Assembly: GCA_903813345.2 (NCBI GenBank)
Contig: CAIIXF020000001.1
Span: forward strand, 21,266,001-21,330,000
Direction: 5' to 3'
DNA length: 64,000 nucleotides
Source of the DNA: Owenia fusiformis
Lineage: Eukaryota
The notes beneath the pieces are model-generated. The model was not told the origin of the DNA. It was given only the letters and a program-made list of their open reading frames with translations, and searched no databases. The position numbers and the translations under genes are program-made. Positions within the stretch are counted from its first letter, which is position 1, and every line of letters begins with the position of its first letter. Positions 1 to 64,000 of the stretch are shown in pieces.

Positions 1-1042
1 CAGCTAAATCATAACAGTAATGTTTTCTCAATGGAAAAATGTATTTTTTTCATTTCATTATGCCAACAGATAATAATTTCAGTAATTTGTGAACCCTCTC
101 TTGCTTGTTAGTGCAGATGCCCACTATATTTTTGCGGAAAGTGAAACAGTAGCTCACACCAAATATTGTTAGACATTAAGCACTTTACTACTTGACAAAG
201 CGATTCCCTTATACTAAAAGCACCCTATGCAGACAGTGCTATTCTAAAACAATCCCCGTGGATTTATGTGTGCGTGATGCAGACTTTAACAGCCACTTTT
301 GAATTTGAATTCCTGATATTTCATTAACTAACGCATGTTGGATACTCATATTGTCTATAGACACCTAAAAAAGGATATTGTGTTGATAGTTGTGTCATTC
401 AGTATTGGTGATCAAGATGACCTAACAATATAAATTATTTTTGCATTTTGAAAGTCATAAACTTTCTGTGCGATTTTATAAAAAAAATAAGAAACATTTA
501 ATGGATATATAGCAGATAACTTCAATAAACTGGAATCTTTATAATTTGATGATAACATGTTTTGTTTCAAGAATGGACTTGGATCATAGTTAAGGATGGT
601 CCCAAATAAATCCCTTTATTACTAATTGATATACAGTGTAGCGTGTGCCAAAAACGTGAAATTAGTGAAGCGTTATATTAATTGAGAAATGTACACTTTG
701 ATGAAAGGATTGGTATTGATATGGTGAACTGAATTCAACATTGTTTTCTCTCAAACCAATTATTAAAAATGCTGTACTTTATGAAATGGTCACTGATTGA
801 AAACAATTTAATGTTATTAAGTGCAATTGTTTTTGTTCCTTTCTACCAATTCTTGAGAATGATATAAAAGATCTTTCCGAACCTCTTTGGAACTAAATAG
901 CATATTCAACTAAGGCCTCTCAATATTATAGTTCTACAAAGGAAACTTTGGTTCAGTTAACAAAAAGTATTCAAAAAATTAAATCAAAAACCCCAAAAAT
1001 AGATAAAAATTAAATTAAACCTTTTATTTTATTAACAAGGTA

Positions 1043-1567
1043 CCGGATTTTCTCGCATATACGCCCCCCTAAATTTAGGCCCATGCGCCAAAAATCGAAT
1101 GTAGTACGCTTATACGCCCATGGGCCCACTGGCGGATTGGTGGGGGGCTGGGGGCCCGGGCCCCCCCCCCCCTTGGGTGGGCCCAGAAAAAAAAATTTGG
1201 CCCAAAAAAATTTTGTGCCAAAAAAATCCTTCAGACCTCAAAAAGTGGGCCTTTTTGGTCATTACTAGGCCTTTTAAGGCCTTATTTAATTTCAGGCCTA
1301 ATTTTGAAGAAAATGGGCCTCAAAATTTGGGCCCACTTTTGGGTTTTAGGGGACGTTTTTTTTTCTCACCTGAAATTTGGGCCCCCCCTTGTTGGTGCCC
1401 AGATCCGCCCCTGAATCATCAGCTCTTCTCACCTTTACGCCCACTGGGCCAAAAAATCGAAAGTAGTACACTTATACGCCCATGGGCGAAAAATAAGAGG
1501 TAAAATAACAGACAAAATTACCTTTCTTTCAGTTATATGCCCAGGGCTTATATGCGAGAAAATCCGG
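1043..1567. mobile_element. Tc1/mariner-like MITE with a GC-rich insert (~1127-1413)
   Basis: TIR CCGGATTTTCTCGCATAT...ATATGCGAGAAAATCCGG flanked by TA on both sides; internal GC-rich segment ends CAGATCCGCCCCTG, related fragments at ~26580 and ~55180. Confidence 0.8.
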
Positions 1568-1815
1568 TACTTTTTTTAAAGAGAGAGCTAAACACATAAT
1601 TTTATTCTAATGAGGTTCGGATAAAAGTGTTCAATTCAGTTCGCCATATTGATACCAATTTTTTACACAAAATACGTAAAATTTGGAGTTACATATGAGC
1701 TGATTTTGCATGTTGACCAGACTAGTTCCCTGTTTATTGAGGTTATCCACATTATAAAATAACACAGAAAGTTGATAACTTTTGAAATGAAAAATAATTT
1801 GTATCTGTATTTGTA

Positions 1816-2135
1816 GTCCACCCGTATAGCTCAGTGGTAGCACAGGTACCTCTTATGCAATAGGTCCCAGGTTCGATCCCCGTTTCAGGCAAGACTTAAT
1901 TTGCTTTTTTGCGTGAAGTACTTCAGGGTGTTTGACTGAGTGGTCCTCAACTCATACAAAAGGGTGTGGTGTGTACTTGTATGTCTATGTATAAGTGCAC
2001 ATAAAAGAACACAGGGATTCTTTGGGGAGGGGTTCCTGGGTCTATCTTCCAGGCTAATTACGTTAATTATGGGATATACCCAAGAGGTATTGCTCACCTT
2101 CATTGGTGGTAAACAAAATACAATACAATACAATA
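1816..2135 (+). mobile_element. tRNA-derived SINE
   Basis: Pol III A box TAGCTCAGTGGTAG and B box GGTTCGATCCC, broken cloverleaf pairing, ~250 bp body, (CAATA)n tail. Confidence 0.75.
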
Positions 2136-3078
2136 TAGGTCATCTTGATTGACAATGGAGAGGTTAAGCTAACGATGTTTTTCACAACGTAACCGTGAAC
2201 GCAAAGTACAAAAATTAACAAAGGAATGTATCGAGCGCTCATAGTTTTATGCGCGCTTAGTCTACTTCAGATACTCTTTCAGCTTCAGAGTTTCGGGTTT
2301 AGAACGGGAGATTTGAATATTTGACGTTGGGTCAACGGGAACCATTTTACTCGTGTCTATTGAACACTATGCTGTCAATTTTGATTTCGATGCACAGTTG
2401 AATTCTTGCTGAACACGATGATGTATGTCATGCATGATTTAGCGCCAAAAATCTTACGAAACGAGCTCGTTTAAAATATGTATTAGAAAACCAGCTATAA
2501 AACCGCATCAATGACATACTATAGAATCATTACACGCTATGGTGTAGTCTAAACAAACACTGGATTTGAACGGCTATTTATATGAGAAGGCTACATGAAT
2601 TTGTATATGGTCGAGTGATACGTACAGGTTCAGTTTCGATTATATATGCAAAGCTTAACCTCTCCAATACTGAATGAGGCTGTAAATGGTATTTGCAGCA
2701 GTTTCCAATTCTATGCTTGGAGATAGGTTTAATGCTAAGTAAGTCGCTGTATAAAAAGAATACAACTATTGATATGATTTCCTTTTTATCAGATATCTCC
2801 TACTCATGTATGAATATAATTACCCAACATGCCTTAGTTTATGAAATTCACAAATTCGCACACACATAAATCCCCATCGATTGTTTTCATATAGCACCAT
2901 CTGCATATTGTGAAAAGAGAAAACAAGTGTCTGTGGAATGTGTATGAATTGTGTGCCCAGTCACCCAGTTGCCAAGTCAACTGTACACTAATCCCTCAGA
3001 TGTATATTTAATAAACCTATCAATGGTTAAAATAATGGCTATTCGTCAATATTTATTAAGAGCGTTCAAATAAGGTAC

Positions 3079-3433
3079 CTGTTCTGATGTGGAAGTCAGC
3101 ATTGTCAACTGTTGTTCTTTGATGTTCACGTCCCAAATATGGTCCATTTAACTCACAAACTTTGGTATTTTTCTCTCCATTAATCTTGCGTAGGTTGTAT
3201 GATGTGCATTTCTCTGGTAAAGCAGAACAGCTTGCAGCACATGCAATATTTGTCAAAACTTTCAAAGACCTCATAGGGTTGCTCAGTCTCTCTGCATATG
3301 GGACTTTAATATATGCCTCATTCGTAATTTGATGTTTAGAAAGCGATATTCCAATAAGTGTTGTTTCGGAATACACTAAAACAACCTGTAGGGCTATAAC
3401 TATTATTGTGACGGTCTCTAAAGATACTTGCAT
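3079..3433 (-). CDS. First coding exon of secreted PAN/Apple-domain protein (copy 1); downstream exons not found in window
   Basis: Signal peptide MQVSLETVTIIVIALQVVLVYS; PAN-type Cys pattern CAASC-x5-CTSYN...CEL; ends at ACAG|GTACC phase-1 donor (3078). Confidence 0.65.
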
Positions 3434-6400
3434 TGTCTCACTTTAGAATAAATACATCAAGTTAGAAAGTCAATGTTTATCCCAGTCCTGTCATATGAAG
3501 AATGCTTGACAAGTGAGCTGCCTGGTTTTCTCATTAAAAATATATGCATTCAATATTTGTTAACATTAAAATTGTGCGAGTGGTTTACCAATTACATTGT
3601 ACTTTTAATTAACCAATCAAAGTTCCTTATAGATTAGTTTTTATTATCCCAATGAATGAAGTTCGGAAGGGATATAGTGAAGCCCTCCGTTCATCTGTCA
3701 GTCCATCAGTCAGTCTGTCAATCTGTCTGTCAGTAAGATAACTCAAATACTAGAGGACGGATTTTCTTCATATGTGGTGGAAAGATGTATATTGGTAAAT
3801 AGTTTTATGCAAAAAAGTAATAAATATTATTGTCTGAAATTTTAGTGTATATTCACAACATCCATCTTTTTCACATATACTAGTTTTCCATGTTTGTCAG
3901 ACTCAGATCCCCAGGGGCCTTATTTTGGGGTTCATATTACATTGTGACATTTATTGTGACATTCATGAATATAGTGTTCCTTGGGATTTGCTACTCCGTG
4001 GAGTTGCTGATTTTTAGTTTACTTTGAAACGGATATGTATACAATGTAATAACATTGCAATGGTTGATAAGTTAAGTATGTTCCCTATCATCTGATAACC
4101 TGATCTTCCCGGAAAATATATCTGGCATTAGTACATTTGGAGGTTAACACTAGTGTTTGATTTTAGATCGTGATAGGACTTAAAAACTTTTGGACCAATT
4201 TTGAGGAAAATAAGGCACAATCATCATCAATCACGTATTATGTCACTAAAGAAGCTACTCTTATACTTAAAATTGAAGTTAATAACAAAAGATGGGGCTT
4301 CTTATTTACCATTTCAATGAGGATAACGTAATATTGAAATAGCAATTTACGTGATTTTTGAATGTGCATCAAGTACCTATTCACAGTTGCCATAACAACC
4401 ATATTTTAAACATGTGTTGCTCATAAATGTTTGACTCTTTCAAATATTTGTTGGTATTCCTCTTACTAAATTTCTGCCAAGTCTCATGACATGACTGCAA
4501 ATAATTTACAAGGTAGAAGGTCACCTGCAAAATTTATTGATCGCCCCTTGTAATTTAAGTGAATTAATGTTCATACAGACCTCATAAATTAATCTATATT
4601 AAGCTATATTGTTAATCACATGACAGCTCTTGAGCAGTAACAATGCAGGTCATATTGCATTAATGGAAAGATGTTTATTTATTGTTCAAGTTTTCACACC
4701 TTGGTCATTGCATTGTTAATACCTCAATGCATTCATTCTGTAAATAAAATACATGAATTTCATTTTCATTTGTAAACAAAAGTTTTATTGGATATAATTC
4801 TGTCTAGGGTTACAATTTCTTCTTTTCTCAAAAGATTTTGTGTATATCAGATATTGCCATTAGTGCTGCTATATGAAGATTCATTGACAACGAGTTCTTC
4901 ATCTTCAAAACTATATTATTATTTGTCATGTTTCAAAAGGGAAGAATTTTACTTCTTCTGAGAAGTGTTAACATCAAGATAGGATGGAGGTTACAACTAA
5001 AATAGAAAGCTAAATTAATTCATATTTCAAACGTTGTATTTATACAGTAGTATAACTACCGCATGTCTATATTTGGCCCCATAATAATTTTCTTGTCTCT
5101 TAGCATCCAAGTATGTCAAACCTCATGGATATGTGATTATAAAAACTCTGTGGATTGATGCGGGCAAATCTGGCTAGCACAGGTGGCTGAAGCATGTTAG
5201 TAACTTTGCTGCTTCGGTCTGCATTCCCTTGTAAAATCTGAAAAAAGAAAATCATGTTGTGAAAATTTACATTGAGAATGATTATACAAAATTTGAGCTT
5301 TTTGAGCTTTTGACAAATGTAGGACATTACGATCGTATGTACAAATGTTTTATTACCGATCCATAGTGTTCCAGATTGCTGTCAGTTTTGCCATAGAAAA
5401 ATTTGTATGATTTCACCCATTGGCTATATGAATCTCTTCCCTGAGTGATCACTCCCGTCACTAACATAACTTCACCAAGGTCTGCTTGAATCCATGTCTG
5501 CGTATCATATCTATCTGCTGACCAGGCTCCTTGCATTAATCCTCTGGAAGTCAGCATTGTCAACTGTTGTTCTTTGATGTTCACGTCCCAAATATGGTCC
5601 ATTTAACTCACAAACTTTGGTATTTTTCTCTCCATTAATCTTGCGTAGGTTGTATGATGTGCATTTCTCTGGTAAAGCAGAACAGCTAGTAGCACAGGCA
5701 ATATTTGTCAAAACTTTCAAAGACCTTAGAGGGTTGCTCAGTCTCTCTGCATAAGGGACTTTAATGTATGCCTCATTCGTAATTTGATGTTTAGAAAGCG
5801 ATATTCCAATAAGTGTTGTTTCGGAATACACTAAAACAACCTGTAGAAATATTATTGTGACGGTCTCTAAAGATACTTGCATTGTCTTACTTAAGAATAA
5901 ATGCATAAAGTTAGAAAGTCAATGTTTATCCCAGTCCTGTCACATGAAGAATTCTTATCATTCAAGTGAGCTGCCTTGTTTTCTAATTATGCATTCAATA
6001 TTAGTTAACATTAAGATTGTGTGAGTGGTTTACCAATTACATTGTACTCTTAATTAACCAATTAAAGTTCCTTATAGATTAGTTTTTATTATCCCAATGA
6101 ATGAAGTTCGTTAGGGATATAGTGAAGCCCTCCGTCCATCAGTCTGTCAATCTGTCTGTCCATAAGATAATAATAGTGGACAGATTTTCTTCATATGTGG
6201 TGGAAAGATGTATATTGCTGTTTTATGCAAAAAACAAAGTAATAAAAAATATAATAAGTGTAGATTGCAAATATTGTATCATTTTTCTGATTCTGGCCTC
6301 GTAAATTCAAAATGGCTATCTAATGAGGAATTACGCAATAATTTTATGATCTCTTCAAAATATGGCAAGATTATTCTCAAATTGAAGGAATTTTAGAGTT

Positions 6401-7223
6401 GATCACAATTAAATTGGTGGAAAAGTTTATATAGTATGTCTTTTAATTTCTGCAAATTTAACCAAGGGTAGAGTAAATGGTAAATATTACATTGTGACAT
6501 TTATTGTGACATTCATGAATATAGTGTTCCTTGGGATTTGCTACTCCATGGAGTTGCCGATTTTTAGTTTACTTTGAATCGGATATGTATACAATGTAAT
6601 TACATAGCAATGGTCGATAAGTTAATAATGTCCCCTATCATCTGATAACCTGGGGATCTTCCCAGAAAATTATCTGACATAAGTACATTTAGAGGTTAAC
6701 ACTAGTGTTTGCTTTTGGATCGTGATAGGACTTAAAAACTTTTGGACCAATTTTGAGGAAAATAAGGCACATCTTCAATCAAATACTATGTCACTAAAGA
6801 AGCTACTATTAAAATTGAAGTTAATAACAAAAGATGGGGCTTCTTATTAACCATTTCAATGAGGATAACATAATATTAAAAAAACAATTTGATATTTGAA
6901 TGTGCATCAAGTACCTATTCAACAGTTGCCATAACAACCATATTTTAAACACATGTTGCTCATAAATATTTGACTCTTTCAAATATTTGTTGGTATTCCT
7001 CTTACTATATTTCTGCCAAGTCTCATGACATGACTCCAAATAATTTGCAAGGTAGAAGGTCACCTGCAAAATTTATTGATCGCCCCTTGTATTATAAGTG
7101 ATTTAATGTTCATACAGATCTCATGAGTTAATCTATATTAAGCTATATTGTTAATCACATGACAGCTCTTGAGCAGTAACAATGCAGGTCATATTGCATT
7201 TATGGAAAGATGTTTATTTATTG
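3090..7223. repeat. Tandem segmental duplication: ~3090-4683 vs ~5545-7223
   Basis: Long collinear high-identity matches including PAN exon, upstream region and shared repeat fragments, with internal indels. Confidence 0.9.
5100..5882 (-). pseudogene. PAN/Apple + F5/8 type C (discoidin) gene, copy 2, frameshifted by deletion
   Basis: PAN exon (ATG 5882) joins at 5545/5544 out of frame to the middle of a discoidin domain (GAW...WIQADLG...VTGVITQGR...QWVKSY); intron 5356-5238 GT-AG; last exon GNAD...ARFARINP...MRFDILGC*; discoidin N-terminal third missing. Confidence 0.7.
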
Positions 7224-7233
7224 ATCATTATAG

Positions 7234-10200
7234 TATGGTCGGAGGACACATGGTTGAAGGAACATGCGGGTGCCACACTAGATAATGACAATGATGAAGA
7301 GGGGGGAGAGACTGGGGGACAGAAGAGGTCTGCTGAAGAGACTACAACAGTAAGTTTCACATGGGTAGGACCTAAGTTGGAGACTACTATAGAAAGGTTC
7401 ACATATGGTAATGCCTATTTGGGATTCTATAATTAATGTGAGAGACTACTCACTTAAGTACTGTAAGTTTCTCATACAGTAAAAACAAAGTGGGAAAATA
7501 CTGTAGTAAGTTCCTCATGTTGTAAAACCTATGTTTGAAAAAACAACAGTTAGATCCTAGGCCATCAGCTTCACCCCAAAATTTAGGTTATCGGTACCAA
7601 GTTAGGGGAATAAGTCTCATTGTGATTTTTGGCAAGGTAAATACCTCTAGAGTAAGAAATTGTATGATAGCATTGCAGGCGTGGCAGCTAAATGGGCGTT
7701 ATCATGGCCGCTGGTGCACTTACTACCAAATAAAAGAAGTTATATCTAAGAATACTGAGAGACAAAAACAGTGATTTTGAGGTCTATTTCGGGGTTTTAG
7801 GGGTCAAGGATTTCATTTAAGTCAAAATCTAAGTCATAAGTCATCAAAGAATTGGAAATCCAAGATGGCCGCCAAAATGGATGTCAAAACAAATATGTCA
7901 CTATTGATATAAGTTCAAAAAGCTCAAAGTACAGTTAAAAAGTGACTTTGGAGACCATGAAAAGGTTTTAGAGGCTAGGGATTTTATTTGTCTCTAAATC
8001 TAAGTAATCAAAGAACTACTTTACATAGAAATCCAAAATGGCCACCAAAATGGATGTCAAAATGAATACGTAACTATTTATGTGAACTTAAAAAACGGTT
8101 GCTTTTGCAGACCATGGTAAGGTTTTATAGGTTAAGGATTCCATTCATGTGTAAATTGAAGTGATTAAAGAATACCTTTATATAGAAATCTAAAATGGCT
8201 GCAAAAATGAATTTATAAGCACATAGAAAAATTAGAATAGTTATGTTATAGATATCTGAGACTGGGTTTCAGGAGAAAATGGTTTCAATTTACTAGACTT
8301 TAATTAGTTATCTTAACCTTTCCTCATATTAGAATCCAAAATGGTCACCAAACGGGTGGCTGCCAAAATAAATTAACACATTCACATGGAGCATGACTCA
8401 ACCATCAAACCTATTTCCTTTATTGCCATCTTGAAGTTCACAGGCTGCAGACCTAGTTCTCTCAACATGATGTTCCGAGAAGAATATCGGAAGCCTCTAA
8501 AGCCTACATGCACTGGAAAGTGTCTCACCTTCCACCCTTTACACCTTACTTTGTCAAAGAGATCTTCATACTCGGCACTCTTCAGTCCATCCGAGATATT
8601 ATCTTCTGTGTAATTGTAGACTTGGATTGAGTTTGTCCTTTCTTCACAGACCTACGGCCCTCGGGCAGATATATTATATTGGCCTCGGGATAATCCCAAT
8701 ATCCTGAACCTCATATAGGATAATCTCTATGTACTAACTCCCTACATTGCTTGCTAAGGTCAATAGCTTTCATCCATTTTTCTAGTTCTTACAGATGCTT
8801 TTGTCAAAATATATATTTAATTAGTTAAACTAGAGATGGATGAAGCTCTCTTTTCAGAAGCGAAGTCGAATGAATACAAAGGATATTCCTTTGTATACCA
8901 ATCAGTTGAAAAGATTCCTGGGATTGCACTACATACATCTCATCTTCTCCAAGCAGCTTAAAATCCGTTATGCTCCAGGGAATGACTAGGTCATAATTTT
9001 AATGATGTCCATAAAGGCTCGGCAAGAAGGATGTCTTGTATCATCATTCCCTTTTAGATCTCCATATTAGGACTCTTGTGCTTTCATAAACCAGTTCATT
9101 GTTTTGATGAAGAGAGTACAATTGAGATGGTACATCACATCAGGGCCATCTTAGATATCCAAATGAATATGTTCCAAAATTAATTATTCATTTTGGCAGC
9201 CATTTTGGTTGCCATCCTGAATATCCAAATAAAATAATTATTTGATGACTTAAAGTTCTCAACCATTGAAACCTAGCCATTGACTTCAAATTCTCGACCA
9301 TTGAAACCTAGACATGGTCTCCAAAATCACTTTGTAATTGTTCATTGAGCTTATATTAATGGTAACTTATTTTGGTAACTCATTTTGGCAGCCATCTTGG
9401 ATTTCCACATCAAGTTATTCTTTGAAAACTAAATGAAGCATAAGTGAAATCATTAACCTCTAAACCCTTTCATGATCTATAAAATTGCTTTTTATCTGTT
9501 CTTTGAGCATGTATCAAAATAAAAATATCCAAATAAAATAATTATTTGATGACTTAAAGTTCTCGACCATTGAAACCTAGCCATTGACTTAAGATTCTCG
9601 ACCATTGAAACCTAGACATGATCTCCAAAATCACTTTGTAATTGTTCATTGAGCTTATATTAATGGTAAATTATTTTGGTAACTCATTTTGGCAGCCATC
9701 TTGGATTTCCACATCAAGTTATTCTTTGAAAACTAAGACAATAAAATCATTGATCCCCAAACCCTTTCATGATCTACAGAACTACATTTTAGCTATTCTT
9801 TGAGCTTACATTAATAGTTACATGTTAGTTTCGGCACCCATATTGGCGGCCATTTTGGTTTTCTATGAAAAGTAATTATTTGATTTCTTAGACTAAAATG
9901 AAGCATAAGTGAAATCATTAACCTCTAAACCCTTTCATGATCTATAAAATTGCTTTTTATCTGTTCTTTGAGCATGTGTCAATACAAAAATTCCCTTTGG
10001 CACCTATTTTGGCGGCCATCTTGGATTTACATATAATGTAATCCTTTGATGACATAGATTTAGACATGAATAAAATCCTGAGACTTTAAAACCTCTTCTA
10101 AAACTCTTCAAAATCATTTTGAAACGTTTTAACTTGTATCATTAGTTACATATTTGTTTTTGAACCAAAATTGGTGGCCATCTTGGATTTTCGTATGAAT

Positions 10201-13200
10201 TTATGTTTTTGATGACTTGGATTGAGGCATAAATCGAATCAGTGACCCCTAAAACCCAGAATTAGACCCTAAAATTACTTCTTTCATTTGGTAGCAAGCG
10301 CACTGGCAGCCATTTTGAAAAATGGGTGATAATACCCATTTAGCTGCCACTTCTGCAATGCTATCACATATTTTCTTACTCTAGGGGTGTACACCTTCCC
10401 AAAAATCACCATGGCCATTATTCCCCTGATTTGGTACTGACCAACCCCCCAGGCTGATCGCCTATCCATACAGTAAAATCTTTTTGGGACCTTTCATTAA
10501 AGTTCCATTTTCATATACAGAGAATCCTATCTGAGAGACTATACGAGTATGTTTCGCGCACTCTAAAACCTGTATGGGAGACTACAACACAAATTCCTTA
10601 AATGGTAATACCTTGAGTGAACACTGTTGTGACATTGAGAGTTTTCATATTCATGCGATACTAACTTCTACCGTTAATTTGAATTTTTGACCTACCAGAT
10701 GGTTGAAAATCAAGGATTGCAAGCCTCATACTGCACCGTTTTTCTTCAAACTTGTTCCATTCAAATCAAAACAGAATTTTCTTTCTGTCGGTGCATTGCT
10801 TTATTGTACAGAGTCCCTCGTTTTAGCAGCGTTTTGGTCCCAAGCTATGAGAAACTCAAATGCTTCTGAAAGAAGGGACTCTGCATGACAGAATAATGTG
10901 CCAACAGAAAGGCATTTTTGTTATGCTTTGGATGGAAGTTTGAAGTTTGAAAAAAAGCGGTGCAGTATGAGACTCGCAATCCTTGATTTTAAAACATCTG
11001 GTAGGTCAAAAATTCAAATTAATGGTCGAAGTTAGTACCCCGTGATATTTAGATACTTTTATAATGTGTGTATCAGTGAGATATTTGGTTATTTGCTTGC
11101 AAATTGACTTTAATGTAATGTTTGAGATAGATGTCGCATCATACATATTGCTAGTTTTTGAAATAGCCGTCAGAGTGCATGCATAGTGAACAAAATTTTT
11201 CCACACCCACCCACCCTGTACATGTACTTCATTAATTCATTCGACATATATTGTACAAACGTTTAAAGGGCGGTTTTTATAAAAGTGTTTATGTTCTTGT
11301 TATTTTACGTTTACTTAGTATAATAAAGCATCCGCTCATTTTAAGCCCAACACATTTCTTACTGTTTCAATATTTGTTATTATTTTGATATGCAATAACA
11401 TTAATGAAATATCATTCTGAAACTGACAGTATACTTGTACAATATTGTGTACTTTATGATGTAATCCAAAAAACTATTCTTGCATCAAACCCCCATGCTA
11501 TTGGGACATATCTCCCATTCTGATACTCACAAGTAGTAAGGAAAATAAATACCAGAGTACCAGAGATGCAGGACTACAAAAATACATTCTTAATATTTTA
11601 GACTACAGAGCCTGCAAGCAAGAAATCAAAGGGGAATAGCCAGGTGTACTTGGACATCAAGATAGGTGGCAGAGATGCTGGAAGAATTGTTTGTGAACTG
11701 AGAGCTGATGTAGTTCCAAGAACTGCAGGTACAGCAGCTGTATACATATATATATATAGACATAGTTTACTGTTCTTAAATTCCAGCTGTAAGATTTCAA
11801 ATGAAAACTCGAAAATTCAAAATTTATTGTTTAATGATATTCAATTTGTTGACTTTTAAAAACTAATGCTTGCAATAAAACAATTTTATTGTTATACCCT
11901 TTCCTCAAATTTAATAAACTATGTTTGTGGATAAACATTAATACATTGACTTAGCCCAAAATAGAATTTGAATTTGATGTCATTCAGAGAACATAATGAA
12001 GCCCATCCTTTTCAAATGTAATAATAATTAAATCATGTTTTTGGGCATACATCAATATATTGACCTGTTGACCTTGACCTTTCTTAATGTATTTTGTAGT
12101 TCTTATTTGATTCTTCTTAGTCGACCAATCTTCATATGTTTTTACTAACAAAAATATTTCTTTATGTTTCAGAAAACTTTAGATGTTTGTGCACTCACGA
12201 AAAAGGATTTGGCTTCAAAGGAAGTTCATTCCATAGAATTATACCTTCATTTGTATCCTTTTAAATGGTTTCAAGATTTAGAGTTATTTTCTAAAAGTGT
12301 CTCATCTATTTGCCTCCTAGCATTGTCGGAATATGTGGATATAGAATGAGCTATTTTCAGATCTGCAAATCAAAGTTTTAGGAACAATCTGTTCTTGTAT
12401 AAACTGTTCCCTAAAAATGTGCTTGGATTTGATATAAACAAGAAATGTCCCCTCCGAACATCCTATCCCTGAATCCTTTCGGCAAACTGGTAAATGTTAT
12501 CACAATGAGACTAGAGATATTGAGTGTAGTACATGTATGTGTATTTCTCTTAACTTTCATCCCAGATGTGCCAAGGGGGAGATTTCACAAACCACAATGG
12601 AACTGGAGGGAAGTCCATATATGGTGGAAAATTTAATGATGAAAATTTTGTTTTAAAACATACTAGTCCAGGTGAGTTTGAAATGTAATTTACGCACTCT
12701 GTGCAGTCATTGTTGTATAATGTCTTGGTCACATTTGCTCCGATTTTCACTACGGCGCCTGGGCGATTGAGTATTTTGTCCAAAATTGAATTCGATATTG
12801 AACAAAACACTCAGTGGGCCAGGCGCCGGCCGATGGATCGGAGCAAATGTGACTCAGGCATTACTTGAATTATTTCTTTTACACGTTGGCTGATTGCCAT
12901 CTCTTTTTGATCAACTACAATATAGTTTAACCATTGAAAATATGAAATAAAACTATGGCTTGATGTTTTAAAGGAGGAGGGAAAGTATCGCAACAGATTT
13001 TGGACAGTCATATGTTGGATTGTGGCTATTTTCTGAGGATTTAAACAGGTACATATGTGAGGCCAATGCATTACCTCCAGAAAAAAACACTCATAGAGAT
13101 GATAAAGTATTTTCGACTTTGATACAGGGGAGGTGCAAACAACCCACCCACATATTTTTCTGAAATCTTGTTCTGATTTTCAACCCCTTCCACCCCTGTT

Positions 13201-14726
13201 TTTTCAATTTGTTTTGTAACAATATGTTGCATTTTGACACACAGTTAACCACTTTAAAGGTATAAGTGATTCCTTCAGGGGTTTTAAAGATATCCATTAT
13301 GGGTGACCAAAATTAGCTGAAAGCAATGGATCGCATGAGTTTTCCCTATGGGAAAATAATATGGGAAATATTGTTTTCCACTTTATCTAAAAGGAATCAC
13401 TTATTCCTTAACTGTGTGTCAAAACACAACATATTGATGCAAGAAAAATTAAAAAGCAGGGATGGAAGGGGTTGATAATCAGGGAAACATTTCAGAAAAA
13501 AACATTTGGATAGGTTGTTTGCATCTGCCCTGTCTCAAAGTCAAAATTATTTTATATCTAGGAGTGCTTTTCTTGGAGGTAATGCATTGGCCTGACATAT
13601 GCACTTGTTTAAATCCTCAGAAAATGGCCAAAATCCAACATGTGACTGTCCAAAATCTGTTGCGCTAATTTCCCTCCCCCTTTCACAATCCACCAGTGAA
13701 TTTTATTTTGTACTGATGTTTTATAATCCTTGCACATTATCTCACAATCTTTTAGAATTGATGTTGATATTTTTCAAACATATCTAAAATAAATCATGGA
13801 ACTTTGGTGTAGTGTCTCTTTTAGGGGCTGGATCTGGCTCGGGATCTGTGCCTCTTTTCCCAGAATTCATAGCCCTTGGACTAATATTTTCATTGTTCTA
13901 TTTCAAGGTACATTATCTATGGCAAACTCTGGACCAAATACAAATGGATCTCAGTTCTTTATATGTACAGAAGCCACTGAATGGTAGGTTGATAAAGTTC
14001 ATTGAGATATTATAAATCTACATGTAAATCTGTTTTATGTCACCACCAAGAGAACTAAATCATTTCCTCACCTAAAATAGCGAAAAACTATTTTTTTAAA
14101 TTCCCATTTTACACTAAAAAATCTAAAACATCCATTTAGTTATAGTTAACTAAATTGATTATGTAGAACATATTGCTTTAGCTTTTGGGACAACTTAATA
14201 AAGGGGCACATCTTCCCCATAATGTATGCCATTATATGTTCCATCATTTTTTCCAGGCTAGACAATAAACATGTAGTGTTTGGGAGAGTTATAGATGGCA
14301 TGGATGTAGTACGAAAAATGGAGGTATGTCTAGCTGTTCAATCATTCTGTCATTACATCATGGCATCAGTTTTAATTTGAAATGAATTTGCATGACTTCT
14401 CACCTTATTACCTTATATACATGTATGTTTGAATGTGTGTTACTGTGCTAGTAGAATATGAATACATATATTTCTATGGTCCAATGTTAAGGCTTTCACA
14501 AATTGTGCATCCAGCCAAATGCCTTGACTTTGTTTGCAACAATAATGTTGTCTTTTAGTATCCTGTGACAATAAAAAGTAAGAAGTGAATGCTAGTACAA
14601 TATTTTCAAGTATAAATGTCATAATTTAACTTCACTTTAATTCCTTTATGCTTTCAGAATTTAGGAAGTAAATCAGGAAAACCAGTACAGAAGTGTATGA
14701 TAGCAGACTGTGGGGAGTATGTGTGA
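7234..14726 (+). CDS. PPIE: Peptidyl-prolyl cis-trans isomerase E (cyclophilin 33), 3' part; RRM exons not found in window
   Basis: Exons 7234-7349, 11602-11728, 12173-12252, 12566-12671, 13908-13983, 14257-14323, 14658-14726 splice in frame: VWSEDTWLK linker, [10 protein letters not shown]...[47 protein letters not shown]...[14 protein letters not shown]...IADCGEYV* (PPIE-type C-terminus). Confidence 0.93.
7558..10464. mobile_element. Non-autonomous Academ-like foldback DNA transposon
   Basis: TAG...CTA termini, 3-bp TSD TCC, ~150 bp imperfect TIRs, arms of ~120-bp subrepeats (CAAGATGGC/AAAATGG) oppositely oriented in the two halves. Confidence 0.7.
10659..11037. mobile_element. MITE with ~95 bp inverted arms
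   Basis: TACTAACTTCTACCGTTAATTTGAATTTTTGACCTACCAGATG... mirrored at right end. Confidence 0.75.
12253..12565 (+). other. U12-type (minor spliceosome) GT-AG intron in PPIE
   Basis: 5' site GTATCCTTT; branch site TTCTCTTAAC ~11 nt before CAG; no long polypyrimidine tract. Confidence 0.85.
12719..12863. mobile_element. Short PIF/Harbinger-like MITE, related to 46650-47547
   Basis: TGTCTTGGTCACATTTGCTCCGAT / ATCGGAGCAAATGTGACTCAGGCA inverted ends with TAA/TTA flanks. Confidence 0.55.
12970..13682. mobile_element. Palindromic MITE family A (Kolobok-like), copy 1
   Basis: ~300 bp inverted arms starting AAAGGAGGAGGGAAA after TTAA; near-identical copy at 18137-18853 and deleted copy at 61879-62089. 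Confidence 0.85.
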
Positions 14727-14778
14727 TGACAATATGAGAACATTTGAAAATATAACTATCTGGAGTTATATACAAGCA

Positions 14779-14959
14779 CAGTAAAACCTGTCTCAGTGAA
14801 CATCTCTCTAGTGAACACCTCTCTCTAGTGATTCACTCCTGTCTCAAGTGGACACCCTTTCTCCTCACATACTCAACTGACCTCTCTTTAGTGAACACCT
14901 ACCTACAGTGAACATGTTTGTGTGGCTCCTTAGGGGTTCACTGTACACAGGTTTTACTG
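14779..14959. mobile_element. pogo/Tigger-like MITE just downstream of the PPIE stop
   Basis: CAGTAAAACCTGT...ACAGGTTTTACTG-TA; internal AGTGAACA subrepeats; half-copy at ~50936. Confidence 0.7.
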
Positions 14960-15487
14960 TAACAGAAGTATTTTGTACTCAATATGGACAAATAATGCAC
15001 CATTCAATGGTTTACATGAGACCTCTCATCGTGCGGAAAGGAATGGTGATTTTGATGAAATAAAAAAATTGGTTCGTCAAAACCCCTGGAAAAACCTAAT
15101 GAGTCAATATCTCCACCCTAGGAACAAAACTAGGGAGTTTAATCTTACAATTTTTTTCACAACCTAAATGTGAGTGGAAAATATTTAAGCGGTGCATTTG
15201 TATGGGCAATTAGTCATACATATAGGTTGACGTTTTGATTTTACATGCAAGCTTAAACTCTCTAATAGCTGGTCAAACACTGTCAAGATTCCACCCCCTT
15301 GAAGAGTGTTTGTGTCAAATTCCTGATCCTCCCTGTGTGGGGCATCTTGCAAACCTATTGGCGGTGCTGAGCTTGCGCTATAGAGGTCAATAATGTAAGA
15401 TAAAACTTGTCTTTTAAGACTTCATTGTCTTAAGTATGCCTTGAGAAAAATGTTAATGACTTTTGAGTGAACACATTTCCATGAATA

Positions 15488-15976
15488 CTGTAAAACGGGT
15501 ATTGTTAGCGAGGGGTAATTGTTAGCGATTGTTAGCGATCGCTATAGTTTCGCTAAAAATTCAATACGCTAAAATAAACCGGGGTTAAAATAAACCGGGC
15601 GCTAAAATTTGCAAATTCCCGGGAAACTACATGAATACTAGTATTTAAGGAACTTTTCGTTCAGTGCTCGACTTCCGGTTTGTAATTTGGACCGAAAAAT
15701 CAACAATTTTAAATGCTACCGTGATTTTGTGATTAGTCAGATGAGATTACAGTAGTTTGGACCACTACCATGTGCGTTAGAAGTGTTACATTTTGATAAT
15801 TCCTCTGTCATGTCCGTCATTCATTCTTCTGCCATAAATGATAAAATTTCTAATGCAGTTCGCTAATTTGATTTTTTAAAGATTGATCTTCATTTCGCTA
15901 AAATATCCCGCGCTAAAACCCCCTAAAATTGAAAAATCGCTAAAATTTCCCGGTGTCAAAATTACCTGTTTTACAG
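15488..15976. mobile_element. TA-flanked MITE
   Basis: TA-CTGTAAAACGGGTA...TACCTGTTTTACAG-TA with TTAGCG/CGCTAA subterminal repeats. Confidence 0.75.
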
Positions 15977-18136
15977 TATGTGGTACATTTCTCTTCATAA
16001 TTTTTATGACAATAGAAAGATATTTAGCCTCTTCAATTCCAATTCCATTCATTTATTCTAGTTTTACTAGAAAGGATGACAACAAAGGGAGTTTGCAAGT
16101 TCAATTTTGGTTTGCTTTACTAATTTGTTGAAGGGGAGTAGCTCATGTAAAAAAAATTCACTTTCAACTTAAAGTTTGCACTTATATACACATACATGTA
16201 CTATTCTATTCAAACCAAGTGAGTTGTATTAGCAACGTTTGAACTGCTCTCCTATCCATCCATGATATGAATTATAACAGAAAATGGATATTCTCAATTA
16301 ACACTTTTATTTCACAAGACAAACATTAGTATGTTATACAGTGTTGTAACAATTGTCATATCATTGTGCGTAAATATGGCTATAATAATACAATTGTGTA
16401 CATTTTGTTATTTGATATAAGTACAATATCAAGTTGTTTCTGATTATGAGTTTGTTAGCATATCAATAATAATTTCATATAAAATCGACAGATATTTTCT
16501 GTTTAGTTTTATCGGAGTTATAAACGTCCAAGAGATCTTTACATACATTTGGCAAACTTGCATATATACCATAATACCATTTGTAAATACAATTTTTCAT
16601 TATGTTCATAAAAAAAGAATTCAATATCACTGGGGAGTGTTACATTTTGTATGATACCTACAAAAGTCCTCAAAAATATACAAATACTGTACAAAATCAT
16701 AACAGATCATTTAATTTGTAAATGGCTTACAAACTTCAGTGCCGATAAATTGCTTCATGCATAGCTCATTTCACAACGCTAGTGTTCATAAAATACAAAT
16801 TCGAAAACTGCAGAAAAATGAATTATTGCTAAAATATATAATACTGAGATCTATATAAAAACAATATGAAGACAGTATTTAGTAGCATATATTTTCATAT
16901 CTTGTAGAGATTCATCTGCAACTTCAGTTAATAAATAATAAACAACATTGCAGTTGAAAATTGCATATTACAATGAATGTAGCATATGTCCATAACACAA
17001 TGACACCTGTTCTCATACAGTATCAAATTAGCAAAATAATTGTGCCAATGTCCACTGCCAATATGATAAATAGATGATGTCAAAAGAATGCTTACAATAT
17101 GTAATAATAACAATAATGATGATGTTAATAATAATATAATTCATATCTAATAACTTCAATTTTTTGGCAATGCTTGCTAATTCATGTATTACAGATTATA
17201 TCGTTTCTTTTTGCAAGAGTCATTATTTCTATACAAAAATTTCAAGGGTTTCTGTAACTGCTCAGCCTGACCCAACATATTTCATATTTGTGTCAACAAA
17301 CAACTGTTTTCACCATAAATCTGTAATATCACAGAAGAATGTAAACAACTTTAGGGCAGACCATTGGAACTTGCCTCATTTTGATTAGACACAACCCTTA
17401 TACAACCAATTGTAGTTATTAAAAACAATTTATCTCTTAAATCCTTCCAAACATTTGATTTTAGTAGATGAGAATGATAATTATATTTAAACTTGGCAAG
17501 ATACCCCAATGGTACTGACTCAATGACATAACAATAAATTGACGAAAATCAATAATTGCATTCACATTAAAAATGAGCAGAATGAGCCTATTCACTTGAG
17601 TCTTCAATCTCCAAGCACTTCAGTTCAGTACTTTGATAACATTTGGAGAATGAAGTTCTGTTCACGTTAATAATGCATAGACCTAAATTAATATCTTTGG
17701 CACACTGACTGCTAATGTTTAAGAATAACAATTATCAGTTCAACTCAAAGTTCGATCAACAGCTGATTCCTTACAAAATATTTTATTCTGAATACCTGAA
17801 TTTTTTTCTCATAGTGGTTCGAATTAATTGTTTTAACAAAGATATACTATTTTGCCTAAGACAATCTTTATATAATATTGCATGATGTGGTCAGATACAG
17901 ATAAATATTCAGTTGTTCAAATAAGATACTGTGCGTTCGAATGCTGACTGCCTACGTACCCTAATCGTCTATTCTTTATACATGACACAGTGTAAATCAT
18001 ACAGTACATATTAAAAACTCATAACTTCTATGTAAACACAGTCTATTAGCAGAAAATTATCAATAATTATCGGTTATTATTTTGAGATTGCCTTTGTCAC
18101 AATTATTATGTTATCATTTGTATGGAGAAATCACTT

Positions 18137-18853
18137 AAAGGAGGAGGGAAATTAGCGCAACAGATTTTGGACAGTCATATGTTGGATTTTGGCCATTTTC
18201 TGAGGATTTAAACAATTGCATATGTTAGGCCAATGCATTACCTCCAGGAAAATCACTTCTAGAGATGGTAAAATAATTTCAACTTTGAGACAGGGTAGAT
18301 GCAAACAACCCACCCACATGCTTTTTTTTAAATGTTTTCCTAATTTTCGACTCCTTCCATCCCTGCTTTTTTTATTTTTCTTGCATCAATATGTTGCATT
18401 TTGACACATAGTTAACCACTTTAAAGGAAAAAGTGATTCCTTCAGGGGTTTTAAAGATATCCATTATGGGTGACCAAACTTAGCTGAAAGCAATGATTTT
18501 TCCTATGGGAAAATAACATGGGAAATATTGTTTTCCACTTTGTCTAAAAGGAATCATTTATTCCTTTTAAGGGATTAACTGTGTGTCAAAACGCAACATA
18601 TTGATGCAAGAAAAATAAAAAAAACAGGGATGGAAGGGGTTGAAAATTAGGAAAACATTTCAGAAAAAACATGTGGGTGGGTTGTTTGCATCTACCCTGT
18701 CTCAAAGTCAAAATTATTTTATCATCTCTCGAAGTGATTTTCCCAGAGGTAATGCATTCCCATAACATATGCACCTGTTTAAATCCCCAGGAAATGGCCA
18801 AAATCAAACATATGACTGTCCAAAATCTGTTGCGCTAACTTCCCTCCTCCTTT
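18137..18853. mobile_element. Palindromic MITE family A, copy 2
   Basis: Same long inverted arms as 12970-13682. Confidence 0.85.
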
Positions 18854-19388
18854 ATGCAAGTAGATTCGGTTGTAATTTTATCCAAAGCTATCGAGAGATG
18901 GTCTAAACAATTGCCAATTCTGATTTAGAATAGCCAATTCTGACCTAAAAAGCTTTTACACATGTCATAAATTGGATCCATATTATTTAGGGGAAATTGG
19001 GAGGGGAGCTCCCCTTAAGCTCTTGGAGCACCATTTCTTTACTGCCTGAAGACTGGATAAATGCAAATTATTAAATAGTACAATGGCTTGGTCCATCTAC
19101 TGATCAAAGCAAAAATCTCAACAGCAATTGTTAGGGCAATTTTGTTCATTTCAACATTAAACAAAGCATGTAAAACAACACTTATAATTATATACATTTA
19201 TTTTAGTCAGACTTGCATTAAGCCTCTGCCACCTTTAATATCTATTTCAGTAAAGTGTAAGAGAATTGTTGGTGCAACACAGGAGCTTAATGCAAGGTGG
19301 ACTACTTTGTGACAATTCTTTTTCACTCCTCATACAGCTAAGACTACATGCACATTTTGGAATTCAGATTTCATACTTCATTTTTTAT

Positions 19389-20840
19389 CTAATAGACATA
19401 AGGAAGAATTTTGTATGGTACCTTTTGGCGATATTGTTCCCAGTATTGCTTATACTTGTTATGACACTTTGTGTCATCCCGAAATGATCTGTGAGAAAGA
19501 AGAATCAAGAGCCAAATAAAATAGACATAAGGCATGACATTCTCAAATAAACCTGGGACACTCCATGCAAAGGCAAGCAACCACTCAGCATTGTAATGGA
19601 AATGACGTGATATACCCCAGAATCCACTCGCGAGTAAAATACTCTCTTTGACGTCCCCATTTTCAATGCGATATTTAGCTCTGATGATGTCAGGTTTTTT
19701 GCCCCATATAAGACAATTTCCATTAGAGTTACGAACTTGTTGCTTTTGCATATCAGCCCAGAAGTTGACAATCGTACTCAAGATTCCCACAGTGAGAAGC
19801 AATGCGGTTAAACCGACACCAAGCTGAACTGGGTGGTTTACCATATAGAGACTTACCGATCCATATAAACCAGCGATATAAACAAGACATCCCCAGCAAA
19901 TATAGAACCCTGCCCGATCCATCATTATATCAATGGTACCCATGTAACCTGCCTCCCACCAGAAGAACTTAGTGAAATAAAACATCTGGAGGAATGTACA
20001 GACAAACATACTGTCTACAAATCCATGGAGTTCATAGCTCTTCAGGGCAAAGATACAGACCAATAATGGCCAAACAGTCATTCCAAATCTGCAGTTGGTG
20101 AATACTTTCACATCGACTCCAAATATTCTTGGGTAGAGCTCAGTTCCCCAGTAGTAATCAAACAGTGGATTCCCAGTCGTACTGTTATCCTCTGTTGAAG
20201 GCATGTATTTTCCTTTGAAGTACAAAACCAAGCAGATTAGGAGACTAAAAATGTTCAAAGCCCCTAGAATCTCACCGAAGCGATCATAGACAATTGTAGG
20301 CGACATTCCATGTTGTTTCAGATAGTAGGTCAATCCAGCGAATGTTACCATGGTGATGACATAGCAACTGAATCCATTGTCCTTATAGACGGGTACATTT
20401 CCTTTAGGGGTTACAGGCCCTTCCGCCCTGGGCCCAGGTACCATGATTTGTAGAAGTAAAGCAAAGAGCGCATAGCCGTATATCAAGCACAGAGTGAATG
20501 GGTTGATAATGCTTATCGAGCTCCAAATACTAACTAAAGTTGTCACGACACCATCCTTGACGAAATGATCGTTGTACAGCTTCATGAAACTGCCATCACA
20601 TTTTGTGCAAGTGAACCACAAAAGGATGATAAAATTTGGGGAACAGGTGATCAAAAATAATGGCGTCACAATCTGATAGAGAACATACTCTGGCCAAGAC
20701 AGAATATGAGTTGTTGGCTCAGCAATGATTGTATTCTTAGCTACGCCATTGGTACATGTAGCTCCGGAGTCACCATTCCCATTTGCAACCTTTGCCGATT
20801 TATCATCACTGCTACCGACAGATCTGCTTCTTAACTGCAT
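19389..20840 (-). CDS. DHCR7: 7-dehydrocholesterol (sterol delta-7) reductase, ERG4/ERG24 family, DWF5-like; intronless CDS
   Basis: Multi-TM ORF with DYYWGTELYPRI, KVFTNCRFGM, KFFWWEAGY, DRAGFYICWGCLV, LLASGFWGISRH, HRSFRDDTKC..KY..YW..Y...VPYKILP; first ATG after acceptor at 20872 is 20840; probable non-coding exon 1 ending at donor 22367. Confidence 0.92.
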   Translation of the reverse strand: MQLRSRSVGSSDDKSAKVANGNGDSGATCTNGVAKNTIIAEPTTHILSWPEYVLYQIVTPLFLITCSPNFIILLWFTCTKCDGSFMKLYNDHFVKDGVVTTLVSIWSSISIINPFTLCLIYGYALFALLLQIMVPGPRAEGPVTPKGNVPVYKDNGFSCYVITMVTFAGLTYYLKQHGMSPTIVYDRFGEILGALNIFSLLICLVLYFKGKYMPSTEDNSTTGNPLFDYYWGTELYPRIFGVDVKVFTNCRFGMTVWPLLVCIFALKSYELHGFVDSMFVCTFLQMFYFTKFFWWEAGYMGTIDIMMDRAGFYICWGCLVYIAGLYGSVSLYMVNHPVQLGVGLTALLLTVGILSTIVNFWADMQKQQVRNSNGNCLIWGKKPDIIRAKYRIENGDVKESILLASGFWGISRHFHYNAEWLLAFAWSVPGLFENVMPYVYFIWLLILLSHRSFRDDTKCHNKYKQYWEQYRQKVPYKILPYVY

Positions 20841-21236
20841 TATCAGTTGTTGGACTTGGACAGCAACCAACCTGTAACAATAATAAACTTGAGTAAAATG
20901 TAAAATTGCAAAGGGCAATTCTGAGGACCCTGGAGAGGTATATTGAAGGGACTAATCTGAATTCTAATCTGAAGATAGGGAATCAGTTCCAAACATGAAA
21001 TATAGATACCCTATAGTAGACAAGAAAATTTAACAACTTTTATAAAAAGAATCAGGGCATTAACATGCACAAGGTCACGCATTACATGCACAAGGTCACC
21101 ACCTACCATTTGTTATGGATGAAAACACATGTAAATAATATCAAGTGTAACATTACAAACTGTACAAATACATGTACAAGCATAACTGAAATGAGGTAAC
21201 TTAAATCTGGTTTCTTTTGTAGGCTAACACCACTCT

Positions 21237-21533
21237 AAATGTCCTCTCAAAGTCAAAATAGTTGTGGCTGTCTCAAATTGCAGAGGTACATGTACAGTTT
21301 ACACTTCAATTTTTAAATCAGCCAGTATTTCAAATTGTTCGCCATCAACTTCGAAAATTACTTCTGAGTGCTTATGAGCATTACCAAAATCAAAATGTGA
21401 TTACTTCACTTGGTAATGCTCCAACCCAAAGGTAATTTCCAAAGTTGATGATGGACATTTTGAAATACTCCACTTGAACTGTGCCCCTCTGCAATATGAG
21501 ACGGCAGCAACTTTTTGACTTTGAGAGAACATT
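21237..21533. mobile_element. Palindromic MITE in DHCR7 5'UTR intron
   Basis: CTCTCAAAGTCAAAATAGTTG...TTGCAGAGG mirrored by CCTCTGCAA...CAACTTTTTGACTTTGAGAG. Confidence 0.65.
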
Positions 21534-22366
21534 TCCTGTTTAGAATCGATTGGGGTAAGAAATAAGTCTGTCAATCTTTTTCGACTTCAAAATAGTCGTT
21601 CTATTGTAGGCACGCAAAACCTGGGGCCATGAATTGGTACGTTCCGCAATCTGATCTGGATAAATTTCCTCGTGGATGATGCATTGACGAACTAATCTTG
21701 GAATTTAATATATGCATAAAGGTATGGTTCATATAATTATGCCGTAAAAACTGTGCGTGTGTCACCATAATTTACAAATATTGAATACCAGGGCAGCTGT
21801 AACAATCACTCAAAGCCGGAATACAAAACTGAAAGAGGTAGACAATGTGGGGAAGGAGTGATTCCTATTTGAAAAATAACATGTACATGTATTGAGGAAT
21901 GCAGCAAAGTTCCGAACATGCAGAAGTAAGCCATCCTCCCAACATAGGCCTTCAGAACTCGTCCCGAAGGAATGTGGTGAATGATGTCTGGCACGCTGCG
22001 TTCGGAGGATAAGTTAAGCTGCTAAGACTAAGCTTACAAGCCGTGCAGTCAGCACCATCTATTGATAGTGCTCACTGTCTTTAGGCTAGTGGCGAATAAG
22101 CATATAACAGAAGCCTACCCCCCCCCCTTATGTTATCTATAGATAGGTTACACCAAGGGAGTGCAGGGGATTGTTATATTTAAGTAATAGGTAAACCCCC
22201 TGATATCCATTCTCGTATCTGACCTAATGTTCTGAATGCACCTTCAGCTTCAAGAGTCCCGCAAGTCCACTGAAGATTTTTTTTACATAATCTGAAAACA
22301 TTGATAACAAATACACACCAATAGTAAATTGATTCTTTGTAAAATCGAATATATATAGAAACTCAC

Positions 22367-22632
22367 CGACCTTTTGAAAATTTCTGCACTTTATGAAAAC
22401 AGTCCACTGCACCAGACCCGAAATAAAATGGAGACAATCTGCAACAAATGACAACCGGCGCGGGGCAATGGCCAGATGCTCGATTACGTCACTTCCGCTA
22501 AAGAAAATGCGTAATCTGGCAGTTCTTTCAAAAACATTTTAACGAACTCCCGTGCAGTTCGACATTTTAAATGTACTCGCATCACAATTCTACTTTATAG
22601 AGAGAGTCTATGAAGACAAACCCCACACAACG
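22367..22632. promoter_or_regulatory. Putative bidirectional promoter DHCR7/PEX3
   Basis: CpG-richer island between minus-strand donor TCG|GTGAGT (22367) and PEX3 ATG (22633); overlapping CRE-like TACGTCA and ETS ACTTCCG at 22485-22497. Confidence 0.6.
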
Positions 22633-25600
22633 ATGCTCAGTAGCATCTGGGGATTCGTAAAGCGCCACAGACGCAAATTTTTGTTCACCGGGGCCGTTGT
22701 AGGAGGTAGACTAATTATTTAGATGAATTTGTAAATCTTTGCTCCCAAGCCAAACTCAATTCGAAAGTTTACTGGATTTACTGATGAATGGTGTTGAACA
22801 CCCCCAGTAAGCAATAATAGAAACGCCTCCACTGTCTACCCTTTGCATTCGTTTGACTTCACTTCTTAAAAGAGAGCTTCGTCTTCACTCTTTCAAACTA
22901 AAATAAACCTGTGAACTCACCGCGCCAATCAGTGTTCGTCGGCCAAATTTGACCGACGTTATATATATGGTCATTCCTTCTGACGTCATCGTTGAGCCCG
23001 GAATTGACCAATGACATGCTCATATTTAATTAGAATGTATTTGGCGTGTGTTTCTTCAAGCTCGGTGAATGGTGGAAGAAAGGTCAGCGCATAGGTCAGA
23101 AGTGATTTATTACTCAAACTGTCACCGGTACCCGTAATATGGTCTCTACTAGGCAGAGTGTAGTTTAACTAGACTCTGCACGCAGGGTACCACTGTCTCA
23201 TTTTCAATTGACTATCACTTCGTGTTGAGCTAAATAAATGAAGTTCTACAGGTGGGATTGGCTAATCTAATGTGCTGTCGCGATGAATCGATACATTGCG
23301 ATCTTCTAACCTCATCAGTGTCAAGATTTAGGGACAATAAAAAGGCATTTTAAAGAAACGTTTCTGGTTTTTCGACTGAACCAATGACCCCAATTTTTAC
23401 TTTGTTTTCGCACACTGTTATGGGCCAGATGGGGATTGAATATTGAACAATGTCAAGCCCGTGTAAAGCATAATGAAACAAGCAAGATACAGAAATAACA
23501 TGTAGTTAGGTCTAATATGGAATCAAACCTAAGACTCTCTCAGTCCACTCAGTCTCAGTTCCAACATCTGATGCGATATTGAGCTGCCAAAGTTTAAGCT
23601 ATGATGTCTGCACTTTAGTATCAATTTTTGTGCTATTAGGTGATTTGCTTTTTGGGGTTTGTTTTGAGACAAAAATCTCAACCCCAATAAATATTTATAC
23701 AATTTATCTTCATTTTCAGGTGTTGTTCTCCTTGGAAAATATGCAAGGTCAAAGATCCAGCAACTTCAAGAGAAAGAGGCAGCAGACTGCCTAGCACATG
23801 CAAGGTATGATATGGGAGAAAGGTAACAATAGTTTTGCATAGCACATGCAAGGTATGATATGGGGGAAGGTAACAATACTTTTGCATAGCTCATGCAAGG
23901 TATGATATGGGGATAGGTAACAATACTTTTGCATAGCTCATGCAAGATATGCTATGGGGGAAAGGTAACAATACTTTTGCATAGCTCATGCAAGGTATGA
24001 TATGGGGGAAAGGTAACAATACTTTTCCATAGTTCATGCAAGGTATGATATGGGGGAAAGGTAACAATACTTTTGCATAGTTCATGCAAGGTATGATATG
24101 GGGGAAAGGTAACAATACTTTTGCATGTACATGTAGCTCATGCAAGGTATGATATGGGAGAAAGGTAACAATACTTTTGCATAGCTCATGCAAGGTATGA
24201 TATGGGGGAAGGTAACAATACTTTTGCATACCTCATGCAAGGTATGATATGGGGGAAAGGTAACAATACTTTTGCATGTACATGTAGCTCATGCAAGGTA
24301 TGATATGGGGGAAAGGTAACAATACTTTTGCATACCTCATGCAAGGTATGATATGGGGGAAAGGTAACAATACTTTTGCATACTTCATGCAAGGTATGAT
24401 ATGGGGGAAAGGTAACAATACTTTTGCATACCTCATGCAAGGTATGATATGGGGGAAAGGTAACAATACTTTGCATAGCTCATGCAAGGTATGATATGGG
24501 GGGAAGTTAGTCTGAGAGCAATGTTTGCATTTTATCTAATGCAACAGGGAGTCACAAAACAAGCCTTTTTCTCACCTGCCATATGCATCTCTAAGCCCAT
24601 TAGTATTAGGAAAATGAAACATCTATTTTTTATAATTTATTTTTACAGGCGTCAGCATCATTTTGACAGTAATCAAAGGACATGCAATATGACAGTGTTG
24701 TCCATGATGCCTAACCTAAGGGAGACCTTAATGAAAGCTCTCGACTCTGAGCATCTCACTGAACAGTTGAAAGCAAGGTTAGTTTATCAACTTCTACCTG
24801 GGGTGGAGTTAACAAAACGAAAGATGTATAGTTTGATATTCGGTTTGATTGATTGGAGTACAAGAATGTAGATTATTATTTTAATGAAGTCTGAGAACTG
24901 TTCTGTCTGTTGCCTGTATACATTACAAGGAAGATAAATGTGTATTTAGTTTTGTATATATACATATATGTTTTGTAGGCCAGCAAATAAGCTTGAAATA
25001 TGGGAGGACTTAAAGATTACAAGTAAGATTTTAGTGTTCAATCATTTGAACCATGTGAATATAGAATCATTATCACACTGATTTCCCAACTGATTTTCTC
25101 CTAATGATGGTCAAATTAACCATGGAAATGACATAACTATGTTTAACTTATGTTGTTGTAAGAATAAAATTGCTTTTACAATACTACAGTTAAAATTAAA
25201 GTAGGCAGTTGAAACACTTAAGTTCTGTTAAAATTCAATAAGAGTGAATATGAAGTCACTGGGTTCATGTGAAGTGTTGCCCTTATGCATGTTATGGAGG
25301 TGTTGACTTGACAGGTTTTAAACTCTATATTGTTTTAGGCTTTTCACGAACCCTGGTCTCTATGTACAGTGTATGTATGGTTGTGGTCTACCTTAGGGTA
25401 CAGTTAAACATCATAGGTGGATACATGTACTTAGACAACCTGCTGAACAGAAATGGCACAGTAAGTTAATATTTTTAGACATGAAATTTGCATCTCTGCT
25501 ATTGCATTGCAATTCTGCAAAATCCTATATCTTAAAAGTTAGTCTGATGATTGAATAGATTGATTTAAATAACTGGATTAACTGTGTTTAGGGATGAGGT

Positions 25601-28600
25601 TATTGCTCCTATATCAAACTTTGGTTAATTGTGTACAATAAAACATAATGTTTTACTACAGTATCAAATAGATACATGTACAAATGAATTCCAAAATAGG
25701 CAAGTAAAATAGAATCCCTAGAACATGTAGAACCACAATAGTTTTCAATAAATACAACATAAACCTTATTTTTATGTTGTAGGCAGGGGATATGCTAAAT
25801 ATTTTATTTATTTACCTTTGCTTTTTGCCTCATTTCAGACACCTGAGCTTGCTGTAGCCTCACCTGAGATTCAACAGAAATACCTGGCCAATGTGCAGTA
25901 TCTTCTAGGTCAAGGTAATAACATGAACTGGAAAATGTTGAAGTCTTTAATACAGGGTGTCCCGAAAGTATGCCCCCCTCCCTAGGCAGATATACATAGA
26001 TGTCCCCATAGTATGTGTCATATATCATTTTAAAGCTTTCCAAACTTACATTGATTTGCCAAGTATCATGGTTCAACTCACAAACGGGAAAAAGTTACAC
26101 GCATTTCAAAATGTAGTGTTTTACCAAAGTTTAGTTTTACACAAAATTAATGTTCAGCGTGTCTCCCTTGGCCATGTTAACAGCAGCAATTCTTTCCAGA
26201 TATGGCCTTAAATGCAATTCAAATAGGGGTATGGCATTTTTAAGGCATTTTAGAAGAGTTTCCTTGGAGTATCTGCCCTTACCGACCTCTTTTTACAACT
26301 CAATATCCATCCTCTCTTTGACGATTGCACCCATATTCATGGTCACATTCAGGTTAGGGGTGTTTCCAGGATACTGATTTTAACTTTAATTTTGACCAAA
26401 CACTAAGTTTTGAAATGTCTATAACTTTTTCCCATTTGTAAGTTGAACGATGATACTTGGCAAATCAATGTAACTTTGGATAAGCTTTAAAATGATATAT
26501 GATACATACTATGGGAACATTGGTGTATGTGTGCCTAGGGGGGGGCATACTTTCGGGACACCTGTACATGAATAGTAGATAGGGGCAGATCTGCAAATCA
26601 ATAGGAGGCGAAGATCCAAATTTTGGGGGCCATACCTGAAAATTTGAGCCCAGTTTCTTTGAAATAGCTCCATTAAAAATAATGCCCAGTAATACTTGTT
26701 TGTTACCTAAATTGCCCAATTTATGTGGAGAGAAGCAGATTTTGAGCCCTAAATTTTTTGGGGGGGCTCCTTCCAGTGCTGGAAGGAATTATGTCTGTAT
26801 ACTATTACTGTTAGACTGTAGGGTTACAGAACATTGTGTCTACAACAAAGCAAAATTTTTATGTGTAAGCATGTAAATGTGATGTCAGTCTTATGTATTA
26901 ATTATAAACATGTTATCTAAAAGGCTTTGTATAAAAAACCTCCTACCCACGTACCCTCGTACCCACGTACGTGGGTCCTGACCCAGTCTTTAAAGAGTTA
27001 AATTTTTAAATGTTTAAAACATTATTCAATCTCAGTTTATCCTGAATTATAGATGAATTTATGCATCCATATGCCTTCATTTATAGGTCTGACATCTCTC
27101 AAGTAAAATAAAATAAAGCCGGAATTGCATAAATGTTCATTATTTTTGAGCTATTTGATTTATGTTTTTGATATGTCGAAATGTTTTTTGTTGATCGGGC
27201 AGTCTTACCTGTATAACACATCAGTGCTGATTAGCAATCTCCTAGCCTTCGTCCAGTGCAATCCGTGCCTCCTGTTACCTCATGCAGATTGTAAATGTCC
27301 CGGGAAGTTTACCCTTGTCCAAAAGTTGACATCTTTTTAAAAATATATTTCTTAGAGTTTCCAACCAATTAAATTCACCACATTTTATTAGATGTTTATT
27401 TCAAATGTTATTAGAATTCATTCTTACGAATATTATACGTTATTAACGTATGTTAGTCAAAGATTTGGTGTCGTTGTTGTCCCGTATTCACGTTTTACGC
27501 GCAAAAAGCTAGAAACTACAAAGCTGAACTTTTATCATTCAAACCAGTTTTACATCAAATCATTGTCAAAATAAAACTATACTCTTCATATTACCTAATT
27601 ATGGATCAAACGGCCATGAATAATGTCGAAGTTTACAAAACCAAACTTACACTCCCCTGCATAAGTTTGGCAACTCTAACTTTTAATTCCATCTAAATGA
27701 TTCACTGAACTAGTGCGCACAATTATTCTTAAATTGTGCCAAAAAGCGATTAAAAACGAATATAGCGAATCCTTCTACTTTTCAAATATTTCGTTATTCA
27801 ATTGCGCCACGGTTAAACAGAAATGCAGCCTTTATTATTCCTTGAGATCGTGTGAATTGATCACTCTATCACTTTGTATCTCCAATTCTGATGTTAAATT
27901 AAATAAAAGACATAAGACAAATTACACGTATAGTTCAAATCTGTCGTGCAAACAATGAATACTTGTAATATCGTTTGAAAGAATAAAAAGTATATGTGAT
28001 AAAAATCGAAACTACAGGGTGTTAAAAAACAGGACCGATGAAAAGTTGAATAACTTCGTCAATCCAGAATCATCCAGGTCATTCAATGTGAATTTTGTTG
28101 TAAAAGTTTGACCATATTCTGCTCATGGAGTCAAAAACTACAACACTTTACAACACATGCCCCATGTGGCCAATTTGCGCCAAGCAATAGATTGGTTGTA
28201 CACTGTAAGACCAACGATCAACAAAAAATCGCTTCGATATATCAAAAACAACACTCAAATAGCTCAAATGAACATTATGGAATGCCGGCTTTATTTTATG
28301 ACGAGACAGATGTCCGATCTACAAATAAAGGCATATGGGTACATAAATTCATCCATAATTAAGCATACATTGAGATAGAATAATGTTTAAAAAATGTTAA
28401 AGATTTAACTCTTTAAAGACTGGGTCAGGACCCACGTACGTGGGTACGAGGGTACGTGGGTAGGAGGTTTTTTATACAAAGCCTATCTAAAATACTGAAA
28501 TTATGTAGTATCATGGGCTTTCAACTAGCTAATTGAAAGCCCGTGGTTGTATTGAGGAAGGTATGAGTATGCCGATTAACTTGTTTTAATATAAAGTCTT

Positions 28601-31600
28601 ACACATCTCATTATTCCAAACTTGTTATCATTTCAGGTCTTACACAACTCATTACTGATGTAACTGACATTGCGAAACACACATTAGAAAAGTAAGTTTT
28701 GTTCTTGTGGATATTTCCACATACTGAGCCCTCTTTGTTTTTCTTTGGAAAGCCCTATGGCAAATCAAAATCATACAATCTCATCATTACAGCACACAAT
28801 GTGCATTATATTATTAAAAAGTGATTGTACATAATGGGCTTTCAAGAGCTCTTGTCACATGTCTTGTCTTCAGTGATATTTTCGAGGAATTGTGTTCTAC
28901 TTTGAAAACATGCATTTCTGAATCAGCAAAATCCACATTAATATCTTATAATATCTGAAGGCTTACATAATTACTACTAAAGGTGTATAAGTGCAAGGTT
29001 GTAGCCATCAAATCTTTGGTACTTCATAAATACCTAGAATTGCACCATCACATTTTTAGATTATTTGGGGGTTTTTTGTAAAAAGACACTATTTAAAAAA
29101 ACATAATTGCCACAAAACCAACCTTTAATAATGTTACAAATTTCAGTATATCTCTGAAAGAAAAGCTGACATTTGTTCAGCTGAAGGAAGTTCTTCAGAA
29201 AGTACGTCACCAGATGGAATACAGACGTCAGAATGGATATTATGATGCTTCTGCGACATCATTGTGTAAATACATACTCCCAGAGGATATAGGCCATGAT
29301 GAGGTAGATAAGGGTTTTGCACCAGAAGGTTTTGGATACAGGTTTTATCATGAAGGAATTGTGCGGTCCCTCGAGATACACATACAAGGATAGTCCCTTG
29401 ATCTAAAACTCACTGTACAAAACAGATGTTCTTACCAACGGAGGCTCTAGATAGATTCCACCTTCTAACTAAGATTCAAAAATTTTCAAAAATGATTTTT
29501 TACATAAATTCCAATTTCAACAACTTCTTGTAAAAATGGTAAAAAATTCCTTTAGATTTTAAAGTATTTTTCAAAGAACATGGCGAAATTTTTTTTTTGA
29601 AATCGTCTTTAACAAATTGTGGTGTATAAATGGGATGGATATAGCCTGTATTTCGCGGACCTCTGCAATAGTGGGATAGACATAGAAAATATCCACTATA
29701 TCCTACTACTATAAAGAGAAGACTCATCCTCATTGATCAACATGGTTACAAAAGAATAACAAGTCTGTTGAATGACAGATTTCACATTGGCAGACTATTC
29801 AAAAAGTGTCAGCACATTATAGGAATTTCTATAGCTTTGAAATCTCCCTAATTTTGTTTTTTGCATGTGCTTTTAAGAGATTTGCATATTGTCGTCGTCT
29901 TGTGCTGTTGGGCGGGCAGGCGTGCGGGCGGGCGGCACATAAACTAAATCTTGTCATCAAATTTCCAGGATAACTGCTTACCTGTTCAACTCGAAATTTT
30001 TACAGATGCAAGAGCAGACTAGTACCAAGATCTGATTAGGTTAAGGGCATGCTGGGTAACTACGTGGCGGCCATTTTGAATTTTTCAACAAATCTTGTCA
30101 TCAAAATTCCAGGAAAACCACTTATCCGTTCAACTTGAAATTTTTTCAGATGCAAGAGCAGACTATTGCCAAGATCAAGTTGATTAGGTTTTGGGTATGC
30201 TGGCTGAATTCAATTTGGCGGCCATTTTGAATTTTTCAACTTGCTCCAAATTGACCAATTTTTTTTTTAAAAACATCTACAAGTTCTCAGAAGTTCAAAT
30301 CTGACCTTAGATTTCAGATTTGACCTTTCATTCACCTTCAGTGACCTTGAAAAGGTCAAAAAAGTTGCTTTTCTAAATTGATATTTTGGATTTAAATTTA
30401 GGTCAGCTTAATTACAAAACACCTACTGAGGTCTGAAAAAGTGAAATTTTCAAGGTCGAAGGTCAAGGTCATTAAACTAGGTCACAAATGATGTTATCCA
30501 AGTTTCTCAAAGTTTGAGACTACAAATCAATTCTTGTCATCAAAATTCCAAGAAAACCGCTAACCTGTTCAACTTGAAATTTTTACACATGCAATAGCAG
30601 ACTAGTGCCAACATCTGATTAGGTTTAGGGCATGCTGGGTAAACTACGTGGCAGCCATTTTGAAATTTTCAACAAATCTTGTCATCAAAATTCCAGGAAA
30701 ACAACTTATCCGTTCAACTTGAAATTTTTACAGATGCAAGAGCAGACTATTGCCAAGATCTGATTAGGTTTTGGGTATGCTGGCTGAATTACATGGTGGC
30801 CATTTTGAATTTTTCAATTTGGCGGCCATTTTGAATTTTTCAAGTTCCAGTTTTTTGATTAGTTCCAGTTGATACCTGTGTTGTTTATCCGAGTAATTGT
30901 AGAGCATTAAACTAAACGTTTGCGATTATTTTAGGCATGCTCCTTGTCAGTGGAGGAAAGGACCATGAACAAACTGATGAGGGAAACTACAGATATGGTG
31001 GAAAGGTAATGATTAAATGACCCATGTATACAGAGAGAACAATAATCCAACTTAGGGGTCGTCTTTCAAGTTTCAACACATTTTCCATTATTTGTTTCTA
31101 TGTCTTTCAAGTTTCAACACATTTTCCATTTTGTTTCTATGATACCACCCAACCCATGGAATTACTTTTTTTCCAATGTCTGAATGTGTATCTTATTTGG
31201 AAAACAAATAGGCTATGATTATTTTAATAAAAAGATGATGTTTGCATTCATTAGATGATTAACCAGTTTTTCCCCACCAACCATTAGCCTAATTGTGTGA
31301 AATTTAAGTTAAGATATAAGATATGGCGTTTGTATATTAAGAGAGGTGAAGCAGTCTCATTTTTCTTAACTAGATATTCTTTTTCATCAATCTCTAACAG
31401 ATCGACTAACCAAACAACCTTTTTGGGATTGTTGAGTTGGCGGAGAGGGCTTGAGCACCAGCACGTTCGAACTAGGCGAATGGTTGCCATAACCATGAGG
31501 TTATGAGTTCGAGACATGTGTGCTCCTTGTGTTATTCATCTATTTTTTAGAATCAGTTTTGTTCAGGATTCACAGAAATTATTCATCTTGTACAGAAGAA

Positions 31601-32952
31601 TCATGTTGATAAACATTAATATTTCATTGTTTTACTGAATAATATCATGAGAACATTAATTTTTAATTATTTCATGTAAACTAAGTATATGAATGTTTCG
31701 TTTTGTTTTCTTTATAGCGGTGACTTCCACTCTGTACTGACCAACTGCTTGGATTCTAGCTTCATCATGATATATCAGAAACTCCATGATTTCTACAGAG
31801 AAACAGAGTATGTAAAACTTTCTTATAATTATATTTATATAATTCATAGATTTATCAATAGATCAAAATCTTAGAAAAGTTCCATGTATGAACTCTTTTT
31901 CGATACCTCTTGAATGGCTTTATCAAAAGGGATTGTCAAGAAAAGGTCCACTTTCATATATTCTACCAATGTATTTTTCTGTCATTATGAAACTCTTGTT
32001 CTGAAGTTTCATATCAAGAGTTGAAACATTTTTATTATCTATTATTCAGCATATTTTAATCTTTGTTTTTTATTTCACAAAATATAAGAAATTCTGGATC
32101 TTGATTGAAGAGACTTTTTCACGAAGACATAATGGAAAAAATTAAGGAAGATAAAATGACAGCATATTTTGTAGTATTTAAACAGATAGGAGTGGGTCTA
32201 TTGTAGCCTTTGGATTTTCTATTGGTATGGAGCCGATATGTTGTTTGTATTGTATTGAGAGTCCATCAAACTGTAACTCAGTCTACTCCCAGACATGTTT
32301 TCAGGCATTTTGTGTAGGTACAACTGGTATTCAATCACTGCAAATATTCATTTCATGTTTTTTAGTGATGAATCCATTCCTCTAGCCAAACTTATCCCAA
32401 TGGTTAATAGTCTGATTCATACAACATGTGGGGATTCACCAAACTTCTTCATACAGGTGAGTAGTCACAGTGAGCTGTAGATTATTGTCAAGCTACGTAT
32501 AAGATACAGGGGCAAACCTGAATAAAGGATGACCTCAAAATAGTAAAACCCTTTTATGAAAATGTGGGCTCCAATTTGAGGCCCAGTTTTCCAAATAAAT
32601 AATTATCATTTGAGATCAATTGTAGGATTGGAAGCCATGCGTCCCACTTGTTTCCAGGCGAACTATTTGAAAGATTGATTCTTAATTTTCAGAGCTGTTT
32701 GTTTGCATAACAATCTAGAACTGAATATTTTTGAGCATTTTGGGTAACGGTGGCCATTTTGGATTTCCTGTCCTGAAATTTTGGCAAACCGTTCATTCCT
32801 TTATTTCAACACACGAATTCTGAATAATTTGATAAATACATGTAACTATATTAAATGCATGTCCTTTATTTCAGGAGATATTACTGATGGAACAAGTCAA
32901 AAACTTTGCTGCAAATGTTTATGAAGCCTTTAGCCAAGTATCTAAAGACTAA
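22633..32952 (+). CDS. PEX3: Peroxisomal biogenesis factor 3
   Basis: Exons 22633-22705, 23720-23804, 24649-24777, 24979-25022, 25339-25460, 25839-25914, 28637-28691, 29147-29303, 30935-31005, 31718-31807, 32366-32456, 32875-32952 in frame: [76 protein letters not shown]. Confidence 0.95.
23792..24503 (+). repeat. 48-bp minisatellite, 15 copies, starting inside PEX3 exon 2
   Basis: Unit AGCTCATGCAAG|GTATGATATGGGGGAAAGGTAACAATACTTTTGCAT. Confidence 0.95.
25953..26564. mobile_element. Tc1/mariner-like MITE
   Basis: TA-CAGGGTGTCCCGAAAGTATGCCCCC... with ~170 bp inverted arms, TA on the right. Confidence 0.85.
26923..28483. mobile_element. Young non-autonomous Mutator/Merlin-like DNA transposon
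   Basis: Perfect ~80 bp TIRs GGCTTTGTATAAAAAACCTCCTACCCACG...; perfect 9-bp TSD TATCTAAAA (26914-26922, 28484-28492); no long ORF. Confidence 0.9.
29865..30845 (-). mobile_element. Helentron/Pearl-like element with internal tandem subrepeats
   Basis: (GCGG)n microsatellite then repeated blocks TCTTGTCATCAAAATTCCAGG...GGCGGCCATTTTGAA. Confidence 0.55.
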
Positions 32953-33219
32953 AGGGACTCACAACATCTAGAACATTAAATCATTATAAAAGTGAGACAT
33001 ACACAAAGAAATAGAACAGCAATTGTGAATGATATGGATTTACAAATCAGATCCAGTTATTTTGGATATAAGCTATACAGTATTTCTATTTTTATATAAA
33101 AGGAGATTAGAAATGCTCCTCATTTGATGTGTAACAGCTTTGTTGACTTAAAAATTGACATGCACATCAAGAAGTGAAATTAACAATGCTTGTTAAACAC
33201 CAAAAAGTAGTGACTTATT

Positions 33220-33790
33220 GTTATGGTCTCCGTTTTTTGTGGCAACGGTTGGCAATTGGCGGTTGACGTCTGTAAAAAATTCTTAAGACTTTTAATAACT
33301 TAACAAATACTGTTTAGACTGACGTCAATTTTTTCGAAATCATCAACAAGTTTTCAGAAGTTTAAATCTGACTTAAGGTAAAAACGGGTCAAAAAGGTCT
33401 CTTCAACTTGCTTCAAATTGACCTTTTTTCAAAATCATGTACATGTTATCAGACGTTCAAATCTGACTTTAGATTTGAGATTTGACCTTCATTGACCTTT
33501 TCAAGGTCAAAAATGTCTTTTTTCAAATTGACCAATTTTTTCAAATTATGTACAAGTTATCAGAAGTTCAAATCTGACTATAGATTTGACCTTCAATGAC
33601 ATTCTCAAGGTCAAAAAAAGATTTGAACTTCAGTGACATTCTCAAGGTCAAAAAGGTCTTTTTTCAACTTCTTCAAATTGACTAATTTTTTTTCACAGTC
33701 ATCTACATAGTTCTCAGAAATTCAAATCTGACTTAAGATTGAACTAATAATATTATGAGCAACTAGTTGGTGACATTTTGTCATGTTGAT
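33220..33790 (-). mobile_element. Helentron/Pearl-like element (TGACCTT/AAGGTCA subrepeats)
   Basis: Repeated GTTCAAATCTGAC...TTGACCTT blocks; end sequences recur at ~40865 and ~49935. Confidence 0.5.
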
Positions 33791-34251
33791 GGTTTCAATA
33801 CAGTAATTAATGGTTTCAATACAGTAATTGTTTCAATACAGTAATTGACATTATGATAAGGCTAATCTGGAATGTAATCAAGTCAATGGGAATTTTGAAA
33901 TAAACTTGAATTTACAAGTATTTTTCTTAGATATTTGATAAAAGGAAAAATCATCACTTTATATAATTTAAAGTGACCTTTTTTTGTTACTGGTGTTTAG
34001 CGGTCAGTGTTCAGCATTCTGCGACGGAATGTTGCACTTTTGTAACCATTCACAATTTCTTACCAGGTAATGACTGAATGACATGTGTACGTTCAGTTAA
34101 TGCTTTGTTTGTCATACTGAACATAGTACGTACTTGAAAATGTGGCAAAGATTCTCCTGGGAGAAATATTCAGCCATGTTGTTTAATCAATAAAGTGTAT
34201 ATAAGCCTATTATATGTAATGTACTGTTTTTTACCTTCTATATATCACTTA

Positions 34252-34602
34252 CAGCCCATTTCACTGTTTTATTTCGTCAGTAGAACGCCAAAAATAAGAA
34301 ATCAGGAGACCATTGTGCAATAATTATACATTTGTATATTTCAGATTATTTAGTTTTTTGTGCACTAAGACTATGTCCTCTTGTAATTTAAAGAATTTTA
34401 GCCATGTTAATCTTTTTGAAAATACTATGGCAGAGAAGCAACAAAATATAAGAGGCCACATACTTCATTAGCCAAACTAGAAGCAATCCAAGATATACAA
34501 ATGTCATTTATGTACAATAGAAATATATTTTCTATATATTATTGCACAATGATCTTTGATTTTTTAGGTTTTACTGACGAAATAAAACAATGAAATGGGC
34601 TA
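34252..34602. mobile_element. MITE
   Basis: AGCCCATTTCACTGTTTTATTTCGTCAGTA...TACTGACGAAATAAAACAATGAAATGGGCT inverted ends. Confidence 0.7.
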
Positions 34603-35784
34603 TATGTTTACATCAGTTAAAACATCACATCACTGTTGGATATTCAGAAACTAAATGGTGGAAATATTTGTAGTGAATCACACAAGTGTAAACCACGAGG
34701 ACCATAATTCTACAAATTCATTAAAATGTGTGGATAACACTTCTTTTGGACTGAGTATTTTTACTGTGAGCACATAATGACATGTTATAAATATCTAAGC
34801 CGTTTGGGTTAGATTGATTCAATAATCAATTTTATAATGCCTATAAAGATGTTTCAGGTTTGCCATTTGAGCAATATCTTTTACAAATGCAGGTGAATTA
34901 TTTGCATCTCGCTTTCTTGTTTCTGTGGAATATATTTTATGCTCTCTTTATACAATGGGTATCCAAATTAGAAAGAAAACCAGAAATTAACCACGATGAT
35001 GCCATATAACTTCTGCAAGACTTAAGACTAAGTTACCTTTATGACACCCAAAAAAACTTAAGACATTCATCTAAAACATGTGAGAATGACAGTCCATTAA
35101 TGCAAGTGATAACTGAGATATAGCTTATTTCAAGGGTTCATTTTTTGGACCACCATGTATAAAATTTGAACCAAATCCATCAAAAGATTCGACTTATCAA
35201 AGATCACGTTTTTTACGAAAAATGGCTGCCTCTTTGAATTGAGCAGGCATTTTGGAAACTTCTCAAGCAGAGGTTCTATACCCATAAGACATACGCCTAT
35301 AAAATTTGAATAAAATCCGCTAACCGGTATTTGAGTTATCGCACGGACAAATGGACGGACAGACCAACGGATGGCTATATCCCCCGAACTTTATTGGGTG
35401 GGATAATTATGAAAACAAGGAATGCATGAATCGTTTCACTGAGTCATGTGAATAAATATTTTGAAGTTTATATATTGATTATAATTCATTATACTGAAAT
35501 CTTTTATTGGGTCTTCTTATGTAGGCTAATAGAGAAATTAAACTTTAATATCTGACTATGTTATACAATCAACTTAGAATTGGTTTTTGCTATGAGTATC
35601 GTAAAAATAATCTAAATGAAAACATGAGTACTCATACACCGTGTCATACCTATGTGAAAAGAAGAAATGAACTATATTGGCACATTACAATTAAAATGAT
35701 TATAAAATGAAAAATAAGTCCTCTATGATATTTCTCTTGGTTTCACCTTTTTTGAAGATGTTTGTGTTTTTTGATAGTCTTGCT

Positions 35785-38700
35785 TTATTGTTGTATGTTG
35801 TTGTTATCATTTTGATCCAAGTGACTGTAAAAACGGTTCTGTGACATTTTGCTCCTTCGGCTTCTTTGAGAGCTCATACTGATTCTCCTTTCAACGTCTT
35901 CCTTGGAATTTTTTTTACCTTTAAGGATAAATACAATGATAGCAACAAGGACAACCAGGACTCCTACACTAACACCGACAGCTATCACCTTAGAAGAGGC
36001 ATCCCCAACTGGATCTGACTTCATTGGAGGGACATCCCGCTGTGCACTCGTGCTAGGGGCGGACAATGTCTCTTCCACAAGTGTTTTAGACACACACCTA
36101 TAGCCAAGGACACTGTTTGGATCTGCTTTACATGTTTGTTCAATATCAGGGCATGGATTTGTTGAGCATGGATCAAAGCTTGTTTCACACATGTCTCCTT
36201 TAAATGATGGCGGGCAGCTACATTTAAGTCTGTTATTGTCAACAGAACATGTGCCACCATTTCTACAGAAGTTGTCGGAACATGTCAGCACTGTGGTAGG
36301 TGCCAAAGTTGTTGTTGGTGATGGTGATGTCATTGCCGTTGTTGGTGGTGGTGTTGTTGTTGTTGTGGTAGTGGTGGTGGTGGTGGTGGTAGTAGTGGTA
36401 GTAGGGGGAGTAGTGGTTGTTGTTTCTTGGTCGTGTCGTGTGCCATAATTTGGCCAAACCTCTTTAAATATTTTGAGGATTTTCAACTTACAGCCTTCTT
36501 CATCTTGTGATGGCTTGCAGCCATTATCTAAGAAGGACATTTTCATGGCATATCTTCGATCCCTCCAATTTTTTTTTGTAGAAAGGGTTTCCATTGTCCT
36601 TTTAAGCAGTGAAATACATTCCCCTGATTTGTTCGGAAGCGTCGGATTTGCAGAACAATACCTTTCGAGACGCTTTACCAGATCAGTTTCAGCCATCTCC
36701 CAATCTAAAGGTATTTCCACGATGATAACATCGACAGGTCTTTCACATAGTACACCTTCAAATGCGGGCAGGCAGAAACATTTAATTCCAGCAGTGTTAA
36801 TAGAGCACGTGCCGCCATTTCTACATGTTGTGGCTGTACACATTGGTGGTTGAGTATTGGCACTGGCTGGTCGTTCTGCTGGTAGACTACGGCCATATGA
36901 GCGCCAAAGTTTTTTAAATATTTTAAGAATGTCCCACTTGCAGCCTGCTTCATCTGCTGATGCTTTGCAACCTCTATTGAAAAAGGATGCTTTGATTGCA
37001 TTCCTACGATCCTCCAGCCTTCTGTGTTCAGAGGCACTTTTTATTGTTTCCTTAAGTAGTGGCATACAGTCCCCTGAATTGTTTGGAAGAATCGGTTTTG
37101 TAGCACAATACTGATCAAGAAGTTGAATCAATTTTGCTTCATCATCGTCCCAAGCAACTGGCATCTGAAAATTTGCTTGTTTACCATAATCATTAAATAC
37201 TTTGAGGCATGCATCTCTCTCTCTCGCACCTGGTCCATCTGGTTTTGAAAAATGTGCAATCGTTTTGAAGCAGTCATGCTTAATCATTGGTTGAAAAACA
37301 AAGATTGTTTGAAGCTGATGATCTTTGAATTTTATTGCAAATTCTGCCCCTTTAGTAATCCAGCTCTCACACTTTGCCATGAAAAGTTGAACGTTATTTG
37401 CGTATTTTGGCTTTTCATGACAATATTTTCTCATAACTTGCATTCCTGTTACTATTCTTCTATTGGCCGCTGCGAAATTAGCTGTTTCACATTCCTTTCC
37501 TTCATATGGTCTCGGGCAGAAGCATTTAGCTCCATCAGTGTCAAGAGTGCATGTGCCACCATTTTTGCAGTAGTTAGTACAAGATGGCGCTGGGGTAGGG
37601 GCACCTGGTCGCAATTCGGATAGTTCTATTTCAGGCTCAAAACGCTTCCAAACTTTTCTCATTATTTTGTAGACATCCCAGATACATGCTGCTTTTTCTG
37701 TGGCATCTGGTAATGGCGTACAACCTCTATTGACGAAGACATCTTTGAATTGACCCCTACGATGCTCCAAATTTGTTCTTTTGTTAGCTTCTTTCATTGC
37801 ATGCTTAAGTAGTGAAATGCAACCACCCGCTCTATTCGCAAGTATCGGGTTTGAGGAACAATATTTGCTGAACCCTATAATCACATTCTTTTCATCCTCA
37901 GACCAACGTACAATCTCTGTATTTCGTTTTCTAGCAGCATCTCCAAAGAAGGCCAAACAGTTATCTTTTTGTGGTTTTAAATACTTACTCAAACATTCCT
38001 TCATTATCATTTGATATAACAAAAAGCCACGCTTAATTTGTGAATCTGTGAACTTTGCAGCTAGCCTCTTTCCTAGCCTTATTTGATTTTTGCAATTATG
38101 TTTTTTGATGCGATTATTTCTCCATGTCGTTGTACAATACCTTCCCATATCTGCCACTAGAGAATTATAAGAAGCATCTCGTTTGACACGTTTCGGAGAC
38201 CTCGTAATTTTTGTGAACATAGTCTCGAGAACGCGGTTTGTTGAGTAGTCCTTATGTGGGTGAGGTAGATCATTGCAATTTATAGTCTCCTTATTCTTCG
38301 TTGTTATGGCTACAAAAAAACATCATTGTGTTATCAGAAACAAGTCAAATTCTTTACTTCAGAGAATATTTTTAATTTAAAAAACATCATTGTGTTATCA
38401 GAAACAAGTCAAATTCTTTACTTCAGAGAATATTTTTAATTATCATTGTGTTACCTTATGTGTCCATAACCATTTCATTTGTGTATAATTTCAATCATTG
38501 ATTAATATCATCCACTTCAACTTATAAAGTGAACTTTTCAAAATGTATCAGCCATCATTTAAACTATTTAGATATCATACATACACACAACAGTGCGTAT
38601 AAAAAACGCAAAAAGATTTTTCTCGGAAAAGCACAAAACCAGTGATAACAGCATTGATTTCATCCAATGCACCATAAAGCCATGAGTCTCCTCTTTACAG

Positions 38701-40684
38701 TGATATATCATTCATTGATATTTGGTCATGGTTGGGCGAGTAATCATTCCATTTGCAAAGTGGGCCAAAATTAGCTTGGGACCAAGTTACAAACATCGCA
38801 AAAGCAATATTGGAAGAAAACGTAAAACCAGTGCTGACTGCATCATTTTCATTCAATGTACCAAAAAGCGAAACTCCTCTTTGCAATGGAATATCATCCA
38901 TTCACAGGGAGTCATCACTGGCCGAATAATCATTAATTTTGCAAAGTGGGGCAAAATTCAGCTCGGACCCAAGTTTTAAACACTGCAAAAGTCAGTACAA
39001 GGGGAATAGGGGCTGTTGGAAGAAGATGTGACAGGTACGGCATTGACAGTAAAGTGTTCAAACTCATACTCTTGCAAGAATACATCCTATACCCCTCCAA
39101 ATTGCCAGTACTTCCTTGCACATTAAGATGCGCTCATCTGTCCTCGTCATGCATGGTTCAGCTCTGAGTCATCTGTGGGTTAAAGCAGAGAAAAGCAGCC
39201 CATGGGCAATTCTTTCTCGAGGTTTTGCAATATCTGTCGGAGGAATTGTGAGCACAGATGATCCTGAGATAGCTCCAAAAGAAAAAGTCTCAACAATTCA
39301 AGTCAGGGGAACTTACATTGGCACTTAACCGATTTTAACCCACTGTGCAAATGGAAAGATTTCTCACCCAACCATTACCACATGTGAATGAATGACATAT
39401 CATTGCAAAGAGGAGAGACGTGGCTTTTTGATACATTAAATGAAATTGATGCTAGTTTTGTGATTTTACGAGATAACTACTTGTTGCGTTTTTTTTTGAT
39501 ACACCCTGCATATATGACACTATTTATGCCTACATACGAGAGGTTATCATAAAGTTCTGATAATATCTCTCTAATTTCACTATTTTTTGATATATCACCG
39601 GGCGTGTCCGATCACCGGGCGTGTATATTGAAGCCTTACGACAAATTCCATTATTTGATTAAGATGACATGGCCAAGCAGAGGCGGTCCATGTGCCCAAC
39701 AAATATCAACCACTAATAATGCAACACATAAGATATGGGAGTTTATATACTCACATGCATCATACACGAATTTTCCACGGAGTTGTCCTTGTTTTCCATC
39801 TCTTGTCAACCGGAGACACTGATATCCTTTCTCTTTACTGAAAAACAAAAATAAGTTGATCCTATAACTAGTCGATGGATAGGGTATAAGGCAACTGTGA
39901 TACATAAAACTGAAATCTCAAAGATGTCGGGGGAGATGTGACCCCACTGATATGTATTTCCTGCTCCAATATTCCAGGGGAAACTACTAAAAACTTATTG
40001 TACTTATTACAAATAATATTCTTATAAATCTCACTACTGCTTACTGGTCGTTAGAATAAACCATATCCCTTACCGATTCAATTTTTGCCCAAAAACAACT
40101 GTCATTGACTTCTTTGTGCAGCTTATTTGTTCAAATGGTAGCTTCTTGTTCGTTATCCCTAAAGTAAACAGGTCATTTAATCACAAATCTTTTTTTCTTC
40201 TTTTCCCAACCTTTATTTTACTAAACAGGACGTTGCGGATCCTGTCTGGATCCTTTTCAACTATTTTATGATAACACCTTGAACGAACTGAAATCAATCT
40301 TTTCAAGCACTTTTCAATTTATCGTTCTTCATGGAACCATTGGTTTCAACAGTATTGAATGCCCATGATGGAACTTATTCAAGGCAGTGTTATAACTCTA
40401 CAATGGTCATAGCCCAACTTACAAAATGCATAGGGGCCCAGTTTTGCAACGTCGTGTACACGAGGAGTTGGTCCAAACGCAATGATTCCGTCTTTTGCGA
40501 TGTTAAGTTCTCGTCCACGTATAAGGGATATACGAAATCGTCCTAAGAAGTCCTTTGGGGGTTCGGTACATTTCGAACCGAGTGTGCTACCTGCATACAC
40601 AGCGATGAGCATGAATGCAGCGATGAGAGCTTGCTGCACCAAGCGTTCGCCTGAAATTATTAATGCATACTGTATTAAGCCCAT
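35785..40684 (-). CDS. Uncharacterised type I membrane protein: 4-Cys helical repeats + EGF repeats + Thr-rich stalk (~980 aa; start uncertain)
   Basis: Exons 40684(or acceptor 40650)-40423, 40158-40074, 39837-39755, 38309-35785 join in frame via GT-AG (phases 1,2,1); signal-like LIAAFMLIAVYAG, RVKR furin site, 3 full EGF (CxNGGTC) + 1 partial, poly-Thr, TM VIAVGVSVGVLVVLVAIIVFIL, basic tail. Confidence 0.8.
38314..38452. repeat. ~65 bp tandem duplication at the acceptor end of the intron
   Basis: AAAAAACATCATTGTGTTATCAGAAACAAGTCAAATTCTTTACTTCAGAGAATATTTTTAATT x2 plus partial. Confidence 0.8.
38588..39510. mobile_element. Degenerate Tc1/mariner-like MITE
   Basis: Imperfect ~130 bp inverted arms (TCTCCTCTTTACAGTGATATATCATTCA / TGAATGACATATCATTGCAAAGAGGAGA), right end ACACCCTG. 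Confidence 0.55.
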
Positions 40685-43600
40685 GGTTCGAAATAGGGGA
40701 ATTCGGAAAAAATGGCCACGTGGGGCAAAAGGCTCAGCGCAATAACTTAATTAATTCATTGATGGATTGTCAAAATTAGTCTGATAATACAATAACACAT
40801 TTAAAAGTATTTCCCTGCCATTTAAACACTCGTAATGTCACCACCAAAAAGCTGTAACAAATTCTTATGGTCTCCGTTTTTTGTGACAGCGGTTGGTGGT
40901 TGGCGAGCTGCGGTCGTTGAAATGGTGGTGACATTTTGCATGGGATTGAGGAGATTTTCTAAAAAAAAAGTAATTTTCATGTGTACCCTAACTTTTTTAT
41001 GTTTTGCTTTGGTAAACATACAGTTTGGAGAGCAGTTTAATTATCTCGTCAATCTATCATGTTTAAATTTCAGACAACTGACACTTACCAGTCAAGTCAA
41101 GTAACTAAGTCAACATTCGAAAATAAAAATCTAAAAAATCGTACATCTTTGATTTCCAAAATAATTTGTGAGGTGGTTATTACGATCATAATACACGTTT
41201 TAACGTATAAATTTTGATTACATCTCGAATCAATTCTCAACAAAGCGTCCGCGAAATAAGTATTCGAAATGTTTGAGTTCGGGATGATAAAAGTACGTTA
41301 AGATATACGGCTCCTTGAAACTTTCCTTTGGGAACAAGATATAGAATCAAAAGCAAATTCTTCTCAATAACTCCCTGACACATACCAACGAATGTTACGT
41401 AAGTAAATATCTCCGTTTTAAATAATTTTGTAAACGTTGTTCTCTACAGGCGACATTTTTTATGATTATAAAACAAAATTGAACATTTAAAAACGTTTGC
41501 ATTTCTAAATTGATAAGTTTCTTCGAATACAAAATAACTGTTAACGATTTAAGTCATCAATGATATTTCCCTTAGTGATCCCATGATAAATATACAGTAA
41601 CTGGGTCAATGTTTTATGTTCAACCTTATTTTCATGACTTTTAAACATGAGTCGATAATTATGTAGGTTTCAATTCCAAATGTCAGCGTGTCAACTCGTG
41701 TTTTTCACAATATTTAGCCTTTTATCATGATAGATCCCCAAAATCTGCATGTACCTCTAAATGAGGCGATATGTTTTTAATTTTAGAGATGTAAGCTATA
41801 AACTCAAACAAAAATTCAAACTACCCGCTATTATTTTGATTGCACAAGACGAAATTTCAACTCCCGGGGAGCACTTTGGTAACACTTTGAAGGAGGATTT
41901 TCACAAAAGGTTTCATGCAATTTTATTGCTTTGTTTAAGCCTCAACTAAAATCATACTCAAATCCAATACCATAATAATAAATTAAAATGAAACATTAAA
42001 CTCACCAGGTTATATGATAAACCGTTTCGAGCATCGATGATTTGAGTTAAACTGTGGATATTTAAATCAATGTAATAAAGACGTAATATAAGTCGACATG
42101 TATTCGACAGTTAATGTACACATATGATGTATGCATCAACGTGTGACTTAAATATCAATTCGTGACCATCATATTTGGCTTTCAAAAATTAAGTTGGAAG
42201 CTACAGTGGTAGGAGATTAACGAAAACGTCAATCGCATCCAAATATCCGAACGACGTCAAATATTAACAATACACTTTTCGTGCATCTCCATGATCCAGC
42301 AATGTGTATTCCAACAATTTTCATCGAGTAGGAGATTAGCTTACATTCGAAATCACAACTTTCAAAATATTTGTTTCAACCAAGAATTAAGAACTTGAAA
42401 CATGTTTTTAGTTTTTCAAACCGCATATCCTCATTTACGTTCTTTGATATGGGTGAATCCATTTGAAAACATGGATTTTCTTGATTATTCTTCAAAACTA
42501 CCCTTGAAATATTAGTGATATTACAGTGTAAATTGACACGCATTTGTTTGCTCCATATCATGAAAACAAAAATCAGAATATTGAAAAGATATGTGATAAG
42601 ACCCCCTTTCCTGTGGCCTGGCTCATATAGAATAATTTATCGGGGAGGGCGATTTTATCAAGGGGGAACTTTAGCCAATGGAGGGGGGAGCTTTTTAACA
42701 GTTTTAGGCAAAAAATCATGCGAAAAGTGCTCAAAAAGGTGAAAACGGCATGGTTTTGACTGCTCCCTCCGCCCCCTGGCTACGGGCCTGATATTCTTTC
42801 TCTGAAAAATGTTAATTTGGAGATGGAATCATATCGTGGTTATGATTCAAAGCCCATTGCTGAACAATGTCCAAATGCTGTCTTCCCCAAAAGCTAAGAA
42901 TTCTGATCTGCCAAATCTAATATTCCACATTTATGAGCAACAGTGTAGGCCTAATTACAATAACACCTTTAGCTCTTAATTTATGAATATTTCAATCTAT
43001 GTTAAAAGTTTATATTACCTTTCATAGTCATTATTTTTTTGATTCCTGTATTTGATGGCAGCCATCAAAAAAATAGATGGGGTCGTTATGGATAAGAGTG
43101 ACGTAGGAAAGTATGACGTCATCAATGCAAGATCACGTGGCAATAATGTTACATGTGACTTCTTGAGTGAACACTCAGCAGTCAGCATCGTCAGATAGAC
43201 ATCAACAATGAAAATTATGGTGATCCAAGTGAAAGCATGAATTCAATGTTTTAAAGAACTTCGCGGGACACAGACGCTGACGTATAATGCTGCGGGAATT
43301 GATACCAGGAGCCTAAGCTTCTATAGCCTATGATTTAAAATTGACAGGAATATTTGTGATAAGCTAAGCTTTACATCATGTTATTATATGATCATCCGAA
43401 AGCTTACTCACTACCTCATCGGGTTCTACTCACGGTATAATCGGAATACTCAGGCGGTAGCATCGGGTCCTATATAACTTAAGCTTAATCGTACTCGTGA
43501 CATAATCGGGTCTTTCATTTTCAACTTTCACCGGTGATTTCAATTATATGCAACGTATGGCAACTGAAATAAATGTGATATATTTACACCTATTTGTATC

Positions 43601-44669
43601 TTTGAATTGAATGAAGTAAAGACAGCAATGGTTCTTACTTATTTAAGATGTAAAGCATCATTCAAATATTTAGAAGTTGAATAAATATATTTAGAAGTTG
43701 AGTAAATATTGCATCAAGTAAGCTTAAGCCTGAGTGCCTGGAACAATAAGTAAGCTTATATCGGTTAACTTACACACAATTCTGTGTTTTATCTTTTTCT
43801 CATATTGAGAAATTAAAGATATTAACAGAAGTTTATTAACTTAACCCCTACATTTTCAGACATCTTCGGGTCTTTGCTTGGCGGTATTTGTATATAGCCC
43901 GGGTACACTTTCGCCTAGTGCAAACTCCTAGCCTAGATAGCCTACCCTAGCCACTGACCCAACCGATCAACGTTTTTTTAGTTTTAGTAGCCTATAAGCT
44001 TATACAGTAAGACCTGAAGAATTAAGTCCATGCTAGTACTAACAAATCTGCTGGATAAAATGTGCCAAGTAGGCATACCATCGAAAAGACGTGGTGCATT
44101 GGTCGGAATCCGCCAATTGGTCTAAAACCCACACGTCCGAATCCCAAGAGTACGGATAACAGTGACCGAACCCCATCCATAGACTAGGTAAGTTTAGTAC
44201 GAATCCCAAATGGTCCGAAAATAACTAATAATATATTAGCCTAATAAGATGATACAAATGCAAATATCGTATATTGTATTCACTCTCGTTATGCGTTAGC
44301 AATTTTTAGGCAGATAACCGTGTTAGAAAAAATATATAAAAACTAAAATAAGCCTTTCATTTGAGTATAATACATCTGTAATCTCAAAATTGACGGAATT
44401 CCTTCCCCTACACACGACCCCCAATGTTAGAGCAAAAATAAGGGAATATACGTCAAAACGATATTTGCATGAATAATCTACGAAAATTCCAAGCAGTAAT
44501 ACGAGAACTTCACTTTTCAAACCGGTTGCCATCTTGAAAAATTCCACCAAATATGATGAAAACCTGTCCATTTGAAGTCAAGTTATTTTCCAGATAGACC
44601 GGAGGGCGGACTAACTGAGTGCTTCAGTGCAGTATATCCCTACTGAACTTCATTGGTTGGTATAACCAG

Positions 44670-45243
44670 AACAACGGCAACGCCAAAGCGTAGCGAATCC
44701 CATCGAACAGAAATGACTGGCATTTTACAAACGAAATATTATAGCAAATATCATAAAACAAAGCACATAAGAAAGGCCACTATTTTCAAAATGGTTGTTC
44801 ACTAGCTAAGTTGTCATCAGAAGTAATATGCTTTTAAGTAGCCACCTATACATTTTTTTAAATGGTCACCTTCAACCAAAAATGTCGTAAGACAGTATGC
44901 AATGCTTATGAGTATTCACATATAAAATATGAACAAAATCGCTCTATTACTTTTTGAATAAAAAAAAAAGAAAAAAAGTAAAAAATGTAAAATAACACAC
45001 ATAAAAATGGTGGCCATTTTTCAAAATGGCCGAATACTCCCCAAAGTTTTATTAGACAATGTGCCATGCTTAAAGTATTCACATATCAAATATGAACAAA
45101 ATCGCTCCACTACTTTTCGAGTTATAGTAGAAAATGTAAAAATGACAGCCATTTTTTAAAATGGCCGCCTACTACCTACGTACGTACGTACGTACGGGCG
45201 GAGGCGTTCCCTATATCCTCCGAACTTCGTTCGATAGGATAAT
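44670..45243 (+). mobile_element. Helentron/Pearl-like element
   Basis: AAAATGG subrepeats, (TACG)n, 3' hairpin TATCCTCCGAACTTCGTTCGATAGGATA shared with 52763-52792 and ~35378-35404. Confidence 0.6.
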
Positions 45244-45295
45244 TAGCAATATAATGTTGGGAAAGAAAATAACGCTTATGACCAATGGATAAATA

Positions 45296-46178
45296 TACTC
45301 CTCAAAAAAAGTTAAAGACCTCATAGGTTTACATGTTAATCCCCATATTTGTTTAATGACTGTTTTCTAAGCGGGGAACAAAAGAAATCCCAATAAAGAA
45401 AATAAATCTGTATCTTGATTCTATTCACTATAAAGTCCGCAACATTTCAATGTTATATCTCCATTACATTGGGTCAAAATTTGATGTCAAAATTGATGAA
45501 TTTTATGAAATGTAACAAAAATGGCAGATCCCATGTTAAACAAATGGGGAATGGTTGGGTTGCCATAATTCATATGAGGAACGATCCATCCATCCGTTTG
45601 CTCTCAAAATTGAGATTGTAAGAGATAATTAAATTTGCTAAATTGTCTACTAGACAAAAAAATGATTTAATTGTCCAGGCTTTACAAAAGTTAATGGTTT
45701 CAAATTCAATAATTTTTTAATGAACCTCTTATTGAAATAACACAGGTGGTTCAGTGAGGTGGTCAAAATTACTTTAACGCTCCATATCGCTAATTTTAAC
45801 AACATAAGCGAGACATTTAGCGTGTAAAATGTAAAATCATTCAATTTTCTACTAAGAAAGTATTTTTAATAAACGTTTTGCTGAATACATATTCCAAAAT
45901 CTGAGTTGCCCCTAAGCCACCATTCCCCATTTGTTTAACATGGGATCTGCCATTTTTGTTACATTTCATGAAATTCATCAATTTTGACATCAAATTTTGA
46001 CCCAATGTAATGGAGATATAACATTGAAATGTTGCGGACTTTATAGTGAATAGAATCAAGATACAGATCTATATTCTTTATTGGGATTTCTTTTGTTGCC
46101 CGCTTAGAAAACAGTCGTTAAACAAATATGGGGATTAACATGTAAACCTATGAGGTCCTTAACTTTTTTTGAGGAGTA
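45296..46178. mobile_element. Tc1-like MITE with ~255 bp near-perfect TIRs
   Basis: TA-TACTCCTCAAAAAAAGTTAA... mirrored; explains identical ORF N-termini at 45415(+) and 46059(-). Confidence 0.88.
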
Positions 46179-46649
46179 TATGAATTTCAATAGTCAGTTT
46201 AAATATAGGTCCTGTTTGTCTGTTTGTTATTTTTTTACAAGATATACAGATACCGGATGACAAGTATGATATGATCTTTATCCACAAATATCAATATCCA
46301 TGAGAAAAACCCGCATCATGAGGATCATAGGATGTTACTTTTATTCCATAGGTAAAAGGTGCCTAATGAATTGAATCAATCTTTCCAAACAGCTGATGGA
46401 CCATTGCTATGACAAGTCTCGTTTTGGGTGAGCATTAAAAATATGTTACCCACCATATTATATCATGATTTAAAAGCCATAATTGATGGTTTGGTATGCC
46501 AAAATATCATTGAGTATGATCAGAGAATACAAAATAACAGAAATCCGGACTAAAATACAATAAGTACAAAATAATAGCAAATTAGTTTTAAACAATAACA
46601 TTTTGTAATCTTTATTTCATATTACAGCCATATATTCAATTTATTTGTT

Positions 46650-47547
46650 TTTGCCTATGTCAGATTTGTGCTGGGCGCCCGGTTATGAGTAGGAATCGGC
46701 GATTTTTAAATGGACCGGGCGCCGTTGACTTCTCTGGTTCTCTCTGATGTCTCCATTTTGCCATGAGTATGGTCACATAATCAAGGTCACTATATTGCGC
46801 CCGCAATAAATCTGGCGGAAAAAATCAAACAGGCATCTGTAGGATATGTAAGACTATCACACTGGTATGCAAGGTCATCTCGTCGTAAGATTATCAGACG
46901 ATGACCGTATTGCACACGTCCGAACATGGGACATCGGGACATTCATGAGTGAATATACACCTCTTAAAGGGTATAACATATTTAATATTCATGACTAACT
47001 TTCGATTGAGGTTGACACAAGCTAAGCATGACTGACCCATCCACCCACCCAAGTTTGTCATTCATATTTCATTGAACTGTTCATTCTATTTTTATTTCTT
47101 AATGCAGTCATGTGAATATATTTGATTCATAACTTTATCTTTGTTTGAAAACGTTTATACTACTTTATTAGAACGAATAATTTAGATTTATTAAACAATT
47201 CAAATTGTAATCGCCTTGTAAGCGAGGAGTCGTAAGAATTTCATTCTGTGTTTTCATTAACTACAAAATCCCAGGATGACCGCACGAGCTGGAGCCATAA
47301 GATAATCGTATGATGGACCATACGGGATACGTCCCGGTAGGTACCGATGAGTTTGGTTTGAGAAAAATCGGTAAGATATCGGCAATTTTTATCCCCGATA
47401 AACTCTCCCAGAACCCTTAAGACTTTTATAAACCGGTCGATGGTCGCCGATCATCGCCAGGCGCCCGTTCGATACCCGGGCTTGTCGGCCGAATTTGGAG
47501 AAAATACTCATCGGCTGGGCGCAGTAGCAAATGTGACCAAGGCATAA
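46650..47547. mobile_element. PIF/Harbinger-like non-autonomous element next to the TTI1 stop
   Basis: TGCCTATGTCAGATTTG...CAAATGTGACCAAGGCA ends, GC-rich subtermini; related to 12719-12863. Confidence 0.55.
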
Positions 47548-47557
47548 GCAATGAAAG

Positions 47558-50500
47558 TCAGTGTACAAGCCATGAGTCCATCGCTGCTAGAATTGTGTCT
47601 ACATTGTCTTTATAGTCCTCGGTCTTCACCTTCCACTTCACACCCTGAAAATACAAAACATGTTATTATTATATTATATTAAAGATTGATAGTTTTGTAT
47701 CTAACGCCATAGCATTGTATATGACATATTCATTTCAAAATCTGATCTAAGTCAAAATACAGTGGTGGAGTTAGGAAACACATTTACCCGTAAGTCAATT
47801 AGTGCACATAGATAAGTTTTAATTAAACCAATAGGCTTACTCATAAGTCAATGAAGGCATAGAGAGGTGGAGTTAAGCTATAGCTTTACCTTGAAGTCAA
47901 TAAAGGCATAGAGAGGTGGGGTTAAGCAATTTGTTTACTTGTAAGTCAATGAGGGCATAGAGAGGTGGAGTTAAGCCATAGCTTTACCTTAAAGTCAATA
48001 AAGGCATAAAGAGGTGGGGTTAAGCAATTTGTTTACTTGTAAGTCAATGAGGGCATGGAGAGGTGGAGTTAAGCAATAGGGTTACCTGTAAGTCAATGAA
48101 GGTATAGAGAGGTGGAGTAAAGCAATAGGTTTATCTGTGAGTCAATGAATGCAGAGAGAGGTGGAGTTAAGCAATAGGCTTACCTGTAAGTCAATGAAGG
48201 CATAGAGAGGTGGAGTTAAGCAATATGTTTACATGTAAGAATGTAAGTCAATGATGACATAGAGAGGTGGAGTTAAACAATAGGTTTACCTGTGAGTCAA
48301 TGAAGGCATAGAGAGGTGGAGTTAAACAATAGGCTTACCTGTAAATCAATGAAGGCATAGAGAGGTGGAGTTAAGCAATAGGTTTACATGTAAGAATGTA
48401 AGTCAATGATGACATAGAGAGGTGGAGTTAAACAATAGGCTTACCTGTTAATCAATGAAGGCATGGCCAGGTGGAGCAATAGGGTTACATGTAAGTCAAT
48501 GAAGGTATAGAGAGGTGGAGTAAAGCAATAGGTATATCTGTGAGTCAATGAAAGCAGAGAGAGGTGGAGTTAAGCAATAGGGTTACCTGTAAGTCAATGA
48601 AGGCATAGAGAGGTGGAGTTAAGCAATAGAGTTACCTGTAAGTCAATGAAGGTATAGATAGGTGGAGTTAAGAAATAGGTTTATCTGTGAGTCAATGAAA
48701 GCAGAGAGAGGTGGAGTTAAGCAATAGGCTTACCTGTTAATCAATGAAGGCATAGAGAGGTGGAGTTTAAAGCAATAGGTTTATCTGCGAGTCAATGAAA
48801 GCAGAGAGATGTAGAGTTAGTAAATGCTTTACCTATAAATCAATGAGGGCATAGAGAGTTGGAGCTAGGAAATGGGTTTGTTTACCTGTAAGTCAATGAG
48901 GACACTGGGCATAGAGAGTGGAGCTAAGAAATAGGTTTACATGTAAGTCAATGAGGACATAGAGAGGTGGAGTTAAGCAATAGATTTACCTGTAAGTCAA
49001 TAAGTCAGAGAGGTGGAGTTAGTTATAGGCATTGCATTACCTGTAGATCAATGAAGGTAGGATGAGGTGGTCTGAGATCCAGGTTAAAGTTTACAGTTTG
49101 TAGTTTCAACCAAACAGCATCAGGATCAACATAACTCATCTCAAGGAACATCTTGGTGGCAGCCTAAATAGTTAGCAAAATACATAATATATTGAAAATA
49201 CTGTAATACTATTAAATCACCTTTGGTAGTCATCTTTATCTTATTGAATTTTACCTTCACAACCTCTCATTCTTATTAAATACAACTATACTTTAAAGAA
49301 TAAAAATTCATGGAGATGGACAGACATACTGAATTTCAAACGAATACCGAATTTCACAATGTCAATATTTGCGATATGCTCAGCATCTATCATACATTCA
49401 TTCGAAAGTATTCTATAGGCATGTATAGATAGAAGATATCTAATGCAGTTTAACCACAACATATGCTATCATAAGTTCATGTACCAGCATATAGAAAATG
49501 TTAACTAGCCTAACGGATATTAGGTACAAATGAATGCCGACCTTTAGCCTTTTCCTGGTAACTGCCCTCCAGAGTGAATATCTTACCTTTTGTAGCACCT
49601 GTGGTTGCACTGAGTGTAAGTATGGTAAGAAGGCAGTAAGAACATGATCAAATTCAATCTCATTTTCATGTAGGTTTATCTGAAAGAAGAGGTCAATACA
49701 TCGATATTTTCAAATCAGCTCTTTGATCCTCAATTGATTGAACAGCCATATTCTCCAGGTTACATAATCAACCATGGTAAAACTACAATATATGGTTCAT
49801 TTAGTAAAATGTTTATTCATATTGTTCCCTTGTAAAACAAATCACTGAAATCACATGTAGTTGAAAGTACATGTAGGTCAGAAAGGTTAGATTTGATGTG
49901 TATATCTACATGTATTGTAAATGACCTACTATAAACAAGGCATTAACATGACAAAATGTCACCACCAAGTTGCTCACAATATTATAAGTTCTATGTTCAG
50001 TCAGATTTGAATTCCTGACAACTTGTAGATGATTTTGAAAAGAAATTGATCAAATTGAAACAAGTTGACAAAAGATGACTAGTATTGCAAAGTAGAATAA
50101 CAATATACCTGTTTAGCCATGTCACCCATTGTCTGCAAGATTGCTAGCTGAAGCTTACATACTGATGTAAACTTGTATGTCTGTCCTGCCTTAGCACTGG
50201 AAAAAAATCAAGACTAAATCGGTACATAATTTGTATAGAGACAGATCTGACTCTCTTTGTTACAACAAATACAGTACTATACTAGTATACAAATGTACAG
50301 CTTTTGAAATCTAATTTTATTGTTTGGGTCAATACATATGTGATTTTATAGTGACAAGAAATATTCCAATTCAACAGAGACAAAGTTTATAGATAGCTAC
50401 AAGAAAACTGTAAAACCTTGGAAGCTGCAAATCCCATTGGTACTCTCAATATCAATGGAAACATATAATGTATATATTATCTGGTTTGAATTATAAATGA

Positions 50501-53500
50501 TACAGACTTAAATATTATCAAAAATGTGATTTTGATGACAAGAAGTTAAATTGATGCAAAAATTAAGAAATTGGTACAATGGTGTAAAGCCCAAATATGG
50601 ACCACTGGATCAGTTTAGATTAATGTTTTCATGTGTCCAAAAATTGTTGCTATATGGATGGACAGGCAGATGTACAGATGGGTGGCCAAGTTCATTAGCT
50701 TACCACATGAGCCAAAAATGGTGAAATAAATCTATTAAACTTCTTGATGGTGACATGAAAACTATTGTTACATAGACAATTATCCAATAGAAACCTTATT
50801 GTACCTGATAAGTGCTTGTTTCTTCAAGAAGTCCATGAGTCTTGGAAGTATATCCTTCACTATTCTTCTTCTCATGAAGTCACCACTTATCTCTGTCATT
50901 ATTTGTAGCATCTTTAATGCCTGGAACATAGACATACAGTAAAACCTGTTCTAAGTGAAACATCTCATGAAATGGAACAACTCGGAAGTAGTTTTTAAAA
51001 AATCCCGTTTTTTAAACCCATTGAATTAAAGTACAATTGAAATAGTGTTTTAAACATAAAAGAAACAATTTTATTTAATAATGAATGTATTTGGACATGT
51101 CATCTAATCAGTAATGTGGCAACCATTTCATTCCAATGAATGTGGTAGCTATTTAATAAACAATATCTAAATGTTTTGTGACATTTTTTGGCCCCCATGT
51201 GACTTTTGAACTGACAGCTTAAGAGATATCACAATGTTAATAATGAAACTTACTCTGACAGTAACTAAAGTTTCATCATCCTTGAATCTTTGTAGAATAG
51301 CTGGCCACAACTTGTGCACCATTGGAAGGAGATCATCTGTAATGGAACATTAAATAATAAAATGCAACACAAAATTAGATAAACATTCTAATATTGCATA
51401 TTCTGTTTGACCATTTATAGTAATATAAAAAATGAGGTACAAAAATTCTTGGATTGGAATAGCCCTAAATATATTTATTTGTGCAGGGGTTTACCTTTGT
51501 GATTTGCCATAGCCAAACATCCATTCTCTATAACATCTAGAACCTGTAGACGCAGCCTTGGATTCCCAGTTGATAAAATGTGTATACACCTTGTGAGCAC
51601 CTAGTGGACAGAGAACAGTGTCATGTATGATCAGCAATGGATATACATACATATACATATATACACGTACATATTCATATACAGTATATAAATGAACATA
51701 TTCATGATGCATTTTCAGAAGTTGAAGAATGTTATATCACCAAAATCTAATGCTCCTCCTCCTTACAGGGAATTTTTTAGCTTTAGCTTTATAAATGCAT
51801 ATAAATTTTATTGACTTCTAGTACGTCATGTGCAACTAGAAAAACAGCAACTCCACGGAGTAGCAAATCCCACCGAACAGCCACCTTGAAAATTTCTTCT
51901 CAAGCAGAGCTCCTTTATCTATAGGCATCAGTATATAAAATTTGAAGTAAATCCGTCCAATGGTATTTGAGTTATCAAAGATTACCTTTTTTATGAAAAA
52001 TGGCAGCCATTTTGAAATTCAGCTGACCCCTTTGAAATTTCTTCTGAAGCAGATCTCCTATTTCCCTAAACATCAGGATATAAAATTGGAACCAAATCCA
52101 TTCACTGGTATTTTAGTTATCAATGATTATGTTTTTTTAACGAAAAATGGCGGCCATTTTGAAATTTAGCTGCCATCTTGAAAATCCATTCTCAAACAGA
52201 GCTCCTATGTCCCTAGGCATCAGCATGTAAAATTTGAACCAAATCCATTCAATAGTATTTGAGTTATCAAAGATAAAAAATTTTACAAAAAATGGCCGCC
52301 ATTTTGAAATATGGTTGCATTCTTGAAAATGTCTTCTTGAGCAAGGTTCCTTTGTAGTTTGTACCCAGGCAACAGCATATAAAATTTGATCCAAATCTAT
52401 TCAATGATATTTGAGTTATCAAAGATAACGTTTTTTTTATGAAAAATGGCCGCCATTTTTAAATATGGTGGCCATCTTGAAAATGTCTTCTTCAGCAGGG
52501 CTCCTTTGTACCCGGACAACAGCATATAAAATTTGAACCAAATCCATCTACAAGTATTTGAGTAATCAAAGATTATATTTTTTCCGAAAAATGGCCGCCA
52601 TTTTGAATTTAGCAGCCATATTGAAAATTCCTTCTCGAGCAGAGGTCCTACACCCATAAGGCATACGCCTATAAAATTTGAATGAAATCCGTTAACGGGT
52701 ATTTGAGTTATTGCCCGGACACACGAACGGACGAACGGACGGACGGACGGACGGCTTTTCTATATCCCCCTCGAACTTCGTTCGGTGGGATAAAAATGCA
52801 TCTATTGAACTAGATAATATAACACTGTGTTGGAAGAATACATTTAAAGTGTGATGGATTCAGAAGGTTAATTCTTCAAAGAGTTAATTTGGTTGAAAAT
52901 GTTAAAAACTAACTTCCGGACCCAAAACTGAACATTTTTGGAAGACATTGAATGTATTCTCTTAACAGTTCTTGCTTCAACACATTTTCATTGATATTTG
53001 GAGTCACAGTTTATCTGGTCAAAATTTAATTCAGAAGCAATCTGAAATAAAATGGAGTCTATAATTGAAATAAACAAATGCCAAAAACTTGAGATTCAAA
53101 AATATAAAATCTATGAGTTAAACCTCTAAAACAGCTTTGATATGTTGTGGTACTTTCTTCTCAGTGTCACCCTCTGTAGGATCCATTTCTTCTTCTACAT
53201 TATCCTTATCATCATCACCAACATCATCATCTCCCATCACAGTCTCATCAGTGAAATCACCTTCAGCTATCCGTTTTTGGGTTTTGTACTCCAATAAAAA
53301 TGTTTTCACATCTTCTACACTAAGATGCTTTACAGTCCTCGATGTATCTGAGATTCTACCATGCTCACTTGAATTCTGAAATACAATTTTTGATTCGAAT
53401 TTCAAGCCAAAATACACTCCATGTACATGCTGACTATGACTATAGACCATTCTATTGGAGTTGAATATGTCTCATCCTGAGTTAAAGAGATTTCTATCCA

Positions 53501-56500
53501 ACACATACTCACTTTGTCTTACAGTGAATATCAATTGTTATAATCTATAGGCCTATCCAAAACTCATGAAAAATCCATCATCTCAAACTTACCGTTTGGG
53601 GAGGATACCATCTCTGTACTGCACATACAAGGGAATGTAGCACCTTCATAAAGATCTCACATTCATCTTGATGATTGTCATCTAGTGACTGTAAGATCTG
53701 CAATCAAATACAAGATACAAATGTACACTTTACAGTGTGTATATTAATAGAGGATATCATGTGATATACTGTACTCCCAGTTAATTTCGCGAGTTTTAAT
53801 TTTGCGAATTTTGAGAAATCGCATTTACGCAGCTATTAAATTTCGCGGTTTTCACAAGTTCAAATTTCTGAATCCTCAAGTTTTGTAAACTTTGTTACAC
53901 AGTAGTTACATCCAACCCAGTATAATATTTGGATAAAATTTATAATTACTAGATCTTGGAGAATGGTACGCTGCACACCAACCTCTATTACATCGTCATT
54001 TTTGGTAAAATTGATCCAATAAGCCAAGGAGACATCGTTGCTATATCCCATTTATCACCCATGTTTTGCAAATGTTTTACACAAAACGAAATGCATCGGA
54101 GTCCCATGTAATAACAAATCCCCGGAGATTTGATTAGTGAATTTCGTGATGTTTATTTTTCGTGATTTTTCCACAATCGCGAAGAGCCCGAAACTAAATT
54201 GCACGCGAAAATACCGGGAGTACAGTATTCATGATATGATTTTTATCTATGAATGGATATATTATGAGCCATATCTCATGCTTTAAAAGCATTATTAGAT
54301 GGTTGTGAATATTTGACAAAATATATAGAATAATCTGCCTAAGAGCCAAAGGGCAGAAACAGTATATTTAAGGATCATCTAAATTGTGTATGCTGAAACA
54401 AAACGTGTTAAGTATATTCGCATCAAATTCACCAAGTACATGTATGGAGGAACATGAATAAATTTAATACCTTAGAATAATTGTGACAATTGTGTTTTAT
54501 ATAATCAAGTATATTTTCTTCATCCATATGATCATTTCATGAATTACACTGAAGCATGGCCTCTTGAGAAAGAAATATTTTTACCGGCATAGTTCTAAGC
54601 AACCTAATAACATGTACTTCATTTCTATACATTCATATAAATGTACATGCAAAATTGAGAGGATGATAATTGGTTGTAAAATCTTTTAATCCTCTTTTTG
54701 ATCCTTTTAATGCAGCAGGTTGCGGTTTTGTCAATGAATAGTATTTTTATATTATCACAGTTCATTGACTGATCATACCAATGTTCATATTTAGAAATCC
54801 AACAGAACTTTATTGTATATTGTGCAGAAGAAATATAAGTCGCAATCAGGCAGAAAAATAAAAAGTAAAGGTAACTGTAATCACTTAATACCCCCTAAAT
54901 GGAGACAGGGGGTCACATCCAAATCTAAGGAAGGTAAAGCATTTGCGTAAAAATCCTGTACAAGGTTTGTGTCCTCCAAATCTCACTATACATGGGTGGA
55001 GTACAACCCAGATCCAGATGTATGTAATGGTAATAGTATTGATGCAATCACTGAATGGTGTTGTTCATGCCCAGTTGGGAGTAGGGTTGTAGGTTCATGT
55101 GCACACATTGCATGTGCTATTTGGTTCCTAGGCAGTGGAAGGCATGACATTTAAAATTCAAAAACTATGGAAATCTGGAATCTGGGGGGGGCCCTAAAAC
55201 CAAAATTTAGCCCAAATATTGAAAATTTTAGGCCCATTTTTTAGATAATTTGGCCTAAAATTAAAAATAAGGCCTTAAAAGGCTCATTTATTTCCAAAAG
55301 GTTTTTGTGTTTTTCAATGTTGCCCCTTGTTCTTTCTCACTGTGATTTAAATTAACATATTTCTCTTTTCTTACACATTTTTGTAAACTGTTTGTGGACA
55401 ATTGATCTTAATGAAATATAAAGAAGATCTTAGTCTGATATGCATTTTTGACTTCTTATACTTTATGTGTGTTTCCAATTATTCTAAATATATTGGGGCC
55501 AATATAGGGTCTAGGTAAAAATAATCTGTCAAAATGAATTTTAGAACCCGTATAATCTGAATATCTCTGGGACTGGCCAAATGTATGCAGGTGTTCACAT
55601 TTCAAGATTTCTTATCATTTGAGTCAATTAGAGATAAAACATAACTGCAGGTCATATTAACCATGTTTAACTCAGTTACAGTACATTTTAACTTTGAATA
55701 GTTACACCATTTGATATGAAATGCTATTAGCTATTGACAAGTCGAACACTGCATGCAAAAATGTTCCTTTTCAAGTTTTCAAGTCTGAACTTTGACTCTG
55801 CTGCCATGCCAACTTTCAAAATTGCTTTTGAATTAATATGACATATTTGTTTTTTGTTCAAAGTTATTGTACTTTGGTTAAAGCTACTATGTCAACTTGA
55901 CCTTAAACTAGATATATCATATAGAAAGATGAGGTCGAACTGCCATTAGAACTGTATTTGGATAGACGCAAAAAAAGCAGGCCGAAAAAGAGTTCAGCAG
56001 AGAAGAGAATGTCGAGTCTCAAGGCAACATTTGCAGTTGTTACAGGTTCAAGCCAAGGACTTGGTAAGGAAATTGCCCTACAGTTTGCAAAGGTCTGCGA
56101 CGGAGAAACATCTGTACTGGTTTTACATGGAAGAAATGAAGAACGTTTGGCAGCTGTTCATGCTGACATAAAAGCAGTAAATCCACTATTAACTGTGTGT
56201 GCTGTTGTCGCTGATCTGGTTGAACATGAAAGCTACAAACGCCTTGTTGAGATATTTGATGAATTTGGGAAGCAGTCATTTGAGAGAGCGTTCCTGGTAC
56301 ATAATGCCGGAGACCATATGGGATTCGTAAAAAACAAAGCCCATGAGATTGATGATCATCAAGCCATACAAAGATTCATGAGTATGCACCTAACATCAAT
56401 GGTTGTACTAACATCAAATTTCATGAAGAAAATTACAAGCCATGCTCTGATAAAGACCAAACAGTATGTGGTCAATGTAAGTTCAATGTCTGCTTTGGTA

Positions 56501-59500
56501 CCAATGAAAACATTGGCACTTTACTGCTCAGCAAAGGCAGCAAGAGAAATGTTCATGCAGGTGCTAGCTTTGGAGGACCCTGAGGTTAGAGCATTGAACT
56601 TTGACCCTGCTATCATGCCAACAGAGATGTTGATAAATCACATTAGAGATGCGTATGATCGCGACTTTGCTAGGAAGTTGACAAAAATGGGCAAAGATGG
56701 AGAAATCTTTTCAGCAGTGAAAATTGCAGAAGAGTTTATAAAGGTGGTTATTCTTGATGAATGGAAAAGTGGTGAACATGTGGCACCGTGTAAATTTAAG
56801 GTGTGAGGACACGTGAGAACAATACAAGAACACTATGAAAACATTTTGATAACAATAGGAAAACAATGTGAGAACATATTGAAACATTATGAGACCAGTT
56901 AGAATACATAACGAGAAAAACACTGAAACATTTTGAGAACAGGAGACATTACACGAACAATTAGAAAACATTTACAAGAAAAACACTAAAATACTATAAA
57001 CCCAATGGGAAACAAGAACAATTGGAAAATATTGAGATTGAATTTAAACAAGGCACAGACGTGAACAATATCGTACCTAAAACACAGCAGTGTGACAGTG
57101 AAGAATTTAGGACGGAAAATCCAAAATGGCCACCTTAAAATTTACCCAGAATGCCCAAAAACTAATCAGTTCTTAACTTTGATACGTAGAAACATCCCTG
57201 AAAATTTCAGATGAATCCATCAAATGGTTTGGCTGGAAACCTGTAGACAAGTCTTGAAAGGGAAGATTTTAGGACGGAAAATCCAAAATGGCCACCTTAA
57301 AATTAACCCAGAATGCCAAAAAACTAATCAGTTGTTAACTTTAATATGTAGAAACATCCCTGTAAATTTCAAATGAATCCGTCAAATGGTTTGGCTGGAA
57401 ACCTGTAGACAAGTCTTGAAAGTGAAGATTTTAGGACGGAAAATCCAAAATGGCCACCTTAAATTTTACCCAGAATGCCAAAAAACTAATCAGTTCTTAA
57501 CTTTGAAGCCCGCCCGTCAAGCTGACGACAATATCGTACCTTTATTAGGTACGATAAAAAAACATTATGAGAACAATACTAAATATAAAGGATTTTATAA
57601 TAAAAACATTATGAGAACAATACTAAATATAAAGGATTTTATAATAAATATGTAAGACACAGTGTAAAATATAAAAAATTGTGAGTGAAATATATCCCAT
57701 TTGTAAATGAATCTTTGTTGTTTGTTGGTTAATAACTGAAAAGCTAAAGCTCACCTCTCTTATGGTGTCATCAATGTAGTGAATGATTTCCTTCCCCGTG
57801 TACTTCAGTAGGACCTTCAGAACCAGAGGGGTATTTGGGTTTCTGCCTAAATGTCGAAGCCTCAGAGAGATTGACGACACAATGAAATCTGCATTCTTGC
57901 ACAGTAAGTCATTTATAGAACTGGAACATACATACATACATAACTTACATACATGTACATGTATATCATAAACTGATGTTTTTGATGATCCAGGAATTTA
58001 AGTATTTATGGCTATTATTTACACAGAAATCTGAAATGCAAATAAACCATTGCACCTATATCTATAATAGGGGAATGTTTTCCGAAAATTTCCATCAAAT
58101 ATAGATGGCATGATGGCACGGGTAACTATCAGGGGGAGGGGGAATAATGAGAAATTTCAGAGGAGGGTATGCACCCCTTAAGCAGGTATACACCAATGGG
58201 GCAAAATCCCACTTGCCCCATCGAGTCCCATCTTGCACCATCGAATCCCAACTTGCCCAATCGAATCCCACTAAGTCCCATGGGACCTTGATGACTTTGC
58301 CCCATCATGCTCTATGGAGTCCCAGCAAATCCCACCTTGCCCCATTGGTGTATGTTGGGCTTCACACAACACATCATATGATCGAAAATCCCACGATGCC
58401 CAATGGAAAGAATGAACATGTTCATTCTGGATGGGGCAAGATGGGACTCCGTGGGATTTTGCCCCATCTTGCCCCATCGAATCTCACTGAGTCCCATTTG
58501 GGACCTCATGCCACGGACTCCATGGGGCAAAATCCCAAGAAGTCCCACAAGGTCCCACGCAATGTTAAGTCTATGGAGGTCCCAACTTGCCCCATTGGTG
58601 TATACTGGGCTTTAACAAAGTCATCTAGTACCTGTATTTGCCATGCTTTGTGATGTCACAGAGTGTAATATAAGCAGTATCACTCAGTAATGCAGATTCT
58701 TCTCCTAGTTTCTCTAATGTAGGATACAAGATATATTGCAACATCACTTCAAAGTCCCCACCAAGCACCTGAATCATAAACACATATTGTTTACTTACTT
58801 TTACAAAGTATATACTTCTACAAAATATTTGAGGCTTCTGATTATAATCTGTCTTTGTTAAATAAATAAATACACATAGTTTTGATTTCATACTATAATG
58901 CAAAAATCAACATTACAGGGTGGGCCAAAAAAAACCAATACCCAACTTTAAATTAGAATGAAAATAGCTATGTTCAATATGATACATTGATTTATATATC
59001 ATTGTACAGGTAATCCATTTTCGAACAATTTGGTATATAACACTATGTCATGAAATCAATATTAAAGATTTATCATGCTTATTTGGGAGGCCGGGTCGGT
59101 ATTTAAGGTATCCAGATTTTAGGGAGAAAATAGTAAATCTGCGGAATAATGTTAATTTTTTATTTAAAGAATATCATTTTGTTAGGTGAATACATGCTTG
59201 TATATTTGTATATTGTGTGACTAAATTTATTGTTTATGAATTTTAGTGTTGTTTATTATCAATAAGTACTCAAAGGGGGTCTGTTAAAAGACATTAAACG
59301 TATATGTGACGAGGATTTTATTTTCCAACAAGACATTGCCTCGTACCGTAGATTTCAGGAGACATTGGCATTCCTTTGCAGACAAGGTGTCAATTTGATT
59401 GATCTGATGCTTGGCCACCCAACAGCCCCGATGCTACATGTAATGTGTTTGATTACCATACATGGAGCCTTCTCAAGGAAATTGTACAATCAAAAGCATC

Positions 59501-62500
59501 CAATAAACAACATTGATGAGCTGAAACAGAATCCTAAAGTGCTGAAATGAATTGCAACAGAAATCTCTCAATAAGGCTATTGATAGATTGCGCTACCACT
59601 TGAAGCTTATTGTTGATGCAGAGGGGAGGGAGTGGGGGTATATTGAGCAATTGTGAAAATTAATTAAATAAATAAAGTGTAAAATGTTATTAAACAGCAC
59701 TGAAATTCAAAAACAATAGATTTAGTCACACAATGATGCAAATATCAATATCCAAGCATGTATTCACCTAACAAAAGAATGATATTCTATAAATAAAAAA
59801 TTAACATAATTCCGCAGATTTACTATTTTCTCCCTTAAATCTGGAGACCTTAAATAGCAACCTGGCCTCCCAAATAAGTAAAATAAAACTTTACTATTGA
59901 TTTCATTACATAGTGTTATATACCAAATTGTTTGAAATTGTATAACCTTTAAAATGATATGTAAATCAATGTACCATATTGAATGTAACTATTTTTATCC
60001 TGATTTGAAGTTGGGTATTGGTTTTTTTTGGCCCACCCTGTACATTACAAAGCATTAAATATGTATAGGAAATCTATATTTCATCCACAAGTGTATAGTT
60101 TTCTGAATAAATCAGGCACCGAGAACATACCTTTGCAAAAATTCCAAATCCCTCCAGCATGAGGCAAAGTTGCATTATATTGCTGTTGAGTGTTTCAATA
60201 GAATGAAGGTTTTTCTTTAAGCGACCACTTTGGTTAAGCTGCCAGGGATTGGCCTGTTGTTGCATTCCCCGGATTGCTTCAGCGTTAGACACAGGAATAT
60301 TCCAGTATGCTGCAGATAGGTATGTCTCAACCAATGACCTGAAATAAAGTTCCTATTTTAAAGATCTTGAACCCATCAGAAGCCTAAGGCTGAATGACTT
60401 AATTCAACCAATGATTAAACACATTCAATGAGACAAGAACTATCTTTCAAAAAGTCAGTGCCACTCAAGTTAAAATCAAGAACAAAAATAGTGTTGTATA
60501 TTTAGTGCCAAATTACAGTTAGTAAACATATACCAATGTATTGTATAAATAGCTTCATGAGGATGTATTAGTTACAATAAAACCCCTTCAATAGCATGCA
60601 ACAATGTACAGCGTTTACCTGATGATGACTGCAATAGTTTCTTTGGAATGCTTTAGATGTTGAGGACTGTCTGAACAGGTGGTTGCTCCAGGTGTAGAGT
60701 TCAGATTCAGACCTTCACCCGTTGTTCCTAGCATTAGCTCATTCAGAATGAGTATGGACTGTTTACGATGCAGACTCGTTTCAGTGAAAACATCTAAGAA
60801 ATGGTCGGTCAAGACGTTAATGTCACCTTTAAAAACAGTACTAAAGAGATAAACAAGAGAATCATATCAACACAAAATATACAAGCAAATAAATCAATAG
60901 GCAAAAGTAATTAGTATTGTATATATAAAGATTGTTATTGTATATATAAAAATTATCAAAATCATTTCAATTAATTTCCACAAAATTGAGTTTTAATGCA
61001 ACCATGATTTTTTTCATTTATGATAAATCGTTGCTATAATTATCAATATTTACCATAGTAACCCAATAGCCTGCAGATTAACTGCAACTCTTTGTGTATT
61101 CGCTCGTCTGTAAATTCTTTAAAGTATTTCTTTGGTCTGATTATTTCTGGTTGGCTGGACATATATCCCATTGCTGCTTCTGAAACATGACACATCAGGT
61201 CTTTAAACATTTAGCAGCCTGTACCATTTCACAGGATAACTGTGGTCTCCTATTTTTCAATTACATATGCTAATAGGAGAATACTAGATGGCAGACTGAT
61301 TAAAGCGAACTTAAAAAAAACCTTACATGATGCAGGCCCGTAGCCCCCTGGCCAAATATTCTTTCAAAATCATGCAGTTTTTCACCATTTTGAGCATTTC
61401 TCAAGAGATTTTAGCCATATTTGGGCCAAAATTGTCAGATGTGAACCCCCCCTGGAAATTTTTGAAAACTGAACCCCCGTTGGCAAACTATTTGTCATTC
61501 AAAACTCAGACCAAACTGATCTGGTACAGTGGTTAAACACAAGTGCCAGTGCATGTAAGTACCCTTTCATTCAAGAGAAATTCACAAATGCAAAATGGCT
61601 GTTTTCTACAAAATTGGTGTGGAGGTTATGAGATGACAAAATGGCTTATAGGCAAAAAATGAGTATACCTGTGGATGCCGAGGTCCTATCCTCCACAATT
61701 TTGATATCTGTAATGTCCAGCTCCAGTGTCTGCACCAAGGCTAGGGACAACCTCTTCAGATGTGGATAAGACAGAATGAGACCCTTAATCCTGGGGCCTA
61801 GAATAATAATGGTAAATGTTATAAATTAGAACCTGTTAAGAAAGCATACTAAAAAGTGGTTGGATAACAGATGCGGTCAAAGGAGGAGGAAAATTAGTGC
61901 AACAGATTTTGGACAGTCATATGTTTGATTTTGGCCATTTCCTGGTGATTTAAACAGGTGCAAATGTTAAGCGCATGCATTACCTCCAGGAAAATCACTT
62001 CTAGAGACGATAAAATAATTTCTCAGATAATGGCCAAAATCCAACATGTGACTGTCCAAAATCTGTTGAGCTAATTTCCCTCCTCCTTTACAGTTTTTGC
62101 TGAACATTGTATGATAAATCAAAGATCACTGAATATAAACATACTATGAGTCACCTTTTTAAAATTCCCTTAAATATAATACTCTGCATGACTGCATATC
62201 TATCTATTGCCTGCCTTTTATCAATAAAAAACCAATCCTTTAATTAATTAGCAATCATTCTACCTGTCAATATTACCAAATATTGATGACAAATTATAAG
62301 TACAATTTCAAATAATTGAATTCATTCTTGCCCAAATAGTGACACTAATAGTGACATAACCTCTAAATATATTTAGTTAATAACTAATAGGCATGCTACT
62401 TATGCTCACCTAATAAATTCAGATATCCACTGAACAACTGTAGTGTTGATATTTTCTTATTATCATCCATGGTTCTTATAACTCTTGGTAAAGATGTCGC

Positions 62501-63977
62501 CAGTGCATGTAAGTTCTCTTCAAGAATTTCAACCAAGGATTTTGATTGGTTGTTAGCCATATGTGCATTACTGAACTGCTGTAAGGCCTGAGTAGCCTTA
62601 GAAGCTACGTTAGGGTAATCATCTCCCACTAAACCAACTAATACTTGAAGCAGATGAGGAATAGAAGCTTCCATTGATCTGAAATCGCATGCTACAATTT
62701 ACATCAATTTTAACAACCTACGTAGTAAATGTATATCAAAAACATTCACTTAGTCAATGTTTGATATGAAGCCTTTACAAGTGAATAAGAAAATGGTGGT
62801 GAAAACCCCAAAACAGAACCTAAGGCAGAACCATGAGATTTACAAATGGGTGTAATTGAGAATAGAAATAATACACTTTTGTTTTTAAAAGATATCTTTG
62901 ATGCTGCCACATTTACATGATAAGGATTGTTAAATGGAAGAAGTGCTCAAAAGTGTGTGCATTGTAGTGCCACTTGTATGTGACGTCTTATGTGGTAAAC
63001 CCCTCCCCCTCATTATTCACATTTTTGCTAGTTAGTCAAAATTTGCAGATCTTTATTTTTCTTAAATTCTTAATTTTCAAATGGGTGCAAGTGGTTTTTC
63101 AAGTGGGTGCATATCTCACACTTCCTACAGTGGGGAGATCACACTGGACAATTTCTGCAACTGAGAATCGACTTACTTGTTACACTTGGTAATGAGGGCC
63201 TCTGCCCAGTCAACGAGAGCCATGCGAACTTTCCAGCTAGAGTGGCCCACCAATGTTGCGATATTCTGAACAAGAATATTCAGTTTGTGTGCCGTGTCTT
63301 CACTCCATCTCTTACACCTGGTCACTGCTAATTTGTTACTCTCACTGTGATGACTGGACTGTCCTGGAAATGAAATAAGGCATCAACATAGAAAAATGTC
63401 ACCACCTGGCTACAATTACAAAAGTGTAACCATGTAACATAACAAACAACCCCAAATGCAGAATGTGGATGGTGGTTACAAGAATGTCTATAACAATGTC
63501 ACAACTCATTTTTGTTATTGGTGAGTTTGATATTTCATTCAATTGACACAAACTCTTGAAGAAAACACATTTGCCAAAAACAGGAAAATTCATGCAACAA
63601 TTCTCACTTTACCTACACAATGAATAAATTACATGTAGTATGATGAATGTAATCAAAATTGATCATTAGAGAATGAAAAGGGATTTTTACATGCCAATTG
63701 TCAAATGATTTTGCTATACATGAGATTCACACATTGCAGTATTCCAGAGAGGAAAGGCGAATTGGGCCACTAATTATTTGAAATATTGTAACTTATTCAG
63801 GAAGTATAGCACTTGTGGAATCTGACTCATATGATTCAAAAACTTCAAAGAGATGACCTTAATCAAAAGTAGAATATTTATATTACCTGATGATTTGGTA
63901 TTTTTTTGTTCTGCAGCATTTAACATCTTATCTCCCATGACAAGGCACACAATCTTTGTCCAGCAGTGAATGGCATT
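47558..63977 (-). CDS. TTI1: TELO2-interacting protein 1 (TTT complex HEAT-repeat protein), 3' 18 exons; 5' part beyond window
   Basis: Exons 63977-63887, 63363-63177, 62678-62400, 61790-61669, 61179-61054, 60826-60619, 60338-60131, 58768-58632, 57920-57755, 53697-53593, 53375-53124, 51600-51495, 51336-51254, 50920-50805, 50196-50109, 49679-49587, 49163-49041, 47644-47558 all phase-compatible; motifs [63 protein letters not shown]. Confidence 0.92.
47760..49070 (-). repeat. ~49-bp minisatellite (~26 copies) filling the last TTI1 intron
   Basis: + strand unit TTACCTGTAAGTCAATGAAGGCATAGAGAGGTGGAGTTAAGCAATAGG(C/T). Confidence 0.95.
51835..52795 (+). mobile_element. Helentron/Pearl-like element with ~125-bp internal satellite
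   Basis: 5' ACTAGAAAAACAGCAACTCCACGGAGTAGCAAATCCCA (reverse copies ~3980-4020, ~6530-6570), ~6 units with AAAATGGCCGCCATTTT, (GGAC)n, 3' hairpin. Confidence 0.75.
53769..54225. mobile_element. TA-flanked MITE
   Basis: TA-CTGTACTCCC...GGGAGTACAG-TA with TTTCGCG subterminal repeats. Confidence 0.75.
54940..55154 (+). pseudogene. SWIM zinc-finger fragment, probably transposon-derived
   Basis: [26 protein letters not shown] (CxC-x9-CxH); isolated, no ATG-led full ORF. Confidence 0.6.
56009..56806 (+). CDS. Sepiapterin reductase-like short-chain dehydrogenase, intronless, nested antisense in TTI1 intron 53698-57754
   Basis: [29 protein letters not shown] (YxxxK), [23 protein letters not shown] at 56009. 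Confidence 0.88.
   Translation: MSSLKATFAVVTGSSQGLGKEIALQFAKVCDGETSVLVLHGRNEERLAAVHADIKAVNPLLTVCAVVADLVEHESYKRLVEIFDEFGKQSFERAFLVHNAGDHMGFVKNKAHEIDDHQAIQRFMSMHLTSMVVLTSNFMKKITSHALIKTKQYVVNVSSMSALVPMKTLALYCSAKAAREMFMQVLALEDPEVRALNFDPAIMPTEMLINHIRDAYDRDFARKLTKMGKDGEIFSAVKIAEEFIKVVILDEWKSGEHVAPCKFKV
57050..57560 (+). mobile_element. Helentron-like element with ~165 bp tandem subrepeats
   Basis: ~3 copies of TTTAGGACGGAAAATCCAAAATGGCCACC...; 3' hairpin TATCGTACC-TTTATTA-GGTACGATA. Confidence 0.6.
58182..58611. mobile_element. TTAA-flanked MITE
   Basis: TTAA...GTATACACCAATGGGGCAA / TTGCCCCATTGGTGTATAC...TTAA; CCCA-rich interior. Confidence 0.7.
58916..60040 (+). mobile_element. Internally deleted Tc1/mariner transposon with transposase remnants
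   Basis: TA-CAGGGTGGGCCAAAAAAAACCAATACCC TIRs (~290 bp arms); remnant peptides FIFQQD (~59318) and WPPNSPD (~59412). Confidence 0.88.
61879..62089. mobile_element. Palindromic MITE family A, internally deleted copy 3
   Basis: AAAGGAGGAGG...CCTCCTCCTTT ends as in 12970 and 18137 copies. Confidence 0.8.
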
Positions 63978-64000
63978 CTAAATAAACAAAAAGACATTCA

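Follow-up and report, generated by a model that had tools for sequence, protein, structure and literature searches.

Which kind of protein is encoded by a long open frame in the genome of Owenia fusiformis, a reference species for early-branching annelids, and does the frame belong to an intact gene? The frame (35785-38322, reverse strand, 845 codons) lies in a stretch of 64 kb, here called the window, in surroundings of about 35-42% GC, and its translation alternates EGF domains with repeated four-cysteine modules. Invertebrate genomes commonly encode orphan surface proteins; the points addressed here are the gene model, the nature of the modules and the taxonomic range of the family.

Gene model

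The coding region occupies 35785..40684 on the reverse strand and comprises four exons joined across introns that are all GT-AG (CDS 2955 nt, 984 codons plus stop); after splicing the frame is continuous over the 984 codons, with a single, terminal stop. Exon 1 (40423..40684) supplies the ATG, a signal-like peptide (approximately residues 1-36) whose hydrophobic stretch reads ALIAAFMLIAVYA and is followed by GSTLG, and the start of an N-terminal domain; it aligns to the N-terminus of CAH1802477.1 (A0A8J1TNT8), an uncharacterised O. fusiformis protein of 638 aa. The middle of the N-terminal domain is encoded by exon 2 (40074..40158) and a further part by exon 3 (39755..39837), which match the same protein in tblastn at 60% identity over 30 aa and 62.5% identity over 24 aa, respectively. 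Exon 4 (35785..38309), delimited by the open frame and the splice model, holds the end of this domain, all of the repeats, the stalk, the transmembrane segment, the tail and the stop codon. With CAH1802477.1 as the tblastn query all four exons were recovered independently, and the spliced product aligned to it with 46% identity over 373 residues (E 9e-98), in an alignment that spans all three junctions. The gene structure and repeat architecture are well supported. A sequence-only reading of this DNA had joined four exons in frame to add a signal-like peptide and an N-terminal region, and had placed every repeat within one exon of about 2.5 kb (38309-35785); both proposals are borne out by these splice sites, the open codons and the cross-junction alignment.

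Domain architecture

Module residue numbers below refer to the translation of the 845-codon exon 4 frame, and all of the features lie on the reverse strand. The N-terminal domain of about 145 residues has four Cys, all kept in CAH1802477.1, and is separated from the first module by the motif RVKR (45-48; 38179..38190), a putative proprotein-convertase-like site of the R-X-K/R-R type in a PKRVxR context and in linker position. Modules A1 (48-134; 37921..38181), with four Cys and four predicted helices, and B1 (135-232; 37627..37920) come next, both delimited by BLASTP, shuffled-sequence comparison and AlphaFold, and are followed by EGF1 (248-278; 37489..37581). The pattern recurs with A2 (284-386; 37165..37473), B2 (387-480; 36883..37164) and EGF2 (495-526; 36745..36840), and then with B3 alone (536-628; 36439..36717), these three modules being delimited by BLASTP and shuffles. 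A Thr/Pro-rich run (633-680; 36283..36426), which coincides with a simple repeat that reads (TGG)n on the forward strand, leads to EGF3 (681-712; 36187..36282) and to a partial EGF (719-743; 36094..36168) that has four Cys (719, 724, 731, 743) and lacks the six-Cys pattern. The transmembrane segment (779-800; 35923..35988) has 22 residues, a GRAVY of 3.27 and zero charged residues, and the putative cytoplasmic tail (801-845; 35788..35922) is basic (pI 10.6) and Ser-rich, with RRIS, SKMSQ and YSHL motifs. This order, the furin-like site included, is almost to the letter the one proposed by the sequence-only reading.

Pfam families found on the exon 4 translation were of EGF type only: EGF_2 (PF07974) scored 34.2 bits against a cut-off of 22.1 and EGF (PF00008) 23.7 against 21.5, with three stretches each, coinciding with the three canonical six-Cys patterns of EGF1, EGF2 and EGF3. 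The POFUT1 acceptor consensus is C2-X4-(S/T)-C3, and all three complete EGFs carry the corresponding O-fucose acceptor motif C-x4-[ST]-C (CKNGGTC in EGF1, CRNGGTC in EGF2 and EGF3), and the C-x-x-G-G-T-C consensus reported earlier is present in each, which predicts the modification. In their C-x3-4-C-x5-C-x8-C-x-C-x8-C spacing and in this motif the EGFs resemble those of Notch/Delta/Crumbs/fibropellin-type proteins; however, there are three complete EGFs only and no long array, the similarity is limited to the EGFs, and Pfam detected none of the DSL, LNR, laminin G or SRCR partner domains on the exon 4 translation.

Membrane-tethered mucins of the MUC13/MUC17 type have juxtamembrane EGF domains, and the window protein is like them in its type I topology, in a Thr/Pro-rich stalk for O-glycosylation, in EGFs adjoining the membrane and in a cytoplasmic tail that is short and bears motifs of phosphorylation type. 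In contrast to them, it lacks a SEA domain (no such family at E≤1 in Pfam on the whole exon 4 translation), and its ectodomain consists mostly of folded helical modules and not of mucin repeats. What had been called a mucin stalk is retained as a Thr/Pro stalk preceding the transmembrane segment and basic tail; at about 48 residues it is stalk-like, far shorter than mucin repeat arrays, and probably O-glycosylated.

Two sets of four-cysteine modules

The three B modules are clearly related to one another (BLASTP E 6e-27 for B1/B2, 1e-20 for B1/B3 and 8e-35 for B2/B3), as are A1 and A2 (E 2e-9). Smith-Waterman comparisons gave z values of 13-43, with scores reached by none of 500 shuffles, for every B/B pair (3/3) and every A/A pair (3/3, including the A module of CAH1802477.1). 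The earlier claims that the B modules align, that the A modules share Cys spacing and a KFxDxQ motif, and that the modules are basic all stood: KFxDxQ occurs in both A modules of the window protein (CAH1802477.1 reads KFADPE), and the pI is 8.7-10.2 in five of five modules. The spacing between the second and third Cys is 33 in six of seven modules and 32 in the seventh, and every B module has a conserved RR or KRK in helix 3. Values of dN/dS between internal repeats ranged from 0.40 to 0.87 (seven of seven pairs, the highest for B1/B3), soft figures given dS values of 0.5-2.0.

Kinship between A and B was also considered, and homology is not demonstrable by sequence: seven of nine A/B pairs fell inside the shuffle range, the other two were marginal (z 3.5-4.0, 500 shuffles), and a profile-profile comparison of A with B in hhalign gave P 0.013. 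A relationship between the two sets would rest on shared Cys spacing and predicted topology.

Predicted fold and search for known families

AlphaFold predicted A1-B1 as eight helices, four per module, with a mean pLDDT of 85.2 and a pTM of 0.76; the model was built on a three-row alignment of the protein's own repeats, and two of five models exceeded pLDDT 80. The A-B part of CAH1802477.1 was likewise predicted as helical blocks (pLDDT 70-93), and in the predicted models the four Cys of each module cluster near one end of the bundle.

The sequence-only reading had described disulfide-tied helical bundles of no known family, and had proposed profile searches of the modules and structure prediction with Foldseek as checks. 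At E≤10 neither A1B1 nor A2B2 matched any Pfam family, and B3 matched just a sub-threshold Trm5_N (E 0.046, 13.9 bits against a cut-off of 22.7). The best PDB sequence profile match of the modules was an unrelated Raf domain at E 0.61, and an ESM Atlas search with B2 gave no usable match. Foldseek queries with the didomain and tridomain models, against the PDB and BFVD (a viral library), yielded no match at E≤0.001 (best E 0.45, 0.12 and 0.29; TM ≤0.34). The predicted helices and the lack of a family match in these searches agree with the earlier description; its disulfides are putative.

Saposin-like, Izumo-type and cytokine-like domains are examples of described disulfide-bonded helical domains, and the A/B module could be a very divergent member of such a group. 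Bundles of this small size leave little trace in sequence or in 3Di and easily escape detection, and a fold search of two kinds of model against two libraries may have passed over a remote structural relative; against this stand the empty Pfam result for both A-B pairs, the Raf domain as the best PDB match and the low TM scores, and we consider such an origin unlikely. A more novel possibility, which we regard as rather doubtful, is that the A/B unit of about 90 residues represents a fold family new among extracellular domains, with four helices in a bundle and two disulfides stapling one end of it. This unit would have been born in the oweniid lineage of early-branching annelids, internal duplication would have multiplied it along with captured EGFs, and its fast-evolving surface might serve to recognise a lineage-specific partner (candidates are gametes, cues for larval settlement, polyanions of tube or mucus, and microbes).

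For the N-terminal domain AlphaFold confidence was low (pLDDT 27-50), and the Foldseek rows are for that reason uninformative on it. DUF7042, DUF7043 and DUF7044 were considered as candidates and set aside: ESM Atlas feature scores of the N-terminal domain of CAH1802477.1 to clusters carrying these DUFs were 0.80-0.87, at best 0.85-0.87, below the 0.9 level, the structural rows for that domain reached TM ≤0.50 with a poor model (pLDDT 0.52), and Pfam at E≤10 matched none of the three in CAH1802477.1 or in the exon 1 translation. They are a lead only, and a literature search by name found no paper on them.

A paralogue on another contig

In an exhaustive HMMER scan of 1,835,955,588 representatives a single relative was found at E≤0.001, CAH1802477.1 (E 1e-40). 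Its gene lies on a 36.7-Mb contig and the window gene on one of 62.2 Mb, both chromosome-sized; the window gene is a paralogue of CAH1802477.1 on a different chromosome-sized contig. A tblastn search with CAH1802477.1 found no paralogue of the gene elsewhere within the 64-kb window. A word-indexed homologue search with the exon gave four matches among 4834 candidates (464-1479 aa band), all of them Notch/Delta/Crumbs/fibropellin-type proteins matched through their EGF domains over 6-9% of the query, and a similar search with residues 25-365 of CAH1802477.1 returned only itself among 3103 candidates (350-1117 aa band). As far as these databases show, the family appears lineage-restricted, with one relative in the same species. 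In the literature, a search by accession found no paper with CAH1802477.1 or A0A8J1TNT8, and a narrow search on Owenia EGF-like or mucin lineage-specific proteins had no mention of Owenia among the matches listed.

The two proteins share a signal-like peptide, the four-Cys N-terminal domain, a PKRVxR site, an A and a B module, and in their C-terminal part a Pro/Thr/Ala-rich stalk, a transmembrane segment and a tail rich in Ser that carries S[KR][IM]SQ and YxxPhi motifs. They differ in that CAH1802477.1 is without an EGF domain and has one A-B pair only, has a longer tail with seven S[KR][IM]SQ motifs and YNQV (one and YSHL in the window protein), and reads RVER, an R-X-X-R site only, where the window protein has RVKR.

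The protein might be a precursor and not a receptor. Cleavage by a convertase and a sheddase would then set free soluble factors (a signal, a pheromone or a component of the matrix), namely the N-terminal domain, the helical modules or both, with the transmembrane segment serving for delivery only. The PKRVxR site kept in both paralogues would fit such processing, as would further internal R-x-[KR]-R or R-x-x-R motifs (RDRR at 587, RNNR at 68, RLER at 551) and the basic RR or KRK of the B modules. However, the internal basic pairs sit in predicted helices of a compact bundle, a poor convertase substrate, and the EGF spacers, the stalk and the conserved tail with its sorting-type motifs suggest that the membrane form matters; we regard a precursor role as improbable.

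Absence from protein collections

Neither the exon homologue search nor the HMMER scan of 1.84 billion representatives recovered the product of the window gene from the protein collections, and the two neighbouring ORFs, as delimited, have no exact entry in the protein collection. Over 98% of its length the DHCR7 ORF next to the gene matches an annotated O. fusiformis protein on the 62.2-Mb contig at 100% identity, which places the window in this species. Absence from read-derived proteins is silent on expression, because the cluster of DHCR7, a housekeeping gene, likewise consists of one member, which comes from NCBI/UniRef only. We think it very unlikely that the window gene is a silent or decaying copy of a CAH1802477.1-type gene, still open by chance, as its absence while DHCR7 is annotated and the rather high dN/dS of the repeats might suggest: the four exons, with canonical splice sites, keep 984 codons open in a genome of 35% GC, no Cys has been lost from the modules (20), the EGFs (18) or the N-terminal domain (four), and the internal repeats have diverged as far as the paralogues (33-48% identity), which implies that the frame has been open for a long time.

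In the published Owenia annotation, 5,779 gene models overlapping repeats were dropped (PMC9977687). The absence of an intact gene from the collections could follow from this filter, given the simple repeat inside the gene and a 64-bp tandem duplication adjoining it.

Discussion

We consider it probable, from sequence and predicted structure, that the locus is a real, intact four-exon gene encoding a type I membrane glycoprotein of 984 residues, one of a two-gene family so far known from O. fusiformis only, and that this lineage-restricted protein presents basic helical bundles for an anionic ligand at the surface. The stalk and EGF spacers would hold the disulfide-stapled bundles away from the membrane, where these might bind a ligand that is polyanionic or otherwise specific to the lineage (candidates are sulfated glycans, matrix, mucus and the surface of another cell). 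Cleavage by a convertase may detach the A/B array from the N-terminal domain, although CAH1802477.1 reads RVER and is short of a full R-X-K/R-R site. The tail, Ser-rich and with a YxxPhi motif, would connect the protein with phosphorylation and with sorting in the endocytic pathway.

A role in adhesion, gamete recognition or immunity, as put forward in the sequence-only reading, is a guess, and neither gamete recognition nor immunity is favoured over other surface roles. Abalone lysin/sp18 and Izumo-type proteins are likewise fast-evolving extracellular bundles of helices, small and either basic or disulfide-bonded, and this resemblance is only a functional lead: Pfam, PDB sequence and Foldseek searches gave no match in support of a relationship with lysin/sp18 or Izumo, and lysin is soluble and without a Cys framework.

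The biological weight of the finding is modest for now; it concerns an orphan domain and not a new kind of system. As an apparently unannotated gene of 984 codons, the locus suggests that repeat-overlap filtering can lose real repeat-containing surface proteins. Should the module prove to be a new fold, the known extracellular building blocks would gain a compact helical domain, basic and stapled by disulfides, and the gene would be a case in which a taxonomically restricted domain and ancient EGF modules were combined by internal duplication into a new surface protein.

Gene structure and module order

The window gene lies at 35785-40684 on the minus strand, where 845 codons run uninterrupted (35785-38322) and the GC content, about 35% across the window, rises to 42% over the long fourth exon. 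Its upstream exons were traced using P0006, another Owenia fusiformis protein, giving a splice model with exon 1 at 40684-40423, exon 2 at 40158-40074, exon 3 at 39837-39755 and exon 4 at 38309-35785, all on the minus strand. The three introns carry the donor sites GTAAGT, GTAAGG and GTGAGT and end in AG, the spliced exons form a 2955-nt frame of 984 residues whose one stop is terminal, and the product aligns with P0006 unbroken at every junction (46% identity over 373 residues, E 9e-98); the coordinates and four exons proposed in the sequence-only reading are correct. A tblastn search with P0006 matched all four exons and no other site in the window, and AATAAA or ATTAAA occurs 238-392 nt 3' of the stop. 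Residues 1-36 appear signal-like, with a hydrophobic stretch at the end followed by small residues when inspected by eye. Just 5' of exon 4, at 38315-38441, a 64-bp unit is duplicated exactly in tandem (2.0 copies, 100% match). The duplication stops six bases short of the acceptor, and the duplicated unit includes the polypyrimidine tract.

Residue numbers below refer to P0001, the translation of the long open frame, which has 44 regularly patterned Cys. Modules of two sequence types, A and B, were delimited among six-Cys EGF domains: A1 (48-134), B1 (135-232), EGF1 (248-278), A2 (284-386), B2 (387-480), EGF2 (495-526) and B3 (536-628), followed by a Thr/Pro run (633-680), EGF3 (681-712), a partial EGF with four Cys (719-743), an uncharged, hydrophobic transmembrane segment of 22 residues (779-800, GRAVY 3.27) and a basic tail (801-845, pI 10.6). 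This order is identical to the one read from the sequence beforehand, and the furin-like RVKR noted then is present at 45-48, in the linker joining the N-terminal domain to A1. Pfam recognised EGF_2 (34.2 bits, cut-off 22.1) and EGF (23.7 bits, cut-off 21.5) in the exon 4 translation and no families beyond the EGF type, with hEGF and Teneurin-EGF under their cut-offs. Each of the three complete EGFs has the motif C-x4-T-C spanning its second and third Cys, which matches the O-fucose acceptor consensus of the POFUT1 literature, as had been claimed for EGF1-3. The five A/B modules are basic (pI 8.7-10.2, 17-20 Lys+Arg each), as is the N-terminal domain (pI 10.0).

Relationship and history of the repeats

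The repeats seen at the outset hold up well against chance. BLASTP related B1 to B2 (6e-27), B1 to B3 (1e-20), B2 to B3 (8e-35) and A1 to A2 (2e-9), and when one member of each pair was shuffled 500 times, the scores of the three B/B and three A/A pairs (the P0006 A module included) were reached by 0/500 shuffles (z 13-43). Between A and B, seven of nine pairs scored inside the range of 500 shuffles; A2/B2 (z 3.5, matched by 5/500) and A2 with the B module of P0006 (z 4.0, matched by 2/500) were marginal. Over 49 columns, hhalign matched an A profile (3 rows) to a B profile (4 rows) at P 0.013, pairing the first two Cys of one with those of the other. Both types share the spacings 13-17 / 33 / 9-21 between their four Cys, the middle one being 33 in six modules of seven and 32 in the other, together with the topology predicted by AlphaFold2, and A and B are probably divergent versions of one unit.

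Identities among B modules are 48% for B2/B3, 45% for B2 and the P0006 module and 33-38% for the remaining pairs; A pairs are 29-35% and EGFs 47-54% identical. Since identities within the gene and to its paralogue are similar, the internal copies are of roughly the same age as the divergence from P0006. Either EGFs were gained and an A-B-EGF unit amplified in the window gene, or EGFs were lost from P0006. Nei-Gojobori dN/dS of the repeats is 0.40-0.87 in 7/7 pairs (dS 0.5-2.0), below one but soft, and is compatible with a fast-evolving surface on a fixed framework of Cys and core. That the gene is an unexpressed duplicate is less well supported than its reading as a surface protein.

Predicted fold and family searches

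AlphaFold2, given a 3-row alignment of A1B1, A2B2 and B3, returned five A1-B1 models with mean pLDDT 85.2, 83.5, 71.0, 70.3 and 67.5. The top model (pTM 0.76) has eight helices, four in each module. The first and third Cys of a module fall near the end of helix 1 and at the end of helix 3, the second and fourth near the beginnings of helices 2 and 4, positions that would place all four at one end of an up-down bundle. A and B were again helical in the prediction for P0006 28-363 (10-residue blocks at pLDDT 70-93). The structural interpretation suggested earlier, of basic and presumably disulfide-tied helical bundles, is supported.

The first reading could assign these modules to no known family, and our searches agree. 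At E<=10 Pfam gave zero families for A1B1, A2B2 and the exon 1 product, and the sub-threshold Trm5_N (E 0.046) and CP12 (E 0.054) alone for B3 and P0006, respectively. Against 177,635 distinct PDB sequences, a profile of A1B1, A2B2 and B3 reached at best E 0.61, to an unrelated Raf domain, and P0006 E 2.2. Foldseek found no matches at E<=0.001 for the A1-B1 model in PDB (best E 0.45, TM <=0.34 among the rows shown) or BFVD (best E 0.29), or for the P0006 28-363 model in PDB (best E 0.12); these queries were two- and three-domain models, and small helical bundles give little signal. The alternative that the module is a far-diverged version of some helical domain already on record has weaker support than a surface protein with an unassigned module.

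For the N-terminal domain of P0006, AlphaFold gave some strands at low confidence (blocks at pLDDT 27-50). A language-model search with P0006 28-180 placed clusters carrying Pfam DUF7042/7043/7044 nearest, at 0.80-0.87, where scores below 0.9 count as a lead only; the corresponding HMMs matched neither P0006 nor the exon 1 product at E<=10, and the literature searched contained no mention of these families.

A single relative and the genomic neighbourhood

An exhaustive HMMER search of 1,835,955,588 representative proteins with the A/B profile yielded one match at E<=0.001, P0006 (1e-40; CAH1802477.1 / A0A8J1TNT8), an uncharacterised 'unnamed protein product' of 638 residues from Owenia fusiformis that is the sole member of its 90% cluster and is carried by a 36.7-Mb contig. 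Word-indexed searches matched P0006 only to itself and P0001 to four EGF proteins (4/4 matches) covering 6-9% of the query. P0006 has a signal peptide, where the window protein has a signal-like one, and like it an N-terminal domain with four conserved Cys, A, B and a transmembrane segment, with PKRVER at the site of RVKR; unlike it, P0006 has no EGF and only one A and one B. It further contains a Pro/Thr/Ala-rich region, and its tail is long and rich in Ser.

A single-exon ORF of the ERG4/ERG24 family at 19389-20951 (-), taken as 19392-20840 (Pfam E 4.9e-62), matches P0007, the annotated 7-dehydrocholesterol reductase (DHCR7; 527 aa) of O. fusiformis, with 100% identity across 98% of the ORF, and runners-up reach 60-63%; this assigns the window to O. 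fusiformis. P0007 exceeds the Met-to-stop ORF by 44 residues. As DHCR7 lies on a 62.2-Mb contig and P0006 on the 36.7-Mb one, the window gene is a P0006 paralogue on another chromosome-sized contig. No entry for it was found in the protein collections searched, though the neighbouring DHCR7 gene is annotated. That read-derived proteins do not include it carries no information, since even the cluster of the housekeeping DHCR7 has one member (NCBI/UniRef only). According to the Owenia genome paper, overlap with repeats led to the removal of 5,779 gene models (PMC9977687); a (TGG)n repeat lies within the window gene (36343-36417) and the 64-bp tandem duplication beside its exon 4, and such filtering may have caused the missing annotation.

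Exon-sized ORFs for the TTI1 C-terminal TPR domain (53118-53471, -; E 1.4e-9) and Peroxin-3 (24479-24871, +; E 2.1e-7) place the gene among ordinary housekeeping genes. A single-exon short-chain dehydrogenase ORF (55925-56806, +; adh_short E 1.1e-24) is absent from the protein collection as an exact Met-to-stop sequence. Two near-identical, Cys-containing ORFs about 2.5 kb apart, 3056-3442 (-) and 5511-5918 (-), have a common stretch starting TMQVSLETVTII. They are reminiscent of PAN/apple modules but have no Pfam match at E<=0.01, and probably represent one unassigned exon duplicated in tandem. ORFs 35130-35390 (-) and 52397-52759 (-), with no Pfam family, have in common a stretch including RAITQIPV that is probably a dispersed repeat, one copy lying just past the 3' end of the window gene, and a minisatellite-like ORF at 23891-24232 (-) comprises repeated units close to a 16-residue sequence.

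Possible function

With a secretory-type N-terminus, one transmembrane segment and an ectodomain of predicted helical modules spaced by EGFs and a Thr/Pro stalk, the window protein would be a type I surface glycoprotein, in which stalk and EGF spacers hold out basic, disulfide-stapled bundles towards an anionic or lineage-specific ligand. Judging from its sequence, a convertase may cut at RVKR; a processed precursor releasing soluble helical factors is less well supported than the surface protein. Both cytoplasmic tails have a juxtamembrane [DE]DVE[KR], S[KR][IM]SQ (once in the window protein, seven times in P0006) and Y-x-x-hydrophobic (YSHL and YNQV, respectively), and basophilic kinases (RRIS) and endocytic adaptors could act on that of the window protein. 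Nothing in the present analysis discriminates between adhesion, gamete recognition, immunity and matrix/tube interaction. The familiar part of this surface protein is a single-pass glycoprotein with EGF and mucin elements; what is new is a domain absent from family libraries and known from two genes of one annelid.
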